NCBI GenBank assembly: GCA_003452915.1 | Contig: DMMZ01000043.1 | Coordinates: forward strand, 4,933-68,932 | Length of the DNA stretch: 64,000 nt | Direction of reading: 5' to 3' | Source: Clostridiales bacterium | Lineage (GTDB): Bacteria > Bacillota > Clostridia > Oscillospirales > CAG-382 | Part shown: positions 1-64,000 of the stretch, piece by piece | Position numbering within the stretch: the stretch's first letter is position 1 | How the letters are laid out: each line of letters begins with the position of its first letter | Program-made: the position numbers and the translations under genes | The notes under the pieces: generated by a model | What the model was told of the DNA's origin: nothing | What the model saw: only the letters and a program-made list of their open reading frames with translations | The model's database searches: none

Positions 1-192
1 GGTATGGGCGGTGTTTCGTCAGCTGCCGATGTTATCGAAATGATGATGGCAGGTGCAAGTGCTGTTCAGATTGGTGCTGCAACCCTAAAAAATCCATATA
101 TCTGCAAGGAAATTATTGAACAGTTACCCATAGAAGCGGAAAAGCTAAAAATAAACAGTCTAAAAGACATTATAGGAGTGGCACATATATGA
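1..192 (+). CDS. pyrD: Dihydroorotate dehydrogenase (class 1B catalytic subunit), C-terminal fragment; 5' end lies outside the window
   Basis: The reading frame is open to the window edge. The C-terminal sequence [22 protein letters not shown]...NPYI is typical of PyrD. The stop overlaps the pyrF start (ATGA), and the gene sits in a pyr operon. Confidence 0.75.
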
Positions 193-893
193 AGAAAGAC
201 GTTATTATTGCTTGTGATTTTCAGTCATGGGAAAAGACCAAAGAGTTTCTAAATCTATTTACCGAGGAAAAGCCGTTTTTAAAGATAGGTATGGAGCTTT
301 TTTACGCCGAAGGCCCTCAGGCAGTAAGAGAAATGAAAGCGAGAGGGCATAAGATTTTTCTGGATTTAAAACTGCATGACATTCCAAATACAGTAAAAAA
401 AGCTATGAAAAGCCTCTCTAATTTAGATATTGATATGTGTAACGTACACGCTTCAGGTACAATCGAAATGATGAAGGCTGCGCTTGAAGGTTTGACAAAA
501 GCAGACGGCAGCAGACCGCTTTTGATTGCTGTAACACAACTTACCTCAACTGACGAACAAAGGTTACATGACGAGCTTCTTATAGAAAAGAACATGGACG
601 AGACAGTTATGCATTATGCAAAAAATGCAGCAGCTGCAGGACTTGACGGAGTGGTATGCTCACCTCTTGAAGCGGAAAAGGTCAAGGAAGTGTGTGGAAA
701 CAGCTTTTTAACCGTCACTCCCGGAATTCGCTTTGAGGGTGGAGAAATGGGCGACCAAAAGCGTGTTACTACTCCTTCAAGAGCAAGAGAAATTGGCTCT
801 GATTTTATAGTTATCGGCAGACCGATAACAGATGCACCTGACCCCGTTGAAGCATACAGACAGGCAGTAAATGATTTTTTAGGAGAAAAATAA
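189..893 (+). CDS. pyrF: Orotidine 5'-phosphate decarboxylase
   Basis: 234 aa. Contains the [11 protein letters not shown] active-site motif and a C-terminal IVIGRPI motif. Located in the pyr operon. Confidence 0.9.
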
Positions 894-895
894 AA

Positions 896-1528
896 ATGAA
901 AAAAGAAATAGCAAGCGACTTATTATCAATCGGAGCGGTATTTTTAAGACCGCAACAGCCTTTTACTTGGGCAAGCGGAATAAAAAGCCCTATATATTGC
1001 GATAACAGGCTTACCCTAACCGCACCCGAGGTCAGAACAAGGATAGAAAATGGACTTTGCGGTTTAATTAAAGAAAACTACCCCGACTGCGAGGTGCTCA
1101 TGGGAACCTCAACAGCAGGAATTGCCCACGCCGCAATTGTCGGACATATAACGGGACTTCCTATGGGTTATGTGCGCTCGGGAGCAAAGGATCACGGCAG
1201 AGCAAACCAAATAGAAGGTAAGCTCCTGCCAGGACAAAAGGTTGTAGTTGTAGAGGACCTTATTTCCACAGGCGGAAGCGTTATCGAGGTTGTTAACGTG
1301 CTTCGCGAAGCAGGAGCGGATGTTCTCGGTGTTGTAAGTATTTTCACTTATGGAATGCAAAAAGGCATTCAAAAACTTGCGGAAGCTAATGTAAAAAACA
1401 TCAGCCTGACCGACTTTGATACAATTATTAATGTAGCTGCGGAAAAGGGTTATATACCTGAAACAGATATAAAAAGGTTGATAGCTTTCAGAAACAATCC
1501 CTCTGATGAAAACTGGATAACAGGATAA
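896..1528 (+). CDS. pyrE: Orotate phosphoribosyltransferase
   Basis: 210 aa. Has the PRPP-binding loop [13 protein letters not shown] and an N-terminal [16 protein letters not shown] motif. Confidence 0.9.
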
Positions 1529-1549
1529 TACAAGAAAAGGGTGGTATTT

Positions 1550-2467
1550 ATGCGGCATTTAATTGATATTACGGACCTTACAGTTGAGGAAATTAATAAT
1601 TTAGTCACTGTTTCCGAGAACATAATAAAAGACAAAAGCAGTTTTTCCGAGATATGCAAAGGGAAAAAGATTGCAACGTTGTTTTATGAGCCGAGTACGA
1701 GAACACGTCTTAGCTTTGAGGCTGCTATGCTGGAGCTTGGCGGTAATGTTCTTGGTTTTGCTTCGGCGGACAGCAGTAGTGTATCAAAAGGCGAGACTGT
1801 AACCGATACTGTGCGAACGGTAGGCTGTTACGCAGATATCATTGCAATGCGTCATCCCAAGGAAGGCGCACCTATGGCTGCATCAAAGTATTCGCCAGTT
1901 CCGATAATAAACTCAGGTGACGGCGGACATAATCACCCGACACAGACTCTTGCCGACCTTTTAACCATTCAACTTGAAAAAGGACGTCTTGATAACTTTA
2001 CGATAGGTTTTTGCGGTGATTTGATGTTCGGAAGAACGGTTCACTCTCTGATAAACGCACTTTCAAGATACAAAAACATCAACTTTGTTTTTATTTCGCC
2101 AGAGGAATTAAAAATTCCTGCTTATATCAAAGAGGACACTTTAAATAAAAAAGGTCTTCCTTATAAAGAAGTCGAACGGCTTGAGGAAGTAATGCCCGAG
2201 CTAGATATTTTGTACATGACAAGAGTACAAAGAGAGCGTTTCTTCAACGAGGCAGATTATATAAGGCTCAAGGACAGCTATATTTTAGAGCCTAATAAAC
2301 TTATTAATGCAAAAAAAGACCTTTCGATACTTCATCCCCTACCAAGAGTGAACGAAATTTCTCATAGCATAGACGATGATCCGAGAGCGTGTTATTTCAA
2401 ACAAGTTTTAAACGGAAAATATATAAGAATGGCTCTAATAATGAAGTTATTGGAGGTGCAGGTATGA
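1550..2467 (+). CDS. pyrB: Aspartate carbamoyltransferase catalytic subunit
   Basis: Contains the [13 protein letters not shown] and HPLPR motifs. I chose the ATG at 1550, which follows AAGGGTGG, over the GTG at 1541 given in the ORF track. Confidence 0.9.
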
Positions 2468-2880
2468 AAATAGACGAAATACAAAACGGTATTGTCCTCG
2501 ATCATATAAAAGCCGGTAACAGTATGAAAATTTATAAATATCTTGACCTTGACAAGCTTGATTGTACTGTTGCTTTAATTCGTAATGTAAAAAGCAATAA
2601 AATGGGCAAAAAGGATATAATAAAAATCGATTCGCCGATAAAAATAAACCTTGAGGTGCTTGGCTATATCGATTCCGGAATTACAGTAAATATTATAAAT
2701 AACGGTGTTTTATGCGATAAACACAAGCTGGAACTTCCCGAAAAGCTCACTAATGTTATACGATGTAAAAATCCACGTTGCATTACAACGGTAGAGTCGC
2801 ATCTCAACAGCGTTTTTAAACTCTCGGACAGAGAAAAGGGTATTTATCGCTGCGAATATTGCGAAGCAGAAAACAGTTAA
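2464..2880 (+). CDS. pyrI: Aspartate carbamoyltransferase regulatory subunit
   Basis: Begins [15 protein letters not shown] and carries the C-terminal Zn-binding cysteines CKNPRC...CEYC. The ATG overlaps the pyrB stop (ATGA). The ORF-track start at 2389 would overlap pyrB by 79 nt. Confidence 0.9.
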
Positions 2881-3369
2881 ATGGAATACGAACATTTAGA
2901 CCATGTTTTTGGTCCTATATATGATAAAAACTCAGAGATATTAATACTGGGCAGTTTTCCATCTGTAAAATCAAGGGAAATTTCCTTTTATTACGGTCAT
3001 CCACAGAACCGTTTCTGGGTTGTATTAGAAAAATTGTTTGACGAAAAAGTCGGTACAACGATTGAGGAAAGACGTGCTTTTTTGTTTAAAAATCGTATAG
3101 CCGTCTGGGATGTTATTCAATCCTGTGATATTATCGGATCAAGCGACAGTAGTATAAAAAATGTGGTGGCAACTGACCTTGACATTATCCTTAGCAGGTG
3201 CGAAATTAGGCGGATATTTATAAACGGCAAAACTGCCGCACGACTTTACGACAAATATATCAAGCCTAAGATAGATAGGAAAGCGATTGTTTTACCCTCC
3301 ACTTCTCCTGCTAATGCAGCATTTAATCTTGATAAGCTGTTTGAAGCATGGAAAATCATAAAATTATAA
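2881..3369 (+). CDS. Uracil-DNA-glycosylase-superfamily protein, DNA-deoxyinosine (hypoxanthine) glycosylase-like
   Basis: 162 aa. The motifs ILILGSFPS...YYGHPQNRFW and a C-terminal LPSTSPANA match UDG family 6-type proteins. The ATG directly abuts the pyrI stop. Confidence 0.6.
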   Translation: MEYEHLDHVFGPIYDKNSEILILGSFPSVKSREISFYYGHPQNRFWVVLEKLFDEKVGTTIEERRAFLFKNRIAVWDVIQSCDIIGSSDSSIKNVVATDLDIILSRCEIRRIFINGKTAARLYDKYIKPKIDRKAIVLPSTSPANAAFNLDKLFEAWKIIKL

Positions 3370-3415
3370 AAAGACACGACCGAAAGCGTTAAGCTTAAAG
3401 TAGTGTCTTTTATGT

Positions 3416-4087
3416 TTAAGTATTGATTGTTAGAAATTCACTATCAATCCACAGAGTAGCTATTGTTGCGGTAAATTTTAAAACGCAATAGTTCGGGTCT
3501 TCGGTTCCTCTGGGAAAATGATTTATAAGCCATTCCTGCCAAATTTCCTTTTTGATTTCCATATCATCAACAATTTCCGTTTTGCCGATAAGCGTAACAC
3601 TGTTTCCGCCGCTGTAATAACATACACTGCTGTTTGGATTTTTAATAAAATGTTTTACTTTTTCGGAACATAACCCTGTTGAAAAATAAGCTGTGTGAAA
3701 ACTCTCATTCTTTAACTTTGATAATACACAAACACGCGGGAAACCCGAATCGTTAATTGATGCTATTGTAATTTGGTTGCAATTATTAAGTAATTCAGCT
3801 GCTTTTAACTTGATATCTCTTTCCAGCTTTGCCCATTCTCTGCACTGCTCGATTCTTGCTCTCGCAGGTGTATCACCATGCGCAGGATCGCATGAATACT
3901 GGGTAAGTAACTCACAGGGAATATCGTTGCAATCTCCGCAATGTAATAACCCTTTGCCTTGACAGCACTGTGCAACGGGGCATTCACCATGAAAAGGGTT
4001 GCCATTTGTTGCAATACAACCACCGCAATTATCGGTCTCTATCCATCCGCAGCCTTGGCATTTTAAACCGCATCTTGTATCAATCAT
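3416..4087 (-). CDS. Fusion protein: Cys-rich DUF3795-like domain plus pyridoxamine-5'-phosphate-oxidase-like FMN-binding split-barrel domain
   Basis: The N-terminus CGLKCQGCGW...CGGC...HCGDCNDIPC resembles DUF3795. The C-terminal half resembles the PNPOx/general stress protein 26 family. I chose the ATG at 4087 behind a GGAGAA RBS; the ORF-track start at 4192 lies upstream of the predicted promoter. Confidence 0.6.
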   Translation of the reverse strand: MIDTRCGLKCQGCGWIETDNCGGCIATNGNPFHGECPVAQCCQGKGLLHCGDCNDIPCELLTQYSCDPAHGDTPARARIEQCREWAKLERDIKLKAAELLNNCNQITIASINDSGFPRVCVLSKLKNESFHTAYFSTGLCSEKVKHFIKNPNSSVCYYSGGNSVTLIGKTEIVDDMEIKKEIWQEWLINHFPRGTEDPNYCVLKFTATIATLWIDSEFLTINT

Positions 4088-4123
4088 AATATTCTCCACA
4101 TTAAAAGTTATACCAACACAAGC

Positions 4124-4152
4124 AATATAACAATAATTACTTAAATTGTCAA
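4124..4152 (-). promoter_or_regulatory. Sigma-A-like promoter for the 3416-4087 gene
   Basis: On the minus strand: TTGACA, a 17-nt spacer, then TATATT. It lies about 35 nt upstream of the ATG. Confidence 0.4.
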
Positions 4153-4174
4153 TTAAACTTAATAAAAATATTTT

Positions 4175-4225
4175 ATAAACAACTGAAAGCATCCCTACAG
4201 CCTAAAAACGACTGAAGGGGATGCT
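4175..4225 (-). terminator. Putative intrinsic terminator of the asnA-glnN unit
   Basis: On the minus strand, an AGCATCCC...GGGATGCT stem (8 bp, large loop) is followed by TTTCAGTTGTTTAT. It lies about 170 nt after the glnN stop. Confidence 0.45.
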
Positions 4226-4390
4226 CTCAGGAGGTAAATTGATAAATGGAGATCAAAAACGAAATTATATTGTGTTATCGAAACAAATAATTCCGAAGTC
4301 GACCATTTACCTTCGATATATCGTAATACGATTATCGACAGTAATAAAAGTATAATTATATAGCGAGTTTCCGATCGCAATCGGTTATAA

Positions 4391-6493
4391 TTATACGGAG
4401 TAAAGAATTTCGCCGTATGCGGGGAACGGCCAGTATTTAGCTCCAACAAGAGTTTCGAGTTCGTCAGCAATAACACGAAGTTCTTGCATTTCGGAAAGTA
4501 TGGAATCTTTGCAGAAATTCGCAAGAGAAGCGGTATCTCCGTGATAATCACCTGCGGAGATAAGTGCTTTTTCCAGAGTTTCTGCCTTTTTGTAGAGAAT
4601 AGTAGAAAGCTTACTTATTTTTCCTGCAAGAGCAACCTCACCGCTGCTGGATATGTCTATGCCGATATCTTTATTTGCTTTTGCTGCTTCCGCAAGCATC
4701 TTTCCGTATTCGTAAACAGCTGGAAGAATATCCTTGCGTGTCATATCGAGCATGGTAAGGGCCTCAATATTAATAACCTTGTAATAATTCTCAAGCAACA
4801 ATTCGCAGCGTGAACGAATTTCCGGCTCAGTAAATATTTTGTACTTTGAGAATAACTTGATATTCTTTTTACTTACAAAGTAAGGAAGAGCCTCGGGTGT
4901 GGACTTGAGATTAAGTAATCCGCGTTTTTCAGCTTCAACTACCCATTCTTTTGCGTAGTTATTGCCGTTAAAGATAATGCGCTTGTGCTTAACAACAGTA
5001 TCTTTAACAATAGCATCAACTTCGCTTGCAATGTCGGTTGCTTTTTCAAGACGATCAGCAAACTCTGAAAGTGCGTCGGCTACTATTGTATTGAGTATTA
5101 TATTCGGACCCGAAACCGAGAATGAAGAGCCTAACATACGGAATTCGAATTTATTACCTGTAAAAGCAAATGGAGAAGTTCGGTTGCGATCGGTAGTGTC
5201 CTTCTTGAAGTCAGGAAGGACATTTACACCTGTCTGCATCTTGTTAGATTTTACACAGTTGTATTCGCAACCTGTTTCAATCGACTCAAGAACAGAAGTA
5301 AGCTCATCACCCAAGAACATAGAAACGATTGCGGGAGGTGCTTCATTTGCACCAAGGCGATGATCATTTCCTGCACTTGCAACGGAAATTCTAAGTAAAT
5401 CCTGATGCTCATCAACCGCTTTTATAATTGCTGCAAGGAATAAAAGGAATCTCTTGTTAGCAATCGGATTTTTACCCGGATGGAATAAATTTATACCAGT
5501 ATTTGTAGAAAGTGACCAGTTATTATGTTTGCCGCTACCATTAACACCGGCAAACGGCTTTTCATGAAGAAGACAAGCCATTCCATGACGTTCGGCTACT
5601 CTTTTCATTATTTCCATGGTGAGCTGATTATGGTCAACTGCGATGTTTGTGGTTGTGAACACAGGAGCAAGCTCATGCTGTGCCGGTGCAACCTCATTAT
5701 GCTCGGTCTTTGCAAGAATACCAAGCTTCCAGAGTTCCTTGTTAAGATCCTCCATAAAAGCCATAACTCTTGGTCTGATTGAGCCGAAATAATGATCCTC
5801 AAGCTCCTGACCCTTGGGAGGTTTTGCACCGAAAAGTGTTCTGCCTGTAAAACGAAGATCCTTGCGTTTTAAGAAGGAAGCTCTGTCTACAAGAAAATAT
5901 TCCTGTTCGGGGCCAACTGTAGAATTTACATAAGAAACGTCTTTATCGCCGAACAGATTAAGAACTCTGCTTGCTTGTTTACTGATTAACTCCATTGAAC
6001 GGAGCAAAGGCATTTTTTTGTCAAGAACCTCTCCGCCGTAAGAACAGAATATTGTAGGAATGCAAAGCGAATTGTCTTTTATAAATGCATAGGATGTGGG
6101 ATCCCATGCGGTGTAACCTCTGGCTTCGAAAGTAGCTCTCAGACCTCCGGATGGAAAAGAAGATGCATCCGGTTCACCTTTTATAAGTTCTTTACCAGAG
6201 AACTCCATAATAACCTTACCGTCACTCTGAGGAGAGATAAAGCTGTCATGCTTTTCAGCTGTTATGCCTGTCATTGGCTGGAACCAGTGTGTATAATGGG
6301 TTGCACCTTTTTCAAGAGCCCAGTCCTTCATCGCACTTGCGACTATATTTGCTACTGTTATATCGAGATCATTACCCGATTCGATTGTATTTTTAAGAGA
6401 TTTATATATTTCTTTAGGTAGCTTTTCCTTCATGACGGAGTCGCTGAACACAAGAGAACCAAAAATCTCCGGCACTTTCAATGCATTGCTCAA
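4391..6493 (-). CDS. glnN: Glutamine synthetase, type III
   Basis: 700 aa, the length and overall sequence expected for type III GS. The N-terminus reads [30 protein letters not shown], and it contains a GS catalytic-core-like segment ([10 protein letters not shown]). Confidence 0.9.
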
Positions 6494-6530
6494 AAAAATT
6501 TCATCCTTCCGTTTTTCAATATATTATTAA

Positions 6531-7538
6531 TTATAAAAGTTCAATGCCAGCTTCTGAGCAAATTTGCTTTGTTTCGCTGTCCCAGACTGATACCTGCACC
6601 TCACCAATGTGAGCTTTTTCAAGAAGCAACATACAGAATCTTGATTGCCCTATACCGCCGCCGATTGAAAGAGGAAGTGTTCCGTCTAAAAGTAAGCTGT
6701 GGAACATCATTTTCTTTCTGTCCTCAGCACCAGCTTCTGCAAGCTGAGATTCAAGCGAAGCTTTGTCAACACTAATACCCATTGAGGATACTTCGTAAGC
6801 AATACCGAGTAGATCGTTCCAGAAAACAATATCACCGTTAAGAGTCCAATCGTCATAGTCAGGAGCGCGTCCGTCATGTTTGACACCGGACTTAAGCAAT
6901 CCGCCAATCTTCATAATAAAGGTTGTCTTGTGTGTTTTTACAAAAGCATTTTCTCTTTCTTTCGGAGAAAGTTCGGGATAAATATCCTCAAGCTCTTGTG
7001 TAGTTACAAAGGTTACATCTTCCGAAAGTTTTACTTTAAGTTGTGGGTAAAGTCCGTTAATATAAGCATTTGTTTCACACATGGCTTTAACTTCTGCTTT
7101 TACAACCGATTTTATAAATTCGATAGTGCGTTGTTCTGCAGTTATAACCTTTTCCCAGTCCCACTGATCAACATAAATGGAATGCAGGTTATCCATTTCT
7201 TCATCTCTGCGGACAGCGTTCATATCGGTATAAAGTCCCTCGCCTATTGGGAAGCCGTATTTGTATAAAGCATATCGTTTCCATTTTGCGAGAGAATGTA
7301 CAATCGCGCCATCTGTGCCGGAATCTTTTATATCGAACATAACCGCTCTTTCGGTGCCGTTAAGGTCGTCATTAAGACCGGTCGATGGTTCAACAAACAG
7401 CGGCGCTGATACTCTTTTTAAATTAAGAGCCGCACCCAATCTGTCTTCGAAGTTTCTTTTGATCATTCCAATTGCTGTTTGTGTTTCATACAGCGACAGA
7501 GCTGATTTGTATCTCTGCGGAATATAGGTTTTGCTCAT
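6531..7538 (-). CDS. asnA: Aspartate--ammonia ligase (asparagine synthetase A)
   Basis: 335 aa counted from MSKTYIPQRYKS...; class II aaRS-like AsnA sequence (LNLKRVSAPLFV, IGGGIGQSRLCM-like motif). I chose the ATG at 7538 behind GAGGAAAGGAAAGG; the ORF-track start at 7628 falls inside the structured leader. Confidence 0.9.
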   Translation of the reverse strand: MSKTYIPQRYKSALSLYETQTAIGMIKRNFEDRLGAALNLKRVSAPLFVEPSTGLNDDLNGTERAVMFDIKDSGTDGAIVHSLAKWKRYALYKYGFPIGEGLYTDMNAVRRDEEMDNLHSIYVDQWDWEKVITAEQRTIEFIKSVVKAEVKAMCETNAYINGLYPQLKVKLSEDVTFVTTQELEDIYPELSPKERENAFVKTHKTTFIMKIGGLLKSGVKHDGRAPDYDDWTLNGDIVFWNDLLGIAYEVSSMGISVDKASLESQLAEAGAEDRKKMMFHSLLLDGTLPLSIGGGIGQSRFCMLLLEKAHIGEVQVSVWDSETKQICSEAGIELL

Positions 7539-7577
7539 TTTTTTACCTTTCCTTTCCTCGGCGTTTTTGCCGAAATC

Positions 7578-7710
7578 GGGAGTTGTGCCGCAATGCACAA
7601 TCCCTTGTTTGAAAGTTTCTACTTTCAAACTTTACATCGCTTAAATATTTTATTTTGTTAGCTACATATAGAATAAAGGCACTGCGGGTTTATATGCCCA
7701 CAGCGCCTTT
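7578..7710 (-). promoter_or_regulatory. Structured 5' leader of asnA-glnN with three strong hairpins
   Basis: Minus-strand hairpins: 7675-7710 (14 bp with 2 G-U pairs, followed by TTTATTCTATAT), 7607-7630 (perfect 10 bp, GTTTGAAAGT/ACTTTCAAAC) and 7578-7604 (10 bp, 1 bulge, loop ATTGCG). Confidence 0.4.
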
Positions 7711-7724
7711 GCTGTATGCAGAGC

Positions 7725-7752
7725 ATTATAATCCGCATTTTGCCATTTGTCA
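7725..7752 (-). promoter_or_regulatory. Sigma-A-like promoter of asnA-glnN
   Basis: On the minus strand: TTGACA, a 16-nt spacer, then TATAAT. Confidence 0.5.
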
Positions 7753-7804
7753 ATACCTTTTTTAAAAAAATATTTTTATTTACATTTCGTTACGACAAAA
7801 AGGG

Positions 7805-7832
7805 TTGACAAACCTCATTTTACGTGTATAAT
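7805..7832 (+). promoter_or_regulatory. Sigma-A-like promoter of the GOGAT-glnA-ANTAR operon
   Basis: TTGACA (7805-7810), a 16-nt spacer ending in TG, then TATAAT (7827-7832). Confidence 0.5.
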
Positions 7833-7848
7833 GTACTCAAAGACAAAG

Positions 7849-7907
7849 GTGTCTGACATAATGTGCAGGAAGTATAATTTCTGTGCAGTTTGTCGGACGC
7901 TTTTTTT
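7849..7907 (+). terminator. Leader (attenuator) terminator upstream of the first GOGAT gene
   Basis: The basal stem is GTGTCTGACA (7849-7858) paired with TGTCGGACGC (7891-7900): 10 bp including 2 G-U pairs. Further internal pairing (CAGGAA/TTTCTG) follows. The hairpin is followed directly by T7 (7901-7907), about 40 nt before the start codon at 7948. Confidence 0.55.
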
Positions 7908-7947
7908 ATTTAGTCTATATTCTATATTATTTAGGAGTAAGAAGAGT

Positions 7948-9048
7948 ATGCTTAAAGAAGGATTTAACGGATATAGAATACCTGCAGGGTGTGCGATCTC
8001 GGGTATTTTTTCTAAAGAAGGAAAACGAATAAGTGGCGAAAAAATTATAAAATCTATTGGGTTAATGAGAGAACGTTCAAACGGTCTGGGCGGTGGATTT
8101 GCAGGTTATGGAATCTATCCGGATTATAAGGATTTGTATGCGTTTCATGTATTTTATGATACACCAAAAGCAAAAGATGAATGCGAAAAGTTCCTCGACA
8201 AGCATTTTGATGTTATAAATCTTTCAAAGATACCGACTAAAAAAATAAAAACAATTACAAACGAGCCGCTTATCTGGCGTTATTTTGTAAAGCCACTGCC
8301 GACAAAGCTTGCTGATAGTCAGCTTGACGAGGATGAGTTTACCGCTCGTTCGGTAATCAGGGTAAACACGACTATTGAGGGAGCGTACATATTTTCCAGC
8401 GGAAAGAACATGGGCGTTTTCAAAGCAGTTAGTTACCCCGAGGATGTCGGTGAATTTTATAATCTAAGTCAATACGAGGGTTATTGCTGGACCGCACATG
8501 GCAGATATCCTACAAACACTCCCGGCTGGTGGGGCGGAGCACATCCCTTTGCTTTGCTTGACCTTTCAATAGTGCATAACGGTGAGATTTCGTCTTATGA
8601 CGCAAACCGTCGTTTTATAGAGATGTATGGATATAAATGTACGCTTTTAACCGATACTGAGGTTATTACTTATATTGTAGATTATCTTTGCCGCAGACAG
8701 GGGCTTTCAATGAAAGAAACAGCAGAAGTAATTGCCGCTCCGTTCTGGACTACGATCGATAAAAAGAACGAGAAGGATAAAGAGAGATTAACTTATCTAC
8801 GCAATACCTTTGCAAGCCTGTTGATTACAGGACCTTTTTCAATACTTGTAGGTTTTACAGGCGGAATCATGGCACTAAACGATAGATTAAAGTTGCGTTC
8901 AATGGTTGTCGGAGAAAAAGATGATACCGTTTATATCGCCAGTGAAGAGAGTGCAATCAGGCTGATACAACCTGATTTGGACAAAATATACGCACCAAAA
9001 GGCGGAGAACCGATTATATACACCTTTAATGATGGTGTAACTCTTTAA
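7948..9048 (+). CDS. Glutamate synthase domain 1-like class II glutamine amidotransferase subunit (archaeal-type split GOGAT)
   Basis: 366 aa counted from MLKEGFNGYRIPAGCAISGIF. It has an N-terminal nucleophile Cys and an HGRYPTNTPGWWGGAHPF motif. I chose the ATG at 7948 behind AGGAG; the ORF-track start at 7747 would read through the promoter and leader terminator. Confidence 0.85.
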   Translation: MLKEGFNGYRIPAGCAISGIFSKEGKRISGEKIIKSIGLMRERSNGLGGGFAGYGIYPDYKDLYAFHVFYDTPKAKDECEKFLDKHFDVINLSKIPTKKIKTITNEPLIWRYFVKPLPTKLADSQLDEDEFTARSVIRVNTTIEGAYIFSSGKNMGVFKAVSYPEDVGEFYNLSQYEGYCWTAHGRYPTNTPGWWGGAHPFALLDLSIVHNGEISSYDANRRFIEMYGYKCTLLTDTEVITYIVDYLCRRQGLSMKETAEVIAAPFWTTIDKKNEKDKERLTYLRNTFASLLITGPFSILVGFTGGIMALNDRLKLRSMVVGEKDDTVYIASEESAIRLIQPDLDKIYAPKGGEPIIYTFNDGVTL

Positions 9049-9128
9049 GAAAAGAAATGATAGGTTGAAAGTTTTTAAACGTAAAAAGAATAGAGTTACT
9101 TTATTAATGACTACACATTCTCCCAAAA

Positions 9129-9204
9129 GCCATTTTCCAACGACAAATGGCGGTTGGATTATAGATTTTATTTTTATATTTGTCGTTGGAGAAATGGATT
9201 TTTT
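9129..9204 (+). promoter_or_regulatory. Candidate cis-regulatory leader RNA motif, copy A (CCAACG-loop hairpin plus complementary CGTTGGAGAAA box)
   Basis: Hairpin GCCATTT(9129-9135)/AAATGGC(9145-9151) with loop CCAACG at 9137-9142. A proximal GTTGGA lies at 9153-9158. The distal GTCGTTGGAGAAATGGA box is at 9182-9198 and the ATG at 9205. Near-identical elements occur at 41646-41717 and 58017-58087. Confidence 0.55.
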
Positions 9205-10710
9205 ATGCCAATCGATTTTATATATCCAGAATACGAAATAGCAAGAAATAAAGACCGTTGTATAGCCTGTCGCGTTTGTGAAAGACAATGTGCAAACGAG
9301 GTACATAAATATGATCAGGAACTTAAAATGATGGTTGCAGATGATATAAAATGTGTCGACTGTCAGCGTTGCGTTTCGCTTTGCCCTACAAGAGCATTAA
9401 AAATTGTAAAGACCGATAATACATATAAACAAAACGCCCACTGGAAGGGCAGTATTATTTCAGAGGTTTACCGTCAGGCAGGAAGCGGCGGTGTGCTGCT
9501 TTCTTCAATGGGTAATCCTCTCGACCTGCCAATTTATTGGGATAAGATTCTTATAAATGCATCACAGGTAACAAACCCCTCTATTGACCCATTAAGAGAA
9601 CCGATGGAAACAAAAACCTATCTCGGTCAGCGTCCTAATAAGATAGAGCGTGATAAGGACGGTAACATTGTCAATAACTTAACACCTCAGCTTGAATTAA
9701 GTACGCCGATTATGTTCTCGGCAATGTCATACGGATCAATAAGCTATAACGCACACGAGAGTCTTGCAAGAGCTGCTACCGAGCTTGGTATCTACTACAA
9801 TACAGGTGAAGGCGGACTGCACGAGGGTTTTTATAAATACGGTGCAAACACTATAGTTCAGGTTGCTTCGGGACGTTTCGGAGTTCATAAAGATTATTTA
9901 AACGCAGGTGCTGCAGTTGAAATAAAAATGGGACAGGGTGCAAAACCCGGTATCGGCGGACATCTTCCCGGCGCAAAGATTGTCGGTGATGTTTCAAGAA
10001 CAAGAATGATTCCCGAAGGCTCAGATGCGATTTCACCTGCTCCTCACCACGATATTTATTCAATTGAAGATCTTCATCAATTAGTTATGTCTCTCAAAGA
10101 AGCAACAAATTATACCAAGCCTGTTATAGTAAAAATCGCAGCGGTGCATAATGTTGCGGCAATAGCTTCAGGTATTGCACGAAGTGGTGCCGATATTATT
10201 TCAATTGACGGCTTCAGAGGCGGCACAGGTGCTGCTCCCACAAGAATAAGAGATAATGTAGGTATTCCGATCGAACTTGCACTTGCAAGTGTTGACAAGC
10301 GGCTCAGAGACGAGGGAATAAGAAACAATGTTTCTATAGTCGTTGGCGGTTCTGTAAGAAGCAGTGCTGATGTTGTAAAAGCAATTGCTCTCGGTGCGGA
10401 TGCGGTTTATATTGCAACAAGTGCACTTTTGGCACTCGGCTGTCACCTTTGCAGAAGCTGCCATGAAGGCAGATGCAACTGGGGTATAGCAACACAACGT
10501 CCTGATTTAGTAAAACGACTTAACCCCGAAATAGGTTATAAACGACTGGTAAATCTTGTTTCTGCCTGGACACATGAAATTAAAGAAATGATGGGCGGAA
10601 TGGGCATTAACTCAATAGAAGCACTTAAGGGTAATCGACTTATGCTCAGAGGTGTGGGACTTAACGAGAAGGAGCTTGAAATTCTTGGCATCCTTCACGC
10701 AGGGGAATAG
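9205..10710 (+). CDS. Glutamate synthase domain 2-like FMN subunit with an N-terminal 2x[4Fe-4S] ferredoxin domain
   Basis: 501 aa. Has CIACRVCERQC and CVDCQRCVSLCP clusters, then a GltB FMN-domain sequence (MSYGSIS, GEGG, KMGQGAKPGIGGHLPG, IDGFRGGTGAAP). I chose the ATG at 9205. Confidence 0.85.
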   Translation: MPIDFIYPEYEIARNKDRCIACRVCERQCANEVHKYDQELKMMVADDIKCVDCQRCVSLCPTRALKIVKTDNTYKQNAHWKGSIISEVYRQAGSGGVLLSSMGNPLDLPIYWDKILINASQVTNPSIDPLREPMETKTYLGQRPNKIERDKDGNIVNNLTPQLELSTPIMFSAMSYGSISYNAHESLARAATELGIYYNTGEGGLHEGFYKYGANTIVQVASGRFGVHKDYLNAGAAVEIKMGQGAKPGIGGHLPGAKIVGDVSRTRMIPEGSDAISPAPHHDIYSIEDLHQLVMSLKEATNYTKPVIVKIAAVHNVAAIASGIARSGADIISIDGFRGGTGAAPTRIRDNVGIPIELALASVDKRLRDEGIRNNVSIVVGGSVRSSADVVKAIALGADAVYIATSALLALGCHLCRSCHEGRCNWGIATQRPDLVKRLNPEIGYKRLVNLVSAWTHEIKEMMGGMGINSIEALKGNRLMLRGVGLNEKELEILGILHAGE

Positions 10711-10723
10711 GTTTGGTGAATAT

Positions 10724-11167
10724 ATGAAACGAATTATAGTCAACGAAAAATGGTGTCTAGGATGCCATCTTTGCGAGTACAATTGTGCTTTTGCAAATTC
10801 GGCAGGAAGTAAAAAAACACCTAACGATATGGTAAAAGCATTAAAAGATATTGTTATAAACCCCAGAATTAAGATTGAGGAAAAGGGCGACATCTGCTTT
10901 GCAGTTTCCTGCCGTCATTGTAAAGAGCCGTTATGTGTTAAGAGCTGTATCGCAGGGGCTTTAACTAAGGTTGATGAAATTATCCGTATTGACAAAGAAA
11001 AATGCGTCGAATGTCATACCTGTGTTCTTGTTTGCCCATACGGAGCAATAATGCCAAGCAACGAGGGTGTTATGCAAAAATGTGAGCTTTGTGTTCAGAA
11101 CGCTGACGGTCAACCTTTTTGCGTTAAAGGCTGCCCCAATAAAGCTATAGAGTACAAGGAGATATAA
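10724..11167 (+). CDS. 4Fe-4S dicluster ferredoxin-domain protein (electron-transfer partner in the GOGAT operon)
   Basis: 147 aa with several CxxCxxC(x)nC(P) motifs (CLGCHLCEYNC, CRHCKEPLC, CVECHTCVLVCP). The ATG at 10724 comes 13 nt after the upstream stop. Confidence 0.8.
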   Translation: MKRIIVNEKWCLGCHLCEYNCAFANSAGSKKTPNDMVKALKDIVINPRIKIEEKGDICFAVSCRHCKEPLCVKSCIAGALTKVDEIIRIDKEKCVECHTCVLVCPYGAIMPSNEGVMQKCELCVQNADGQPFCVKGCPNKAIEYKEI

Positions 11168-11170
11168 TAT

Positions 11171-12406
11171 ATGAAATATGTAATTATAGGTAACTCAGCG
11201 GCGGCAATAGGTTGTATTGAGGGTATAAGAAGCGTTGATTCCGAGGGAAGCATAACTGTTATATCAAAAGAAACACAGCATACATATTCAAGACCGCTCA
11301 TATCATATCTCTTACTTGGCAAAACTGACCTTGAGAGAATGAAATACCGTCCAAACAGCTTTTACGAGGACAAAAACTGCAAAGTAATGTTTGGTACAAC
11401 TGTTAAGAAAATACTTCCGAACGAAAAAGAAATGCTTTTAGATAACGGTGAGAGCGTTAAATACGACAAATTGCTTGTTGCAACAGGCTCAAACCCTTTT
11501 GTACCTCCGATAGAGGGTGTAAGCTCAGCAAAGAGTGTGCATACCTTTATGTCGCTGGACGACGCTCTTGCTCTGAAAAAAGATTTAACCTCCGAAAGCA
11601 GAGTTATAATTCTCGGCGGTGGTCTTATCGGTTTGAAATGTGCAGAGGGTATATTAAATTCTGTTAAGAAAATTACCGTGATTGATATGGCGGACAGGAT
11701 TCTACCCAGTATTCTTGATTCCGAAGGTTCGTCAATTATTCAAAAGCACCTTGAAAACAAAGGTGTAGAATTCCTGCTTGGTAACAGTATTACAAAGATT
11801 GACGGACAAAAAGCGTTATTAAAAAGCGGCGAAGAGATAGAGTTCGATAACCTTGTAATTGCTGTCGGTGTACGTGCCAATACTTCACTTGTATCAGAAG
11901 CAGGCGGAAAAGTAAACAGAGGTATTTATACTGATTTGTATTGCTGTACTGATTTACCCGATGTTTTTGCAGCAGGTGATTGCAGTGAAAGCTACGATAT
12001 TACAATAGAACAGGTCAGAGTTCTTGCATTGTTACCAAACGCATATATGCAGGGCGAGGTTGCCGGTATCAATATGGCAGGTGGCAAAACATTGTACGAC
12101 CATGCAATACCGATGAATGCAATCGGCTTTTTCGGTCTACATATAATTTCGGCAGGCAGCTATGAAGGTGAATGTTATACAGATGTAAAAGGTAATAATT
12201 ATAAAAAGTTATTTTATAAAGATAATAGGCTTATGGGGTATATTCTTATCGGTGATGTTGCCAGAGCAGGAATATATACCTCTCTAATCCGTGAGAAGAC
12301 ACCGCTTGACAGTATAGACTTTGAACTAATCAAAGATAAACCACAGCTTATGGCGTTTACGCAAAAAGACAGAGCAGCTTTACTGATTAAAGAAGCTCTA
12401 CATTAA
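11171..12406 (+). CDS. NAD(P)/FAD-dependent pyridine nucleotide-disulfide oxidoreductase family protein
   Basis: 411 aa. Has an N-terminal dinucleotide fold (VIIGNSAAAIG), a second fold (VIILGGGLIGLKCAE) and an AAGDC motif. Confidence 0.8.
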   Translation: MKYVIIGNSAAAIGCIEGIRSVDSEGSITVISKETQHTYSRPLISYLLLGKTDLERMKYRPNSFYEDKNCKVMFGTTVKKILPNEKEMLLDNGESVKYDKLLVATGSNPFVPPIEGVSSAKSVHTFMSLDDALALKKDLTSESRVIILGGGLIGLKCAEGILNSVKKITVIDMADRILPSILDSEGSSIIQKHLENKGVEFLLGNSITKIDGQKALLKSGEEIEFDNLVIAVGVRANTSLVSEAGGKVNRGIYTDLYCCTDLPDVFAAGDCSESYDITIEQVRVLALLPNAYMQGEVAGINMAGGKTLYDHAIPMNAIGFFGLHIISAGSYEGECYTDVKGNNYKKLFYKDNRLMGYILIGDVARAGIYTSLIREKTPLDSIDFELIKDKPQLMAFTQKDRAALLIKEALH

Positions 12407-12431
12407 TTTTAGAATAGGAGGAATAACATAT

Positions 12432-13079
12432 ATGGAAAGAAGTTGTATGGGAGAAAGATACCTTGGCTGCGGAAGCAAGGGCGAAGAAATTATACTTAAC
12501 GGAACTCCCGGAAACGCACTCGGTGCTTATCTTGACGGCTCAAATATTGTTGTAAACGGAAACGCACAGGATGCTATGGGCGACACCATGAACGCAGGCA
12601 GCATAACTGTTCACGGCGGCACTGGTGATGCGTGCGGATATGCAATGCGTGGCGGAGAAATCTATGTACGTGACAGCGTAGGCTACCGTGCGGGAATCCA
12701 CATGAAAGCATATAAAGAAAAGCTCCCTGTGCTTGTTATTGGAGGCAGAGCAGGCAGTTTTCTGGGCGAATATCAAGCAGGAGGACTTATTATAGTGCTT
12801 GGTCTTGGCTTTGAGGGTAAAGGCGTAGTAGGTTATTTTTGCGGAACAGGTATGCACGGCGGCAAAATTTATCTCCGCACCGACACCGAACCTCAGGATT
12901 TGCCCGAGCAGGTAATGGTCAGCGAAGCAACAGAAGAAGATATGCAGGCAATAGACAGGTATATAAATTCCTATTGTGATAAGTTTAATGTTGAAAAATC
13001 TGTTATCGAAAACAGCAAATTTTATGTATTAACACCAAATACTAAAAATCCTTATAAAAGACTTTACTGTTATAATTAA
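12432..13079 (+). CDS. Glutamate synthase domain 3-like (GXGXG motif) subunit
   Basis: 215 aa with repeated G-x-G beta-helix motifs (GTPGNALGAYLDGSNIVVNGNAQDAMGDTMNAGSITVHG...). An AGGAGG RBS lies upstream. Confidence 0.85.
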   Translation: MERSCMGERYLGCGSKGEEIILNGTPGNALGAYLDGSNIVVNGNAQDAMGDTMNAGSITVHGGTGDACGYAMRGGEIYVRDSVGYRAGIHMKAYKEKLPVLVIGGRAGSFLGEYQAGGLIIVLGLGFEGKGVVGYFCGTGMHGGKIYLRTDTEPQDLPEQVMVSEATEEDMQAIDRYINSYCDKFNVEKSVIENSKFYVLTPNTKNPYKRLYCYN

Positions 13080-13135
13080 ATAGTGTATAATAAAATCTAT
13101 TAATTATAAAATAATGTGGGAAAGGGATAATAGAT

Positions 13136-14368
13136 ATGTTTTTTACCGAAAACGAGGTTATGCAGTTCATAACAGAAAACGATGTTAAGTTTATCCGACT
13201 TTCCTACAACGATATTTACGGTACTCAGAAAAATGTTTCTATAATGCCGTCCGAACTTGGACGTGCTTTCAAGAGTGGAATATCCTTCGATGCGTCTGCT
13301 GTGCTGGGGTTTGGCGACGAGGTAAGATCGGATTTATTTCTTTATCCCGATCCGTCAACCCTTGCTCTTTTACCCTGGCGTCCTTCACACGGCAGAGTTG
13401 TTAGATTTTTCTGCGACATAAAGCATCCTGACGGCATTATTTTTGAGCTTGACAGCCGTAATATATTAAAAAATGCTATTTTCTACGCCGAAGAACGCGG
13501 ATATAAGATTAGCTTCGGTGCAGAATGTGAGTTTTATCTTTTTAAATGCGATGCTGATGGTAATCCAACAGATATTCCTTTTGATAACGCCGGTTATATG
13601 GATGTTTCTCCGCTTGACAGAGGAGAGAATGTCCGTCGTGAAATCTGTCTGACTCTTGAGGATATGGGAATTACCCCAGAGGCATCTCATCATGAGGAAG
13701 GTCCAGGACAAAACGAAATAGATTTTAAATACAGTGAACCTTTAATATCAGCAGATAACGTAACCACCTTTAAATGGGTGGTTAGAACTGTTGCGTCAAG
13801 AAACGGATTATATGCAACCTTTGACCCAAAACCAATATTAAATCGCAGTGGCAATGGTTTTCATATAAATATGTCTCCCAAACGTATAAATGGAATAACC
13901 GAACCTGACGTTTTTAATTACTTTATGGCAGGCGTTCTTGACAGAGCAATAGAAATCAGTGCCTTTTTAAATCCTACCGAGGGTTCATATAAACGTTTAG
14001 GCGAATATAAAGCGCCCAAATACGTTACATGGTCAGAGCAAAACCGCTCACAGCTTATCAGAATACCTGCTGGGGAAAATGAATACAAACGCATTGAGCT
14101 GCGTTCACCCGATTGCAGCGCAAATCATTATATTGCTTATGCACTTCTTATTTATGCAGGTATAGAAGGTATAGATAATAAAAAGATTCCAGCAGAATCT
14201 GTAAATTTGAATCTTTACAAAGCAGAGCCTTCTGTAACTAATAAACTGCAAAAACTCCCCTCAAGCCTGAAAGAAGCAATAGAAATAGCCGATAAAAGTG
14301 ATTTTATAAATAAATTTATTCCTAAGCGTGTTACCGAAGCGTATAAATTGCTGATCGGCAGAGAATAG
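13136..14368 (+). CDS. glnA: Glutamine synthetase, type I family (short form)
   Basis: 410 aa. Has a GS beta-grasp N-terminus (VKFIRLSYNDIYGTQKN) and catalytic motifs (HHEEGPGQNEIDF, NGSGFHINMS-like, RIELRSPD). Confidence 0.85.
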   Translation: MFFTENEVMQFITENDVKFIRLSYNDIYGTQKNVSIMPSELGRAFKSGISFDASAVLGFGDEVRSDLFLYPDPSTLALLPWRPSHGRVVRFFCDIKHPDGIIFELDSRNILKNAIFYAEERGYKISFGAECEFYLFKCDADGNPTDIPFDNAGYMDVSPLDRGENVRREICLTLEDMGITPEASHHEEGPGQNEIDFKYSEPLISADNVTTFKWVVRTVASRNGLYATFDPKPILNRSGNGFHINMSPKRINGITEPDVFNYFMAGVLDRAIEISAFLNPTEGSYKRLGEYKAPKYVTWSEQNRSQLIRIPAGENEYKRIELRSPDCSANHYIAYALLIYAGIEGIDNKKIPAESVNLNLYKAEPSVTNKLQKLPSSLKEAIEIADKSDFINKFIPKRVTEAYKLLIGRE

Positions 14369-14379
14369 GGGTGGCGGGT

Positions 14380-14967
14380 ATGTTGTTCGGCAAAACGCCG
14401 TACAGCGTGCTGGTGGTCTCAAGCGGAGAGAAGATTACTGAGTTTATAAAAGAAGTTCTGGATAACAGTGTCTATTCCCCTGTTGTTTTTACCGCAAGCG
14501 GTGGAGAGGCAAGGAATATCCTTATTTCGCAGAATTTTGACCTTGTTATAATTAACTCTCCTCTTAGCGACGAATTCGGCAGTGAACTTGCTTTTAAGCT
14601 GACCGAAAATTCAGTATGTGGCGTAATTATACTAGTAAAAAGCGATATTTTTGATGAAATAAGTGAGCGTGTTGAACAATACGGCGTACTTGCTGTAAGC
14701 AAACCGATTTCCCGTGCGTTTTTTACTCAAGCTATAAAAATGTCGGTTGCTACTTTAGAACGTTTAAAACGGCTCGAAACAGAAAATAAAAAGCTTACAT
14801 TAAAAATCGATGAGGTTAAGTTAATCGAAAGAGCAAAATTTGTATTAATCGAATATTTAAAAATGAACGAATCTCAGGCGCATAAATATATCGAAAAACA
14901 AGCTATGGATATGCGTGTTACTCGACGCGAGGTAGCGGAAAGTATAATAAAAACATATGAATACTAA
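14380..14967 (+). CDS. ANTAR-domain RNA-binding antiterminator with a pseudo-receiver N-terminal domain
   Basis: The C-terminus ERAKFVLIEYLKMNESQAHKYIEKQAMDMRVTRREVAESII is a typical ANTAR helix bundle preceded by a coiled coil. The N-terminal CheY-like fold lacks the usual acidic pocket: VVSSGE occupies the DD position, and DLVIINSPL has N where the phospho-Asp is expected. A GTG at 14371 is an alternative start. Confidence 0.85.
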   Translation: MLFGKTPYSVLVVSSGEKITEFIKEVLDNSVYSPVVFTASGGEARNILISQNFDLVIINSPLSDEFGSELAFKLTENSVCGVIILVKSDIFDEISERVEQYGVLAVSKPISRAFFTQAIKMSVATLERLKRLETENKKLTLKIDEVKLIERAKFVLIEYLKMNESQAHKYIEKQAMDMRVTRREVAESIIKTYEY

Positions 14968-15045
14968 AAAATAGAGTTTTAATCTTTAGTATTTAGAAAA
15001 GCCATTGACGGTTTTTTAATTATCATTATAAAAACATCAGATTTT

Positions 15046-15072
15046 AAACCGAAAATTTATTTTCGGTTTTTA
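15046..15072 (+). terminator. Intrinsic terminator of the GOGAT-glnA-ANTAR operon
   Basis: AAACCGAAA (15046-15054) pairs with TTTCGGTTT (15061-15069), followed by a T-rich tail. Confidence 0.6.
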
Positions 15073-15179
15073 CAAATTCTACAAGAAAATAAAATTGTTT
15101 TTATTGAATTCGGAACGGTTTTTTTGCTAATTATATAATAATAAATAAAATATATAAGATTAAAAGAAAGGTTTTTAAA

Positions 15180-16706
15180 ATGGCGAATCAAATCGTTTTA
15201 GTTCTTGATTTTGGTGGGCAATACAAGGAGTTAATTGCACGTCGCGTACGTGAAAATAATGTTTTTTCCTACATTTTAAGCGGTGATACACCTATAGAGA
15301 AAATTAAAAAATACAATCCGATAGGAATAATCCTCACTGGCGGACCGTCAAGCGTATATGCAGATGATTCTCCAAGGTGCGTTCGCGAATTATTCGAGCT
15401 TGGTATTCCGATTTTGGGAATTTGTTACGGAATGCAGCTTATGTGCTATATGCTGGACGGAAATGTAAAGATGGGCGAAGTAAGCGAATACGGACAGACA
15501 AACTGCGAGATTGATACGGATAACAAGCTTTTTACGGGACTTGATAAAAAACAGACCGTACTTATGAGCCATACAGATAGGATTTTCGGACTTCCTAAGG
15601 GATTTGTTTCTATGGCAACAACCTCCGATTGCCCGATAGCAGCCTTTGGTAACCAAAGGCAAGGACTTTACGGACTGCAATTTCATCCAGAAGTCAACCA
15701 CACAAAAAACGGAAAACAGATAATAAGAAACTTTTTATACAATGTTTGCGGTGCGGTCGGTGATTACAACATGACCGATTACATTGAAAAGCAGGTAGAG
15801 GAAATAAGGCAAAAAATCGGCGATAAGCGAGTTTTACTTGCATTGTCTGGCGGTGTTGATTCATCTGTTTGTGCTGCCTTATTATCAAAAGCGATTCCGA
15901 ATAAAGTTATCTGTATATTTGTTGATCACGGATTTATGCGTAAGGACGAAGGTGATCAGATTGAAGCAATTTTTTCAAAACGTGACCTTGAGTTTATTCG
16001 GGTTAACGCTTCGGAGAAATTTTTGGACAAGTTAAAGGATGTTGCCGAGCCTGAGAAAAAGCGCAAGATAATAGGTGCGGAATTTATAAAAGTTTTTGAA
16101 GAACAAGCGAAAAAGTTGGGAAATATTGAGTTTTTGGCACAGGGAACAATATATCCCGATATAATAGAATCAGGGAACGATAAAGCGGCTACAATAAAAA
16201 GTCATCACAATGTAGGTGGTTTACCGGATATTATGAACTTTGAAGGTATTGTTGAGCCGCTTAGAGGCCTTTTCAAGGATGAAGTTCGTACAGTCGGCAA
16301 AAAGTTGGGATTGCCGTCATATTTAATTAACCGTCAGCCGTTCCCCGGACCGGGACTTGCGATACGTATAATCGGTGATGTTTCCAAAGAAAAGTGTGAT
16401 ATTCTCCGCGAAGCGGATGCTATTGCACGTGAGGAAATTGACAAACTGCGTAATAAGCCAAACCAGTATTTTGCAGTGTTAACCAATTCACGTTCTGTTG
16501 GAGTTATGGGTGACGGAAGAACATATGACTATGCCGTTGCAATAAGAGCTGTAAAGACAGATGATTTTATGACAGCGGAATTTATGAAGCTGCCGTACAA
16601 CACACTTGAACGAGTTTCAAGAAGAATTACAAACGAAGTAGACGGCGTCAACAGGGTTGTATACGATATTACAGATAAACCGCCGGCAACCGTTGAATGG
16701 GAATAA
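15180..16706 (+). CDS. guaA: GMP synthase (glutamine-hydrolyzing)
   Basis: 508 aa. Has a GATase-1 domain (GICYGMQ, HPE), an ATP-PPase P-loop (SGGVDSSV) and the C-terminal PPATVEWE. Confidence 0.95.
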   Translation: MANQIVLVLDFGGQYKELIARRVRENNVFSYILSGDTPIEKIKKYNPIGIILTGGPSSVYADDSPRCVRELFELGIPILGICYGMQLMCYMLDGNVKMGEVSEYGQTNCEIDTDNKLFTGLDKKQTVLMSHTDRIFGLPKGFVSMATTSDCPIAAFGNQRQGLYGLQFHPEVNHTKNGKQIIRNFLYNVCGAVGDYNMTDYIEKQVEEIRQKIGDKRVLLALSGGVDSSVCAALLSKAIPNKVICIFVDHGFMRKDEGDQIEAIFSKRDLEFIRVNASEKFLDKLKDVAEPEKKRKIIGAEFIKVFEEQAKKLGNIEFLAQGTIYPDIIESGNDKAATIKSHHNVGGLPDIMNFEGIVEPLRGLFKDEVRTVGKKLGLPSYLINRQPFPGPGLAIRIIGDVSKEKCDILREADAIAREEIDKLRNKPNQYFAVLTNSRSVGVMGDGRTYDYAVAIRAVKTDDFMTAEFMKLPYNTLERVSRRITNEVDGVNRVVYDITDKPPATVEWE

Positions 16707-16751
16707 CCAATATTAATAATTCTGCTCCCTAACGAAAGGATAATAAAATCT

Positions 16752-18362
16752 ATGACTAAATATATATTTGTAACCGGAGGTGTAGTTTCCGGTTTAGGAA
16801 AGGGTATAACAGCTGCTTCTCTTGGAAGACTTCTTAAGGCAAGAGGTCTTAAGGTCGCTGCGCAAAAGCTGGACCCGTATATAAATGTTGATCCCGGTAC
16901 GATGAGTCCTTTTCAACATGGCGAAGTCTATGTTACAGAGGATGGAGCGGAAACTGACCTAGACCTCGGGCATTACGAGAGATTTATCGATGAGGATTTA
17001 AATAAGTATTCCAACCTTACTACAGGAAAGATTTACTGGAACGTACTTAACAAAGAAAGAAAAGGAGAATATCTCGGAGAAACCGTACAGGTTATTCCTC
17101 ACATTACAAACGAGATTAAAAAATTCATTTACTCGGTTGGCAAAAAGACAGATGCTGATATTGTAATAACTGAAATAGGCGGAACAGCAGGTGATATTGA
17201 GAGCCAACCATTTTTGGAGGCAATCAGACAGGTTGCGCTTGAGGTTGGTTATCAAAACCGACTTTTCATTCATGTTACTTTAGTTCCCTATTTAAAAAGT
17301 TCGGGAGAACATAAATCAAAACCTACCCAGCATTCGGTTAAAGAATTGCAGGGAATGGGTATCGCACCTGATATTATTGTACTTAGATGTGATGAGCCGC
17401 TTGAAGACGGACTTATGAATAAAATCAGTCTTTTTTGTAATGTAAAAAGGGAGTGCGTTATTCAAAATATAACCCTTCCTGTGTTATACGAAGCACCGAT
17501 TATGCTTGAGGAAAATAACTTTTCCTCAATAGTCTGCAACCAACTCGGATTAAACACTGCTCCGCCCGATTTAAGCGACTGGCAGAATATGCTCAACCGT
17601 ATCCGCAACAGAACCAAGATGGTCAGAATTGCACTTGTCGGGAAATATGTCAAGTTACACGATGCTTACCTTTCGGTGGCTGAGGCACTTCGCCATGCGG
17701 GATATGAAAACAGCTCTAGAATTGATATTAATTGGATAGACAGCGAGAATATTACAAATGATAATGCAGCCTGCCTGCTTTCCGATTGCGATGGAATTCT
17801 TATACCGGGTGGTTTTGGAAACAGAGGTATTGAAGGAAAAATTCTTGCATGTAAATATGCAAGAGAAAACAACATTCCTTATCTTGGAATTTGTCTTGGC
17901 ATGCAGATAGCTGTTATTGAATTTGCCCGTAATGTATGCGGAATCACAGATGCAAATTCTGGTGAGTTTGACGAGAATGGTGCTAATAAGGTAATAGACT
18001 TTATGTCCGACCAGTCGAATTCTATAAATAAAGGCGGCACAATGCGTTTAGGAAGCTACCCATGCAAAATTATACCTAACAGTATTATGGAAAAAGCTTA
18101 CGGTCGGCAGCTAATATCTGAGCGTCACAGACACCGTTATGAATTCAATAACGAGTATAAAGAACTTTTTGAGAAAAACGGATTGGCGATAAGCGGAACT
18201 TCACCAAACGGTGAAATAGTAGAAACGGTTGAATTACATAAAAATGACTATTTTATCGGCGTACAGTTCCATCCTGAGTTTAAAAGCCGCCCCAACCGCG
18301 CACATCCATTATTTGCTGGACTCATAAAAGCCGCACTGGAACACCAGTCACGAAAGGAATGA
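16752..18362 (+). CDS. pyrG: CTP synthase
   Basis: 536 aa. Starts [19 protein letters not shown] and has the GATase motifs GICLGMQ and QFHPEF. Confidence 0.95.
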
Positions 18363-18368
18363 TTTGAA

Positions 18369-19100
18369 ATGATTAGAGATTATAAAAAAGAAACCGAAAA
18401 CAGAATAGCCTTTATAAAAAGCGTATTATCCGAAAGTAAAGCTGCCGGAATTATTTACGGAAACAGCGGTGGTAAGGACAGCGCGCTTGTAGGTATTCTT
18501 TGTAAAAAAGCTTGTGAAAACACGGTCGGTCTTATGATGCCCTGTCAGTCAAAACGCAATTTCGGTGAGGATCTGGAGGATGCTTGTGATGTAGCCAACA
18601 AATTTGGTGTTGAATACCGCACTGTTGATCTAAGTGAATTAAAGGCTCTTGCGATGAAAATATACGAAGAGCATACAACACTTACGGATACTGCTATAGC
18701 AAATATTGCTCCCAGATTGAGAATGTTAACTCTTTACACTATAGGAGCATCCGAAAACCGTCTAGTTGCCGGAACAGGCAATCGTAGCGAGGGTTATATG
18801 GGATATTTTACCAAGTGGGGCGATGGAGCATATGATTTTAATCCGATAGCAGACCTTACGGTTACAGAGATTTATGAATTTTTAAATTACCTCGGAGCGC
18901 CCGAAAATATTATACAAAAAGCTCCCTCAGCAGGATTATTTGAAGGTCAGACCGATGAAAAAGAAATGGGCATAACATATGCTGAAATCGATAATTATCT
19001 CTTAAACGGTGTTGTTAGCCAGGAAAACATAAAAATTATAGAAAAATTTCATAATATCAGTGAGCACAAACGCTGTTCTCCAAAAGCATATAACGAATAA
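18369..19100 (+). CDS. nadE: NAD+ synthetase (ammonia-dependent type)
   Basis: 243 aa with an N-type ATP-PPase P-loop (SGGKDSALV) and a GYFTKWGDGAYDFNPI motif. Confidence 0.85.
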   Translation: MIRDYKKETENRIAFIKSVLSESKAAGIIYGNSGGKDSALVGILCKKACENTVGLMMPCQSKRNFGEDLEDACDVANKFGVEYRTVDLSELKALAMKIYEEHTTLTDTAIANIAPRLRMLTLYTIGASENRLVAGTGNRSEGYMGYFTKWGDGAYDFNPIADLTVTEIYEFLNYLGAPENIIQKAPSAGLFEGQTDEKEMGITYAEIDNYLLNGVVSQENIKIIEKFHNISEHKRCSPKAYNE

Positions 19101-19295
19101 TATACGAATAAAAAGCATAGTTGATGTATAATTATAAAATGTTAAAGTTAAGAAAAATAATATACATTTATTACTAAAAATAAAAATTTAGCCTTATATC
19201 GCTTTATTTGCAATGAATTTGATTTTTGTATTTGAACAAAATGCAAAAATATTCTACAAAAAAATTGCTGATTTTATACATATAGCATAATATAC

Positions 19296-19324
19296 TTGAC
19301 AAAAATTTTGTATTATGATAGAAT
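19296..19324 (+). promoter_or_regulatory. Sigma-A-like promoter
   Basis: TTGACA (19296-19301), a 17-nt spacer, then TAGAAT (19319-19324). It lies about 60 nt upstream of the 19384 start. Confidence 0.45.
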
Positions 19325-19383
19325 ACACAGTAAATTGAACGATTTTTAAGCATCTTTTAAGTTAAAGCGTTACGGGGAATAAT

Positions 19384-20652
19384 ATGAAATCGATTAAATA
19401 TATAATACTTATAATAATATCGACGGTATTAATGTTAACTATATCTTCTTGCAAAGTAGGATCTGATTCTTTTCAAGAACCGTGGGAGATTAATAGTAAC
19501 TTTGTCTATAGTGTTGTTTATGAGGGAATGGGTGGAACTATAAACACTTTAAGCTCCAGAACGGTTTGGTATGCAGGCGATTCATTATTAAAAGAACCCG
19601 GAGGTGCCTACGGAATGCTTGTAAAGCCGGTTAAGGGCAATCTGGTTGTATTGGGTTGGTATACTTCATATGAAAATGTCGGCACTGACCAAGAACCTGT
19701 CTATGAATATAAAGAAGAAGACAGATGGGATTTTAATAACGACAGAATAAATGAAAGCAATACTGACGAAAACAAACAACTTACGCTTTATGCACGTTGG
19801 ATTGATTCGCCATCTATTTACTTTTTAGATGCTGATAATACAGAGAATGTATTGTTGAAATGGCAAAATGTTGATGTTACACAAACTTTATCCAGGCCAT
19901 CTACAACAGAAAAAGTTACAATCCAAAAAGATAATAAGACTTTTACACTGCTCGATTATTTTTACGACAAGGAATTGACGCAGAAGGTTATTTGGGGCGA
20001 CGGAAGCCGTAGTGTAGAAGAAATAATTGCTTCACAGGATGGTGATTCGGGTGTATATATCTACTGTAAATACATAGAAGGTGAATATACTAGAATAAAA
20101 AGTATTACAGATATAAAGAATATCGATAATTTTAACGGAAATTGTATTCTTGCGAATGATATAGATGCGGAAAATGCAAACTGGACTCCTCTCAGAAACA
20201 AAAATGACGATCCATTTACCGGAATTTTCATTGGAAACGGCTATACAATATCCAATATTAATATAACTGCAACCAACAAAGTTAGCGGTGTTGCTTCTGC
20301 AGGTGCAAAAGAAAAATCTTATGGCTTATTTGGTTTACTTTCAGGAGCAACTTTTAAAGGCTTTAATTTTAAAAATGTTACAATAAACATAGGAAATACA
20401 AGCAATGTAGATTTATGCACAGGTGTTTTCGGCGGTAGAGCAACAGGAACTACCTTCGAGAATTGCAGCATACAAGGTTTTACAGTTATTTCTGACGGAC
20501 AGGTTAAGGTTAAAGTTTATTTAGGCAAAGCAGCGTATTTAGATGAAACCTGTACGGTCACAGACAGTAATTTTGATGAACCTGTTACTGAGGGACTTGA
20601 AATTAACAGCGAAAATTTAATAACTGGTGATCAAACGCCTGTTATAGATTAA
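19384..20652 (+). CDS. Putative lipoprotein with repeat/GLUG-like C-terminal region
   Basis: 422 aa. The signal peptide ends in the lipobox LTISSC. A GWY-containing repeat segment and an FTGIFIGNGYTISNINI...YGLFGLLSG segment resemble Listeria-Bacteroides-repeat and GLUG motifs. These domain calls are tentative. Confidence 0.5.
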   Translation: MKSIKYIILIIISTVLMLTISSCKVGSDSFQEPWEINSNFVYSVVYEGMGGTINTLSSRTVWYAGDSLLKEPGGAYGMLVKPVKGNLVVLGWYTSYENVGTDQEPVYEYKEEDRWDFNNDRINESNTDENKQLTLYARWIDSPSIYFLDADNTENVLLKWQNVDVTQTLSRPSTTEKVTIQKDNKTFTLLDYFYDKELTQKVIWGDGSRSVEEIIASQDGDSGVYIYCKYIEGEYTRIKSITDIKNIDNFNGNCILANDIDAENANWTPLRNKNDDPFTGIFIGNGYTISNINITATNKVSGVASAGAKEKSYGLFGLLSGATFKGFNFKNVTINIGNTSNVDLCTGVFGGRATGTTFENCSIQGFTVISDGQVKVKVYLGKAAYLDETCTVTDSNFDEPVTEGLEINSENLITGDQTPVID

Positions 20653-20679
20653 AAACGAAAATTATTTTAGGAGGGTATT

Positions 20680-23109
20680 TTGGTGAAATTTACAAAGAAA
20701 CTATTAGTGCTTTTACTTTGCTTTGCATTTGTATTTAGCGCTACCGCTTGTGGCGATAAACCAGGTGAAGAATCTACTACCAGTGAAACATCAACAGACG
20801 TCGTTGCGGCTAAACCTGATTTTCCTGCAGACAGAAGAGATGCTTCGACTCGTACAGGCAATAACGCAACAAAACCGCTCGTTATCAGCTCAGGAACTAT
20901 GGACGGTAAATTTAATCCGTTCTATGCAACCAGCCAGTATGACGTTGATGTTGTTGACATGACACAAATTTTCTTAATCGTTCAATCCGAGAAAGCAGAG
21001 CCTGTAGCAGGCATTAACGAAAACACATATGCTTTAAGCTACACAATGACCGTTAATGATGATGAGACTGAAAGTACATATAAGTTTATTCTCAAAAACG
21101 GCATAACCTTCAGTGATGGTACACCTGTTACCGGCAAGGATTTATTATTTAATCTTTATGAATTGCTTGATCCAGCATATACAGGTTCCAGCACACTTTA
21201 TTCAATGGATATTAAGGGACTTAAGTCCTATAGAACTCAGGTTCTCGAAGAAAGTGCTGCTGAAGAAAAAGAAGAAGAATTTGCAACAGCTGCTCTTGCC
21301 AGAGTAGAAGCTTTAGTTGCCGGTGAAGGCACAGATGAAGATAAAGAAGCTGCTTGGGCAAAAGTTAAAGAATATATTACAGAGGACTCGGGTGTTCTTG
21401 GTGGTTATCTTGCTCAAGGATATACACTTGCCGATTTTGGTATAGGTACAGCTTGGCCTGAGGATTTCCAGGCAACAGCGGTTGTCCTTGGTTATATGGG
21501 TAATATCACCTGCGAAGATGGTACAATAACAGCAGTTGATACAAATGTAGATCTCGCAAAGCTTGCAACATATACAGAAGAAGAAGCTATTGACCTTGCA
21601 TACAATTATACAAAAGCAAATATGACAATTGAAGAATATGACCTTGGATTTGGATGGACTGTTGTAACAAATGGTAGCGCTGAAGGCGCATCTGACGCTT
21701 CTGACATGTTCACAGTATTCAAAGCTGACGAAACAGCTGCATACCTTGAAGAAAACAAGGGTACTGTAAAATCCATTTCAGGTATCACACTTGATACAGT
21801 AACCGAAGATGGCGTAGAGCGTGAAAGACTTACTGTCGTTATTAATGGCGTAGATCCTAAAGCTATATGGAACTTCGGTTTCCAGGTTGCTCCATTGAAA
21901 CATTATTCAACAGAGGATCTTGCATCAAAAGCTAATGGTGTTGATGCTTTCGGTGTCGATTTTGCAAGCAAAGAATTCCAGGAGCAGCTTAAACAAAAAG
22001 TAGTTCCTATAGGAGCAGGTCCTTATATTGCTGCTGATAACGAAGGTGTTGCAACCACAGATTTCGACGAATTCTTTAATGATGGTGTCGTAAATTATGT
22101 AGCAAACGATAACTTTATGCTTGCAGCACCGAAAATTAAGTATGTTCGTTATTTTACAGTACCTCTTGGAAGTGAGCTTACGTCACTTCAAAATGATGAA
22201 GTACATTATTCTGATCCCAATGCAACCACAGACAATATAAACGAAATCGCAAATACAGAATTAAAAAATATACTTGTTGATAACCTTGGATATGGTTATA
22301 TCGGAATGAACTCTCAGCTTATTCCTGACCTTAATGCAAGAAAAGCTCTTGCTTCTGCACTTGACGTTGAACTTGCACTTGAATATTATACCGGCGGTCT
22401 TGCAACAAACATCTACCGCAGCATGTCCAGAGTAAGTTGGGCATATCCGGAAGATGCAACTTCTATGTACCCATTCGATGAGACTGGTGAAGCATCCAAG
22501 GAATTCTTCCTTGCATCTGAAAGTTTTAAAGAAGTTGATGGCAAGATTGTAAATGCTGATGGTTCTGAAGTTAAGTACTCTTTTGTACTTCCTTCTGACG
22601 CTAACGACCATCCAGCAGGTCAGATATTCCTTAAAGCTAAAGAAGTTCTTGCAAAAATCGGTGTAAATATTACTATCGAAGTAGATACAGGACTACTTAA
22701 CAAGCTTCAAAACAATGTTGTTGCTGTTTGGGCAGCTGCATGGCAGGCAACAATAGATCCGGACGTTTTCCAGACCTATTATTCCGGTCCTGAAAACACC
22801 TCCGAGTCGCCTATTAGCTACGGCTTGTACTGGCTCTATCAGAACGGAACTGATGAAGAAAAAGCACTTCTTGTAGAAGTAAATGAGCTTATTATGCAAG
22901 CTCGTAAATCCTTGAACGTTGAGGAAAGAAAGCCTGTTTACTCTGATTGCTTGGATAAAGTTTTGGAACTTTGTGTTGAAATTCCGACATATCAGAGAAA
23001 GAACATGTATGTTTATAACAGCGATGTTATAGACGGTGATTCTTTGTGGCAGGATGTTACCCCGTACAAGGGACCGATCGAAGAAATTTGGAATGTCAGC
23101 CTTAAGTAA
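20680..23109 (+). CDS. ABC transporter substrate-binding lipoprotein, peptide/nickel family 5, unusually large
   Basis: 809 aa with a GTG start behind GGAGGG and the lipobox FSATAC. It has family-5 SBP core sequence at both ends, including a C-terminal WAAAWQATIDPD-type motif, and an acidic insertion of about 230 aa. Confidence 0.8.
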   Translation: MVKFTKKLLVLLLCFAFVFSATACGDKPGEESTTSETSTDVVAAKPDFPADRRDASTRTGNNATKPLVISSGTMDGKFNPFYATSQYDVDVVDMTQIFLIVQSEKAEPVAGINENTYALSYTMTVNDDETESTYKFILKNGITFSDGTPVTGKDLLFNLYELLDPAYTGSSTLYSMDIKGLKSYRTQVLEESAAEEKEEEFATAALARVEALVAGEGTDEDKEAAWAKVKEYITEDSGVLGGYLAQGYTLADFGIGTAWPEDFQATAVVLGYMGNITCEDGTITAVDTNVDLAKLATYTEEEAIDLAYNYTKANMTIEEYDLGFGWTVVTNGSAEGASDASDMFTVFKADETAAYLEENKGTVKSISGITLDTVTEDGVERERLTVVINGVDPKAIWNFGFQVAPLKHYSTEDLASKANGVDAFGVDFASKEFQEQLKQKVVPIGAGPYIAADNEGVATTDFDEFFNDGVVNYVANDNFMLAAPKIKYVRYFTVPLGSELTSLQNDEVHYSDPNATTDNINEIANTELKNILVDNLGYGYIGMNSQLIPDLNARKALASALDVELALEYYTGGLATNIYRSMSRVSWAYPEDATSMYPFDETGEASKEFFLASESFKEVDGKIVNADGSEVKYSFVLPSDANDHPAGQIFLKAKEVLAKIGVNITIEVDTGLLNKLQNNVVAVWAAAWQATIDPDVFQTYYSGPENTSESPISYGLYWLYQNGTDEEKALLVEVNELIMQARKSLNVEERKPVYSDCLDKVLELCVEIPTYQRKNMYVYNSDVIDGDSLWQDVTPYKGPIEEIWNVSLK

Positions 23110-23140
23110 TTTGATTTAGATATCAAATTTATTGATCAAA

Positions 23141-23178
23141 GGGGCTTAATAGTCCGCTATTAAGCCCCTTGCATTTTT
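23141..23178 (+). terminator. Intrinsic terminator/attenuator after the SBP gene
   Basis: GGGGCTTAATAG, loop TCCG, then CTATTAAGCCCC: a perfect 12-bp stem. It is followed by TTGCATTTTT. Confidence 0.65.
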
Positions 23179-23315
23179 ATAAAAGTAAGCAATGAAGCGT
23201 AAGCACATTTTTAGTGTATACGGTTCATTGGCTATTTTTGCAGATTTTAGTCGCAAATGATTCAACAATCAGCCATAAAATTTAAAATAAAACATTGGGT
23301 CAGGGGGAATTATCT

Positions 23316-24305
23316 TTGTTAAAATATCTTGTAAAAAGATTATTATTGGCCTTGTTGATATTATTCGGTACCTCCATAATTATATATTTTCTTGTTCGTA
23401 ACATGCCCGGTGACTATATTGATTTACAAACAGCATCACAGGTATCCCGTGGACTTTTAACACAAGAACAAGTTGACCAGATGAAGGCATTATACGGAAT
23501 CGGCGATAATTCATTTTGGGGAATAATCGGAAACTACTTTACATGGCTGGGTAACTTATTAAAGGGTGATCTTGGTATATCGTTTGTTTACGGCAGACCG
23601 GTAGCTGAAGTTATCAACCGTTATATGTGGATTTCCTTTGGAATTTCTTTCGTTGCATTGATTTTTGAAATAATTATCGCTATTCCCCTAGGTATTTATG
23701 CCGCCACAAAGCAGTATGGCGTTGCAGATTATACTGTCACGGTTCTGGCTATGATGGGTATTTCTTTACCCACTTTCTTTCTAGGTGCATTGCTTTTACG
23801 AATGTTTTCGATAAAGTTAGGGTGGTTTCCACTTTCCGGTTTACACGATGCTACCCAGATGCTGACAGGCTTGCCGTATTTTTTAGATACCTTACATCAC
23901 TTGATTTTACCAATGGTAACCCTTGTAATTCTTTCTATCGGCGGACTTATGCGTTATACGAGAACAAATATGCTTGAGGTTTTAAATTCCGATTATATTC
24001 GTACTGCACGCGCTAAGGGGCTATCCGAGAAGACGGTAATTTACAAGCATGCTTTTAGAAACACCTTAATTCCGATAGTTACGATGTTAGGTGGAATAAT
24101 TCCCGGATTATTTGGAGGAGCTATGATAACCGAAAGTGTATTTGCACTCGAGGGTATCGGATACACTGCATATAAAGCAGTTTTACAAGCAGACGTTCCT
24201 TTCGTTATGGGTTATAATATGTTTTTAGCGGTACTTACTGTACTTGGAATATTAGTTTCCGATTTATTATACGCGGTTGTTGACCCTCGCGTCAAATTAA
24301 AATAG
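23316..24305 (+). CDS. ABC transporter permease (OppB/DppB-like)
   Basis: Typical N-terminus (L)LKYLVKRLLLALLILFG and an EAA-like loop (YIRTARAKGLSEKTVIYKHAFRN). The start is uncertain: TTG at 23316 behind GGGGGA, or TTG at 23295. Confidence 0.85.
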   Translation: MLKYLVKRLLLALLILFGTSIIIYFLVRNMPGDYIDLQTASQVSRGLLTQEQVDQMKALYGIGDNSFWGIIGNYFTWLGNLLKGDLGISFVYGRPVAEVINRYMWISFGISFVALIFEIIIAIPLGIYAATKQYGVADYTVTVLAMMGISLPTFFLGALLLRMFSIKLGWFPLSGLHDATQMLTGLPYFLDTLHHLILPMVTLVILSIGGLMRYTRTNMLEVLNSDYIRTARAKGLSEKTVIYKHAFRNTLIPIVTMLGGIIPGLFGGAMITESVFALEGIGYTAYKAVLQADVPFVMGYNMFLAVLTVLGILVSDLLYAVVDPRVKLK

Positions 24306-24317
24306 GAGGGGAACATA

Positions 24318-25358
24318 ATGGATAACAACAACATAACTAATAACAACGAAAATATCGAGGAAAAAAGCTTATATGACAGTGTAAAAGTATTGTCACCCAC
24401 AAGACTTGTTCTCCGACGATTTTTTAGAAGCCGTCTTTCGATTATAGGACTAGGAATGCTTCTATTCCTTTTCATTTTTAGTTTCATTGGACCGTTATTT
24501 ATAAGTTACAACGACACCGAAACTTTTGCAATTGAACGTCAGGTTCAGATGATTTCAAAAGAGAGCTTCAAGGGAAGCGATGGTGTTACTTACGAGTTTT
24601 TTGATGTATCCAAAAGTATTACAACCGATAAAGCACCACCGTCCAGCGATCATTGGCTGGGAACAGATAATAACCGTATGGATGTTTTCACCCGTCTTAT
24701 GTACGGCGGCAGAGTTTCTTTAATGATTAGCTTTTTGGTTATTTTCTTTGAGACATTTCTAGGAGTATTCTTCGGTGGAATAGCTGGATATTTTGGTAAA
24801 TGGATAGATACTCTGATAATGAGAGTTGTAGATATTTTTTATTGTCTGCCTACAATGCCCATATTACTTATATCCGCACAAATAATTAAATCAATTGAGT
24901 CTATACAGCCAAATCATCGTATAATCTGGTTAATGGGTATTTTAACCCTTTTCGGTTGGGCAAGTACAGCCCGATTGGTAAGAGGTCAGATACTATCTCT
25001 GCGTGAGCAGGAGTTTATGACTGCTGCAGAGGCAACAGGTATCAAAGCAAGCGCAAAAATTGTCAAGCACCTTCTTCCAAACGTAATGCCACAGCTTATA
25101 GTTACTATGACACTCGGCTTAGGTGGAGTAATATTATACGAATCTACATTGTCTTATCTCGGACTTGGAGTTCAGTTCCCGTTTGCAGCATGGGGTACGA
25201 TGATTTCTGCTGCTGATCCCTCAAAGGGAAGCGAGATACTTTCGTATTATCCTAACCTGTGGATTGCACCGGGTGTTCTTATAGTTGCTGCTGTATTAGG
25301 CTTTAACTTTGTTGGTGACGGCTTGCGTGATGCTTTTGACCCGAAAATGAAACGTTAA
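24318..25358 (+). CDS. ABC transporter permease (OppC/DppC-like)
   Basis: 346 aa. Has the [21 protein letters not shown] motif and an EAA-like loop ([24 protein letters not shown]). Confidence 0.85.
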
Positions 25359-25532
25359 ACTTGGGAGAAGATTGAAAGATAAAACTTTCAATCTATGGTT
25401 TTGTGCCTTTGACTTTAACGGAAAGTCTCTTTCGGCTATTCGCCGATTCAGCACAATCGTCAAACGCAGCCTTTAGGTACGTTTGTTACTTTCTGCGGTA
25501 AACCGCAGAGGAAAGGAATTGTTATAGCTTAT

Positions 25533-26678
25533 ATGAACAACACAGAAAAAAAGAAAAATTCACATATATTAACCCGTAAAGAGGAGCACGAAATAACAAA
25601 AGAAAACAGAAAGATGATGAAGCTTTTTGAAGACAGAAAAAAGCGCAGAAATGTTTCTGAGAACGAATACCTTACACAAATGCGGGATCCGAGCAATGTT
25701 GTGGAATTCGATAACCTACACACATATTTCTACACCGATGCAGGTACTGTAAAAGCAGTTGACGGTGTTTCCTTCGATATTCCGCAAGGCAGCACCGTTG
25801 GAGTTGTCGGAGAATCCGGTTGTGGTAAAAGTGTCACATCATTATCTCTAATGCAGCTTGTTCAGGCTCCGCAAGGACAGATAACCGAAGGAGCTATAAG
25901 ATATAACGCCGGTGATAAATGCTACGATGTAGCAAAAATGCCGACAGACGCAATGAGGAAAATCAGGGGCAAGGATATCACAATGATATTCCAGGAGCCT
26001 ATGACCAGTCTTAACCCTGTTTTTACAATAGGCAATCAACTTGACGAGGTAATCCATTTACATCTTGATGGTTATAACAACAAGATGGCAAAAGATAAGT
26101 CAATAGATATGTTAAAGCTTGTTGGTATAGCAAGACCAGAGGCGATTTATGACTGTTTTCCTCATGAACTTTCAGGAGGTATGCGTCAAAGAGTTATGAT
26201 CGCAATGGCGCTTGCCTGCAATCCTAAGCTTATTATTGCCGACGAGCCAACTACAGCTCTTGACGTTACCATACAAGCACAGATACTCGATCTTTTAAGA
26301 GATATTAAGACAAAGATAAACAGCAGTATTATGCTTATTACACATGACCTCGGTGTTGTTGCGGAAATGGCGGACTTTGTTGTGGTTATGTACGCAGGCA
26401 GAATTATTGAAAAAGGAACCGCTACAGAAATATTCCATGATCCGAAACATCCGTATACAATCGGTCTTATGAGAAGCAAGCCGGTCGTAAACAAGATAGT
26501 TGAACGCTTATACAGCATACCCGGGCAGGTACCCAATCCTATAAATATGCCGAATTACTGCTATTTCAGGGACAGATGTGAGAAGCGTTTTGGCAAATGC
26601 TCGGGAGAATATCCCGCACTCCATAAATACAGCGAAACGCATTATGCCGCCTGTTATCTTGGAGATATCGAAAAATAA
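25533..26678 (+). CDS. ABC transporter ATP-binding protein (OppD-like) with a Lys/Glu-rich N-terminal extension
   Basis: Has Walker A (GESGCGKS), the signature LSGGMRQR, Walker B (IIADEPTTALD) and a C-terminal oligopeptide-type Cys motif. The start is uncertain; about 50 extra N-terminal residues precede the usual start region. Confidence 0.8.
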   Translation: MNNTEKKKNSHILTRKEEHEITKENRKMMKLFEDRKKRRNVSENEYLTQMRDPSNVVEFDNLHTYFYTDAGTVKAVDGVSFDIPQGSTVGVVGESGCGKSVTSLSLMQLVQAPQGQITEGAIRYNAGDKCYDVAKMPTDAMRKIRGKDITMIFQEPMTSLNPVFTIGNQLDEVIHLHLDGYNNKMAKDKSIDMLKLVGIARPEAIYDCFPHELSGGMRQRVMIAMALACNPKLIIADEPTTALDVTIQAQILDLLRDIKTKINSSIMLITHDLGVVAEMADFVVVMYAGRIIEKGTATEIFHDPKHPYTIGLMRSKPVVNKIVERLYSIPGQVPNPINMPNYCYFRDRCEKRFGKCSGEYPALHKYSETHYAACYLGDIEK

Positions 26679-26719
26679 GTTTTTTGTACTTCCTTTTAGA
26701 AAGGGATGATAAGATTTTT

Positions 26720-27697
26720 ATGGAAACAAAATATAGTATACAGGTAAAAAATCTAAAAAAATATTTCCCTGTTGGAAAAAGCTTATTAGGCAAAATAACC
26801 CAGTTTGTAAAAGCTGTAGACGGTGTTTCCTTCGAAATTGAAAAAGGCACAACACTCGGTCTGGTTGGTGAATCCGGCTGCGGAAAAACAACGATTGGAA
26901 GAAGTATTCTGCGATTGCACGATATAACCTCGGGCAGCGTTGTGTTCAACGGTCAGGAATTGACTACTCTTAAACACGAACAGCTCAGAAAACTGCGTCC
27001 CAAGATGCAGATTATCTTTCAGGATCCATATTCGAGCTTAAGTCCACGTTTACCTGTAGGTGAAATAATTGGTGAAGCTGTAAGAACTCACAACATTGTT
27101 CCAAAAAGTAAATATAAAGAATATATTTTGGGAGTTATGAAGAACTGCGGTCTTCAAACCCAGTATTTTGACAGATATCCACACGAATTCTCAGGTGGTC
27201 AGCGTCAGCGTATTTGTATTGCCCGTGCTCTTGCCTTAAACCCTGAGTTTATTGTTTGTGACGAGCCTGTATCAGCGCTTGACGTTTCTATACAAGCACA
27301 GATTATTAATTTGCTTAAGGACTTACAGGAAAAATACAAATTCTCTTATCTTTTCATATCTCACGACCTTTCGGTTGTCGAACATATCTCACATCGGGTA
27401 GGAGTAATGTATCTTGGCAATATAATAGAAATGGGTTCAAAGGAGGATATTTTTAGAAATCCTTTGCATCCGTATACAAAAGCGTTGCTCAGTGCAGTTC
27501 CAATGCCTGATCCTTCGGTAAAGATGAACAGAACAATCCTACAAGGTGATATCCCGTCACCTGCAAATCCACCATCGGGCTGCAAGTTTAATACCAGATG
27601 CCCAAGCTGTATGGATATATGCAAAAAGGTAGCTCCAGTTTATAAGGAATACGAAACCGGACACAGCGTTGCCTGTCACCTTTATCCACAGGAATAA
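26720..27697 (+). CDS. ABC transporter ATP-binding protein (OppF-like)
   Basis: Has Walker A (GESGCGKTT), the signature FSGGQRQR and Walker B (IVCDEPVSALD). I chose the ATG at 26720 (METKYSIQVKNLKKYF). Confidence 0.85.
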   Translation: METKYSIQVKNLKKYFPVGKSLLGKITQFVKAVDGVSFEIEKGTTLGLVGESGCGKTTIGRSILRLHDITSGSVVFNGQELTTLKHEQLRKLRPKMQIIFQDPYSSLSPRLPVGEIIGEAVRTHNIVPKSKYKEYILGVMKNCGLQTQYFDRYPHEFSGGQRQRICIARALALNPEFIVCDEPVSALDVSIQAQIINLLKDLQEKYKFSYLFISHDLSVVEHISHRVGVMYLGNIIEMGSKEDIFRNPLHPYTKALLSAVPMPDPSVKMNRTILQGDIPSPANPPSGCKFNTRCPSCMDICKKVAPVYKEYETGHSVACHLYPQE

Positions 27698-27776
27698 TTA
27701 AAACATTTATTTTTTGAATAATATACAACAAGTCGGAGATATATAATATCAAGAATTTATTTTTTAAGGAAATAGA

Positions 27777-28055
27777 ATGAACGACGATAACAATAACGAT
27801 AATAAAGAAGAAAAAGCGAAAAGCAAACTCATAGACGATGGCAGAACAATAGCAAATATGGATGTCCCGGGTTTTCGCTGGCATACACCTGAAAAGCAAA
27901 AACGCAAGCGTAAGGAACTCGTTGAATTAGGCATCAGCAAGCAAGAACGACGCGCAATGATTAAGGGTGCGTTACTTGCAATTTTTCCTGTTGTTTTCGC
28001 CTTTATAACATTGTTTTTTGTAGCATTCCTGATAATACATTTTTGGTTAACTTAA
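27777..28055 (+). CDS. Small hypothetical membrane protein
   Basis: 92 aa with a charged N-terminus and a single C-terminal TM segment (LLAIFPVVFAFITLFFVAFLIIHFW). I recognise no family. Confidence 0.4.
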   Translation: MNDDNNNDNKEEKAKSKLIDDGRTIANMDVPGFRWHTPEKQKRKRKELVELGISKQERRAMIKGALLAIFPVVFAFITLFFVAFLIIHFWLT

Positions 28056-28072
28056 AATATAATAATAAAAAT

Positions 28073-28093
28073 ACGGTGTGGCATCCACACCGT
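28073..28093 (+). terminator. Hairpin after the 27777-28055 gene (weak terminator)
   Basis: ACGGTGTGG, loop CAT, then CCACACCGT: a 9-bp stem. The downstream tail is A-rich rather than T-rich on the plus strand. Confidence 0.35.
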
Positions 28094-28121
28094 AAAAATT
28101 TATTATGGAGTAAAGAAAGAT

Positions 28122-28619
28122 ATGGATTTTACTATCAGACAAATGATAGACGATGACTGGACTGTTGTTGTAGATATTTATAAGCAAGGCATGAAAACAA
28201 AAAATGCAACCTTTGAGACGGTTGTTCCAACCTTCGAGGTTTGGGATAAAGGTCACTTGAAAGTTTGCAGACTTATTGCAGAAGCGGATAATATAATTTT
28301 CGGCTGGCTGGCGCTTACTCCTGTAAGCAATCGTTTCGTTTACAGAGGAGTTGCCGAGGTCAGTGTTTATCTTGATGAGAGATACAGAGGAAAAAAAATC
28401 GGAGAAGCACTTCTTAACAGAGCGATTGAAGAATCGGAGAAAAACGGAATCTGGACCTTGCAGTCAACTATTTTTGACACGAACGAAATAAGTATCGCTC
28501 TACATAAAAAATGTGGCTTCAGAATTGTCGGCGTTCGGGAAAAACAGGGCTGTGACGGCGACGGAATCTGGCGTAATGTTGTCCTGATGGAAAGACGCAG
28601 CAAGACGGTAGGAGTTTAG
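28122..28619 (+). CDS. GNAT family N-acetyltransferase (phosphinothricin-acetyltransferase-like)
   Basis: 165 aa. Has an acetyl-CoA-binding motif (RGKKIGEALLNRAIEESEKNGIWTL) and a C-terminal LHKKCGFRIVG. Confidence 0.75.
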   Translation: MDFTIRQMIDDDWTVVVDIYKQGMKTKNATFETVVPTFEVWDKGHLKVCRLIAEADNIIFGWLALTPVSNRFVYRGVAEVSVYLDERYRGKKIGEALLNRAIEESEKNGIWTLQSTIFDTNEISIALHKKCGFRIVGVREKQGCDGDGIWRNVVLMERRSKTVGV

Positions 28620-28626
28620 ATTTAAT

Positions 28627-29526
28627 ATGATTTATAAGTTTAAACAAGATGAAACCGAGAGTATAATTAATCGTTTCGGTAAGGATTTTTACGAAAAAGT
28701 TCTTAGTGATATTGAAAAGTATGCAAATAAGTGGAAGTTAAAATCTTTCTATCTGATACCCTCTTATTCTGCAAATTTAGTTTTTACTTGCAATTCTGAA
28801 AAATATGGAAATGCTATTTTAAAAATCGGCAATTCTTTTAAGGAAATTTCAACAGAATATAATGCTCTTTGCGAATATAACAGCAGACGATTCTGTAAAG
28901 TGTTTGACGCTGATATTGAAAATGGTGTTATGCTAGTAGAACGAATAGAACCGGGAAAACCCTTGAGAGATGAAAATTCGCTTGTCAAAAGACTTTCTGT
29001 GATCAGTGATTTGTATAACGAACTACATATAGCACCGATTAAATCCGATATATACCCGACCTATACCCAATGGGTTAACAGGATAACCGATTATATGAGC
29101 AAGCGGCAAGATTGCAAAGAATTATATGCTTATATGCAAAAAGCAAAGGCTATTTATTTGTCTGTTTCTGAAAGATATTCGAAAAAAATGCTGATTCACG
29201 GAGATTTCCATCATGATAATATATTACAAGATAATAATGGAAAATATATTATTATTGACCCTAAAGGCGTAATAGGTGATCCGATTTTTGACGTTCCGAG
29301 ATTTATTTTAAACGAATATGAATATGATAAAAATGTGCAGTTATACAATAAAATAAATCATATTATAAACAATTTCGAAAAAAGCCTTGATATCCCGAAC
29401 GAGATAATCAAAAAATGTCTATATGTTGAAACGGCTATGGGAGAATGCTGGAGTGTGGAAGATGGTTCATCTCCTGAGGATTATCCTAATCAAATCAAAA
29501 CTGTTGCTTTCGCAGAGTCACTTTAA
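28627..29526 (+). CDS. Aminoglycoside phosphotransferase family protein (APH(6)/streptomycin-kinase-like)
   Basis: 299 aa with the catalytic loop LIHGDFHHDNIL and IIDPKGVIGDP, resembling the APH(6) family. Confidence 0.65.
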   Translation: MIYKFKQDETESIINRFGKDFYEKVLSDIEKYANKWKLKSFYLIPSYSANLVFTCNSEKYGNAILKIGNSFKEISTEYNALCEYNSRRFCKVFDADIENGVMLVERIEPGKPLRDENSLVKRLSVISDLYNELHIAPIKSDIYPTYTQWVNRITDYMSKRQDCKELYAYMQKAKAIYLSVSERYSKKMLIHGDFHHDNILQDNNGKYIIIDPKGVIGDPIFDVPRFILNEYEYDKNVQLYNKINHIINNFEKSLDIPNEIIKKCLYVETAMGECWSVEDGSSPEDYPNQIKTVAFAESL

Positions 29527-29583
29527 AATACCTAACTATAAAATAAAAATCTGCCGAACGATAGCTCAGCAGATTTATTATTT

Positions 29584-30069
29584 TTAACTTAAGGAATTAA
29601 TTTTATCAGCAAATTTCTTTATATTTTCCGGTAAAATATTAGGTAACGGTGTTCCTTTTTTTGCACCTGCTTCTGTCATTTTCTTTACTATAAATTTAAA
29701 AAGTCCTTTTTGTTTCGTTAAATCAATTTCACCGCCGAAGCTATCACCGTAAAAAGATCTCGCAAGTAGATCAGCAGGTATATTTGCTTTTAAAAAATCG
29801 TTTGCTCTTGTAACATCTGCACTGCATACAAAAAAGGCAATTTTCTTGGTTTTTAAAAGTTCGATGTTTGCTTTTACATATTTTTTTGCTGTCTTATGTA
29901 GCATACCGGCACGAATGCTGCCGCCAATAACAACAACATCATAGTTATTCAAGTCAGGATTACCGCTTTGCAGGTCGAAAAGATCAGCACCGTTAAACTG
30001 TTCGGAAAGCAGTTTTGCGCATTTTTCTGTAGTACCTGTTTTACTTGCATATGCAATAAGCGTTTTCAT
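29584..30069 (-). CDS. Flavodoxin-domain protein
   Basis: 161 aa. Starts with the FMN-binding motif MKTLIAYASKTGTTEKCA, followed by VVIGGSIRAG. Confidence 0.75.
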   Translation of the reverse strand: MKTLIAYASKTGTTEKCAKLLSEQFNGADLFDLQSGNPDLNNYDVVVIGGSIRAGMLHKTAKKYVKANIELLKTKKIAFFVCSADVTRANDFLKANIPADLLARSFYGDSFGGEIDLTKQKGLFKFIVKKMTEAGAKKGTPLPNILPENIKKFADKINSLS

Positions 30070-30144
30070 AAAATATCCGTCCTTTATAATTCATATACCA
30101 TATATTATCATATAAAACACTACTTTTCAATAGCAGAATAAAAG

Positions 30145-30636
30145 TTATTGTATAACTCCACAGGCTATTTTTGCCCCTGCGTTGCCGGAAGGTTCGGAAG
30201 AAAAATCGTCCACATTTTTATGAAGTATAATTGTAAGACCTCTTATCTCTTCAACCGTAAAACGATCAGTTAATACTGCACTCCAGGCATAACCATCATT
30301 CCCGAAAATCGGCGGCAGGTCTCCGGCATGATATGGATGTTGACAATTATACGGATTAAAATGTGTTCCCGCATCTGCGAACGGGTCTTCGGCGTTGCCC
30401 GTACAGCTCTTTCCGTTATGAATATGGAAGGCGAAAATCTCACCATTGCATTCGCCTTGTTTATACGGAAGCCCGAATATCTCTGCAACTACCAATACAC
30501 CTTGCTTAGTCTGATGAAAGTTAACAGTACCGTTTATTTCGGGATAATCGGGAGCACCTTTTAAGATAGCCTTAGCAGCAGGACGGTATCTTTCCATAAG
30601 ACGAGAAAATCTCCAGGTATTAGCTAAGTTTTGCAT
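30145..30636 (-). CDS. Cu/Zn superoxide dismutase family protein, no signal peptide
   Basis: 163 aa. Carries the metal-ligand pattern FHIHNGKSC...HFNP...HAGDLPP...ILHKNVDD...GNAGAKIACGVI. I chose the ATG at 30636 behind GGAGG. Confidence 0.7.
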   Translation of the reverse strand: MQNLANTWRFSRLMERYRPAAKAILKGAPDYPEINGTVNFHQTKQGVLVVAEIFGLPYKQGECNGEIFAFHIHNGKSCTGNAEDPFADAGTHFNPYNCQHPYHAGDLPPIFGNDGYAWSAVLTDRFTVEEIRGLTIILHKNVDDFSSEPSGNAGAKIACGVIQ

Positions 30637-30743
30637 ATGTAACCTCCATAAAGATAAATATTTTATTATCATTTATAGAATTATATGATTAGAACTTCTT
30701 CGGTTATGTTTAAAAAATAAAAAATGAATATATCTTCTGTTGC

Positions 30744-30773
30744 TTGACAAATCAGTTTTATATGTGCTATCAT
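30744..30773 (+). promoter_or_regulatory. Sigma-A-like promoter for tRNA-Gly
   Basis: TTGACA, an 18-nt spacer, then TATCAT. It ends 23 nt before the tRNA 5' end. Confidence 0.4.
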
Positions 30774-30796
30774 AAAATGTATATTATACTATATTT

Positions 30797-30870
30797 GCAA
30801 CACTGATGTAATGGCAACATATCTGCTTCCCAAGCAGAATATGCGGGTTCGATTCCCGTGTGTTGCTCCA
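30797..30870 (+). tRNA. tRNA-Gly (anticodon CCC), CCA encoded
   Basis: Hand-folded cloverleaf: acceptor stem GCAACAC/GTGTTGC, D stem ATGT/ACAT, anticodon stem TCTGC/GCAGA with loop TTCCCAA, T arm GCGGG-TTCGATT-CCCGT, discriminator T, then CCA. Confidence 0.85.
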
Positions 30871-30880
30871 AAAAATAACA

Positions 30881-30908
30881 CCCCGAAGATACTTTCGGGG
30901 CTTTTATA
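30881..30908 (+). terminator. Intrinsic terminator after tRNA-Gly
   Basis: CCCCGAAG...CTTTCGGGG hairpin followed by CTTTTAT. Confidence 0.6.
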
Positions 30909-30938
30909 TTAAAAATACGTTTCTAGAGGATTATTAAA

Positions 30939-31481
30939 ATGGAAATTGTGCCAGTAAAAAATAGAAAAACACAAACGAAAATTCAAACACTTACTTTGAT
31001 TCTTGTTATAGCAATTCCATTTATTGTTTTCAAGTTTTTCCCTGCCACTTCTATCGAACAAATAGAAGACACAAACGGTAGTGATACAACTATTGTAACC
31101 TTCAACATAAAAGATTCTTTTTTAAACAACAAAGGAGACATCGTTAATTCTGATTCTGTATCAACCGAAGGAAGCAGCAGCAAGAAAAACATGGATATTA
31201 TTGAGGAAGTTGATTTTGATACTGTAAAATATTCTTTTGTAAAATTCAGCGGAACGAAGATTATTCAACAGACAGAAGCAAGCGGTAAAATGGAATTTTC
31301 GATAAGCAGTCAAATTATAGAAGGTAATTTTCAAGCTGCAATTTTTAAGGATGGGAAATTTGTAAAATCATTTAATGCAGGCGAAAAGGTTACAATAACA
31401 TTTGATGATGTAGGTATATATACAATTATTATCGGTGGAGAAAGCGCAAGCGGTAGCGTAACGGCCCAAAGGCAAAGTTGA
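30939..31481 (+). CDS. Hypothetical membrane-anchored protein
   Basis: 180 aa with an N-terminal TM anchor (LTLILVIAIPFIVFKFF) followed by a soluble domain. I recognise no family. Confidence 0.45.
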   Translation: MEIVPVKNRKTQTKIQTLTLILVIAIPFIVFKFFPATSIEQIEDTNGSDTTIVTFNIKDSFLNNKGDIVNSDSVSTEGSSSKKNMDIIEEVDFDTVKYSFVKFSGTKIIQQTEASGKMEFSISSQIIEGNFQAAIFKDGKFVKSFNAGEKVTITFDDVGIYTIIIGGESASGSVTAQRQS

Positions 31482-31634
31482 AAACGTAAACATAAGATAT
31501 GTATCCTTCAAGACATAATTTGATTTATTATAAAGTTATCATATAATAAAAAAAGCCAACTGAAAATAACAGTTGCCTTCTTTTACTTGACAAGTTAAGG
31601 CGTATATAGATGCCAATGTTTTTTTGTATAATAC

Positions 31635-32189
31635 TTATTTTCTCAGCTTAAAGTCGATATTTTTACTCTTTGCTTTTTCATTAAACCATGATTCTATCAT
31701 TTTAATTTTATCTTTTTGCGGAGTTGTTTCGTCATATTTTTTTATATGTTCTTTTATATCATTCAAATCCGCAAGATCCAAAAGGTTGACAGCAATACAA
31801 AAAAAGTTCTTTTTTCTACCATCGCTATAATTGCTTATTAAGTATTCCAAAAACAAAATTTTTTCATTAAGCTCCGCTTGATACTGTTCAATTCCGTTGT
31901 CAATGGCTTTTTGCATATCATTTATAACATTCCGATAGGTGATGAACGAATCTTTTTCGTTTGGGCATTTATATCTATTACATGGATAATCCTCGCACAT
32001 AAAGCAATACTCAACATCATCATGCTTTCTATTACATGTAATTACTGAGCAACTTGGATGCAGCAGATGAAAATCTTTACCACCGCATCCGGGACACCTT
32101 GATGTTCCCTCGCTTTGATATCTTGGGCAAAGTCCGCAGTTAAGACCACATAAAGAAAACAAGGGATATTTTCTTTTATATTCATTCAT
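31635..32189 (-). CDS. DUF3795-like Cys-rich protein
   Basis: 184 aa with the pattern CGLNCGLCPRY...CPGCGG...HPSCSVITC...CFMCEDYPC, the same Cys pattern as the N-terminus of the 3416-4087 product. Confidence 0.6.
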   Translation of the reverse strand: MNEYKRKYPLFSLCGLNCGLCPRYQSEGTSRCPGCGGKDFHLLHPSCSVITCNRKHDDVEYCFMCEDYPCNRYKCPNEKDSFITYRNVINDMQKAIDNGIEQYQAELNEKILFLEYLISNYSDGRKKNFFCIAVNLLDLADLNDIKEHIKKYDETTPQKDKIKMIESWFNEKAKSKNIDFKLRK

Positions 32190-32261
32190 GATTTATCATC
32201 CTCTTCCTTACAATAAAATAAAATTATTTCGTTGTTTTGACGTTTATAAGTTATTTTACTC

Positions 32262-32304
32262 TATCAAATAAAAGAAGTCGATCGCAAATAACATTCGACT
32301 TCTT
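32262..32304 (-). terminator. Intrinsic terminator after tRNA-Ala
   Basis: On the minus strand, an AAGAAGTCGA...TCGACTTCTT stem (10 bp) is followed by TTTATTTGAT. Confidence 0.55.
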
Positions 32305-32318
32305 TCGATAAATTGTCT

Positions 32319-32394
32319 TGGTGGAACATAGGAGACTTGAACCCCTGACCCCCACACTGCCAGTGTGGTGCGCTCCCAGCTGCGCTAATGCCCC
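32319..32394 (-). tRNA. tRNA-Ala (anticodon GGC), CCA encoded
   Basis: Minus-strand sequence GGGGCATTAGCGCAGCTGGGAGCGCACCACACTGGCAGTGTGGGGGTCAGGGGTTCAAGTCTCCTATGTTCCACCA. The anticodon stem CCACA/TGTGG carries the loop CTGGCAG. The G3:U70 alanine identity pair is present. Confidence 0.85.
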
Positions 32395-32472
32395 GTTAAT
32401 ATTATTATATAAATAATATCATGAATAGAATAAAAAAGCAAGTTCATATTATAATACAAAGAGAATGCTTTT

Positions 32473-33345
32473 TTGGGGGGATTAATTATAAAAAAGACTG
32501 CGGTTCTTCTTTTTTTAATAATTTTGTCCTTAATTTTTCCGCTTACGGCTTCTGCAGACATGGGACCGAAGCCGAAGCTGACTGTCATAGTTGAAAATCC
32601 TCCGGAGGAAGAATATTACCTTGATTTGTTAATAAATTACGACCTGCCGCAGGTTGATAATCTCGCCGACTTGCGGAATACTCTTAATCACGATAAGTTA
32701 AAGTTGCTGGAGGAATATAACCAAAACGGTTGGTGCAGTGCACTTTCACATGGGACAAGAGTTCCGCTTTGGGGTGAGCTGATCGGTGAAAAAATAGATG
32801 GAGTAAATGTCCATACTTTTGGATATTTCGGGCTGCCTGATGTTTATAAAATAATAATTGTTACACCAGAAAACGAGTTAAGAATTACCCGTACAGTTGA
32901 AAGAAGTTCTTATACTTCAACGGTTTATTACGATTATGAAACAGGTAAGCTGACCGAACAAAAAGGGCTTTCGCTTGCATGGACCTATACAAAGCAGTTC
33001 TTGATGAGTTTTGTTTGCACTATTATATTAGAGGGGTTCATACTATTATTATTCAGATTTAAAACAGCTCACACACTTTTTGTATTTTTTATCATTAATC
33101 TTATTACCCAAGCATTTTTAACAATAATAATGTCAACTTCATTTTTACTTTTCGGAATATACGCAAGCTATGCGGTGCTTTTTGCCGTCGAAATTATTAT
33201 TACGGCTTTTGAAGCAACAGCTTATGCTTTTATTATTAAAGAGGGCAAAAAAAGAAAAAGGGTAGCCTACGCTGTGATTGCCAACATTGTCAGCAGTCTT
33301 GCATTGCTCCCTTTAATGTATTTCGAGTATATTTTGTTTTTGTAA
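32473..33345 (+). CDS. Hypothetical membrane protein (signal peptide, extracytoplasmic domain, C-terminal multi-TM region)
   Basis: 290 aa. The signal-like N-terminus ends in TASA; about four C-terminal TM helices follow. The TTG start is uncertain. Confidence 0.45.
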   Translation: MGGLIIKKTAVLLFLIILSLIFPLTASADMGPKPKLTVIVENPPEEEYYLDLLINYDLPQVDNLADLRNTLNHDKLKLLEEYNQNGWCSALSHGTRVPLWGELIGEKIDGVNVHTFGYFGLPDVYKIIIVTPENELRITRTVERSSYTSTVYYDYETGKLTEQKGLSLAWTYTKQFLMSFVCTIILEGFILLLFRFKTAHTLFVFFIINLITQAFLTIIMSTSFLLFGIYASYAVLFAVEIIITAFEATAYAFIIKEGKKRKRVAYAVIANIVSSLALLPLMYFEYILFL

Positions 33346-33687
33346 TTACATTTCCCTTGATGTTATAAGGTTTGCACCTGTTCCTGCAAGATCTTTAATC
33401 AGAATCTGCCCTGCTTTGACAGGGCTTTTTTCTTTGTAGGTATGGATTGTCTTCATACAGTCAAAAAGCTTGTCCTTCGGAATAGGTTTGTCGGTACGCA
33501 CAGGCAGTCGGCGGTGGATTGCACCTTCTATTAAAACAGTTGAGGTCAATATTCGAAGCGGATTTGTTGCTTCGTTTTTGCCGTATTCCGTACCCTTGGG
33601 ACAACTGTTTCCTGTGACATTCAGCGTCACCTCATCTACTTTTAATCTACACCCTCTCGGGCAGACGGTACAAATAAATTCCTTCAT
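33346..33687 (-). CDS. DUF1667 domain protein (small subunit of the FAD-oxidoreductase/glycerol-3-phosphate dehydrogenase-like complex)
   Basis: 113 aa. MKEFICTVCPRGCRLKVD...GNSCPKG is characteristic of DUF1667. The start overlaps the upstream gene stop by 4 nt. Confidence 0.75.
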   Translation of the reverse strand: MKEFICTVCPRGCRLKVDEVTLNVTGNSCPKGTEYGKNEATNPLRILTSTVLIEGAIHRRLPVRTDKPIPKDKLFDCMKTIHTYKEKSPVKAGQILIKDLAGTGANLITSREM

Positions 33688-34952
33688 TTTGCACCTCCAC
33701 TTATAGAAACAGTAATATTCTCACTTACGTCTGCGAGTAGTTTTTTAGGAATAACAATTCGCTCCATCTCACCCGGGGCAAGGAATTCCCGCTTAAAGGA
33801 AGCAATTTTACCGTTTTCTGAGCTTACTTCGATAACAGAATTCTCCGACTTTGCTTTAACACGGAAGAAAATCTCAAGACCTTTTTCTACTCTGTCAATA
33901 ACAGCTATCTGGGGAACGGTATAACCTACTCCGTTCCCGTTTTTTATAGTAACAGCCGATTTTCTATCGTTAGAAATATAGCCGTTTTTAATAAATTCCG
34001 CAGCGTTTTTGCCGGCCTTTTCACTCTCTGCCGAAACATAATCAACCAAGTCATGAACGTGCAAAACATTGCCGCAGGCGAAAATTCCGTCTGTTTCGGT
34101 CTGCATATCGTCGTAAACAATAGCTCCGTTTGTTCTGAAATCTATCGGAATGCCTGCTGATCTTGTCAGTTCGTTTTCCGGAATAAGTCCAACACTGAGA
34201 AGCAGGGTGTCACAGTTAAACTCTTTTTCGGTTCCCAATATAGGCTTGTAATTACTGTCAACCTGTGATATAACTACCTTTTCAATGCGGTTTTTTCCTA
34301 TAACTTCGGTTACAGTATGCGAAAGATAAAGCGGTATTCCAAAGTCGTCAAGACACTGTGCGATGTTTCGGCTTAATCCATTGGAGTGGGGCATAAGCTC
34401 TGAAACCGCAAGAACATTAGCACCCTCAAGCGTCATTCGGCGAGCCATAATTAGCCCAATATCACCACTACCGAGAATAACCACACGCTTGCCAACAAGG
34501 TAACCGTTTATATTCATATAACGCTGTGCACTGCCTGCGGAAAAAATTCCGCTACCTCTGTCACCCGGCATTCCAATTGGACCTCTGTTTCGTTCACGGC
34601 AGCCCATTGCAAGGATTATAGCTTTGGCATTTATAATAAAAAGTCCGTTGGTTTTATTTACACAGGTTATTTGCTTGTCGGAGTTAAGCGACAAGACCAT
34701 AGTCCCAAGCATAACTTTAATATTAGTTTCAGTAAGACGATTAATAAACCTAGTCGCATATTCGGGACCTGTTAATTCCTGCCCGAATCTATGCAGACCA
34801 AAACCGTTATGTATGCACTGGTTGAGTATTCCGCCCAGTTCAACATCACGCTCAAGTATAACAATCTTCTCTATACCATTTTCGTATGCTGCAATCGCCG
34901 CTGCAAGTCCGGCAGGACCGCCGCCGATAACGACTAAATCATATTCAAGCAT
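33684..34952 (-). CDS. NAD(P)/FAD-dependent oxidoreductase (pyridine nucleotide-disulfide family)
   Basis: 422 aa with the dinucleotide folds DLVVIGGGPAGLAAA and VVILGSGDIGLIMA, plus an ACGNVLHVHDLVD motif. Confidence 0.8.
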   Translation of the reverse strand: MLEYDLVVIGGGPAGLAAAIAAYENGIEKIVILERDVELGGILNQCIHNGFGLHRFGQELTGPEYATRFINRLTETNIKVMLGTMVLSLNSDKQITCVNKTNGLFIINAKAIILAMGCRERNRGPIGMPGDRGSGIFSAGSAQRYMNINGYLVGKRVVILGSGDIGLIMARRMTLEGANVLAVSELMPHSNGLSRNIAQCLDDFGIPLYLSHTVTEVIGKNRIEKVVISQVDSNYKPILGTEKEFNCDTLLLSVGLIPENELTRSAGIPIDFRTNGAIVYDDMQTETDGIFACGNVLHVHDLVDYVSAESEKAGKNAAEFIKNGYISNDRKSAVTIKNGNGVGYTVPQIAVIDRVEKGLEIFFRVKAKSENSVIEVSSENGKIASFKREFLAPGEMERIVIPKKLLADVSENITVSISGGAK

Positions 34953-34985
34953 TTTTTTGATTTATCCCCTAATAATAAACTAAGA

Positions 34986-36410
34986 TTAAAACTCACCTAA
35001 CACTATATACGAGCCTTTTTTATCCTGCTCAACCTGCTCGAAAGGAATACCTAACTCACGACTGATAATCTCGTGAACTCTCGGAGAACAAAATCCTCCC
35101 TGACATCTGCCCATACCTGTTCCTGCTCGTCTTTTTACACCGTCAAGTGTTCTTGGAGGTAACGGAGAATGCAAAGCCTGTAAAATTTCACCCTCTGTGA
35201 TAGTATTGCAGCGGCAGACTATGTTACCGTATGCAGGGTTCTCTTTTATACATTTTTTCTTTTCTTCGTCAGAAAGCTCGTTAAACACAATTCGTTTTCT
35301 GCTGTCAGAATAGTTTTCTTTTTGCTCTAACTCAAGTCCACTCTTTTCTAAAAGCTCTAAAACATACTCTGCAATAGCAGGAGCGGCGGATAAACCCGGG
35401 GACTTAATTCCTGCAACATTTATAAAACGAGGAGAAAAAGAAGCAGGTTCTATTATAAAATCATCTCTTGTGGAAATTGCTCTCAAGCCTGAAAAATTCC
35501 GTACATTATCGCGATAATTTATTTTATCGGTCGTATGTTTAGCTGTATTTGCTACAAAATCAAGTCCCTCACGGGTTGTAGCTAAATCATCGGACTTATT
35601 ATCAATCTCGGCATTAGGACCAACAATAAGATTTCCCGATGTTGTGGGAGAAACTAATATACCCTTACCAGCCTTTGTGGGGCATTGGAAAAGTATGTGA
35701 TGTATTAGCTCGCCTTGATTTTTGTCAAGCAAATAATATTGTCCCTTAGAGGGCAATATCGAAAAATCACATTCTCCTGCCATTTTGCATATGATATCAG
35801 AATGTATTCCTGCTGCATTTATTATATAATTTGCTTGTATTTTCTGCCTACTGGTGGTTATTTTAAAATAATCGTTAATATTTTCTATTGCTGTTACTTC
35901 GTTTTCCAGGAAAAATTCACAGCCATTCTCAGCCGCAACCTCGCACATAGCGGTGCAAAGCTCCCATGGAGAAACAACAGCTGCGCTTGGTGCCCAAAGA
36001 GAACCTTTTATGTGTTTATCTATATTCGGTTCTTTTGCAAACGTCTCTTCCGCTTTTAAAATCTGCATATCAGGAACGCCGTTGATTTTACCACGTTCGT
36101 ATAGCTTATTAATCGTCTTCAAATCCTGTTCGTTAAATGCAAGAACCAACGAACCAATTTGTTTATATGGGACAGAAAGTCTTGGTGCAAGTTCTTTAAT
36201 CAAAGCCGTTCCACGAACATTCAACCGTGCCATAAGCGTGTCCGGCTCAGGATCATATCCGGCATGAATAATTGCACTGTTTGCCTTTGTAGTACCCATG
36301 GAAACATCGGTTTCTTTTTCGATTACGCATATCTTAAGCTTCTTCTGCGAAAGCAAAAAGCTAACAGAAGCACCGCAAATACCAGCACCGATTATCGCAA
36401 CATCGTACAT
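34986..36410 (-). CDS. FAD-dependent oxidoreductase, anaerobic glycerol-3-phosphate dehydrogenase-like with a BFD-like [2Fe-2S] domain
   Basis: Has the DAO-family N-terminus MYDVAIIGAGICGASV and a C-terminal CRCNTITEGEI...GMGRCQGGFC motif. I chose the ATG at 36410. Confidence 0.75.
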   Translation of the reverse strand: MYDVAIIGAGICGASVSFLLSQKKLKICVIEKETDVSMGTTKANSAIIHAGYDPEPDTLMARLNVRGTALIKELAPRLSVPYKQIGSLVLAFNEQDLKTINKLYERGKINGVPDMQILKAEETFAKEPNIDKHIKGSLWAPSAAVVSPWELCTAMCEVAAENGCEFFLENEVTAIENINDYFKITTSRQKIQANYIINAAGIHSDIICKMAGECDFSILPSKGQYYLLDKNQGELIHHILFQCPTKAGKGILVSPTTSGNLIVGPNAEIDNKSDDLATTREGLDFVANTAKHTTDKINYRDNVRNFSGLRAISTRDDFIIEPASFSPRFINVAGIKSPGLSAAPAIAEYVLELLEKSGLELEQKENYSDSRKRIVFNELSDEEKKKCIKENPAYGNIVCRCNTITEGEILQALHSPLPPRTLDGVKRRAGTGMGRCQGGFCSPRVHEIISRELGIPFEQVEQDKKGSYIVLGEF

Positions 36411-36495
36411 AATAATCACCAATATAAATATCTATTTATAAATCAAAACAATGCGAAATAAAAAACTCTATTAAACCGTGTATTTATATTCCGTT

Positions 36496-38313
36496 TTATT
36501 TTTTTGATTTGTCTTTCGCACGTAAAGCACCGACTAAAATTCTTTTTCTTAGTCTAATCGATTTTGGTGTAACTTCTATAAGTTCATCCTCACCGATAAA
36601 TTCAAGTGCTTCCTCAAGGCTCATTTTCTTGGGAGTGACAAGACGAAGTGCCTCATCCGCTCCTGTTGAGCGAATAGCTGTCAAATGCTTTTTCTTGCAG
36701 ACGTTGACAACGATATCCTCACCCTTGGGAGACATTCCAACAAGCATTCCCTCATAAACCTTTGTTGCAGGATTGATAAACATTATACCTCTATCCTGAG
36801 CGTTGAAAAGACCGTAGGAGGTTGCTTCACCTGTTTCGTAAGCAATTAGAGAACCTGTAAAACGCTTTTGAATTTCACCCCTATCAGGCTGATAACCCTC
36901 AAAAAGTGTGTTTATAGTACCTTCACCCTTGGTGTCGGTTAAAAATTCAGTCTTGTAACCAAAAAGTCCTCTGGTGGGGATAAGAAATTCAAGGTGCATA
37001 CGTTCACCCTTGGGACGCATTTCGACAAGCTCACCCTTTCGGTAACCCATACGCTCCATAACAGCACTTACGCTTTCCCTCGGAACATCGATAATGCAAC
37101 GGTCAATAGGCTCACAGACAACTCCGTCAATTTCTCTGTAAATAATTCTGGGAGTGCTGACCATAAATTCATAGCCCTCACGTCTCATGTTCTCCATCAA
37201 TATCGAAAGGTGCATTTCGCCACGTCCGCAAACATTGTAGCTGTCGGCACTGTTGGTTTCGCTTACACGGAGTGACATATCCTTAATAGCTTCTTTAAAG
37301 AGGTAATCTCTTATATGACGTGTGGTAACATATTTACCTTCTCTGCCTGCAAACGGACTGTTATTAACCGAGAAGGTCATTTCCATTGTCGGTTCACCGA
37401 TTTTCACAAATGGTAGCGGATCAGCCGCTAAAGCCGAACAAATTGTATTTCCGATAGAAATATCCTCAATACCCGAAATGCAGACTATATCGCCTACCGA
37501 GCCTGATTCGGCAGGTACTCTCGCAAGTCCATCGATCTGAAACATAGCAGTAATACGACTCTTGCGGTTGACATCGGTCAAATGGTAATCACAAACCAAA
37601 ACATCCTGTTTTAGCTTGAAACTTCCACGTTCGATTCTTCCTATCGCAATTTTACCTACATATTCGTTATAATCGACAGAAGATACAAGCATTTGACCTT
37701 CGCCGTTCTCGTCACCCTCAGGTGCTGGAATGTGCTGAAGAATCATTTCAAAGAGAGGAGTAAGGTCGCTGCCAGCATCATCAGGTGTAAGAGATGCTGT
37801 ACCTTTTCTGCCTGAGCAGAAAACAACCGGTGAATCCAGCTGTTCATCGTTCGCATCAAGCTCAAGTAAAAGCTCAAGAACCTCATCGGGCACTTCATAA
37901 ACTCTTGCATCAGGACGGTCTATTTTATTTATAACAACAATAACCTTATGTCCGAGTTCAATAGCCTTTTGCAATACAAAACGAGTTTGTGGCATAGGAC
38001 CTTCAGCAGCGTCTACCAAAAGAAGAACGCCGTTAACCATTTTTAATATACGCTCAACCTCGCCGCTGAAGTCGGCGTGTCCGGGAGTGTCTACAATGTT
38101 TATTTTAGCATCCTTGTAAAAGGTGGATGTATTCTTCGCAAGAATTGTAATTCCACGCTCTCTTTCAAGATCGTTGGAATCCATTATTCGCTCTCCGATT
38201 GCTTGGTTTTCACGGAAAAGCCCTCCGAATTTAAGCATTTCGTCCACTAGCGTAGTCTTGCCATGGTCGACATGCGCAATAATAGCTATATTTCTAAGAT
38301 CGTTTCTAACCAT
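36496..38313 (-). CDS. typA: Translational GTPase TypA/BipA
   Basis: 605 aa. Has [18 protein letters not shown] and NKID G-motifs and the BipA-type C-terminal domain. Confidence 0.95.
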
Positions 38314-38380
38314 ATTATAAAAAAAGTTCCTTCCAAAAGGCTAATGCTGTTTAACCCTTATAAATTAATTAATTCTCGTA

Positions 38381-38415
38381 GTTAAGATTAAAAAATACCG
38401 TTTTTTAATCTTAAC
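38381..38415. repeat. Perfect 15-bp inverted repeat with a 5-nt spacer in the typA/sleC-like divergent region
   Basis: GTTAAGATTAAAAAA (38381-38395), TACCG, then TTTTTTAATCTTAAC (38401-38415). There are no mismatches. Confidence 0.8.
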
Positions 38416-38509
38416 TAAAGCAGTATAACAAAAACTTACAAAAAATGCAACCTTTTTTATTATTTTGCATAGAATAAATATTGTAAATACATAAAAGGAG
38501 CGATCTTGA

Positions 38510-40312
38510 TTGGTAAAAGGGTGTTCGGGAAATATAATTCTCAGGCTTACAAAAGGAGGGGAGCCCGAGCCGATATTCAACGCCGGGGTGATAATAGGTG
38601 AAGGAGAAAAAGAACAAACATTACTTACAGATACCGACGGCAGAGTGGACTTTACATATTACGCTCCACAAGCAACATTGTCATTAAATCCATTATCCGA
38701 AAAAAGGCCGTATTCGATTTGCGACATAAGGATAAGTGCATCTGGTATAAATGATATAAGAATAATCGGTTGTCAGGTTTTTGATGATGTTTCAACAATA
38801 CTTAACTGCGAAGTAACCACTCACAGAGAAGGTACACCTGTAAAAAAACAAACAACACGGATACCGGTTCATCGTTTATGGGCATTAAATCCGAAAAATA
38901 ATGATAGTGGTATTTTTTGGGGCGATATTTCAACAAATTCAAAAAGTTATTTTAAAATTATTGATATGAGTAGAAAAAGCCATTTGGAAGAGCTGCCTGA
39001 ATATATTGTTGTCCATTGCGGAAAAGCAAATGAAGAAGCTATAAATAAAACAGTTAGTTTCTCTGAGTACATAAAAAACGTAGCATCGGGCGTACTTTAT
39101 CCGACATGGCCGGAAGCGGCTTTACAAGCAAATATATTAGCGTTAATATCACTTGCAAAAAACAGGCTTTATACAAATTATTATCGCTCGCTCGGATACG
39201 GATTTGATATAGCTGCTGAGCAGGATGGTTTTCTGCGTTTTTGCGAAGGAAGAATGCACTTTGAGCCTATATGCAGAATAGTCGGAGAGCTTCTAAATTG
39301 CTACATCGTTAAAAACGGATATAAAGAACCTTTATGCACAAAACTTTGCGACGGAGTAAGAGTACCGCTAGGCGGATTATCACAGTGGGGAAGTGTTACA
39401 ATGGCACAAAAAGGGAATTCAAGAGATGAGATATTAATGCAGTATTATGGGGACAATATACAAATAAAAATGAGCGAACCTACCCATAAAGAAATATTTT
39501 TAGAATCACTACAAAAGGGCTGTATCAGTTCAAAAGTAAAAATGATACAAAGGATACTTAATCGGGTAGCATTATTTTACCCAACTATACCGTTCATCAG
39601 AGATGCAGAGGGTAGCTTTGGCTCATTAACCGAAGCAGCTGTAAAGGCATACCAACGCTTTTTTAAACTGCCTATGAACGGCATAATTGACCGCCTTACC
39701 TGGGACAGCATTGTATATGTCAATAATTCAATAAACAAATATGCAGAATTTACCGGAAGACAAAAAGTCATATATGATGACAAGGTACTTATATACGGTG
39801 ACATGGGAAATGAAGTTGTAAAACTGCAGCATTCTATTAACAGCCTGTCACGTAAGCTGGGCGAAAAATGCATACCAAAAGTAAACATAAACGGTAGATT
39901 TGATGATCGTACAAGAAATAGTGTTACCTTCTATCAGAAATATAAGAAAATACCATTATCGGGTGTGGCAGATAAAAATACAAGAAAATTCATTAATGAT
40001 GAATGTTGCGATTTTATAGCTACGGGCGGGTGTACGACCTCCGAAAAAAAGAAATACCCCGGTTATCCCGTTGTCAGGGGTTCCGAGGGTGAGGATGTTA
40101 TTTATATACAAAATGCAATAAACGCAATAAAAACATTAATTACCGGCAAGCCCGAGCTGGTTATTGATGGTGTGTTCGGCGAAAAAACATACAAAGCGCT
40201 TATAGACATACAAACCATCTTTGGACTTAATCCGGACGGAGTTGTGGAGGATAACACCTGGGTTATGCTGGAATGTGAATGTCCACAGACAGGTACTTCT
40301 GCAGTAGGATAA
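38510..40312 (+). CDS. SleC-like spore cortex-lytic enzyme / peptidoglycan-binding protein with three PG_binding_1-like repeats
   Basis: 600 aa with a TTG start 9 nt after AAAGGAG. The central block VHCGKANEEAINKTVSFSEYIKNVASGVLYPTWPEAALQANILALISLAKNRLYTNYYRSLGYGFDI resembles the clostridial SleC core. Three C-terminal repeats carry G.F(G/D)..T..A(V)..(Y/F)Q-type peptidoglycan-binding motifs. Confidence 0.55.
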   Translation: MVKGCSGNIILRLTKGGEPEPIFNAGVIIGEGEKEQTLLTDTDGRVDFTYYAPQATLSLNPLSEKRPYSICDIRISASGINDIRIIGCQVFDDVSTILNCEVTTHREGTPVKKQTTRIPVHRLWALNPKNNDSGIFWGDISTNSKSYFKIIDMSRKSHLEELPEYIVVHCGKANEEAINKTVSFSEYIKNVASGVLYPTWPEAALQANILALISLAKNRLYTNYYRSLGYGFDIAAEQDGFLRFCEGRMHFEPICRIVGELLNCYIVKNGYKEPLCTKLCDGVRVPLGGLSQWGSVTMAQKGNSRDEILMQYYGDNIQIKMSEPTHKEIFLESLQKGCISSKVKMIQRILNRVALFYPTIPFIRDAEGSFGSLTEAAVKAYQRFFKLPMNGIIDRLTWDSIVYVNNSINKYAEFTGRQKVIYDDKVLIYGDMGNEVVKLQHSINSLSRKLGEKCIPKVNINGRFDDRTRNSVTFYQKYKKIPLSGVADKNTRKFINDECCDFIATGGCTTSEKKKYPGYPVVRGSEGEDVIYIQNAINAIKTLITGKPELVIDGVFGEKTYKALIDIQTIFGLNPDGVVEDNTWVMLECECPQTGTSAVG

Positions 40313-40834
40313 TTAAATTTTTTCGTTTATTTCTTTAGTTTCCGGATTATTTTTTCTTGCATTTTCAATAGCATCGTTCATTATTTTTACAAAAATAGCG
40401 TTAGGTTCAAATTCTATCATACCCTTTTTGCCGTTAAAAAGATATACATAAACAAAAGACTGAGCTTTAATATTCTGGCTATAATTATAACGCATTGTCG
40501 CGTTTGAAAATTCTTTTGTTTGTTCAAAAGTTTTTTTGTTTACTAATGCGATCGTAGAAGCTAAATTAAGTGAGCATACAATGGTCATTTTATTACCCAC
40601 TATTTTAGTTATGATAAAGGTATCTGCTGTTATCGTATATTCTATTTCGGTTATGGTATAGCGTATAACTATCATAATTGACATAGCAAGAAACAATACG
40701 GCGATAAGCTGTGCAAGAAAACGGTAGGTTTCAATATATGACGAAGCAATAAATCCGGCACAGGAAAGCACCGAAAGACATATTACTAATAACAAGCACT
40801 GGCGGGGATTTCTCTCGGGCTTATACTTATACAT
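40313..40834 (-). CDS. Hypothetical membrane protein (2 TM plus small soluble domain)
   Basis: 173 aa counted from MYKYKPERNPRQ. I chose the ATG at 40834 behind AAAGGAA; the ORF-track start at 40978 would overlap the divergent gene. Confidence 0.45.
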   Translation of the reverse strand: MYKYKPERNPRQCLLLVICLSVLSCAGFIASSYIETYRFLAQLIAVLFLAMSIMIVIRYTITEIEYTITADTFIITKIVGNKMTIVCSLNLASTIALVNKKTFEQTKEFSNATMRYNYSQNIKAQSFVYVYLFNGKKGMIEFEPNAIFVKIMNDAIENARKNNPETKEINEKI

Positions 40835-40913
40835 GACGAAATTCCTTTCTAAAACATTACATGTTTGCATATAAATAAACAATATAACAATGACGAATTT
40901 GGAGGAAAATACT

Positions 40914-41162
40914 ATGCAATTCGATAACGACACTTTGAGAAGGCTTGTTAATCTCGACGATGAGAGCTTTAGAAACATAATAAGGCAGATTTCTGCGGCA
41001 GCGGGTGCAGATAGTGCAAAAACCGAGTCTTTTATAACCGATGTAAGAGGTATTAAGCAAAGTCTGTCAAGAATGTCGCCTGAGCAAGCGGAAAAAATAT
41101 TAAATTCTGCAGGAAAGGAAAAAAGCGATCAAATTCTTCGTATAATAAATGGAGGTAGATAA
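40914..41162 (+). CDS. Small hypothetical protein
   Basis: 82 aa counted from MQFDNDTLRRL. A GGAGGA RBS lies 8 nt upstream. I recognise no family. Confidence 0.45.
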   Translation: MQFDNDTLRRLVNLDDESFRNIIRQISAAAGADSAKTESFITDVRGIKQSLSRMSPEQAEKILNSAGKEKSDQILRIINGGR

Positions 41163-41217
41163 GTTTGAAAGTTCGTTACTTTCATCATAAATACCGAGGA
41201 AAGGAATGGTCATAAAT

Positions 41218-41616
41218 ATGAGCGAAGATTTCTCTGATAAAGTGAAAACTTTGTTAGAGGACCCTGATATGCTAGCTAAAATTATCTCGATAGCAGGTAG
41301 TTTAGGCGGCGGAAAAACTTCTTCTCCTGCCGTTTCTCCTGAACCGTCTCCTACAAGAGATAATGCAGTGCAGGACAATCCACTGGGTGTAAATAACAAT
41401 TCGTGGGCACCTCCGGAATCGATAACGCAGTTTAATGCTGCACAGGTAATTTCTAAGATTCCGGATGTTGTAAAACCACCATTAAAACAAGATCCAAGAT
41501 TGGCATTACTTAATTCGTTAAAACCTTTTTTACGAAAAGAAAAACAAGTAAAAATAGATAATCTCTCAAGGGCACTTTCGGTTACAAGCTTGATAGATAC
41601 ATTTAAGAAAAAATAA
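41218..41616 (+). CDS. Small hypothetical protein (Pro/Ser-rich linker, basic C-terminus)
   Basis: 132 aa counted from MSEDFSDKVKTLL. A GAGGAAAGGA RBS region lies upstream. I recognise no family. Confidence 0.45.
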   Translation: MSEDFSDKVKTLLEDPDMLAKIISIAGSLGGGKTSSPAVSPEPSPTRDNAVQDNPLGVNNNSWAPPESITQFNAAQVISKIPDVVKPPLKQDPRLALLNSLKPFLRKEKQVKIDNLSRALSVTSLIDTFKKK

Positions 41617-41645
41617 AAATAAGTTAAAATATCTTTAGGTTTAAG

Positions 41646-41717
41646 GCGCCATTAATCCAACGATAAATGGCGCTGGAATTTTCAATACATAATTTTCGTT
41701 GGAGAAATGGATCTATT
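41646..41717 (+). promoter_or_regulatory. Candidate cis-regulatory leader RNA motif, copy B
   Basis: Hairpin GCGCCATT(41646-41653)/AATGGCGC(41666-41673) with inner AT/AT pairs and loop CCAACG at 41657-41662. The distal TTCGTTGGAGAAATGGA box is at 41695-41711 and the ATG at 41718. Confidence 0.55.
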
Positions 41718-42113
41718 ATGTACAGCAGAGATTTCGGCGGTGTCCGTTCGGATGGTCAGCTGAGAGAGTTTGAGAACAACTGGCAGAATCAATATACACA
41801 AAAACAATATACCGAAAGCGTTCAGAGTGAAACAAGATCAGAAACGCCTGTTTATGAAAGCAATCAATCTGAACAAAAACAATATCACTCGGATAATATT
41901 GGATTACATGGTGATGCTCCGGTTATTGAAAGTAGTGCCATACAATCACTGACTTCTCGAATGAAGGGCCTTTTCAATTTTAATCTGGATTTTTTAAAGA
42001 AAATTGACATTGACGATTTAATTTTAGTCGGAATAGGTATATTACTTTTACTTGATTCTGATACCAGTAATGATATGTGGATTATTTTAATAGCTATTAT
42101 GCTGTTCTTTTAA
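41718..42113 (+). CDS. Small hypothetical membrane protein (Gln/Glu/Ser-rich N-terminal region, C-terminal TM segments)
   Basis: 131 aa counted from MYSRDFGGVRSDG. The C-terminus is DDLILVGIGILLLLDSDTSNDMWIILIAIMLFF. An alternative in-frame ATG at 41667 lies inside the conserved hairpin. Confidence 0.45.
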   Translation: MYSRDFGGVRSDGQLREFENNWQNQYTQKQYTESVQSETRSETPVYESNQSEQKQYHSDNIGLHGDAPVIESSAIQSLTSRMKGLFNFNLDFLKKIDIDDLILVGIGILLLLDSDTSNDMWIILIAIMLFF

Positions 42114-42511
42114 TCTTCATTTCCATCAGTTGTTTCTTCTCTGTTTCGTCGTTCTGACAAGAAATCCACAAACTCGTTTACCGTTCTTCTGTCTTTACCG
42201 GATAAGGAACGGTATTTTTCATAGAAGCTTTCTGCAGGCGGTTGTGAGACAGCACGAAATGCCATGTTTTCGGACAAGGTCACCCCTGCAGCAAACATCA
42301 AATCTTCCAAATCCACCTCGTTAAAAGCTTTAACTGCAATTTTGTGGATAAGCTTCGGACGTGGTGGATTTTCTTGTGTTCCTTGAGCAAGCTTACGCAT
42401 TTGTACATAGCTTATGTCACAATCAGCGGCAAACTGCCTCCAGCTGCGTACTCCTTTAGCTTGTTCCAAAAGCATACAAAATATTTTTTTATTCCATTTA
42501 CTGCTTTTCAT
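42110..42511 (-). CDS. Putative helix-turn-helix (XRE-like) domain protein
   Basis: 133 aa. The N-terminal segment SWRQFAADCDISYVQMRKLAQG resembles an HTH motif. The gene converges on the 41718-42113 gene with a 4-nt overlap. Confidence 0.45.
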   Translation of the reverse strand: MKSSKWNKKIFCMLLEQAKGVRSWRQFAADCDISYVQMRKLAQGTQENPPRPKLIHKIAVKAFNEVDLEDLMFAAGVTLSENMAFRAVSQPPAESFYEKYRSLSGKDRRTVNEFVDFLSERRNREETTDGNED

Positions 42512-42554
42512 ATAATACTGCTTTTTCCTTTATGTGTTCAATATTTTTAATAAT

Positions 42555-43109
42555 TTATGCACTGAGTTTTTCTCTTACAACAGAATTAATTTCGGTTCGG
42601 TTATCTTTTACAGCAATATAATAAGTATAATTTCCGATAGTATCGATAATAACATTCTTAAAAGGTTCAGCATCTACCGCAGGATAGTTTATTGCTGCTT
42701 CAATAATGTTATCTTTTCTCAGTTTAATAAAATCCTGAACCATAGTATTATTGTTGCTGTCAAAGACCTTAAATATACCTATTTCAATGCGTAAATTAGT
42801 ATCATGCTCATCAATATAGACACAGTATTCCTCAATAAGTGAAAAATCAGGAGCTTCGAACATGCTGCCGTAATAACCGGAAATCAAATCTGCGTTAAGA
42901 TATTCACCCTTAACTGTAGATTCGCTTGTAAATGTCTTACCTGTGGTAAGATTATTCTCGCTGCAAATATTTTTAACTATATCTGTAAGGCTCCCGACGT
43001 TTACTGTAGAAGCCTGCGATTCGTTTTTTGATTCATCTGTTTTTTCTCCGCAGGAAGCAATTGAAGTTAAAAGCATAAGTACCAAAATAAAAGCGATAAT
43101 TTTTTTCAT
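42555..43109 (-). CDS. Lipoprotein, DUF4358-like
   Basis: 184 aa. The signal peptide ends in the lipobox TSIASC. The overall sequence resembles DUF4358 lipoproteins of Clostridia; this is tentative. Confidence 0.5.
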   Translation of the reverse strand: MKKIIAFILVLMLLTSIASCGEKTDESKNESQASTVNVGSLTDIVKNICSENNLTTGKTFTSESTVKGEYLNADLISGYYGSMFEAPDFSLIEEYCVYIDEHDTNLRIEIGIFKVFDSNNNTMVQDFIKLRKDNIIEAAINYPAVDAEPFKNVIIDTIGNYTYYIAVKDNRTEINSVVREKLSA

Positions 43110-43131
43110 ATGTTTATTCTCCTAAAAAACG

Positions 43132-43953
43132 TTATATTATGTCTGTCAAAGCTGTGCCGACAACCGTTGCAAATGTTGAATTTTGCGGAATTGAAAAATG
43201 CACACCGAACATTTCACCAAGTCCAGTAAACATTCCCTTGCATTGTGGGATTACAGACAGGTTACCTGTCAAAACTATTTCTCTTATATTTTTCTGTCGG
43301 GCAGAAAATATTGACATCATTGCTATTGTCTCAAAGACAAGATTTATTATTCCAAGTGCTATATCCGATTTACTTGCTATATCGCTGAGTTTTCCAAAGT
43401 TTGATGCAGTTACGGAAGCAGACAGACTTGGGCTAATAACCTTTTCTGTAATATCCTCAATTCTCAGGTCAACATTCGCAAGGTTTCCGTCCTTTGCAAG
43501 CTCGGATATATGTTCAACCTCCTGCATAGCAAGCATTTTCTTTGCAAGACCGATAAGAGTGCCACCACCAACACCTGTACCGCCAAGATGAGTTATACCC
43601 TGACTGTTAGCGTGTACCAATGCTGTGCCTGTTCCCATACTGACGATAATTGCATCCTCGAGTTCGCTTAAATATAGACCTCCTCTGCCGGTCGCATCAA
43701 ATTCGTTCACATGAATCGTCTTAAGACCATATATTGACGAATCTACAAAGGTAGAGCCTACTCCGGTCATCATAACCCTATCTATATTTGATAAAGCAAT
43801 GTCGTTCTCGGAAGTGAATTTACCGAAAGCACCGTAAATAGAAGCAACGGGATCGGTCGCCTTGACCAACTGCGGGTTTAGCAGCCTTTTACCGTCGAAA
43901 CCCACTATTTTTGTAGTGCTGCCGCCCACATCTATTCCGATAATTATACTCAT
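43132..43953 (-). CDS. coaW: Type II pantothenate kinase
   Basis: 273 aa. Has the ASKHA-fold phosphate-1 motif IGIDVGGSTTKIV, then MGTGTALV and GGTGVGGGTLIGL, resembling staphylococcal type II PanK. Confidence 0.7.
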   Translation of the reverse strand: MSIIIGIDVGGSTTKIVGFDGKRLLNPQLVKATDPVASIYGAFGKFTSENDIALSNIDRVMMTGVGSTFVDSSIYGLKTIHVNEFDATGRGGLYLSELEDAIIVSMGTGTALVHANSQGITHLGGTGVGGGTLIGLAKKMLAMQEVEHISELAKDGNLANVDLRIEDITEKVISPSLSASVTASNFGKLSDIASKSDIALGIINLVFETIAMMSIFSARQKNIREIVLTGNLSVIPQCKGMFTGLGEMFGVHFSIPQNSTFATVVGTALTDII

Positions 43954-44138
43954 TTATTATGTTGTCCTTTCTGCGTTATATGAAATATATACACTGTAAG
44001 TGTAGCCTTTTCTTGTTAATTTGTCAAGTCATTGCCTTCTACAATATATTTTTTTAAAATTATTTAACTTACTCTTTTCAAAGCAGGGCTTCTGTGGTAT
44101 TATATAATAGTTGACTTATACTATTTTAAGGAAGGACT

Positions 44139-45134
44139 TTGCAAAGAGTGGTGCAGAACGCATTTGAATTAAATCAAAAGGAAAAGAATCGTTTTTTACA
44201 AGTGCTTGGTAGCGGTTCAGGCAGCGTTCATTTTCATGCTTATATTATAGAAGGGGCATACGGTGTAGGTAAAACGGATTTTGCACTTTTTTGTGCAGCA
44301 GCTATTCTTTGTAGAAAACCAGACCGACCATGTATGGCTTGTAATTCCTGTATGAAAGTCTTTTCTCAGGCTTATCCTGACCTGCATTTTTATGGCGGAG
44401 AAAGCGAAAAGCCGATAACAATGAAGGAAGTCCGTGAATTGATTTCGTCCTCCATTCTTCTTCCGAATGATGGCGATAAAAAGATATATATTATAAAACA
44501 AGCACATAAAATGCGATCTGATACACAAAACGCACTTCTCAAGATATTCGAAGAGCCACCGCAATCGGTTATTATATTTTTACTTACTGAAAAAAAAGAA
44601 GCATTATTGCCAACAATATTATCAAGAGGTCGTCTAATTACCCTGACCGGAGAAAATGATGAGATAATAAAATTTTTACTCGAGAAAAAGCACAAAACAG
44701 CTTCATCAGACGAAATCAGAGCAGCAGTTACTGCCGCGGACGGCAGTATAGGACAAGCAGAGCTTTTTATCAGCAAGGAAAGCCGCGAAAGTAGAAAAAA
44801 AGCGCTGGAATTACTTGACCTTCTTTTTGAAGGAGGAAAGTTTGATTTTTACGATAGAATTATTTCTTCAAAAATAACCAGAGAAAAATTACTTGATCTT
44901 CTGGAACTGCTTCAAAGGCTCTTTACAGATATACTCGAATATAAATATGGCTGTCGTTCGCTTGTAATATTAAATGCAAAAGAAGCTGAAAAATATACAA
45001 GTAGTCTAACAAAAAAAGCGATAAGTCAAATAAACGAATCTATTACAGATTGTAAAACCACTATTGAACAGAGCGGAAATTTAAACGCAGCAATAACAAA
45101 TCTAAGCATCAGGTTATGGACACATAAAGGTTAA
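44139..45134 (+). CDS. holB: DNA polymerase III subunit delta'
   Basis: 331 aa with a TTG start. Has HAYIIEGAYGVGKT, a Cys-rich Zn module (CRKPDRPCMACNSC), LLKIFEEPP and SRG sensor motifs. Confidence 0.8.
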   Translation: MQRVVQNAFELNQKEKNRFLQVLGSGSGSVHFHAYIIEGAYGVGKTDFALFCAAAILCRKPDRPCMACNSCMKVFSQAYPDLHFYGGESEKPITMKEVRELISSSILLPNDGDKKIYIIKQAHKMRSDTQNALLKIFEEPPQSVIIFLLTEKKEALLPTILSRGRLITLTGENDEIIKFLLEKKHKTASSDEIRAAVTAADGSIGQAELFISKESRESRKKALELLDLLFEGGKFDFYDRIISSKITREKLLDLLELLQRLFTDILEYKYGCRSLVILNAKEAEKYTSSLTKKAISQINESITDCKTTIEQSGNLNAAITNLSIRLWTHKG

Positions 45135-45172
45135 ATAGAATTCCTGACATAATGAAAGGAAAGGATATATAA

Positions 45173-46057
45173 ATGAACGAGATACAAGCTAACGAACAAA
45201 CCTGCGAAATAGTGGGCATAAGATTTAAAAACGCAGGCAAGATATATTATTTTTCACCGGACGGAATTATCTTTGATCCAGGCGACAAGGCAATAGTAGA
45301 AACAGTCAGAGGTGTGGAGTTCGGTTATATTGCAATAACGAACAAGCATGTTTCACTTGATGAAATAGTATCACCACTCAAACCTGTCTTGCGTAAAGCA
45401 ACCGTAGAGGATGAAGTACAGAATGAACAGAACAAGCTGCTTGAGGAAAGTGCAAGGCAGGTGTGGGATGAAAAAGTAAAGAAGAACGCACTTGTTATGC
45501 AGCTTGTCGACGTTGAATATACCTTTGACAACGCAAAGTTGATTTTCTATTTTACAGCCGACGGCAGAGTAGACTTCAGAGAGCTTGTAAAAGACCTTGC
45601 TGCGGTTTTCCGTACAAGAATAGAATTACGTCAGATAGGAGTGCGTGACGAAGCAAAGCTTTACGGAGGTTTAGGTGTCTGCGGTAGAGCTATATGTTGC
45701 AAAACTTTTCTTTCCGATTTTGTTCAGGTTTCTATAAAAATGGCGAAAGAACAGAACCTATCACTTTCTTCCACAAAAATCTCGGGAACCTGTGGCAGAT
45801 TAATGTGTTGCTTGCGTTTTGAGCATGAGGTTTACGAAAAAGAATACGCCGATTATCCAAAGGTGGACAGTATTGTCGAAACACCTGTAGGCAGAGGTGT
45901 TGTCATAGAGAGCAACTTCTTGACAGGTAATATAAAGGTTAAGATGAATGGTGAGCAGGGGCTTATTAAAATTTTTACAAAAAACGATTTAAAGGTCGTC
46001 GGAGTTATAAGAATAAAAGACGAGGATTACGAAGAGTTAAAAAAATTGGAGGAATAG
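45173..46057 (+). CDS. ricT: PSP1-domain protein YaaT/RicT (stage 0 sporulation / RNase Y regulatory complex)
   Basis: 294 aa. Has the PSP1 core (VGIRFKNAGKIYYF, DFRELVKDLA, IELRQIG) and a Cys cluster (CGRAICC...GTCGRLMCCL). Confidence 0.85.
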   Translation: MNEIQANEQTCEIVGIRFKNAGKIYYFSPDGIIFDPGDKAIVETVRGVEFGYIAITNKHVSLDEIVSPLKPVLRKATVEDEVQNEQNKLLEESARQVWDEKVKKNALVMQLVDVEYTFDNAKLIFYFTADGRVDFRELVKDLAAVFRTRIELRQIGVRDEAKLYGGLGVCGRAICCKTFLSDFVQVSIKMAKEQNLSLSSTKISGTCGRLMCCLRFEHEVYEKEYADYPKVDSIVETPVGRGVVIESNFLTGNIKVKMNGEQGLIKIFTKNDLKVVGVIRIKDEDYEELKKLEE

Positions 46058-46082
46058 TGCGGTTTTTCGCACAAATAACGGT

Positions 46083-47501
46083 ATGGTTTTTTCATCGCTT
46101 ATATTTTTATTTGCATTTCTGCCAATTACACTCTTACTATATTTCGCTACACCTTTTAAGTCCCTAAAGTATAAAAATTTTATCCTTTTTACTGTTAGTC
46201 TTGTTTTCTACGGTTGGGGTGAGCCGAAGTATATCATTATAATGCTTTTTTCGATATTAACAGCATATATATTCGGCTTTTATATCGGAAAATATAGGGA
46301 TATTGATAAGAAAAAGGCTAGAATGTATCTTGTAATTTCCTTACTTTTGAATTTAGCTTTTCTATTGTTCTTTAAATATGCAAATTTCTTTTTGGATAAT
46401 ATTGCAGTTCTTCCATTCCTTTCGGGCATTAAACAGATTGCCAATCTAACGCTTCCGATAGGAATTTCATTCTACACCTTCCAGATTATGTCCTATTCAA
46501 TTGACTTGTATCGGGGAGAAACAGAAACACAAAGGAGCTTTGTTGCTTTTGGTGCGTATGTTGTTTTATTCCCGCAGCTTATTGCCGGACCGATTGTAAG
46601 GTACCGCGATATAGATGATATGCTTATCGATAGAAAAGAGACTGTTGACAAGTTTGCTTCGGGGGCAGTACGCTTTTGTGCCGGACTTGCAAAAAAGGTA
46701 ATATTAGCCGATTCTGCAGCCGCCGTTGTCGAGTATTTCCGTACCGCAAATGAATTTAAACCCAGCGTGTTGGGAACCTGGACGATAGTGCTTGCGTACA
46801 CCTTCCAGATTTACTTTGACTTCTCGGGTTATTCGGACATGGCAATCGGTCTTGGCAGAATAATCGGCTTTGAGTTTCTGGAGAACTTTGATTTTCCATA
46901 TATTTCACGCAGTATTACTGAATTCTGGCGACGCTGGCACATTTCACTTTCTACCTGGTTCAAAGAATATGTTTACATACCGCTTGGCGGAAACAGAAAA
47001 GGTCTTTGGATGCAATACCGAAATATTGCAATCGTCTGGCTCCTGACAGGTTTTTGGCATGGTGCAGCGTGGAATTTCGTTATTTGGGGAGCATATTTCG
47101 GTGTGATACTTATGGTTGAAAAAACCTTCTTGTTAAAAGTACTGGATAAATTACCACGTTTTGTCGGACATATATATACAGTAATTCTAATTATGTTTGG
47201 CTGGCTTATCTTTTCCTCTACCAGTCTTTCGCAGATATGGTTATATTCAAAGCTGATGATTGGCATAAACGCTACATTTACAACAACAACCGTTACATAT
47301 GATTTTGTTAGGTTATTGCCGTTATTTGTTGTTTGTATAATTGCATCTACTCCCTTTGCAAAGAGAAGCTATGATTGGCTTATTGCAAAATACAGCTCCG
47401 CAGCATATCTTAACCCGTTATTGACGAGTAGCTCTCTGCTTTTATGTACGGCTTATATGGTAGATTCAACCTTCAGCCCGTTCTTATACTACATCTTTTA
47501 A
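46083..47501 (+). CDS. MBOAT family O-acyltransferase (AlgI/DltB-like)
   Basis: 472 aa and polytopic. Has ISFYTFQ, FPQLIAGPI and the conserved His region (FWRRWHISLSTWF...YIPLGGN). Confidence 0.85.
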   Translation: MVFSSLIFLFAFLPITLLLYFATPFKSLKYKNFILFTVSLVFYGWGEPKYIIIMLFSILTAYIFGFYIGKYRDIDKKKARMYLVISLLLNLAFLLFFKYANFFLDNIAVLPFLSGIKQIANLTLPIGISFYTFQIMSYSIDLYRGETETQRSFVAFGAYVVLFPQLIAGPIVRYRDIDDMLIDRKETVDKFASGAVRFCAGLAKKVILADSAAAVVEYFRTANEFKPSVLGTWTIVLAYTFQIYFDFSGYSDMAIGLGRIIGFEFLENFDFPYISRSITEFWRRWHISLSTWFKEYVYIPLGGNRKGLWMQYRNIAIVWLLTGFWHGAAWNFVIWGAYFGVILMVEKTFLLKVLDKLPRFVGHIYTVILIMFGWLIFSSTSLSQIWLYSKLMIGINATFTTTTVTYDFVRLLPLFVVCIIASTPFAKRSYDWLIAKYSSAAYLNPLLTSSSLLLCTAYMVDSTFSPFLYYIF

Positions 47502-47513
47502 GGAGTGAGGATA

Positions 47514-48707
47514 ATGAATAAAAAAGCTAATATTATCACTCTGTTTGTATTTGTGGGCATAATTGCACTGCTTTCGGTTCTTTTCGTATTTAAAAAGGAC
47601 GAGAGCTTTTCCGAACAGGAAAACAGAGATTTACAGACTTTACCGAAGATAACAAGTGAAACACTCTTCAACGGTACATATTCAAAACAGATAAACAGTT
47701 ATTTTGCAGACCAGTTTCCGCTCAGAGATTTTTTTGTAGGAATGAAAGGCACGAGCGAGCTTGCAATGCTTAAGGGTGAAAATAACGGTGTGCTTTTTGG
47801 TGATGACGGTTATCTTGCAGTACGAAGCTTTTCGGTTTTGGATGACAACGGAAAACTTACCAATCCGACCGATTATTATTCCGAGAAAGTATTGTCTGCA
47901 CATTTTAAGGGATTAAAAAAACTACAATCTAACCTTAATGCACAAGAGATAGAATTTGCGGTTATAATTCCTCCGCGTACAATCGATTTAGCGACTTGGA
48001 AGCTTAATTTCCCCTCCGATAACAGCCTGGAATTACAAAGTTTTATTGGAGAAGGTTTAAAAGACATAAATTACATAGATATATTTCCCATGTTAAAAGA
48101 AAAGTTCGAGAACGACGAGTATGTTTATTACAGAACAGATCACCACTACACAAGTCTGGGAGCGTATTATACCTATTGCGAGGTAATGAGGCAATATTGC
48201 ATGGAAGATGATATAATACCATTATCTGATTTTGAAGTAAAGGTAGTAAGCGAAGAATTTTACGGTACAACTTGGTCGAAAGCAGGTTTTAAATTCGTAG
48301 AACCAGACCAGATTTGTTATTTCGATTATAAAAACAGTGATGAAGTATCTGAATACACTACAATTAAGGACGGTGTTTCTTTTAAAGGGTTTTATGATTT
48401 TTTACTTTTAGATACAAAAGATAAATATTCGTTTTTCATTGGAGGAATCAGTAAGCTAACTACAATAACAAAAACGAGCGGAAATGAAGTTGGAACAAGA
48501 CCTAAAATGTTGCTTGCGAAAGATTCCTTCGGATTAAGCCTTGTACCTTTCCTAGCATTACATTTTGACCTTGAGATAGTTAATGTTGCTGATGAAGAAA
48601 TTAAATTTTTAAGCAATATTGCAACAAAAAAGAATTGTGATTATGTGCTTGTAGTTTATAATACAGAAAACCTTATATCAACAAAATATATAGCCGCATT
48701 TCATTAA
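47514..48707 (+). CDS. DHHW-family (AlgJ/AlgX-like SGNH) protein, MBOAT partner
   Basis: Has an N-terminal TM anchor and a YYRTDHHYTSLGAYY motif (DHHW variant). It lies directly downstream of the MBOAT gene. I chose the ATG at 47514. Confidence 0.75.
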   Translation: MNKKANIITLFVFVGIIALLSVLFVFKKDESFSEQENRDLQTLPKITSETLFNGTYSKQINSYFADQFPLRDFFVGMKGTSELAMLKGENNGVLFGDDGYLAVRSFSVLDDNGKLTNPTDYYSEKVLSAHFKGLKKLQSNLNAQEIEFAVIIPPRTIDLATWKLNFPSDNSLELQSFIGEGLKDINYIDIFPMLKEKFENDEYVYYRTDHHYTSLGAYYTYCEVMRQYCMEDDIIPLSDFEVKVVSEEFYGTTWSKAGFKFVEPDQICYFDYKNSDEVSEYTTIKDGVSFKGFYDFLLLDTKDKYSFFIGGISKLTTITKTSGNEVGTRPKMLLAKDSFGLSLVPFLALHFDLEIVNVADEEIKFLSNIATKKNCDYVLVVYNTENLISTKYIAAFH

Positions 48708-48887
48708 AAACTAAAAAAACACCTTTTTGGGGCGTTAAGATGATCTTAATGTCCCTTTTATACTGCTTCTTAAGTGAAACAGTATTACATATCAGATTTT
48801 TCGACAAAATATCAATATAAAGTAAAGGTAAACTTTAAAAAAGTGCATAAATATGGTAAAATATAGATAAAAATGTCAAATTTAGTA

Positions 48888-48916
48888 TTGACTTAAATAT
48901 TATATAATTGTATAAT
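48888..48916 (+). promoter_or_regulatory. Sigma-A-like promoter
   Basis: TTGACT, a 17-nt spacer, then TATAAT. It lies about 38 nt upstream of the 48954 start. Confidence 0.45.
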
Positions 48917-48953
48917 TAATATAAATTTATAATAAAAAAGAAGGAGTGTCAGT

Positions 48954-50750
48954 ATGAGAAAGACATTTAAAAGAATAGCTTATTTTTTTTGTGTATTTTG
49001 TTTTCTGTTAACAACTCTTTTTAATTCGGGGTTAATTACGTCAGCAGAGGTTGTTTGGGAAGAAAATTATCATAAAACACAGTTAGAATATTATGCAGGA
49101 AGTGCTGCTACAAAATCTATGACTGACAATTCATTCTCGGACTGGGCAGGATCAGAGCTAGTAGAAATTAATTCGCTGGAGCATCCGGAAAACTGGCAGA
49201 ATACCTTTTTTACAAATAGCATAGCATACAATTATGCACTCGCCTGGGATACAAGCTATGTATATTTATATATTGAAATTGACAGACCGCTTTCTGCTCT
49301 GACAGCAAGCTATACCCGTTTTTATTTTGATGTTACTCCGGAAACAAACTCTTTTACAGGCTGGGTAGAATATACTTACAATTCATCAACAAATAACATA
49401 GTAGTTAACAGAGCTCATAGATATAATAATACAAACGATCCGACCTTTGCTGCAAACATAGGATTGCATGTAACAGAAATTGATGGAAAAACCTGCATAG
49501 AGACAAAGATTCCCTGGTCGGGAATGAATCAAGCATTTACTCCTACGAATGGTGCAAATATTAAATATAATCTATGTATTTTGGCAGATACAGATTCAAC
49601 ATATTTATACGTACAAGATTCGTCGGTTTGGACAACCAATAACATGCCCTGGCAAAAATCAACATATTATCTCACAATGTTTTTTAGCACCGGTACGCCT
49701 AATCTTACTCCGATCACACCTACAGCACTTACAACATCGACAATATTGACATCAGCTTATAAAGAATTAAATGCAGCACTGGGAATGACTTATACTGGAA
49801 CAGTCGGAACACATCCCAACTGGCAAAATTTCAACGTAAATCTACTTACCGAGGGAAGCTTTCAGGATGTAACAACCATATCCGGTGATTATATGGAGGG
49901 TTTTCAAGGAACAGGAACAGACGGGTCGTTAACAGCGAACATTGAAGATGATGGAACAATAGTAAAAATTATCGATCTGGGCTCTGTTGTGAACGGATTG
50001 TATAAGTTTAAAATAGGTTCGGCTCAAGTTAGTACTGACGGAATTCTTTTTCCGAGTCAAGTAAAAGTTTATGCTTCGCAAAACAGCTTTCATTATCAAT
50101 ATCTAGGTACAGCAACGGAAGGTGAATATAATAGTTCGGATGCAAGCGGAGTATTAAAGGAATTGCAAAGGTATAATGTAGAACTTACAGAGGGTGTTTC
50201 AGCACGTTATATAAAGATAAAAATTACACCTCCTGCAAGTAATTATAATATAGTTGCTATTTCTGAAATTTCTGCAATTTACAATGTTGCTGTTGATGAA
50301 GAAGTGGTAATAGATCCGATAATTTCGCTTGGCGCAAAAGTAAATATTGAATTAAATGGACTCAGATTCGGAGCGCAATTCAACAAGAACGAGCTTAAGG
50401 AAGTTGAAAAAATTGGTATGCTTATGTTTCCTACTTCAAAGCTTGGTTCAAATACGCTTGATATGGCTTATTATAATGCAAATCCTTACACAGCAGATAA
50501 CCAGTCAGGTGTAATATTAATAAGCGCAGTAGCTATTGCAAAGAGTGATTTTGTCATGGGAAAAGCATTCAATGATTATGAAACATTTAATTATTTCATA
50601 ACACTTCTTAATATCCCCGAAACAAACCTTACTACAAATGTAACCGCAGTTCCGTTTACTTTATATAAAGACGGAAGCATTTCTTACGGAGCACCTCTTG
50701 TTCGTAATTACAGTGCAGTTTTAGATGCGATAGATGCAATACAGGAATAA
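48954..50750 (+). CDS. Secreted protein with a carbohydrate-binding (CBM9/DOMON-like) N-terminal region and a discoidin (F5/8 type C)-like domain
   Basis: 598 aa with a signal peptide. The segment DWAGSELVEIN...AWDTSYVYLYIEI resembles CBM9-type modules. The segment ARYIKIKITPP...AISEISA resembles discoidin domains. These domain calls are tentative. Confidence 0.5.
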   Translation: MRKTFKRIAYFFCVFCFLLTTLFNSGLITSAEVVWEENYHKTQLEYYAGSAATKSMTDNSFSDWAGSELVEINSLEHPENWQNTFFTNSIAYNYALAWDTSYVYLYIEIDRPLSALTASYTRFYFDVTPETNSFTGWVEYTYNSSTNNIVVNRAHRYNNTNDPTFAANIGLHVTEIDGKTCIETKIPWSGMNQAFTPTNGANIKYNLCILADTDSTYLYVQDSSVWTTNNMPWQKSTYYLTMFFSTGTPNLTPITPTALTTSTILTSAYKELNAALGMTYTGTVGTHPNWQNFNVNLLTEGSFQDVTTISGDYMEGFQGTGTDGSLTANIEDDGTIVKIIDLGSVVNGLYKFKIGSAQVSTDGILFPSQVKVYASQNSFHYQYLGTATEGEYNSSDASGVLKELQRYNVELTEGVSARYIKIKITPPASNYNIVAISEISAIYNVAVDEEVVIDPIISLGAKVNIELNGLRFGAQFNKNELKEVEKIGMLMFPTSKLGSNTLDMAYYNANPYTADNQSGVILISAVAIAKSDFVMGKAFNDYETFNYFITLLNIPETNLTTNVTAVPFTLYKDGSISYGAPLVRNYSAVLDAIDAIQE

Positions 50751-50752
50751 AA

Positions 50753-50884
50753 ATGAAAAAAGAATACATTTTTCCAGAGATTGAAATAATTGAATTTGAG
50801 ATAGAAGATATAATTACCGCATCTGGTCTTGCTACAACCGAAGGCGATAATGAATTTACCGCGCCTGACGGCTGGTGGACCTAA
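50753..50884 (+). CDS. Small ORF, 43 aa, acidic N-terminus and Trp-Trp C-terminus (MKKEYIFPEIEIIEFEIEDIITASGLATTEGDNEFTAPDGWWT)
   Basis: This ORF is not in the ORF track (under 60 aa). The ATG comes 2 nt after the upstream TAA, with AGGAA 5 nt upstream. It is open for 43 codons in an AT-rich context. Confidence 0.4.
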   Translation: MKKEYIFPEIEIIEFEIEDIITASGLATTEGDNEFTAPDGWWT

Positions 50885-50988
50885 AATGTTGAAAATAGTC
50901 TATAAATGCTTATTGACTTTTTTATATTAAGTAATTATAATATTTTCATATCAAATATCTTTGAAACAAATTTTGAAAGGAAATTGAA

Positions 50989-51744
50989 ATGAACAAAAAC
51001 ATTCTTAAAATTCTAGCGACTATAATGGCATGTATAATGCTTGTGGTAGTATTTGCAGTTCCTGCGTTAGCAGAAGAGACAGAGGAATCTATGTATATAA
51101 CTGCAATTAATGTAAGTGTAACTGCAGCTTCAGGTACGATTTTCACAAAAGATTTTAATGGTACTGATACTGTACTTCAGAGCGAGGGAAACTTCAGATG
51201 GGTTACATATTTTACAGCTAAACCTACGAGTACAAGCGGAGTATTTGAGGTAGTTGATACAGGGGCTAACATTGCAGATCCTACTACTTCAGTTACGATT
51301 CCAGAAGGCGGTTTTATTTATACCTCTCATGTTGATGATTCTGAAGCTGCAAAAGCTTCCGGCGTATATGAATCATCATCAGCTAATACTGATACGACAA
51401 AGAAATTAGTTGCTGGGAATAAAATTTCTATTGTTGGTGTAGACCTTACAGCAGGAACAAAAACAGAAGATGCAAAGATAGTAATAGGTGCAACTGCTGT
51501 TGACACTTCAACTGAAGTATCAGAGGTTGTTTCTACGGTTGTATCTGATGAATCGGAAACTGTCTCTGTAATAGTTTCTGATGAAGAAGATGATGATTCT
51601 TCAGTTGCAGTAGATGATTCCTCCGTTTCTGAAGAGAGCGACGAGGAAGAAACTTCAAATACCCTCTTATATGTAGGAATCGGTGCAGCAGCTATTATTT
51701 TAATAGCGGTAATCGCATATGCAGCTACAAGAAAAAAGAAATAA
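50989..51744 (+). CDS. Secreted, C-terminally membrane-anchored acidic Ser/Thr/Val-rich surface protein
   Basis: 251 aa. The signal peptide ends in ALA-EE. A folded domain of about 140 aa is followed by a low-complexity acidic tract (SDESETVSVIVSDEEDDDSS...), then a TM segment and RKKK. Confidence 0.55.
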   Translation: MNKNILKILATIMACIMLVVVFAVPALAEETEESMYITAINVSVTAASGTIFTKDFNGTDTVLQSEGNFRWVTYFTAKPTSTSGVFEVVDTGANIADPTTSVTIPEGGFIYTSHVDDSEAAKASGVYESSSANTDTTKKLVAGNKISIVGVDLTAGTKTEDAKIVIGATAVDTSTEVSEVVSTVVSDESETVSVIVSDEEDDDSSVAVDDSSVSEESDEEETSNTLLYVGIGAAAIILIAVIAYAATRKKK

Positions 51745-51803
51745 TTTAAGAGTATAAAAAACATGAGCTGTTACTTTAATGTAACAGCTCACTTTTATTT
51801 TGC

Positions 51804-53225
51804 TTAATTCATTATATTCTCGATATTATTCTCCGAAACAATAACAATTACATAATCTACAATATTCTTATTGTCTGAATTATGTCTGCTTGCTTCAGTA
51901 AGGTTGATGGTAAAGTCACCGTTTCTTCCTACCAAAGCTCTCTGAAAACGCTCTGCAAGTATATCAATTGCTGGGGATAAGCTGTCATCTCTAAAAATAA
52001 GTGCGCTGGGGAGGTCAATACGATCTGTACGAATAGCAAATCTATCGTTGATTCCGATTATCTTGTTGTCTGTTCCGTTATAGATGCTATAATTATTATC
52101 TTCTACTGACACGTATTTTTTTACATCTGAAATGTTGATAGTAGCGATATTGCTTTCCTTGTCCATACCTATTTTCAAGTCGAATAATGGCTCAAGATCT
52201 AATATGCTCTCGGTATAATATTTATTTGTTATGCCAAGATAGGTAATTAGATCGCCACCAATAGCTTCTGTTTCAATCTGTTCAAACTCCTCAAGAGTTC
52301 TCGGAGCTGCTGCAGGGAATTTTAATGCTAGCTCATTAGCTATTTGCTGATAAACAAGATATGCACCGTATTCTGTAAGGTGGCTATCATTCTTGCGGTA
52401 TATATCGAATTCACTCGTGTCCTTTGCTGTTGCAAAAATATCATACATATCAATAACAGTTGCATTTGTCTGTGAGAGTGTGTTAGAGATTTGACTGTAT
52501 CTTGTGGTAAATGTCTCTCTAACTATGTCCTCCCCGAAAATATCAGGATAAATTGATGTTACATCGGGAACAAGAACATAAATAAGCTCTACATCCTGAC
52601 CTTTTGCTCTGTCCTCCAAGCTTGTAACTTTTCCATTTACAAAATCTCTGAAGGTTCTGAGTTCTGTCTGAGTAAGAAGGTTTTCGCCCATAAAGTTTTC
52701 GAGATATGAATCGAAATAAAGCTGTGATTGCATACCGATTGAAACTGCAAACTTATCAATTCGTTTTTCAGCGGTGGCGATGTATTCAGCGGAAACAGAT
52801 TCAATTACACTTTCCTCTTTGCCTTCAACTACTGCCGTAACTTCAAGCAAGTTTGTTGAAGTTTTTGCGAGAGTAACTTCTGCGATAAAGTAACCGTTTC
52901 TTGATTGTACGGTGACATCCTCTTTTCCGCGTTTTATTGTAATAGCTGCACCCTCTTCACAGGTGCCTGAAATTACAACAACATCAGCTGTTATGTTTTT
53001 TACATCCTTAATAACCGGTTGTTCAGTAAAGCCAGATGCTGTTGATATTATATCATCAGACGGTACTTCTGACTTCATATCCTCACTTGGGAATTCAGGT
53101 ATGCTTTGTAATGGATCGGTATTATCACCCTCAACAACGCATGACGCCAATAAAACTGTCAATACTGTAATAAGCATCAGCAGTATAATCACCGCAGTGT
53201 TTGATTTCTTCGTGTTTCTTTGCAT
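51804..53225 (-). CDS. AlgJ/AlgX-like (DHHW-related) SGNH-type protein with an N-terminal Ig-like domain
   Basis: 473 aa with an N-terminal TM/lipobox-like LLASC and a YRKNDSHLTEYGAYLVY motif, paralogous to the DHHW motif in the 47514-48707 product. Confidence 0.6.
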   Translation of the reverse strand: MQRNTKKSNTAVIILLMLITVLTVLLASCVVEGDNTDPLQSIPEFPSEDMKSEVPSDDIISTASGFTEQPVIKDVKNITADVVVISGTCEEGAAITIKRGKEDVTVQSRNGYFIAEVTLAKTSTNLLEVTAVVEGKEESVIESVSAEYIATAEKRIDKFAVSIGMQSQLYFDSYLENFMGENLLTQTELRTFRDFVNGKVTSLEDRAKGQDVELIYVLVPDVTSIYPDIFGEDIVRETFTTRYSQISNTLSQTNATVIDMYDIFATAKDTSEFDIYRKNDSHLTEYGAYLVYQQIANELALKFPAAAPRTLEEFEQIETEAIGGDLITYLGITNKYYTESILDLEPLFDLKIGMDKESNIATINISDVKKYVSVEDNNYSIYNGTDNKIIGINDRFAIRTDRIDLPSALIFRDDSLSPAIDILAERFQRALVGRNGDFTINLTEASRHNSDNKNIVDYVIVIVSENNIENIMN

Positions 53226-53263
53226 TTCGTTTAACCTCTCTTTAATGGGAAATGGATATATAA

Positions 53264-55339
53264 TTATTCTTCTTCATGAGCTTTCTTGGCTTCTGCAATT
53301 ACCTTTTGTGCAACTTCCGAAGGAGCTTCCTCGTATCTTGTGAATACAAAGGAATAACTTCCTCTACCTTGTGTCATTGCTCTTAGTTGAATTGCATATG
53401 TCTGCATTTCAGCAAGCGGTACCTCTGCGGCTACAACGGTGTAACCCTTTCGGTCATTCTGTTCAGTTCCCATTATCCTACCTCTGCGTTTGTTCAGGTC
53501 ACCTATAATGTCACCCATCATAGAATCGGGGATAAGCACCTTAAGCATTCCTACAGGCTCGAGAATTACAGCATTTCCTTGCTTCATACCCTCTTTAAAG
53601 GCTAGGTTTGCCGCAAGCTTGAAGGACATCTCAGAGGAATCAACATCGTGATATGAACCATCGAACAGGTTTGCTTTTAAATTAATTACAGGATAGCCGG
53701 CAAGAATACCCTTTGACATCGATTCCTGCAGACCCTTTTCAACTGCCGGAAAGAAATTCCTTGGAACAGAGCCACCTACCACAGACTCGGTGAATACAAG
53801 TCCTTCTTCTACTCCGGGTGAAAATTCGATTTTAACATGACCGTATTGGCCGTGTCCGCCGGACTGTTTTTTATGTTTACCCTCAACAGCAACCTTTTTC
53901 TTGATTGTTTCTCTGTAAGGAACCTTTGCGGGAGCAAGTTCAATTGATGTACCAAAACGGTTTTTTAGCTTAGAACTGATAACATCAAGCTGAACATCAC
54001 CTAAGCCATAGATACACATTTGTTTTGTCTCAGCATTGTTAACGTATTTAATAGTATAATCCTCTTCGAGCAATTTTACAATACCCGATGAAATTTTATC
54101 TTCGTCGCCCTTCGCCTTTGGTACGATAGCCATACAAAGATATGGCGAAGGCATTTCTATCGGAGCATATTTAATCTTCAAATTAACGTCACTCGAAAGA
54201 GTATCGTTAATATTTGTATCAATAAGCTTTACAGTTACTCCGATATCACCATATGCAAGCTCATCAACCGATGTTTCTTTAGCACCAACACTGGTAGCAA
54301 GTCTTGCAAATTTCTCCTGCTGACCGTTATTAAGGTTATGCATCATCATATCCTTTTTAAGTGTTCCGTTAAGAACCTTAAAATAAGATTTTTTGCCAAA
54401 CTGGTCTGCAAGTGTCTTGAATACTAAAACGCTGACCGGTCCATCCTCGGAAGCAGTAATTTTAGAAACATTACTTTCTGAATCTATAATTGCCTGTTCT
54501 TTCCTGTCAAGCGGAGAGCTGAATGACTCTTCAATAATATCAAGCAGGGAGCGTATGCCGGAAAGGTTTGTTGCCGATCCGGATAATACGGGTGAAATCG
54601 AGCCTTGTAAAAGACCAACTTTTAAAGCGTTAATCTTCTCCTCGTTTGTAAACGGCTCTTCCATAAAGAACTTTTCCATTAGTTCTTCACTCGTCTCCGC
54701 AAGCGACTCGTCCAATTGCTTTTGATATTTTTCCATCCTGCTCTTATTGTTTTCGGGCAGAGTAGTCTCTGTGCGATTTCCGTTTTTATCAAATTTATAT
54801 GCAGCATCTATCAGTAAATTATAATAACCAATTTCGTTGCTTCCCTCGTTGAAAGGAACGAAAACAGGGCATACAGACGAGCCGAATTTTTCTCTTAAGC
54901 CACCGAATGTCTGGTCAAAATTGGAGTTCTCATCATCGGTTTTGTTTATAAAAAAAGCTTTCGGTAATTCAGATGAATAATCCCAAGCAAGCTCTGTGCC
55001 TACTTTTAATCCGCTCTTTGCGTCAACAACAATAATTGCGCTTCCCGCAACTCGTAATGCCTCTTTTACCTCTCCAACAAAATCAAAATAGCCGGGTGTA
55101 TCAAGTATGTTAATCTTAACGCCGTTCCATTCTACGTTTGCTAATGAAGTCGAAACGGAAATACATCTCTTTTTCTCCTCAGGGTCAAAATCGCATATAG
55201 TGTTTCCGTCGGTTGTCTTTCCAAGTCTGTCTGTAGCCTTACCTAAGAATAACATAGCCTCTGCCAACGAGGTTTTGCCGTCACCGCCATGCCCTAAAAG
55301 GCAGATATTTCTGATTTTACTCGAGCTGAATTTTGCCAT
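53264..55339 (-). CDS. Elongation factor G family GTPase (EF-G2-like paralog)
   Basis: 691 aa with G1 GHGGDGKTSL, DTPGYFDF and NKTD motifs, and EF-G domains II-V throughout. I chose the ATG at 55339 behind GGAGGA. Confidence 0.8.
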   Translation of the reverse strand: MAKFSSSKIRNICLLGHGGDGKTSLAEAMLFLGKATDRLGKTTDGNTICDFDPEEKKRCISVSTSLANVEWNGVKINILDTPGYFDFVGEVKEALRVAGSAIIVVDAKSGLKVGTELAWDYSSELPKAFFINKTDDENSNFDQTFGGLREKFGSSVCPVFVPFNEGSNEIGYYNLLIDAAYKFDKNGNRTETTLPENNKSRMEKYQKQLDESLAETSEELMEKFFMEEPFTNEEKINALKVGLLQGSISPVLSGSATNLSGIRSLLDIIEESFSSPLDRKEQAIIDSESNVSKITASEDGPVSVLVFKTLADQFGKKSYFKVLNGTLKKDMMMHNLNNGQQEKFARLATSVGAKETSVDELAYGDIGVTVKLIDTNINDTLSSDVNLKIKYAPIEMPSPYLCMAIVPKAKGDEDKISSGIVKLLEEDYTIKYVNNAETKQMCIYGLGDVQLDVISSKLKNRFGTSIELAPAKVPYRETIKKKVAVEGKHKKQSGGHGQYGHVKIEFSPGVEEGLVFTESVVGGSVPRNFFPAVEKGLQESMSKGILAGYPVINLKANLFDGSYHDVDSSEMSFKLAANLAFKEGMKQGNAVILEPVGMLKVLIPDSMMGDIIGDLNKRRGRIMGTEQNDRKGYTVVAAEVPLAEMQTYAIQLRAMTQGRGSYSFVFTRYEEAPSEVAQKVIAEAKKAHEEE

Positions 55340-55475
55340 GTACAAATCCTCCGTTATATTTTGACATATAGAATGATTATATGATATTATACCGATTTAT
55401 TCAATAGCAATTTTAGATTTAATTTATGATGAGTATAAAATTATTGGCTGTAATTTTGTGTATTTTTCACAATTT

Positions 55476-58016
55476 TTATATGAAATATGATGTTATCCAT
55501 ACAGGAACCAACCATATCATCTGGAGAATTACCATATAATATGAGCTGATTGCGGAAGCATCTCCCGTAATTGACAGGAAAAAAGCTGCAAAGAAAGAAA
55601 GAAAAACACTTGCAATTGTAATTATTGCATTACTCTTTGTAACGTGTCTTGCCTTATCACAGACAACAAACATCTTTAAAAAGGTATGTAACGAAGCGTT
55701 AGATACTATACCGCTGTCGATACTCTGACATTCACCATTCATGTCCTCGGGGCTGCCTGCTTTTAAGATTGCTATCGGACATTTTTTGAACTTTATTCCC
55801 GATGCCAGTAGTTCATTATTTATATTAGGGTCAAGAGTTTTTATACCAAGACACATTCCTGCCTTATACATGTCCTTTAGCAGACTGTCAAAAAGCGGGT
55901 TAAGTGTATATTTTATATAAACCTTAGCAGCAAGCGACTCGTTTAATACTACATACATTATTGAGCCGACACTCTTCTCGTACATATCGTCATCAGGGTC
56001 GCCTGGTGTCTCAAAGCGATAACGACGCATATAACTCTTTTTCCCAAGGAATATATGAGTTCCGTCCACCGCAACACATATGCCGTCAGCAGCAGATTCA
56101 ATAAGCCTAATACTCTTGGCAACAGCTACCGAATCACCTAAAACTCCTGCAAAAACCTTTTCAAGCGGACCACCAATAAAGGCAAATACCTTTGCCATAT
56201 CTGGTATAATCTTGTCTATTCTGTAATCACCGTAGGTTCTCAGGCTTGTAATTTTTACAAGATGAGCAGGGTATACCTCTGTATCCGCAAAAGACATAAC
56301 CGAAGCATCGGCATATTCCTCGGATACAGCGTTTCCAATAAATGCGGAATTGCATTTCGCACCTTTTTTATTCGCTGCTATTATAGGCAGCGGAATCATA
56401 AAGAAGGAGGAAAGCGGTACCGATGTTGTTATCAGCAATGAGAAAGACAAAAATGACGTTCGTAAATCCGAGCCCAACATATACATAACGGCAAAAAGCA
56501 CAACACCCGCCAATAGAATTGAAGGTATTAAGAAGTTAAATAAATCCTCGCCTTTTGCACGTTTTTTTGTTCGGGTAAAAAAGCCGCTTACAAAGTTTGT
56601 TTTCTTAACTGTATATAAATCGGAATTTTCCAATAGATATTTGTAAAATTCATCAGCTTCTTTTGCACTGTTGTCAAGCTCGGAAGCTGCATATTTTGTC
56701 TTTTTTGAAGCTAGAACTCTAAAACAATGATAGTCTTTTTTATTATTTTGATAATTAATTGTAATTGCACATACAGCTGCAACCGCACAGGGGAAGCCAT
56801 ATAGCTTTAATTCTGCCGATGTCGGATCTGTAAACAGCATAACAAATGAATATGCAGCAGTAAAAATAAACGATATCGTAAACATGCTGTCGGTGTTAAG
56901 TTTTAACTTAAATATACCTGACAAACCGTTTTTAATATTGGATATCATTACTAAAGCTGAGAAGAATAATAACTGCAAATCGATTAATATATATAGAATT
57001 CCATATCTGCCTGGTTTAAAAAAAACCGAGTGGAAAACACTGTCCTTTGTAGCCAACTCAAGGTAAAAAATTGCAAAAGCAAATATGATTACCGATATCA
57101 ATTTAAAACGACTGTGGTTAATTGCTTTTTTAAGCATTATATTTATCTCGGAGTTCTGCTCACGAGAAGTATATTCGTATTCGTTTCCTTTATTTAATTT
57201 TAATTTTTTCCTATGATTCTTTACTTTCTCTTTTTCTTTTTTCAGGAACTCGTCTATATCATAACGGCTCTCATCCATCATATTGAAAGCCAGCCGTAAG
57301 TTTATATCTGTTTCGTCAAGTGGTTCTCCGTCCTCATCCTTGATAGCAAGCTTATCCGCCTCATCATCCATAAAGGCGACCTGGTGTTCATCTTCCTCTT
57401 CATTATCAAAGGATATTTCACCACTAGTGATTTTTTCGGTAAGTTTCTCATAGTCGCTGTCAAAACTTGCAGTGGTCTTGGCAACCGGCTCGTCATCAAT
57501 TTCCTGTGTGTCTCCAAAATAAAACATTTTTTCTTGAGGAAAGGTGACTTTTTGCGGAACAGTGCTTGAATCCACAAGACGAATTTTATCTACTTCAGTC
57601 GGCGAGGAAACCTCTGCATCAGAAATAGTGGCTGTTGTTGCATGATGTATAAGTGAATATAATTCCTCAACCTTACTGCTTCTTGAACGAACTTTATTGT
57701 TATCGAAATATCCCAGCAGTTCTTTGTTTTCCTGCATTTGAAAAGCTAATGAATCACGCAGGCTCTGTGTGTTGGAAAAGGGCTTTTCTTTTTCCTTTTT
57801 TGTATATACACTTATAATTTCTGCTGCTTCGTCACATATTCTACCGGTATTATGTAATTTAGCGGATGGTTTTACCGCAAAATTTATTCCTTGTTGTGGT
57901 ACAGGCTTCACCGTGTCATTGATTTTAGTACGTTCGTATAAGCGTGCTTGTTCGTTAGCGATGTCAGCCTGCTTGAGAAGCTCTTTTAAATATAAACTGT
58001 TAGCGTCTTCCGGCAT
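55476..58016 (-). CDS. Large membrane protein, degenerate P1B-type ATPase homolog with a long acidic N-terminal region
   Basis: 846 aa. The C-terminal ~550 aa align by eye with heavy-metal P-type ATPases, but the key motifs are replaced: TSVPLS for the CPC helix, SFADTEVY for FDKTGTLT, KTLDPNIN for LTGDN, and no GDGxND. The N-terminal ~290 aa are Glu/Asp/Lys-rich. Confidence 0.5.
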   Translation of the reverse strand: MPEDANSLYLKELLKQADIANEQARLYERTKINDTVKPVPQQGINFAVKPSAKLHNTGRICDEAAEIISVYTKKEKEKPFSNTQSLRDSLAFQMQENKELLGYFDNNKVRSRSSKVEELYSLIHHATTATISDAEVSSPTEVDKIRLVDSSTVPQKVTFPQEKMFYFGDTQEIDDEPVAKTTASFDSDYEKLTEKITSGEISFDNEEEDEHQVAFMDDEADKLAIKDEDGEPLDETDINLRLAFNMMDESRYDIDEFLKKEKEKVKNHRKKLKLNKGNEYEYTSREQNSEINIMLKKAINHSRFKLISVIIFAFAIFYLELATKDSVFHSVFFKPGRYGILYILIDLQLLFFSALVMISNIKNGLSGIFKLKLNTDSMFTISFIFTAAYSFVMLFTDPTSAELKLYGFPCAVAAVCAITINYQNNKKDYHCFRVLASKKTKYAASELDNSAKEADEFYKYLLENSDLYTVKKTNFVSGFFTRTKKRAKGEDLFNFLIPSILLAGVVLFAVMYMLGSDLRTSFLSFSLLITTSVPLSSFFMIPLPIIAANKKGAKCNSAFIGNAVSEEYADASVMSFADTEVYPAHLVKITSLRTYGDYRIDKIIPDMAKVFAFIGGPLEKVFAGVLGDSVAVAKSIRLIESAADGICVAVDGTHIFLGKKSYMRRYRFETPGDPDDDMYEKSVGSIMYVVLNESLAAKVYIKYTLNPLFDSLLKDMYKAGMCLGIKTLDPNINNELLASGIKFKKCPIAILKAGSPEDMNGECQSIDSGIVSNASLHTFLKMFVVCDKARHVTKSNAIITIASVFLSFFAAFFLSITGDASAISSYYMVILQMIWLVPVWITSYFI

Positions 58017-58087
58017 TTTTCTGTCCTTTTCTCCAACGACTATTTTTTATATAAAACCAAATCACCATTTTTCGTTGGAATAATGGT
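58017..58087 (-). promoter_or_regulatory. Candidate cis-regulatory leader RNA motif, copy C
   Basis: Minus-strand sequence ACCATTATTCCAACGAAAAATGGTGATTTGG...GTCGTTGGAGAAAAGGACAGAAAAATG. The stem is ACCATT (58082-58087) paired with AATGGT (58064-58069), and the loop CCAACG is at 58073-58078. The CGTTGGAG box is at 58031-58038 and the ATG at 58016. Confidence 0.55.
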
Positions 58088-58168
58088 AAATCATAGGATG
58101 ATTAAACCGTTTTTACGATTTACATTCCTCCATAGGCGATAGAAATAACGATAATAGCATTAATAAAA

Positions 58169-58996
58169 TTAAATTTTTTTAGCCTTTTGCCTTGCTGCTT
58201 CAAAAAGTACAATTGCTCCGGCATTAGAAACATTAAGCGAATTTATTTTCCCGAACATGGGTATTGAAACTACAAAATCGCAGTTTTCACGAACAAGCCT
58301 TGTCACACCTGTGTTTTCCCCGCCCAGAACAAAAGCACATCCGTTGTCAAATTTGTTTTCGTAGTAAGGTGTTCCGTCTGCTTCGAGAGCATAAACCCAA
58401 ACATTGTTTTCTTTTAAAACGTTAATCGCTGAGCTAAGATTTACAACCCTTGCAACTGGCATATGGAAAACAGCACCGGCTGAGGCTTTGGCAACCGCAC
58501 CATTTACCGAAACTGCACGACGTTTTGGAATAATTACTCCGTGTGCACCTGCACATTCGGCTGTTCGGATAATTGCACCGAGATTATGCGGATCGTTTAC
58601 CGAGTCACAAATAACAATAAACGGCTTTTCTCCTTTTTCTGCTGCGATTGCAAGTATATTCTCTACACTCACATAGGCAGTCTCGGAAGCGGTTGCGGCA
58701 ACGCCCTGATGAACTCCACCACTCGACATACTGTCAAGCCTGCGTTTGTCAACCTCTACAATCGGTATTTTATTCTCAATAGCTTTTGCCACAATAAGCG
58801 TTATTGAACCTTCGCGTTCTCCTTTTTGAATATACAGCTTATCTATTTCTCTTTCACTTTTCAAGAGCTCAAGAACAGCATTTCTTCCAATAAAAAGATT
58901 ATCATCTTCCTCGGAATTATATTCTTTATAATTATTTTTTTTATTATTCTTATAATTATCAGGCAATTTATTTAACCCCACTTTTACGAAATTCAA
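58169..58996 (-). CDS. rlmB: 23S rRNA (guanosine-2'-O)-methyltransferase RlmB (SpoU/TrmH family)
   Basis: Has the GRNAVLELL substrate-binding domain and SpoU motifs (DPHNLGAIIRTA, LGGENTGV, IPMFGKINSLNVSNA). The non-ATG start is uncertain, and the low-complexity N-terminus may be shorter. Confidence 0.8.
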   Translation of the reverse strand: MNFVKVGLNKLPDNYKNNKKNNYKEYNSEEDDNLFIGRNAVLELLKSEREIDKLYIQKGEREGSITLIVAKAIENKIPIVEVDKRRLDSMSSGGVHQGVAATASETAYVSVENILAIAAEKGEKPFIVICDSVNDPHNLGAIIRTAECAGAHGVIIPKRRAVSVNGAVAKASAGAVFHMPVARVVNLSSAINVLKENNVWVYALEADGTPYYENKFDNGCAFVLGGENTGVTRLVRENCDFVVSIPMFGKINSLNVSNAGAIVLFEAARQKAKKI

Positions 58997-59100
58997 TAAA
59001 AAATCATGATTTCGTTATCCTTGTTGATTATATCATAATTATCGCTTTTTGTCACTCTTTTTTTCAAAAATTAACAAAAACCTTTATCTTCTTAATTTGA

Positions 59101-59139
59101 CAAAAAAATCGGGCAATCCAGAATAATTTAGATTGCCCG
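59101..59139 (-). terminator. Intrinsic terminator after the dockerin-hydrolase gene
   Basis: On the minus strand, a CGGGCAATC...GATTGCCCG stem (9 bp) is followed by ATTTTTTTG. Confidence 0.65.
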
Positions 59140-59248
59140 CACATATTAAATTATAAATTTTACTGACATCGTGAAAATGCGAAGCATTTATCTAATGCCG
59201 ACTATATAACGCTTAATATCTAACACTGCTTATGTCGGCTATTGTATT

Positions 59249-60664
59249 TTATTTCTGAAAAATATCAAATGAACCGAGAACATACCTCTTTAGCGATAAA
59301 AAGTCAGCAGCGTTGATTTTGCCGTCGTCATTCAAGTCACATGAAGTCTTATAATATTCGTCAGCCTTTACTGTTCCTAAAAACAAGCGCTTTATATACA
59401 GGTAATCAACTGCAGTTACAGTACCGTTTCCGTTTGCATCCCCCTTACGACTGATTACCGCCACGGCAGGATTGTTTTCGTCCATCAATACAGCATAATC
59501 TCCTGTTGCAATCTCACCGCTTTCTTTGAGCATACCATTTCTGTCATATATCTGTACACCACTGTTAAAAAGGAGCGATAAATTTTTAACCGTAAAACTC
59601 TCAGATTTTACATTTAATGCCGAATTAACGAAGTTTGCTTTTACCTTTTCTGTTTCATTAAAGCCAAGCTTGTAGAGGTTGCTCTCGTTTGATAATACTA
59701 CAATCGGATATGAACTCATATGACCTTCGTAGCTGATAATAACCGTACTTCTTCCTGCAATTCCAGCTTTCGAATTAATAACCGTAAACCCTTGATTAAT
59801 AATAGCGGTCGTTTCGTCATCGTAGGTTATTGTTAGGAATAGACCTGAAGTATCAATATTTTCTCCCTCTTTGTAAAACAACTTTACCGGTGCCGTTTTT
59901 ACCTCAACAGAGTAAATATCCTTGCTGTTATCTGCTGTTGCTATTGTTGCTGTATCTGAGGGGGTTGTGTAAAGATATTCACAGTATTCCATAGCAACCC
60001 ATCCCTCATATGAATAATAGGATGTTTTACCCCAAAGCATATCCCCTGTCTTTTTAGTCTGTGATATTGCAATTTTAGTTTCTTTGGCAATACGTGATAC
60101 CGCACTGTAGGAAGTATCGGGTCCGCTTCTGATATTAAGAATTTCATTAGTAACGTATATATCACCTGCGAGAACTTCAGCACTGTCTACATATGCACCG
60201 GTTGGTTCAACACCTGCCTGCCAGCCCCAACCTGCGTATATATTCCAGAAACCGGGTGTTATTTCCTGTTCAAAAACAGTCTCTCTTGCATGTATCATCC
60301 GATTGTTGCCTAAATAAATCGCAGAGTGACCGCCTTCGGATGTATAAAAATACAGCACCGCTCCAACAGGAATGTTCTCTTTCGATTTAGAGATCATCCA
60401 TTTGTTGCGTGCTTGTCCTGCACTTGAAATATATGCATTTGAGTAAATGCCTGCTGCCTCGTAACAGATACGAACATATCGCTGACAATAACCGTCATAC
60501 GCCCTGCTGCCGGTAAGACTGCGTGCATAAGCAATTATCATTTCAACTTGTGTTAAATTAGCGGAAGCTTCGGCTTTAAGTGTAACATTTGTTACCGGAT
60601 CTGCAACTCCGATGAGTATAACCGCCATGACCAGGACGGCTATGTATTTCTTAATGTTTTTCAA
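59249..60664 (-). CDS. Secreted NlpC/P60-like cell-wall hydrolase with SH3b-like, Ig-like and C-terminal type I dockerin modules
   Basis: 471 aa with a signal peptide. It has a C40-like segment (CQRYVRICYEAAG...GGHSAIYLGNNRMIHA), an SH3-like segment (LNIRSGPDTSY) and a duplicated dockerin Ca-binding repeat (GDANGNGTVTAVDYLYIKR / CDLNDDGKINAADFLSLKR). Confidence 0.7.
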   Translation of the reverse strand: MKNIKKYIAVLVMAVILIGVADPVTNVTLKAEASANLTQVEMIIAYARSLTGSRAYDGYCQRYVRICYEAAGIYSNAYISSAGQARNKWMISKSKENIPVGAVLYFYTSEGGHSAIYLGNNRMIHARETVFEQEITPGFWNIYAGWGWQAGVEPTGAYVDSAEVLAGDIYVTNEILNIRSGPDTSYSAVSRIAKETKIAISQTKKTGDMLWGKTSYYSYEGWVAMEYCEYLYTTPSDTATIATADNSKDIYSVEVKTAPVKLFYKEGENIDTSGLFLTITYDDETTAIINQGFTVINSKAGIAGRSTVIISYEGHMSSYPIVVLSNESNLYKLGFNETEKVKANFVNSALNVKSESFTVKNLSLLFNSGVQIYDRNGMLKESGEIATGDYAVLMDENNPAVAVISRKGDANGNGTVTAVDYLYIKRLFLGTVKADEYYKTSCDLNDDGKINAADFLSLKRYVLGSFDIFQK

Positions 60665-60908
60665 ATGTAATCCCCTACATCTAATACCAAATTTTTAAGT
60701 ATTATAACATGTTTGTCTTCATTTGTCAAGTTTCACTAGTATTTACTTACAAATCATCATATTTTAGGTTATTATTACATTATATTCATTTTTTATGCCA
60801 AAAAAGCATCTTTCATACAAAATATTGCGGTTTTGGTTAATTATTATTCTATGCAGATTTATAGAAAAGTCCATTTATATTAGAAATTTTTTACTGGTAA
60901 TTTATTAC

Positions 60909-60953
60909 ATAAAAAACCTCCGCATAAACGGTTTTTTCCGTATTTATGCGGAG
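60909..60953 (-). terminator. Intrinsic terminator after the nagA-ROK operon
   Basis: On the minus strand, a CTCCGCATAAATACGG...CCGTTTATGCGGAG stem is followed by GTTTTTTAT. Confidence 0.65.
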
Positions 60954-60972
60954 ACTATTTAAAACAAATTTA

Positions 60973-62349
60973 TTAATTCAACTTAGGAAGGCTTGCTGCC
61001 GCAACCGATTGTCCGACTCTGCGTGAGCTTTCGTCGGGAATATGCAGTTTTACTTGACTTGCAAGCTCGGGGAACTCTGTATCGAGAACCTCCTGAGCCT
61101 TTTTAAGGAGGATTACACCGCCCTCTCCCGAGGTAACTCTGCCCATTATAAGAACGTGCTTAATCTTGTAGAATTCTGCATAAAATGCGATTGCATAACC
61201 GAAATATACACCGATTGTATCATAAATTTTAACAGCTCTTTCGTCGCCTTCAGCCATAAGACGCTGAACAACCTTAAGCTTCTCTGCAGGTGAAGCAGAT
61301 TCGTCAAGCTCAATTCCTGCAGCAGGGCATAGCTTTATAACGCCATCCTGCGAGAAATATTTAACACCGCAGCCATAATCGCCCGACCACTCATCAACCA
61401 TTGCGTCCTTGCTGTAATCAACGGGAACAAAAGCAAGCTCGTTGAGCCAACCTGTTATGTTGCCCTGCTCGTCTACATAGCCACCTGCCTCGGAGGTACC
61501 CATTGCAACACCGAGAACATTCACGTCGTTAAGCTCCATTGCTCCTGCAAGAGCTGTTACGTCACCGTCGTTTGCAACTTCGATCGGGATGTTTTCACCG
61601 ATCTCTTTAGCAACATCTATATACATATTCTTTACATACTTATCAAAATCCTCATCGGAAACTTTTAAGAAGAGCGAAGCAATCATAATGCGGTTGTCAA
61701 CGTAAACGCCTGCACTGGAAACGCCTATGCCATCAACTCTGGGCATATGTGAAGCTGCTGTTTTCATCGACTCAAGAATTCCCTGATACTGATAAGAAGG
61801 ATCACTGTTCAACTTTGGATGCCAAATAACTTCCTCAGAATATACAGCTTCACCATCAATAACAGCACTGACTTTTCTGTCACTTCCGCCTGCATCAAAA
61901 CCAATGCGGCAGCCGTCCAGATGACGACCTACAGGAGAAGCTGCTTCGTATGTAACCGGAGCATTTTCAATGCTTCTTAGCTCAACTTCAAACGGTTTTT
62001 CATAAACTCTTGACATGAAGTGGAAATCGAAATTTCTTAAAGCTTTATCCTGATAAGCTGCTTTTATCTTCTCACCGACAATAGTACTTCCTGCGATAAT
62101 AATTTTATATCCGCCGACAACCCAAAGTAGTGCCTTTACCATTCTCTCAACAAAACGGAAATTCTCGTCATCATGACCAGTGCCGTCTGCAAATATTCTT
62201 GTTTTGTAAATTGTTGTATAACCCTTGTTACGCTGACATCCGATAACAAGGTCTTGTCCATTGTCCTTTGTTTTCTCTCTCATTTCGCGGCACACGACAG
62301 AAAGTGGTGTGAAAAGCGGGTCTAAAACTGCCTGTACTTTAAGCTTCAT
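60973..62349 (-). CDS. ROK-family sugar-kinase-like protein with an N-terminal extension of about 140 aa
   Basis: 458 aa. Has the ASKHA phosphate-1 motif (IGFDAGGSDRKV) and ROK-like GIGVSSAGVY and NDGDVTALAG segments. It overlaps nagA by 11 nt. Confidence 0.6.
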   Translation of the reverse strand: MKLKVQAVLDPLFTPLSVVCREMREKTKDNGQDLVIGCQRNKGYTTIYKTRIFADGTGHDDENFRFVERMVKALLWVVGGYKIIIAGSTIVGEKIKAAYQDKALRNFDFHFMSRVYEKPFEVELRSIENAPVTYEAASPVGRHLDGCRIGFDAGGSDRKVSAVIDGEAVYSEEVIWHPKLNSDPSYQYQGILESMKTAASHMPRVDGIGVSSAGVYVDNRIMIASLFLKVSDEDFDKYVKNMYIDVAKEIGENIPIEVANDGDVTALAGAMELNDVNVLGVAMGTSEAGGYVDEQGNITGWLNELAFVPVDYSKDAMVDEWSGDYGCGVKYFSQDGVIKLCPAAGIELDESASPAEKLKVVQRLMAEGDERAVKIYDTIGVYFGYAIAFYAEFYKIKHVLIMGRVTSGEGGVILLKKAQEVLDTEFPELASQVKLHIPDESSRRVGQSVAAASLPKLN

Positions 62350-63484
62350 AACGTATGGAACCTCCGATAATTGTTTTCTTTATTTCAAATCTTTCGTCTG
62401 CGACTATAATATCTGCATCTTTGCCTATCTCGATTGAACCCTTTCTGTCCGCTATACCGAGAGCGGTTGCAGGATTTAAAGAAGCACAATTAACAGCCTC
62501 GGAAACAGTTAAATCAGTGTTTGCAAGTAAATTATACACACCCTTGTTGAGAGTAAGCACGCTGCCTGCAATTGTTCCGTCCTCAAGTCTGCACTCAATC
62601 CCCTTTAAGATAATCTTTTGACCGCCGAGAGTATATTCACCGTCAGAAAGTCCACCCGATCTCAAGCAATCGGTAATAATTATGAGTTTATCCTTTTTGA
62701 GCTTATAAACTGTCGAGAAAAGAGCCGGATGAATATGGAAAGTATCGCATATAAGCTCTACATATACGTCATTGTTAAGTGCTGCACCTACAACACCGGG
62801 GTTGCGGTGTCCGAGAGAAGTCATAGCGTTGAAAAGATGAGTAATCTGCTTTACACCTGCAGTAATAGCGTCACAAGCCTGTTCATAACTTGCATCGGTA
62901 TGTCCCATTGAAACTATTGTATCGCACTCTCTTACTATTTTTTTAATAGCACTAAAATTCGTATCCATTTCAGGAGCAAGAGTAACTATCTTAATAACAT
63001 CGGAATTCTCGATTATTACATCAGCATCAGGTTTTTGTATGTAGGCTTCGTTCTGTGCACCTTTCTTCTTGGGGTTTACATAAGGACCTTCCGCATTCAT
63101 ACCAAGAATAGTTGTACCCATCCAGGATTTACTTTCTTCGGTCAGAGATCGAACAACATCAGCTGCTTTGTTTAAATCCTCTCTGGGAATAGTAACAGTT
63201 GTGGGAAGCCATCCCGTTACACCTTTCTTAACCAAACCTTCAGACATAATTCTGATACCCTCAGGTTTACAATCAGATGTATCCTCGCCAAGATACCCGT
63301 GGATATGTACGTCTATCAGGCCTGGAGCTACATACGCACCTTTAGCGTCGATAATTTCCGTACCGTCAGGAATAATTCCGGTTGTTGAATCGAAAATATC
63401 GACAATTTTATCCTCAAAAACCAAAGTTTTACCTGTAAGAACCCGATCTTTGAGAACAATTTTTCCGTTGATAATCGCTTTCAT
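62339..63484 (-). CDS. nagA: N-acetylglucosamine-6-phosphate deacetylase
   Basis: 381 aa. Has the amidohydrolase metal motif GLIDVHIHG, plus LAPE, HLFNAM and HRNPGVVGA motifs. Confidence 0.9.
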   Translation of the reverse strand: MKAIINGKIVLKDRVLTGKTLVFEDKIVDIFDSTTGIIPDGTEIIDAKGAYVAPGLIDVHIHGYLGEDTSDCKPEGIRIMSEGLVKKGVTGWLPTTVTIPREDLNKAADVVRSLTEESKSWMGTTILGMNAEGPYVNPKKKGAQNEAYIQKPDADVIIENSDVIKIVTLAPEMDTNFSAIKKIVRECDTIVSMGHTDASYEQACDAITAGVKQITHLFNAMTSLGHRNPGVVGAALNNDVYVELICDTFHIHPALFSTVYKLKKDKLIIITDCLRSGGLSDGEYTLGGQKIILKGIECRLEDGTIAGSVLTLNKGVYNLLANTDLTVSEAVNCASLNPATALGIADRKGSIEIGKDADIIVADERFEIKKTIIGGSIRYEA

Positions 63485-63519
63485 GAATAGAACACCTCAA
63501 ATTTTTATAATTAATTTTC

Positions 63520-64000
63520 TTATTTACCTGTTAATTTTTCAATACTGTCGTTATCGCCAACAATTACAACCTTTTCATCTGCGCGAAACAATCTTTCCGG
63601 GTTATTAAAAATCTCAAAGTTCTGGTTATCGTAATCGCAGGTTGCTATTACGTTTACCCCGTATTTTTTACGGATTTCAAGTTCCCTTATACTCATACCA
63701 ATCCAACGTTTTGGAACCTTTATCTCAGCAATTGAAAATTTGTCTGATAGGTTAAAATACTCCAGAACGTCATTTTTAGCAAGAATTTGTGCCAGCTTTT
63801 GAGCCATGTCCTTCTCGGGGAACACAACAACATCGGCACCGAGTTTTATTAGAACTTTTTTTTGCCGTTCACTGGAGGCTCTGGCGACAATTTTATTCGC
63901 TCCCATTTCCTTTAAAAGCAGTGTGATTAAAATACTGTCCTGCATATTATTTTCCATACAGACAACACAACAGTCATAATTATTCACTCCTGCTGTACGA
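63520..64000 (-). CDS. TrkA/KtrA-family potassium-uptake regulatory protein, C-terminal part (5' end outside the window)
   Basis: The frame is open to the window edge. It has RCK_N remnants (NKIVARASSERQKKVLIKLGADVVVFPE) and an RCK_C/TrkA_C segment (IAEIKVPKRWIGMSIRELEIRKKYGVNVIA). Confidence 0.7.
   Translation of the reverse strand, partial: RTAGVNNYDCCVVCMENNMQDSILITLLLKEMGANKIVARASSERQKKVLIKLGADVVVFPEKDMAQKLAQILAKNDVLEYFNLSDKFSIAEIKVPKRWIGMSIRELEIRKKYGVNVIATCDYDNQNFEIFNNPERLFRADEKVVIVGDNDSIEKLTGK

What the first reader, a model, noticed from the sequence alone, without database searches (positions are those of the whole stretch)
9129..9204. Three-copy conserved leader element: covarying hairpin with an invariant CCAACG loop complementary to a CGTTGGAGAAA box next to the ribosome-binding site
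Three 5' regions in this window share an element of about 70 nt that no coding feature explains.

Copy A (9129-9204, +): GCCATTTTCCAACGACAAATGGCGGTTGGA-(23 nt AT-rich)-GTCGTTGGAGAAATGGATTTTTTATG.

Copy B (41646-41717, +): GCGCCATTAATCCAACGATAAATGGCGCTGGA-(17 nt)-TTCGTTGGAGAAATGGATCTATTATG.

Copy C (58017-58087, -): ACCATTATTCCAACGAAAAATGGTGATTTGG-(16 nt)-GTCGTTGGAGAAAAGGACAGAAAAATG.

Shared architecture:
1. A CCATT/AATGG stem whose flanking pairs covary. The outer pair is G-C in A and B and A-T in C. The inner pairs are AT/AT in B and TT/AA in C.
2. An invariant apical CCAACG.
3. A short TGG(A) repeat just 3' of the hairpin that mimics the distal box.
4. An invariant CGTTGGAGAAA box exactly complementary to the loop, immediately upstream of the (A/T)GGA that sits 6-7 nt from the ATG.

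This is the layout of a loop-to-SD pseudoknot, or of an anti-SD/anti-anti-SD translational switch.

The ATG embedded in the 3' stem gives a 5-codon uORF in A, an in-frame extension in B and an out-of-frame 22-codon uORF in C. Conservation is therefore at the nucleotide/RNA level, not the peptide level.

The downstream genes are unrelated: the GOGAT FMN subunit (inside an operon, after an unusual 156-nt spacer), a small Gln/Glu-rich membrane protein, and a degenerate P-type-ATPase-like protein. This suggests a shared post-transcriptional regulon.

I cannot match the element to any riboswitch or leader class I know (preQ1, SAM-II/V, guanidine, glutamine, ZTP, THF-II, NAD-II and others were considered by consensus).
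Basis: seen in the sequence. Interest (0 to 1): 0.85.

Follow-up and report, generated by a model that had tools for sequence, protein, structure and literature searches.

The report
Dispersed pseudoknot beside ribosome-binding sites
A roughly 80-nt RNA element, in which a hairpin loop base-pairs with the bases just upstream of the ribosome-binding site, sits in front of unrelated genes in a small group of uncultured Clostridia; it is real, supported by compensatory mutations and absent from Rfam, but it looks like a general translation-start module and not a metabolite riboswitch.

Summary
Three copies lie at the stated coordinates, against 0.03 expected by chance. Rfam 15 has no match at gathering score or in sensitive scans.

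Using related genomes I assembled 18 instances from 9 genomes, all uncultured Oscillospiraceae/Eubacteriales MAGs or metagenome contigs. Both helices covary:
- **Hairpin P1:** 9 of 9 pairs change on both sides.
- **Loop–box helix P2:** 100% paired, and 4 of 6 pairs change on both sides. At one orthologous site the series is CCAACG/CGTTGG, CCGGCG/CGCCGG, CCGGCA/TGCCGG, CCGATG/CATCGG, TCGACG/CGTCGG.

The "invariant" loop is therefore a freely covarying pseudoknot strand. The constant part is GG-AGAAA(N)GG. I read this as an extended Shine-Dalgarno sequence directly 3' of P2, placed 15-17 nt before the AUG.

The linker is not conserved, so there is no ligand pocket. Downstream genes are unrelated, and the element comes and goes gene by gene; copy A is missing at 94% protein identity. 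In 17 of 18 cases it follows a gene on the same strand. The anti-SD switch pairing is detectable in only about half the instances.

Best reading: a cis-acting H-type pseudoknot built into translation initiation regions and spread by duplication. It is a new variant of a known kind, and its function is untested.

The parts
9129..9207 (+). Copy A, whole element from P1 to the start codon of the GltB-FMN subunit gene
   Evidence: Sequence. CM R1 78.3 bits, R2 59.9 bits. Downstream protein is Glu_synthase plus Fer4.
9129..9135 (+). Copy A, P1 5' strand GCCATTT. It can also pair with the SD tail (P3).
   Evidence: 7-bp stem, p=0.034 against shuffled flank. P3 extension -9.2 kcal/mol, p=0.003.
9137..9142 (+). 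Copy A, loop hexamer CCAACG, the 5' strand of pseudoknot helix P2
   Evidence: Pairs with 9184-9189. P2 is 100% paired with covariation across 18 sequences.
9145..9151 (+). Copy A, P1 3' strand AAATGGC, the same sequence as the SD tail AAATGG
9152..9183 (+). Copy A, AU-rich linker (L3), variable in length and sequence between instances
   Evidence: No conserved columns in alignments A4 and A7.
9184..9189 (+). Copy A, box CGTTGG, the 3' strand of P2
9190..9198 (+). Copy A, tail AGAAATGGA, read as an extended Shine-Dalgarno with a 1-nt bulge
   Evidence: GGAGAAA is invariant in all 18 instances. The tail is exactly AGAAAGGA in L039 and L043. The match to the 16S 3' end comes from general knowledge of Firmicutes 16S.
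9205..9207 (+). Copy A, start codon of the gltB-FMN gene, 15 nt after the box
   Evidence: In-frame translation gives a 501-aa Glu_synthase protein.
41645..41720 (+). Copy B, whole element in front of a 131-aa protein of unknown function with a hydrophobic C-terminus
   Evidence: R1 76.1 bits. No Pfam or NCBIfam family.
41645..41653 (+). Copy B, P1 5' strand GGCGCCATT
   Evidence: 9-bp stem, p=0.0005.
41657..41662 (+). Copy B, loop CCAACG (P2 5' strand)
41666..41674 (+). Copy B, P1 3' strand AATGGCGCT
41697..41702 (+). Copy B, box CGTTGG (P2 3' strand)
41703..41711 (+). Copy B, SD tail AGAAATGGA; ATG at 41718-41720
58014..58089 (-). Copy C, whole element between rlmB (SpoU methylase) and an 846-aa membrane protein of unknown function
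   Evidence: R2 71.7 bits. The rlmB, 846-aa gene, EF-G paralogue order is conserved in relatives.
58082..58089 (-). Copy C, P1 5' strand TTACCATT
   Evidence: 8-bp stem, p=0.01.
58073..58078 (-). Copy C, loop CCAACG (P2 5' strand)
   Evidence: The orthologous sites show the compensatory series.
58062..58069 (-). Copy C, P1 3' strand AATGGTGA
58033..58038 (-). Copy C, box CGTTGG (P2 3' strand)
58024..58032 (-). Copy C, SD tail AGAAAAGGA; ATG at 58016-58014
   Evidence: P3 pairing is not above shuffled controls here, p=0.44.

Best explanation
The element is a cis-acting RNA module built into the translation initiation region.

Anatomy, 5' to 3':
1. A hairpin, P1 (4-16 bp, sequence free to vary).
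2. A 6-nt stretch of its loop (CC/UC-NNNN) that pairs with NNNN-GG 16-35 nt downstream. This is helix P2, and together with P1 it makes a classical H-type pseudoknot.
3. Immediately 3' of P2, the constant AGAAA(N)GG(A). This is the extended Shine-Dalgarno sequence.
4. The AUG, always 15-17 nt after the box.

Proposed function (inferred). The pseudoknot places a rigid, compact structure at about -16/-18, the 5' edge of the ribosome-binding site. This sets how efficiently, and how independently of the upstream cistron, the 30S subunit loads on a gene inside a polycistronic mRNA. Geometrically, the 16S 3' tail paired to AGAAA(N)GGA would abut and could stack on P2.

In about half the instances the 5' strand of P1 is also complementary to the SD tail, and the 3' strand of P1 has the same sequence as the tail. 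Those copies can toggle between an SD-exposed pseudoknot (P1+P2) and an SD-sequestered long hairpin (P2+P3). I read this as an optional repressive or tunable add-on.

The family is not tied to any gene function. It appears to spread by duplication within genomes, and each site then drifts by compensatory change.

Shown: the two helices, the fixed spacing, the mostly intercistronic position, independence from gene identity, and gain and loss between genomes. Inferred: the effect on translation, the 16S pairing and stacking, and the mode of spread.
For: - P2: 102 of 102 cells paired in 17 sequences, 4 of 6 pairs with changes on both sides, 0 of 500 shuffles reach the observed covariation, and slid controls give 24-54% paired against 92.6%.
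- On the 18-sequence model alignment: P1 has 9 of 9 pairs with changes on both sides (80% paired), P2 is 100% paired, covariation is 0.484 against 0.24 in shuffles, 0 of 500.
- Orthologous compensatory series upstream of the 846-aa gene: CCAACG/CGTTGG, CCGGCG/CGCCGG, CCGGCA/TGCCGG, CCGATG/CATCGG, TCGACG/CGTCGG with a G.U pair.
- A paralogous compensatory pair within one MAG, L025b against L025a.
- A P1 stem is present in all 17 instances tested, p<0.05 in 14.
- G.U pairs work only on the mRNA strand.
- The box-to-AUG distance is 15-17 nt in all 17 seed instances (read from the sequences; 18 nt by my count in the weaker 18th, L047 glnA).
- GGAGAAA is invariant, and the tail is exactly AGAAAGGA in L039 and L043.
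- 17 of 18 instances follow a same-strand open frame whose stop lies 0-85 nt before the first base of the model match, which is 3-6 nt 5' of P1.
- Copy C lies inside an rlmB operon with no promoter or terminator match in between.
- Every intergenic NNNNGGAGAAANGG box has the complementary loop; the ones inside coding sequence have none.
- R2 detected an unseeded instance at 36.4 bits.
- About 90% identical 165-nt units sit upstream of four unrelated genes in one MAG.
Against: - There is no experimental or expression data of any kind. The effect on translation is inferred from position only.
- No 16S rRNA sequence from these MAGs was available, so the SD assignment rests on general knowledge of Firmicutes 16S.
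- Most instances have a 1-nt bulge (N) in the putative SD, which fits the alternative P3 pairing better than optimal 16S pairing.
- The sample is small (18 instances, 9 genomes), partly found with a pattern that fixed the CCAACG loop, and partly related by descent. This inflates the shuffle statistics.
- ViennaRNA cannot score pseudoknots, so the balance between the pseudoknot and the long hairpin is not quantified. RNAfold prefers the long hairpin for copy A and P1 for copies B and C.
- No mechanism of spread was found: no target-site duplication and no transposase.
Confidence: 0.5

Rival explanations
1. The element is mainly a bistable translational switch, such as an RNA thermometer, a kinetic 'translate only while nascent' timer, or a switch triggered by the upstream ribosome. 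The P1 5' strand acts as an anti-SD, the P1 3' strand as an anti-anti-SD, and P2 as a clamp that holds them close to the SD.
For: - In 7 of 15 non-redundant instances the P1 5' strand pairs with the SD tail better than shuffles do: A, B, L002, L025b, L035, L036b and L043b.
- The variable base N in the tail (U or C) matches the 5' strand (A or G) in those copies.
- The P1 3' strand and the tail have the same sequence (AAATGG or GAAACG).
- The MFE of copy A is the SD-sequestering long hairpin, -27 kcal/mol, z=-3.6.
- In the JAVBKA copies the long helix is 15-17 bp and perfect.
- In L035 and L036 the upstream stop codon lies 0, 1 and 11 nt from the start of the model match, a few nt 5' of P1, so a terminating ribosome would open P1.
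Against: - The other 8 of 15 instances, including copy C and its orthologues L032, L036a, L039a and L043a, show no P3 pairing above shuffles.
- Own against cross-instance energies barely differ: -7.3 against -6.6 kcal/mol.
- The distance from stop codon to P1 varies from 0 to 85 nt.
- No sensor domain is present.
Confidence: 0.2
2. The element is an operator for a trans-acting factor, such as an RNA-binding protein or an sRNA, that recognises the pseudoknot plus GGAGAAA and coordinates a post-transcriptional regulon.
For: - GG-AGAAA is invariant in all 18 instances, beyond what pairing alone requires.
- The element occurs at several genes per genome.
Against: - The set of genes carrying the element is not conserved between close relatives.
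- The loop and box covary freely, so they are not sequence-specific contacts.
- The SD-proximal GGN is GGA, GGT or GGG, which does not fit CsrA.
- The invariant tract is explained more simply as the Shine-Dalgarno sequence.
Confidence: 0.12
3. The element is an mRNA processing or stability element, or a largely selfish dispersed repeat. A 5' structure plus a strong ribosome-binding site could protect the downstream cistron after endonucleolytic cleavage, in the manner of STAB-SD or a 5' stem-loop. Alternatively the repeat simply persists where it is tolerated.
For: - 17 of 18 instances are intercistronic.
- Near-identical 165-nt copies occur in one MAG.
- Gain and loss are rapid. Copy A was inserted into a junction where the genes overlap in Caproiciproducens.
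Against: - A purely selfish repeat would not keep P1 and P2 by compensatory change at an orthologous site while the neighbouring protein diverges from 77% to 62% identity.
- It would not hold a 15-17 nt spacing to the AUG, or a fixed orientation.
- There is no direct evidence of processing.
Confidence: 0.13
4. The element is a small-molecule riboswitch, for example for glutamine, glutamate or a metal ion, with a pseudoknot aptamer.
For: - The pseudoknot-at-the-RBS layout resembles preQ1-II, SAM-II and SAM-V.
- Copy A lies in a nitrogen-assimilation operon.
Against: - No Rfam hit.
- No conserved unpaired nucleotides. The linker varies from 16 to 35 nt with no conserved columns.
- Downstream genes are functionally unrelated: MraY, YbaB, PfkB, ALGX, a lipoprotein and proteins of unknown function.
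- Nitrogen control of the operon is already provided by a leader with an ANTAR regulator.
- The element is absent at gltB in close relatives.
Confidence: 0.03
5. The element is a DNA-level feature: an inverted-repeat operator for a dimeric transcription factor, an integron attC-like site or a REP/MITE recombination site.
For: - An 8-12 nt inverted repeat, TCCAACGA...TCGTTGGA.
- ATCCAAC and GTTGGA loosely resemble attC core sites (from memory).
Against: - G.U (G-T) pairs in P1 and P2 work only on the mRNA strand.
- The spacing between the arms varies from 32 to 39 nt or more, so it is not in helical phase.
- The AAC/GTT triplet is not conserved (CCGGCG, CCGATG).
- The orientation and the distance to the ATG are fixed.
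- The flanking housekeeping gene order is conserved.
- No copies in viral contigs.
Confidence: 0.02

Closest known systems
Translational-activator pseudoknot of IncB/IncI-alpha plasmid rep genes (repA/repZ); recalled from the literature, not tested here
   Same: A hairpin loop pairs with a short sequence immediately 5' of the Shine-Dalgarno sequence of the downstream gene. In some instances the upstream reading frame ends close to the structure.
   Different: The plasmid system is specific to one gene. It is controlled by an antisense RNA and needs leader-peptide translation. Here there is no sign of an antisense RNA or leader peptide, and the element sits at many unrelated chromosomal genes.
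Pseudoknot riboswitches that include the RBS (preQ1-II, SAM-II, SAM-V, preQ1-I type III)
   Same: An H-type pseudoknot whose 3' strand lies at or next to the SD.
   Different: Those classes have conserved ligand-contacting nucleotides in the loops and a coherent set of regulated genes, and they are in Rfam. This element has no conserved unpaired positions, no Rfam match and unrelated downstream genes.
Structured mRNA leaders that dock on the 30S platform (E. coli rpsO/S15 pseudoknot, rpmI/L20 long-range pseudoknot); from memory
   Same: A pseudoknot at the 5' edge of the ribosome-binding site. In the L20 case a long-range loop-to-downstream pairing.
   Different: Those are autoregulatory operators bound by the encoded ribosomal protein and are found only at that gene. 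Here the SD and AUG lie outside the pseudoknot and the genes are diverse.
SD-sequestering RNA thermometers (ROSE, fourU) and riboswitch expression platforms
   Same: In about half the instances the layout is anti-SD, anti-anti-SD, SD.
   Different: SD pairing is not universal in this family. The defining feature is the P1/P2 pseudoknot, which those elements lack.
Dispersed intergenic repeats in transcribed spacers (REP/BIME, ERIC, BOX/RUP, Correia elements)
   Same: Multi-copy, imperfectly palindromic, found in intercistronic spacers, with near-identical copies within one genome and gain and loss between relatives.
   Different: Those repeats have no fixed register with the start codon and no fixed orientation. 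This element carries the SD, keeps a 15-17 nt distance to the AUG, always faces the gene, and shows compensatory evolution at orthologous sites.

Membership tests
Any Rfam 15 family (riboswitches, leaders, ribozymes including pistol, thermometers) | Covariance-model score at or above the family's gathering threshold | tested here: not met
   Whole window at gathering score: only two tRNAs. Sensitive scans of each locus at E up to 10: only miRNA and snoRNA chance hits at 10-25 bits against gathering scores of 38-139 bits.
H-type pseudoknot leader at a ribosome-binding site (general kind) | Hairpin stem supported by covariation | tested here: met
   P1: 9 of 9 pairs with changes on both sides. 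Stems present in all 17 tested, p<0.05 in 14.
H-type pseudoknot leader at a ribosome-binding site (general kind) | Loop pairs with a downstream single strand, supported by covariation | tested here: met
   P2: 100% paired, 4 of 6 pairs with changes on both sides, one with G.U, 0 of 500 shuffles, and slid controls collapse.
H-type pseudoknot leader at a ribosome-binding site (general kind) | Fixed position next to the SD and start codon | tested here: met
   The box is followed by AGAAA(N)GG, and the AUG lies 15-17 nt after the box in all 17 seed instances.
H-type pseudoknot leader at a ribosome-binding site (general kind) | Measurable effect on translation initiation | not testable with these tools
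   Needs reporter fusions or toeprinting.
Metabolite riboswitch | Conserved unpaired nucleotides forming a ligand pocket | tested here: not met
   The linker and loop flanks have no conserved columns. The only invariant block is the SD region.
Metabolite riboswitch | Functionally coherent set of downstream genes conserved across species | tested here: not met
   Downstream genes: GltB-FMN, MraY, YbaB, PfkB, ALGX, GlnA, a lipoprotein, a Zn-ribbon protein and two of unknown function. Presence is not conserved at orthologous genes.
SD-sequestering switch or RNA thermometer | SD paired to an upstream anti-SD in all members | tested here: inconclusive
   7 of 15 non-redundant instances are significant and 8 of 15 are not.
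CsrA-regulated leader | Two or more accessible GGA motifs, one overlapping the SD, usually in hairpin loops | tested here: not met
   The SD-proximal motif is GGA, GGT or GGG. The invariant GG of GGAG is base-paired in P2. The two motifs are only 7 nt apart.
ANTAR antiterminator target | Two tandem hairpins with hexanucleotide loops overlapping a terminator | tested here: not met
   There is a single hairpin with a 9-16 nt loop and no terminator match. By eye, one hexaloop hairpin that would fit this type lies separately in the operon leader at about 7850-7910; it was not tested.
MITE / REP-type mobile repeat | Multi-copy with near-identical copies in a genome | tested here: met
   Four copies about 90% identical over 165 nt in the JAVBKA01 MAG. 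Three copies in this 64-kb window.
MITE / REP-type mobile repeat | Random orientation and position relative to genes; target-site duplications | tested here: not met
   All 18 face the downstream gene at a fixed distance. No homology upstream of P1 between genomes and no duplications seen.
Integron attC site | Conserved core sites RYYYAAC / GTTRRRY | tested here: not met
   The AAC/GTT triplet is replaced by GGC/GCC, GAT/ATC and GAC/GTC in the variants. The flanking housekeeping gene order is conserved.

The most novel reading that the evidence does not exclude
The element is a copy-and-paste 'ribosome-binding cassette'. It is an RNA-level module that spreads within and between genomes of a clade of uncultured Oscillospirales and installs, in front of arbitrary genes, an extended Shine-Dalgarno sequence buttressed by a pseudoknot. 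The 16S 3' end stacks coaxially on that pseudoknot. This would create a lineage-specific layer of translational control, with an optional built-in SD-sequestering state. The class would combine the properties of dispersed repeats with those of structured regulatory leaders.
Probability: 0.25. Interest if true: 0.8.

Novelty: new variant of a known kind. Interest (0 to 1): 0.62.

Why it matters
Structured leaders that control translation are normally tied to one gene family, as with riboswitches and ribosomal-protein operators. Dispersed intergenic repeats, in contrast, normally have no fixed relation to the ribosome-binding site. This element combines both: a covariation-supported pseudoknot fused to the Shine-Dalgarno sequence that appears in front of unrelated genes and turns over quickly between close relatives.

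If it modulates initiation, three things follow:
- It would show how operon-internal genes can gain independent, tunable translation by acquiring a ready-made module. Copy A replaced an ancestral overlapping, coupled junction in the glutamate synthase operon.
- It would give a compact natural RBS insulator or switch part for Firmicutes engineering.
- It would add a motif that is missing from Rfam.

The ordered compensatory series at one orthologous site is also a clean natural example of pseudoknot evolution.

Tried and rejected
- **Rfam.** Gathering-score scan of the whole window and sensitive scans of each locus gave nothing but tRNAs and chance miRNA or snoRNA hits.
- **Genome-collection scan** with TCCAACGA-N20-50-TCGTTGGAGAAA gave 27 hits, about the chance number. 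Only 5 loci from 3 MAGs were real.
- **Protein-guided metagenome harvest** with the 846-aa family returned only 4 loci.
- **Viral contigs:** 0 hits.
- **Literature** searches by architecture and by sequence strings found nothing relevant.
- **Generic scanner** with no fixed loop or tail found no members lacking the AGAAANGG tail. Without the ORF requirement it gave 49 hits in real sequence against 17-31 in shuffles.
- **Second covariance model (R2)** over 360 kb found one new instance, L047 glnA, and nothing else.
- **Promoter or terminator inside or beside the element:** none on the gene strand for A and C. There is one weak match (9 of 12) just upstream of B, in a region where the number of matches is at the level of shuffles. 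The U-content after P1, judged by eye, is inconsistent, so P1 is not a general terminator.
- **Homology upstream of P1 between genomes:** the ATAGGTTGAA resemblance between copy A and the JAVBKA unit is not supported by alignment.
- **The 'TGG(A) decoy box' 3' of P1:** by eye it is present in A, B, C, L032 and the JAVBKA copies only. It lies too close to P1 to pair while P1 is folded. I rejected it as a defining feature.
- **Conserved uORF:** rejected, because the ATG in the tail disappears when N is A or C.
- **Annotation of the 846-aa and 131-aa proteins:** Pfam, NCBIfam and PDB sequence searches found no family. The only hint for the 'P-type-ATPase-like' label is that JGI names two homologues 'cation transport ATPase'.
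Full report
**1. Observation**

| Copy | Strand | P1 (5' / 3' strand) | Loop | Box | Tail | ATG |
|---|---|---|---|---|---|---|
| A | + | 9129-9135 / 9145-9151 | 9137-9142 | 9184-9189 | 9190-9198 | 9205 |
| B | + | 41645-41653 / 41666-41674 | 41657-41662 | 41697-41702 | 41703-41711 | 41718 |
| C | - | 58089-58082 / 58069-58062 | 58078-58073 | 58038-58033 | 58032-58024 | 58016 |

The composite pattern CCAACG-N25-55-CGTTGG occurs 3 times against 0.03 expected. The exact box CGTTGGAGAAA occurs only at these sites. A covariance model run with filters off finds exactly three copies in the window at 70-78 bits; the next forward-strand hit scores 14.9 bits.

Rfam 15 gives only two tRNAs at gathering score. 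Sensitive scans of each locus give only chance miRNA and snoRNA hits. Those hits simply reflect that copy A can fold into one long imperfect hairpin.

**2. Source and context**

The window comes from the groundwater MAG 'Clostridiales bacterium GWF2_36_10', GCA_001795415.1.

- **Copy A** lies in a 156-nt spacer inside a split glutamate synthase and glutamine synthetase operon. The gene order is GATase_2, then the FMN subunit with Fer4, a Fer4 protein, Pyr_redox_2, GXGXG and GlnA.
- That operon has its own promoter and a leader with a terminator-like hairpin at about 7806-7910. It ends with an ANTAR response regulator at 14371-14967. Its nitrogen control is therefore explained without the element.
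- **Copy B** precedes a 131-aa protein of unknown function.
- **Copy C** lies between rlmB and an 846-aa membrane protein of unknown function. There is no Pfam, NCBIfam or PDB relative for these two proteins.
- rlmB has a strong promoter match (11 of 12, with TG) after a terminator. Nothing lies between rlmB and the 846-aa gene, so copy C is intercistronic.

**3. Relatives**

- An exact-pattern scan of 185,579 species-representative genomes gave about the chance number of hits. It included five real loci from three Oscillospiraceae/Eubacteriales MAGs.
- There the element precedes YbaB, a zinc-ribbon membrane protein, a gene cut off by the contig end, MraY and an F5/8-domain lipoprotein.
- I then fetched DNA around graded orthologues of the 846-aa protein and of GltB-FMN.
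- Together this gave 18 instances from 9 genomes.
- A second model built from 17 of them recovered all 17. It also detected the eighteenth (L047, upstream of glnA) at 36.4 bits, and found nothing else in 360 kb.

**4. Structure**

At the orthologous site upstream of the 846-aa gene, the loop and box change together:

| Locus | Identity of the 846-aa protein to the window | Loop | Box |
|---|---|---|---|
| window | 100% | CCAACG | CGTTGG |
| L032 | 77% | CCGGCG | CGCCGG |
| L035 | 70% | CCGGCA | TGCCGG |
| L036 | 62% | CCGATG | CATCGG |
| L039 | 74% | TCGACG | CGTCGG (one G.U pair) |
| L043 | 76% | TCGACG | CGTCGG (one G.U pair) |

Within one MAG, paralogous copies about 90% identical differ by the same double compensatory change.

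Formal counts:
- On the MAFFT alignment, the six core P2 pairs are standard pairs in 102 of 102 cells. Four pairs change on both sides, 0 of 500 shuffles reach the observed covariation, and pairing falls from 92.6% to 24-54% when partners are slid.
- On the model-based 18-sequence alignment, P1 has 9 of 9 pairs with changes on both sides and 80% of cells paired, even with some rows one column out of register. P2 is 100% paired. The overall covariation score is 0.484 against 0.24 in shuffles.
- Every one of the 17 instances tested has a stem around the loop, better than shuffled flanks at p<0.05 in 14.
- G.U pairs occur in both helices and work only on the mRNA strand. Together with the variable spacing between the arms, this excludes a DNA operator.
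- The geometry fits a classical H-type pseudoknot: L1 of 0-4 nt, P2 of 6-8 bp, L3 of 16-35 nt.

**5. What is constant**

- The only invariant block is GG-AGAAA-(N)-GG.
- The GG closes P2.
- AGAAA(N)GGA is an extended Shine-Dalgarno sequence. In L039 and L043 it is exactly AGAAAGGA. That is the complement of the usual Firmicutes 16S 3' end, ...CCUCCUUUCU (established knowledge; not checked for this MAG).
- The AUG follows the box by 15-17 nt in all 17 seed instances.
- The linker has no conserved columns, so there is no candidate ligand pocket.

**6. Is it a switch?**

In copy A, the P1 5' strand plus the loop can pair continuously with the box plus the SD tail. This long hairpin is the MFE structure at -27 kcal/mol.

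I tested the extension (P3) with P2 constrained. It beats shuffles in 7 of 15 non-redundant instances and not in the other 8. Own against cross-instance energies are -7.3 against -6.6 kcal/mol.

Where P3 exists, the tail base N (U or C) matches the 5' strand, and the P1 3' strand has the same sequence as the tail. That is the layout of a bistable switch. Where P3 is absent, the SD is a better match to 16S. The pseudoknot is therefore the defining core, and SD sequestration is an optional feature.

**7. Distribution and dynamics**

- Seventeen of 18 instances follow a same-strand open frame whose stop lies 0-85 nt before the model match, a few nt 5' of P1.
- The set of genes carrying the element is not conserved:

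| gltB-site locus | GltB-FMN identity | Spacer between GATase and FMN genes |
|---|---|---|
| window | 100% | 156 nt, element present |
| L047 | 94% | 137 nt, unrelated sequence |
| L048 | 89% | 39 nt |
| L049 (cultured Caproiciproducens) | 85% | genes overlap |

  L047 has the element at glnA, where the window does not.
- The ALGX site carries it in three genomes with three different P1 stems, and lacks it in L035, L038 and L044-L046.
- The 846-aa site lacks it in L038, L041 and L044-L046.
- In the JAVBKA01 MAG a 165-nt unit, about 90% identical, sits upstream of four unrelated genes.

This pattern points to spread by duplication followed by local compensatory drift. No mechanism of spread was found, and there are no copies in viral contigs.

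**8. Interpretation**

- **Best explanation (confidence 0.5):** a cis-acting H-type pseudoknot fused to the ribosome-binding site. It sets or insulates translation initiation of operon-internal genes, and a subset of copies can also sequester the SD.
- **Rivals:** a primary thermo- or kinetic switch (0.2); an mRNA processing or stability element, or a selfish repeat (0.13); an operator for a trans-acting factor (0.12); a small-molecule riboswitch (0.03); a DNA-level site (0.02).
- **Shown:** the helices, the spacing, the context, independence from gene identity, and turnover between genomes.
- **Inferred:** the effect on translation, the 16S pairing and stacking, and the mode of spread.

**9. 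Comparison and novelty**

The closest functional analogues are the rep-gene activator pseudoknots of IncB/IncI-alpha plasmids and the pseudoknot riboswitches that include the RBS. The closest in genomic behaviour are the dispersed intergenic repeats (REP, ERIC, BOX). The element fails the membership tests for every named family I considered. It meets the structural criteria for a pseudoknot leader next to an RBS.

I rate it a new variant of a known kind, with interest 0.62. It is a solid, previously unannotated structured RNA motif with unusual genomic behaviour. It is narrowly distributed, found so far only in uncultured organisms, and has no functional data.

**Caveats**

- The sample is small.
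- It was partly found with a pattern that fixed the CCAACG loop.
- Many instances are related by descent, which inflates the shuffle statistics.
- Pseudoknot energetics were not computed.
- No 16S sequence was available.

Noticed in passing
window 7806-7948 and 14371-14967: The glutamate synthase and glutamine synthetase operon has its own regulatory leader: a promoter-like TTGACA-17-TATAAT at about 7806-7834, then a leader with a terminator-like hairpin and U-run at about 7850-7910. By eye the leader contains a hairpin with a hexanucleotide loop. The operon ends with a Response_reg plus ANTAR regulator gene (Pfam E=9e-16). This looks like NitR-type antitermination control of nitrogen assimilation, separate from the element.
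   Followed up: partly
window 7747-9048: The mechanical ORF call (TTG at 7747, 433 aa) over-extends the GATase_2 gene. Relatives encode 364-368 aa, and the window has an AGGAG-N11-ATG at 7948, so the true start is probably 7948.
   Followed up: partly
L002:385-536, L003:4459-4610 (-), L025:14-170 (-), L025:1340-1499: In the JAVBKA01 Oscillospiraceae MAG the repeat unit is about 165 nt. It begins with an extra perfect hairpin, ATAGGTTGAAT-AAA-TTCAACCTAT. The linker contains GGTAGGTTGT, a copy of that hairpin's 5' strand, which could pair with its 3' strand. This would be a further layer of alternative pairing, specific to that lineage.
   Followed up: partly
L041:9850-10000, L044:9865-10000, L045:8905-9038, L046:2150-2281: Orthologous rlmB to 846-aa spacers that lack the element carry other, unrelated hairpins instead (for example CCGTACG...CGTACGG and ATTCGAA...TTCGAAT) followed by GAAAGGA. 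The ALGX spacers in L044-L046 have a long hairpin, TTTATCCGGC...GCCGGATAAA. Structured spacers seem to be replaced, not simply lost.
   Followed up: no
L047:9864-10000: The closest relative (94% GltB-FMN identity) has a 137-nt spacer at the copy A site with an unrelated hairpin (TTGTGCC...GGCACAA, enclosing CTGCA...TGCAG) and SD TTAGGAAG. This is a different insertion at the same junction, which is an overlapping stop/start in Caproiciproducens (L049).
   Followed up: partly
window 4391-7628 (- strand): Open frames of 700 aa and 365 aa lie divergent from the glutamate synthase operon. By synteny with L047 and L048 they match a type III glutamine synthetase (GSIII_N/Gln-synt_C) and AsnA. The locus would then hold two glutamine synthetases of different types.
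   Followed up: no
window 30797-30867 (+) and 32322-32394 (-): Two tRNA genes (Rfam 62.6 and 55.4 bits) lie in a lower-GC stretch; GC is 0.338 over 28001-32000.
   Followed up: no
window 58108-58128 (- strand), upstream of copy C: A short reading frame, ATGGAGGAATGTAAATCGTAA (6 codons), containing a GGAGG motif, lies between the rlmB stop codon and P1. I did not check whether it is conserved in relatives.
   Followed up: no
window 55476-58016 (-) and relatives P0001-P0117: The 846-aa multi-pass membrane protein is conserved (40-77% identity) across many uncultured Clostridia, always between rlmB and an EF-G paralogue. It has no Pfam, NCBIfam or PDB relative. JGI names two homologues 'cation transport ATPase'. 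It is a widespread family of unknown function.
   Followed up: partly
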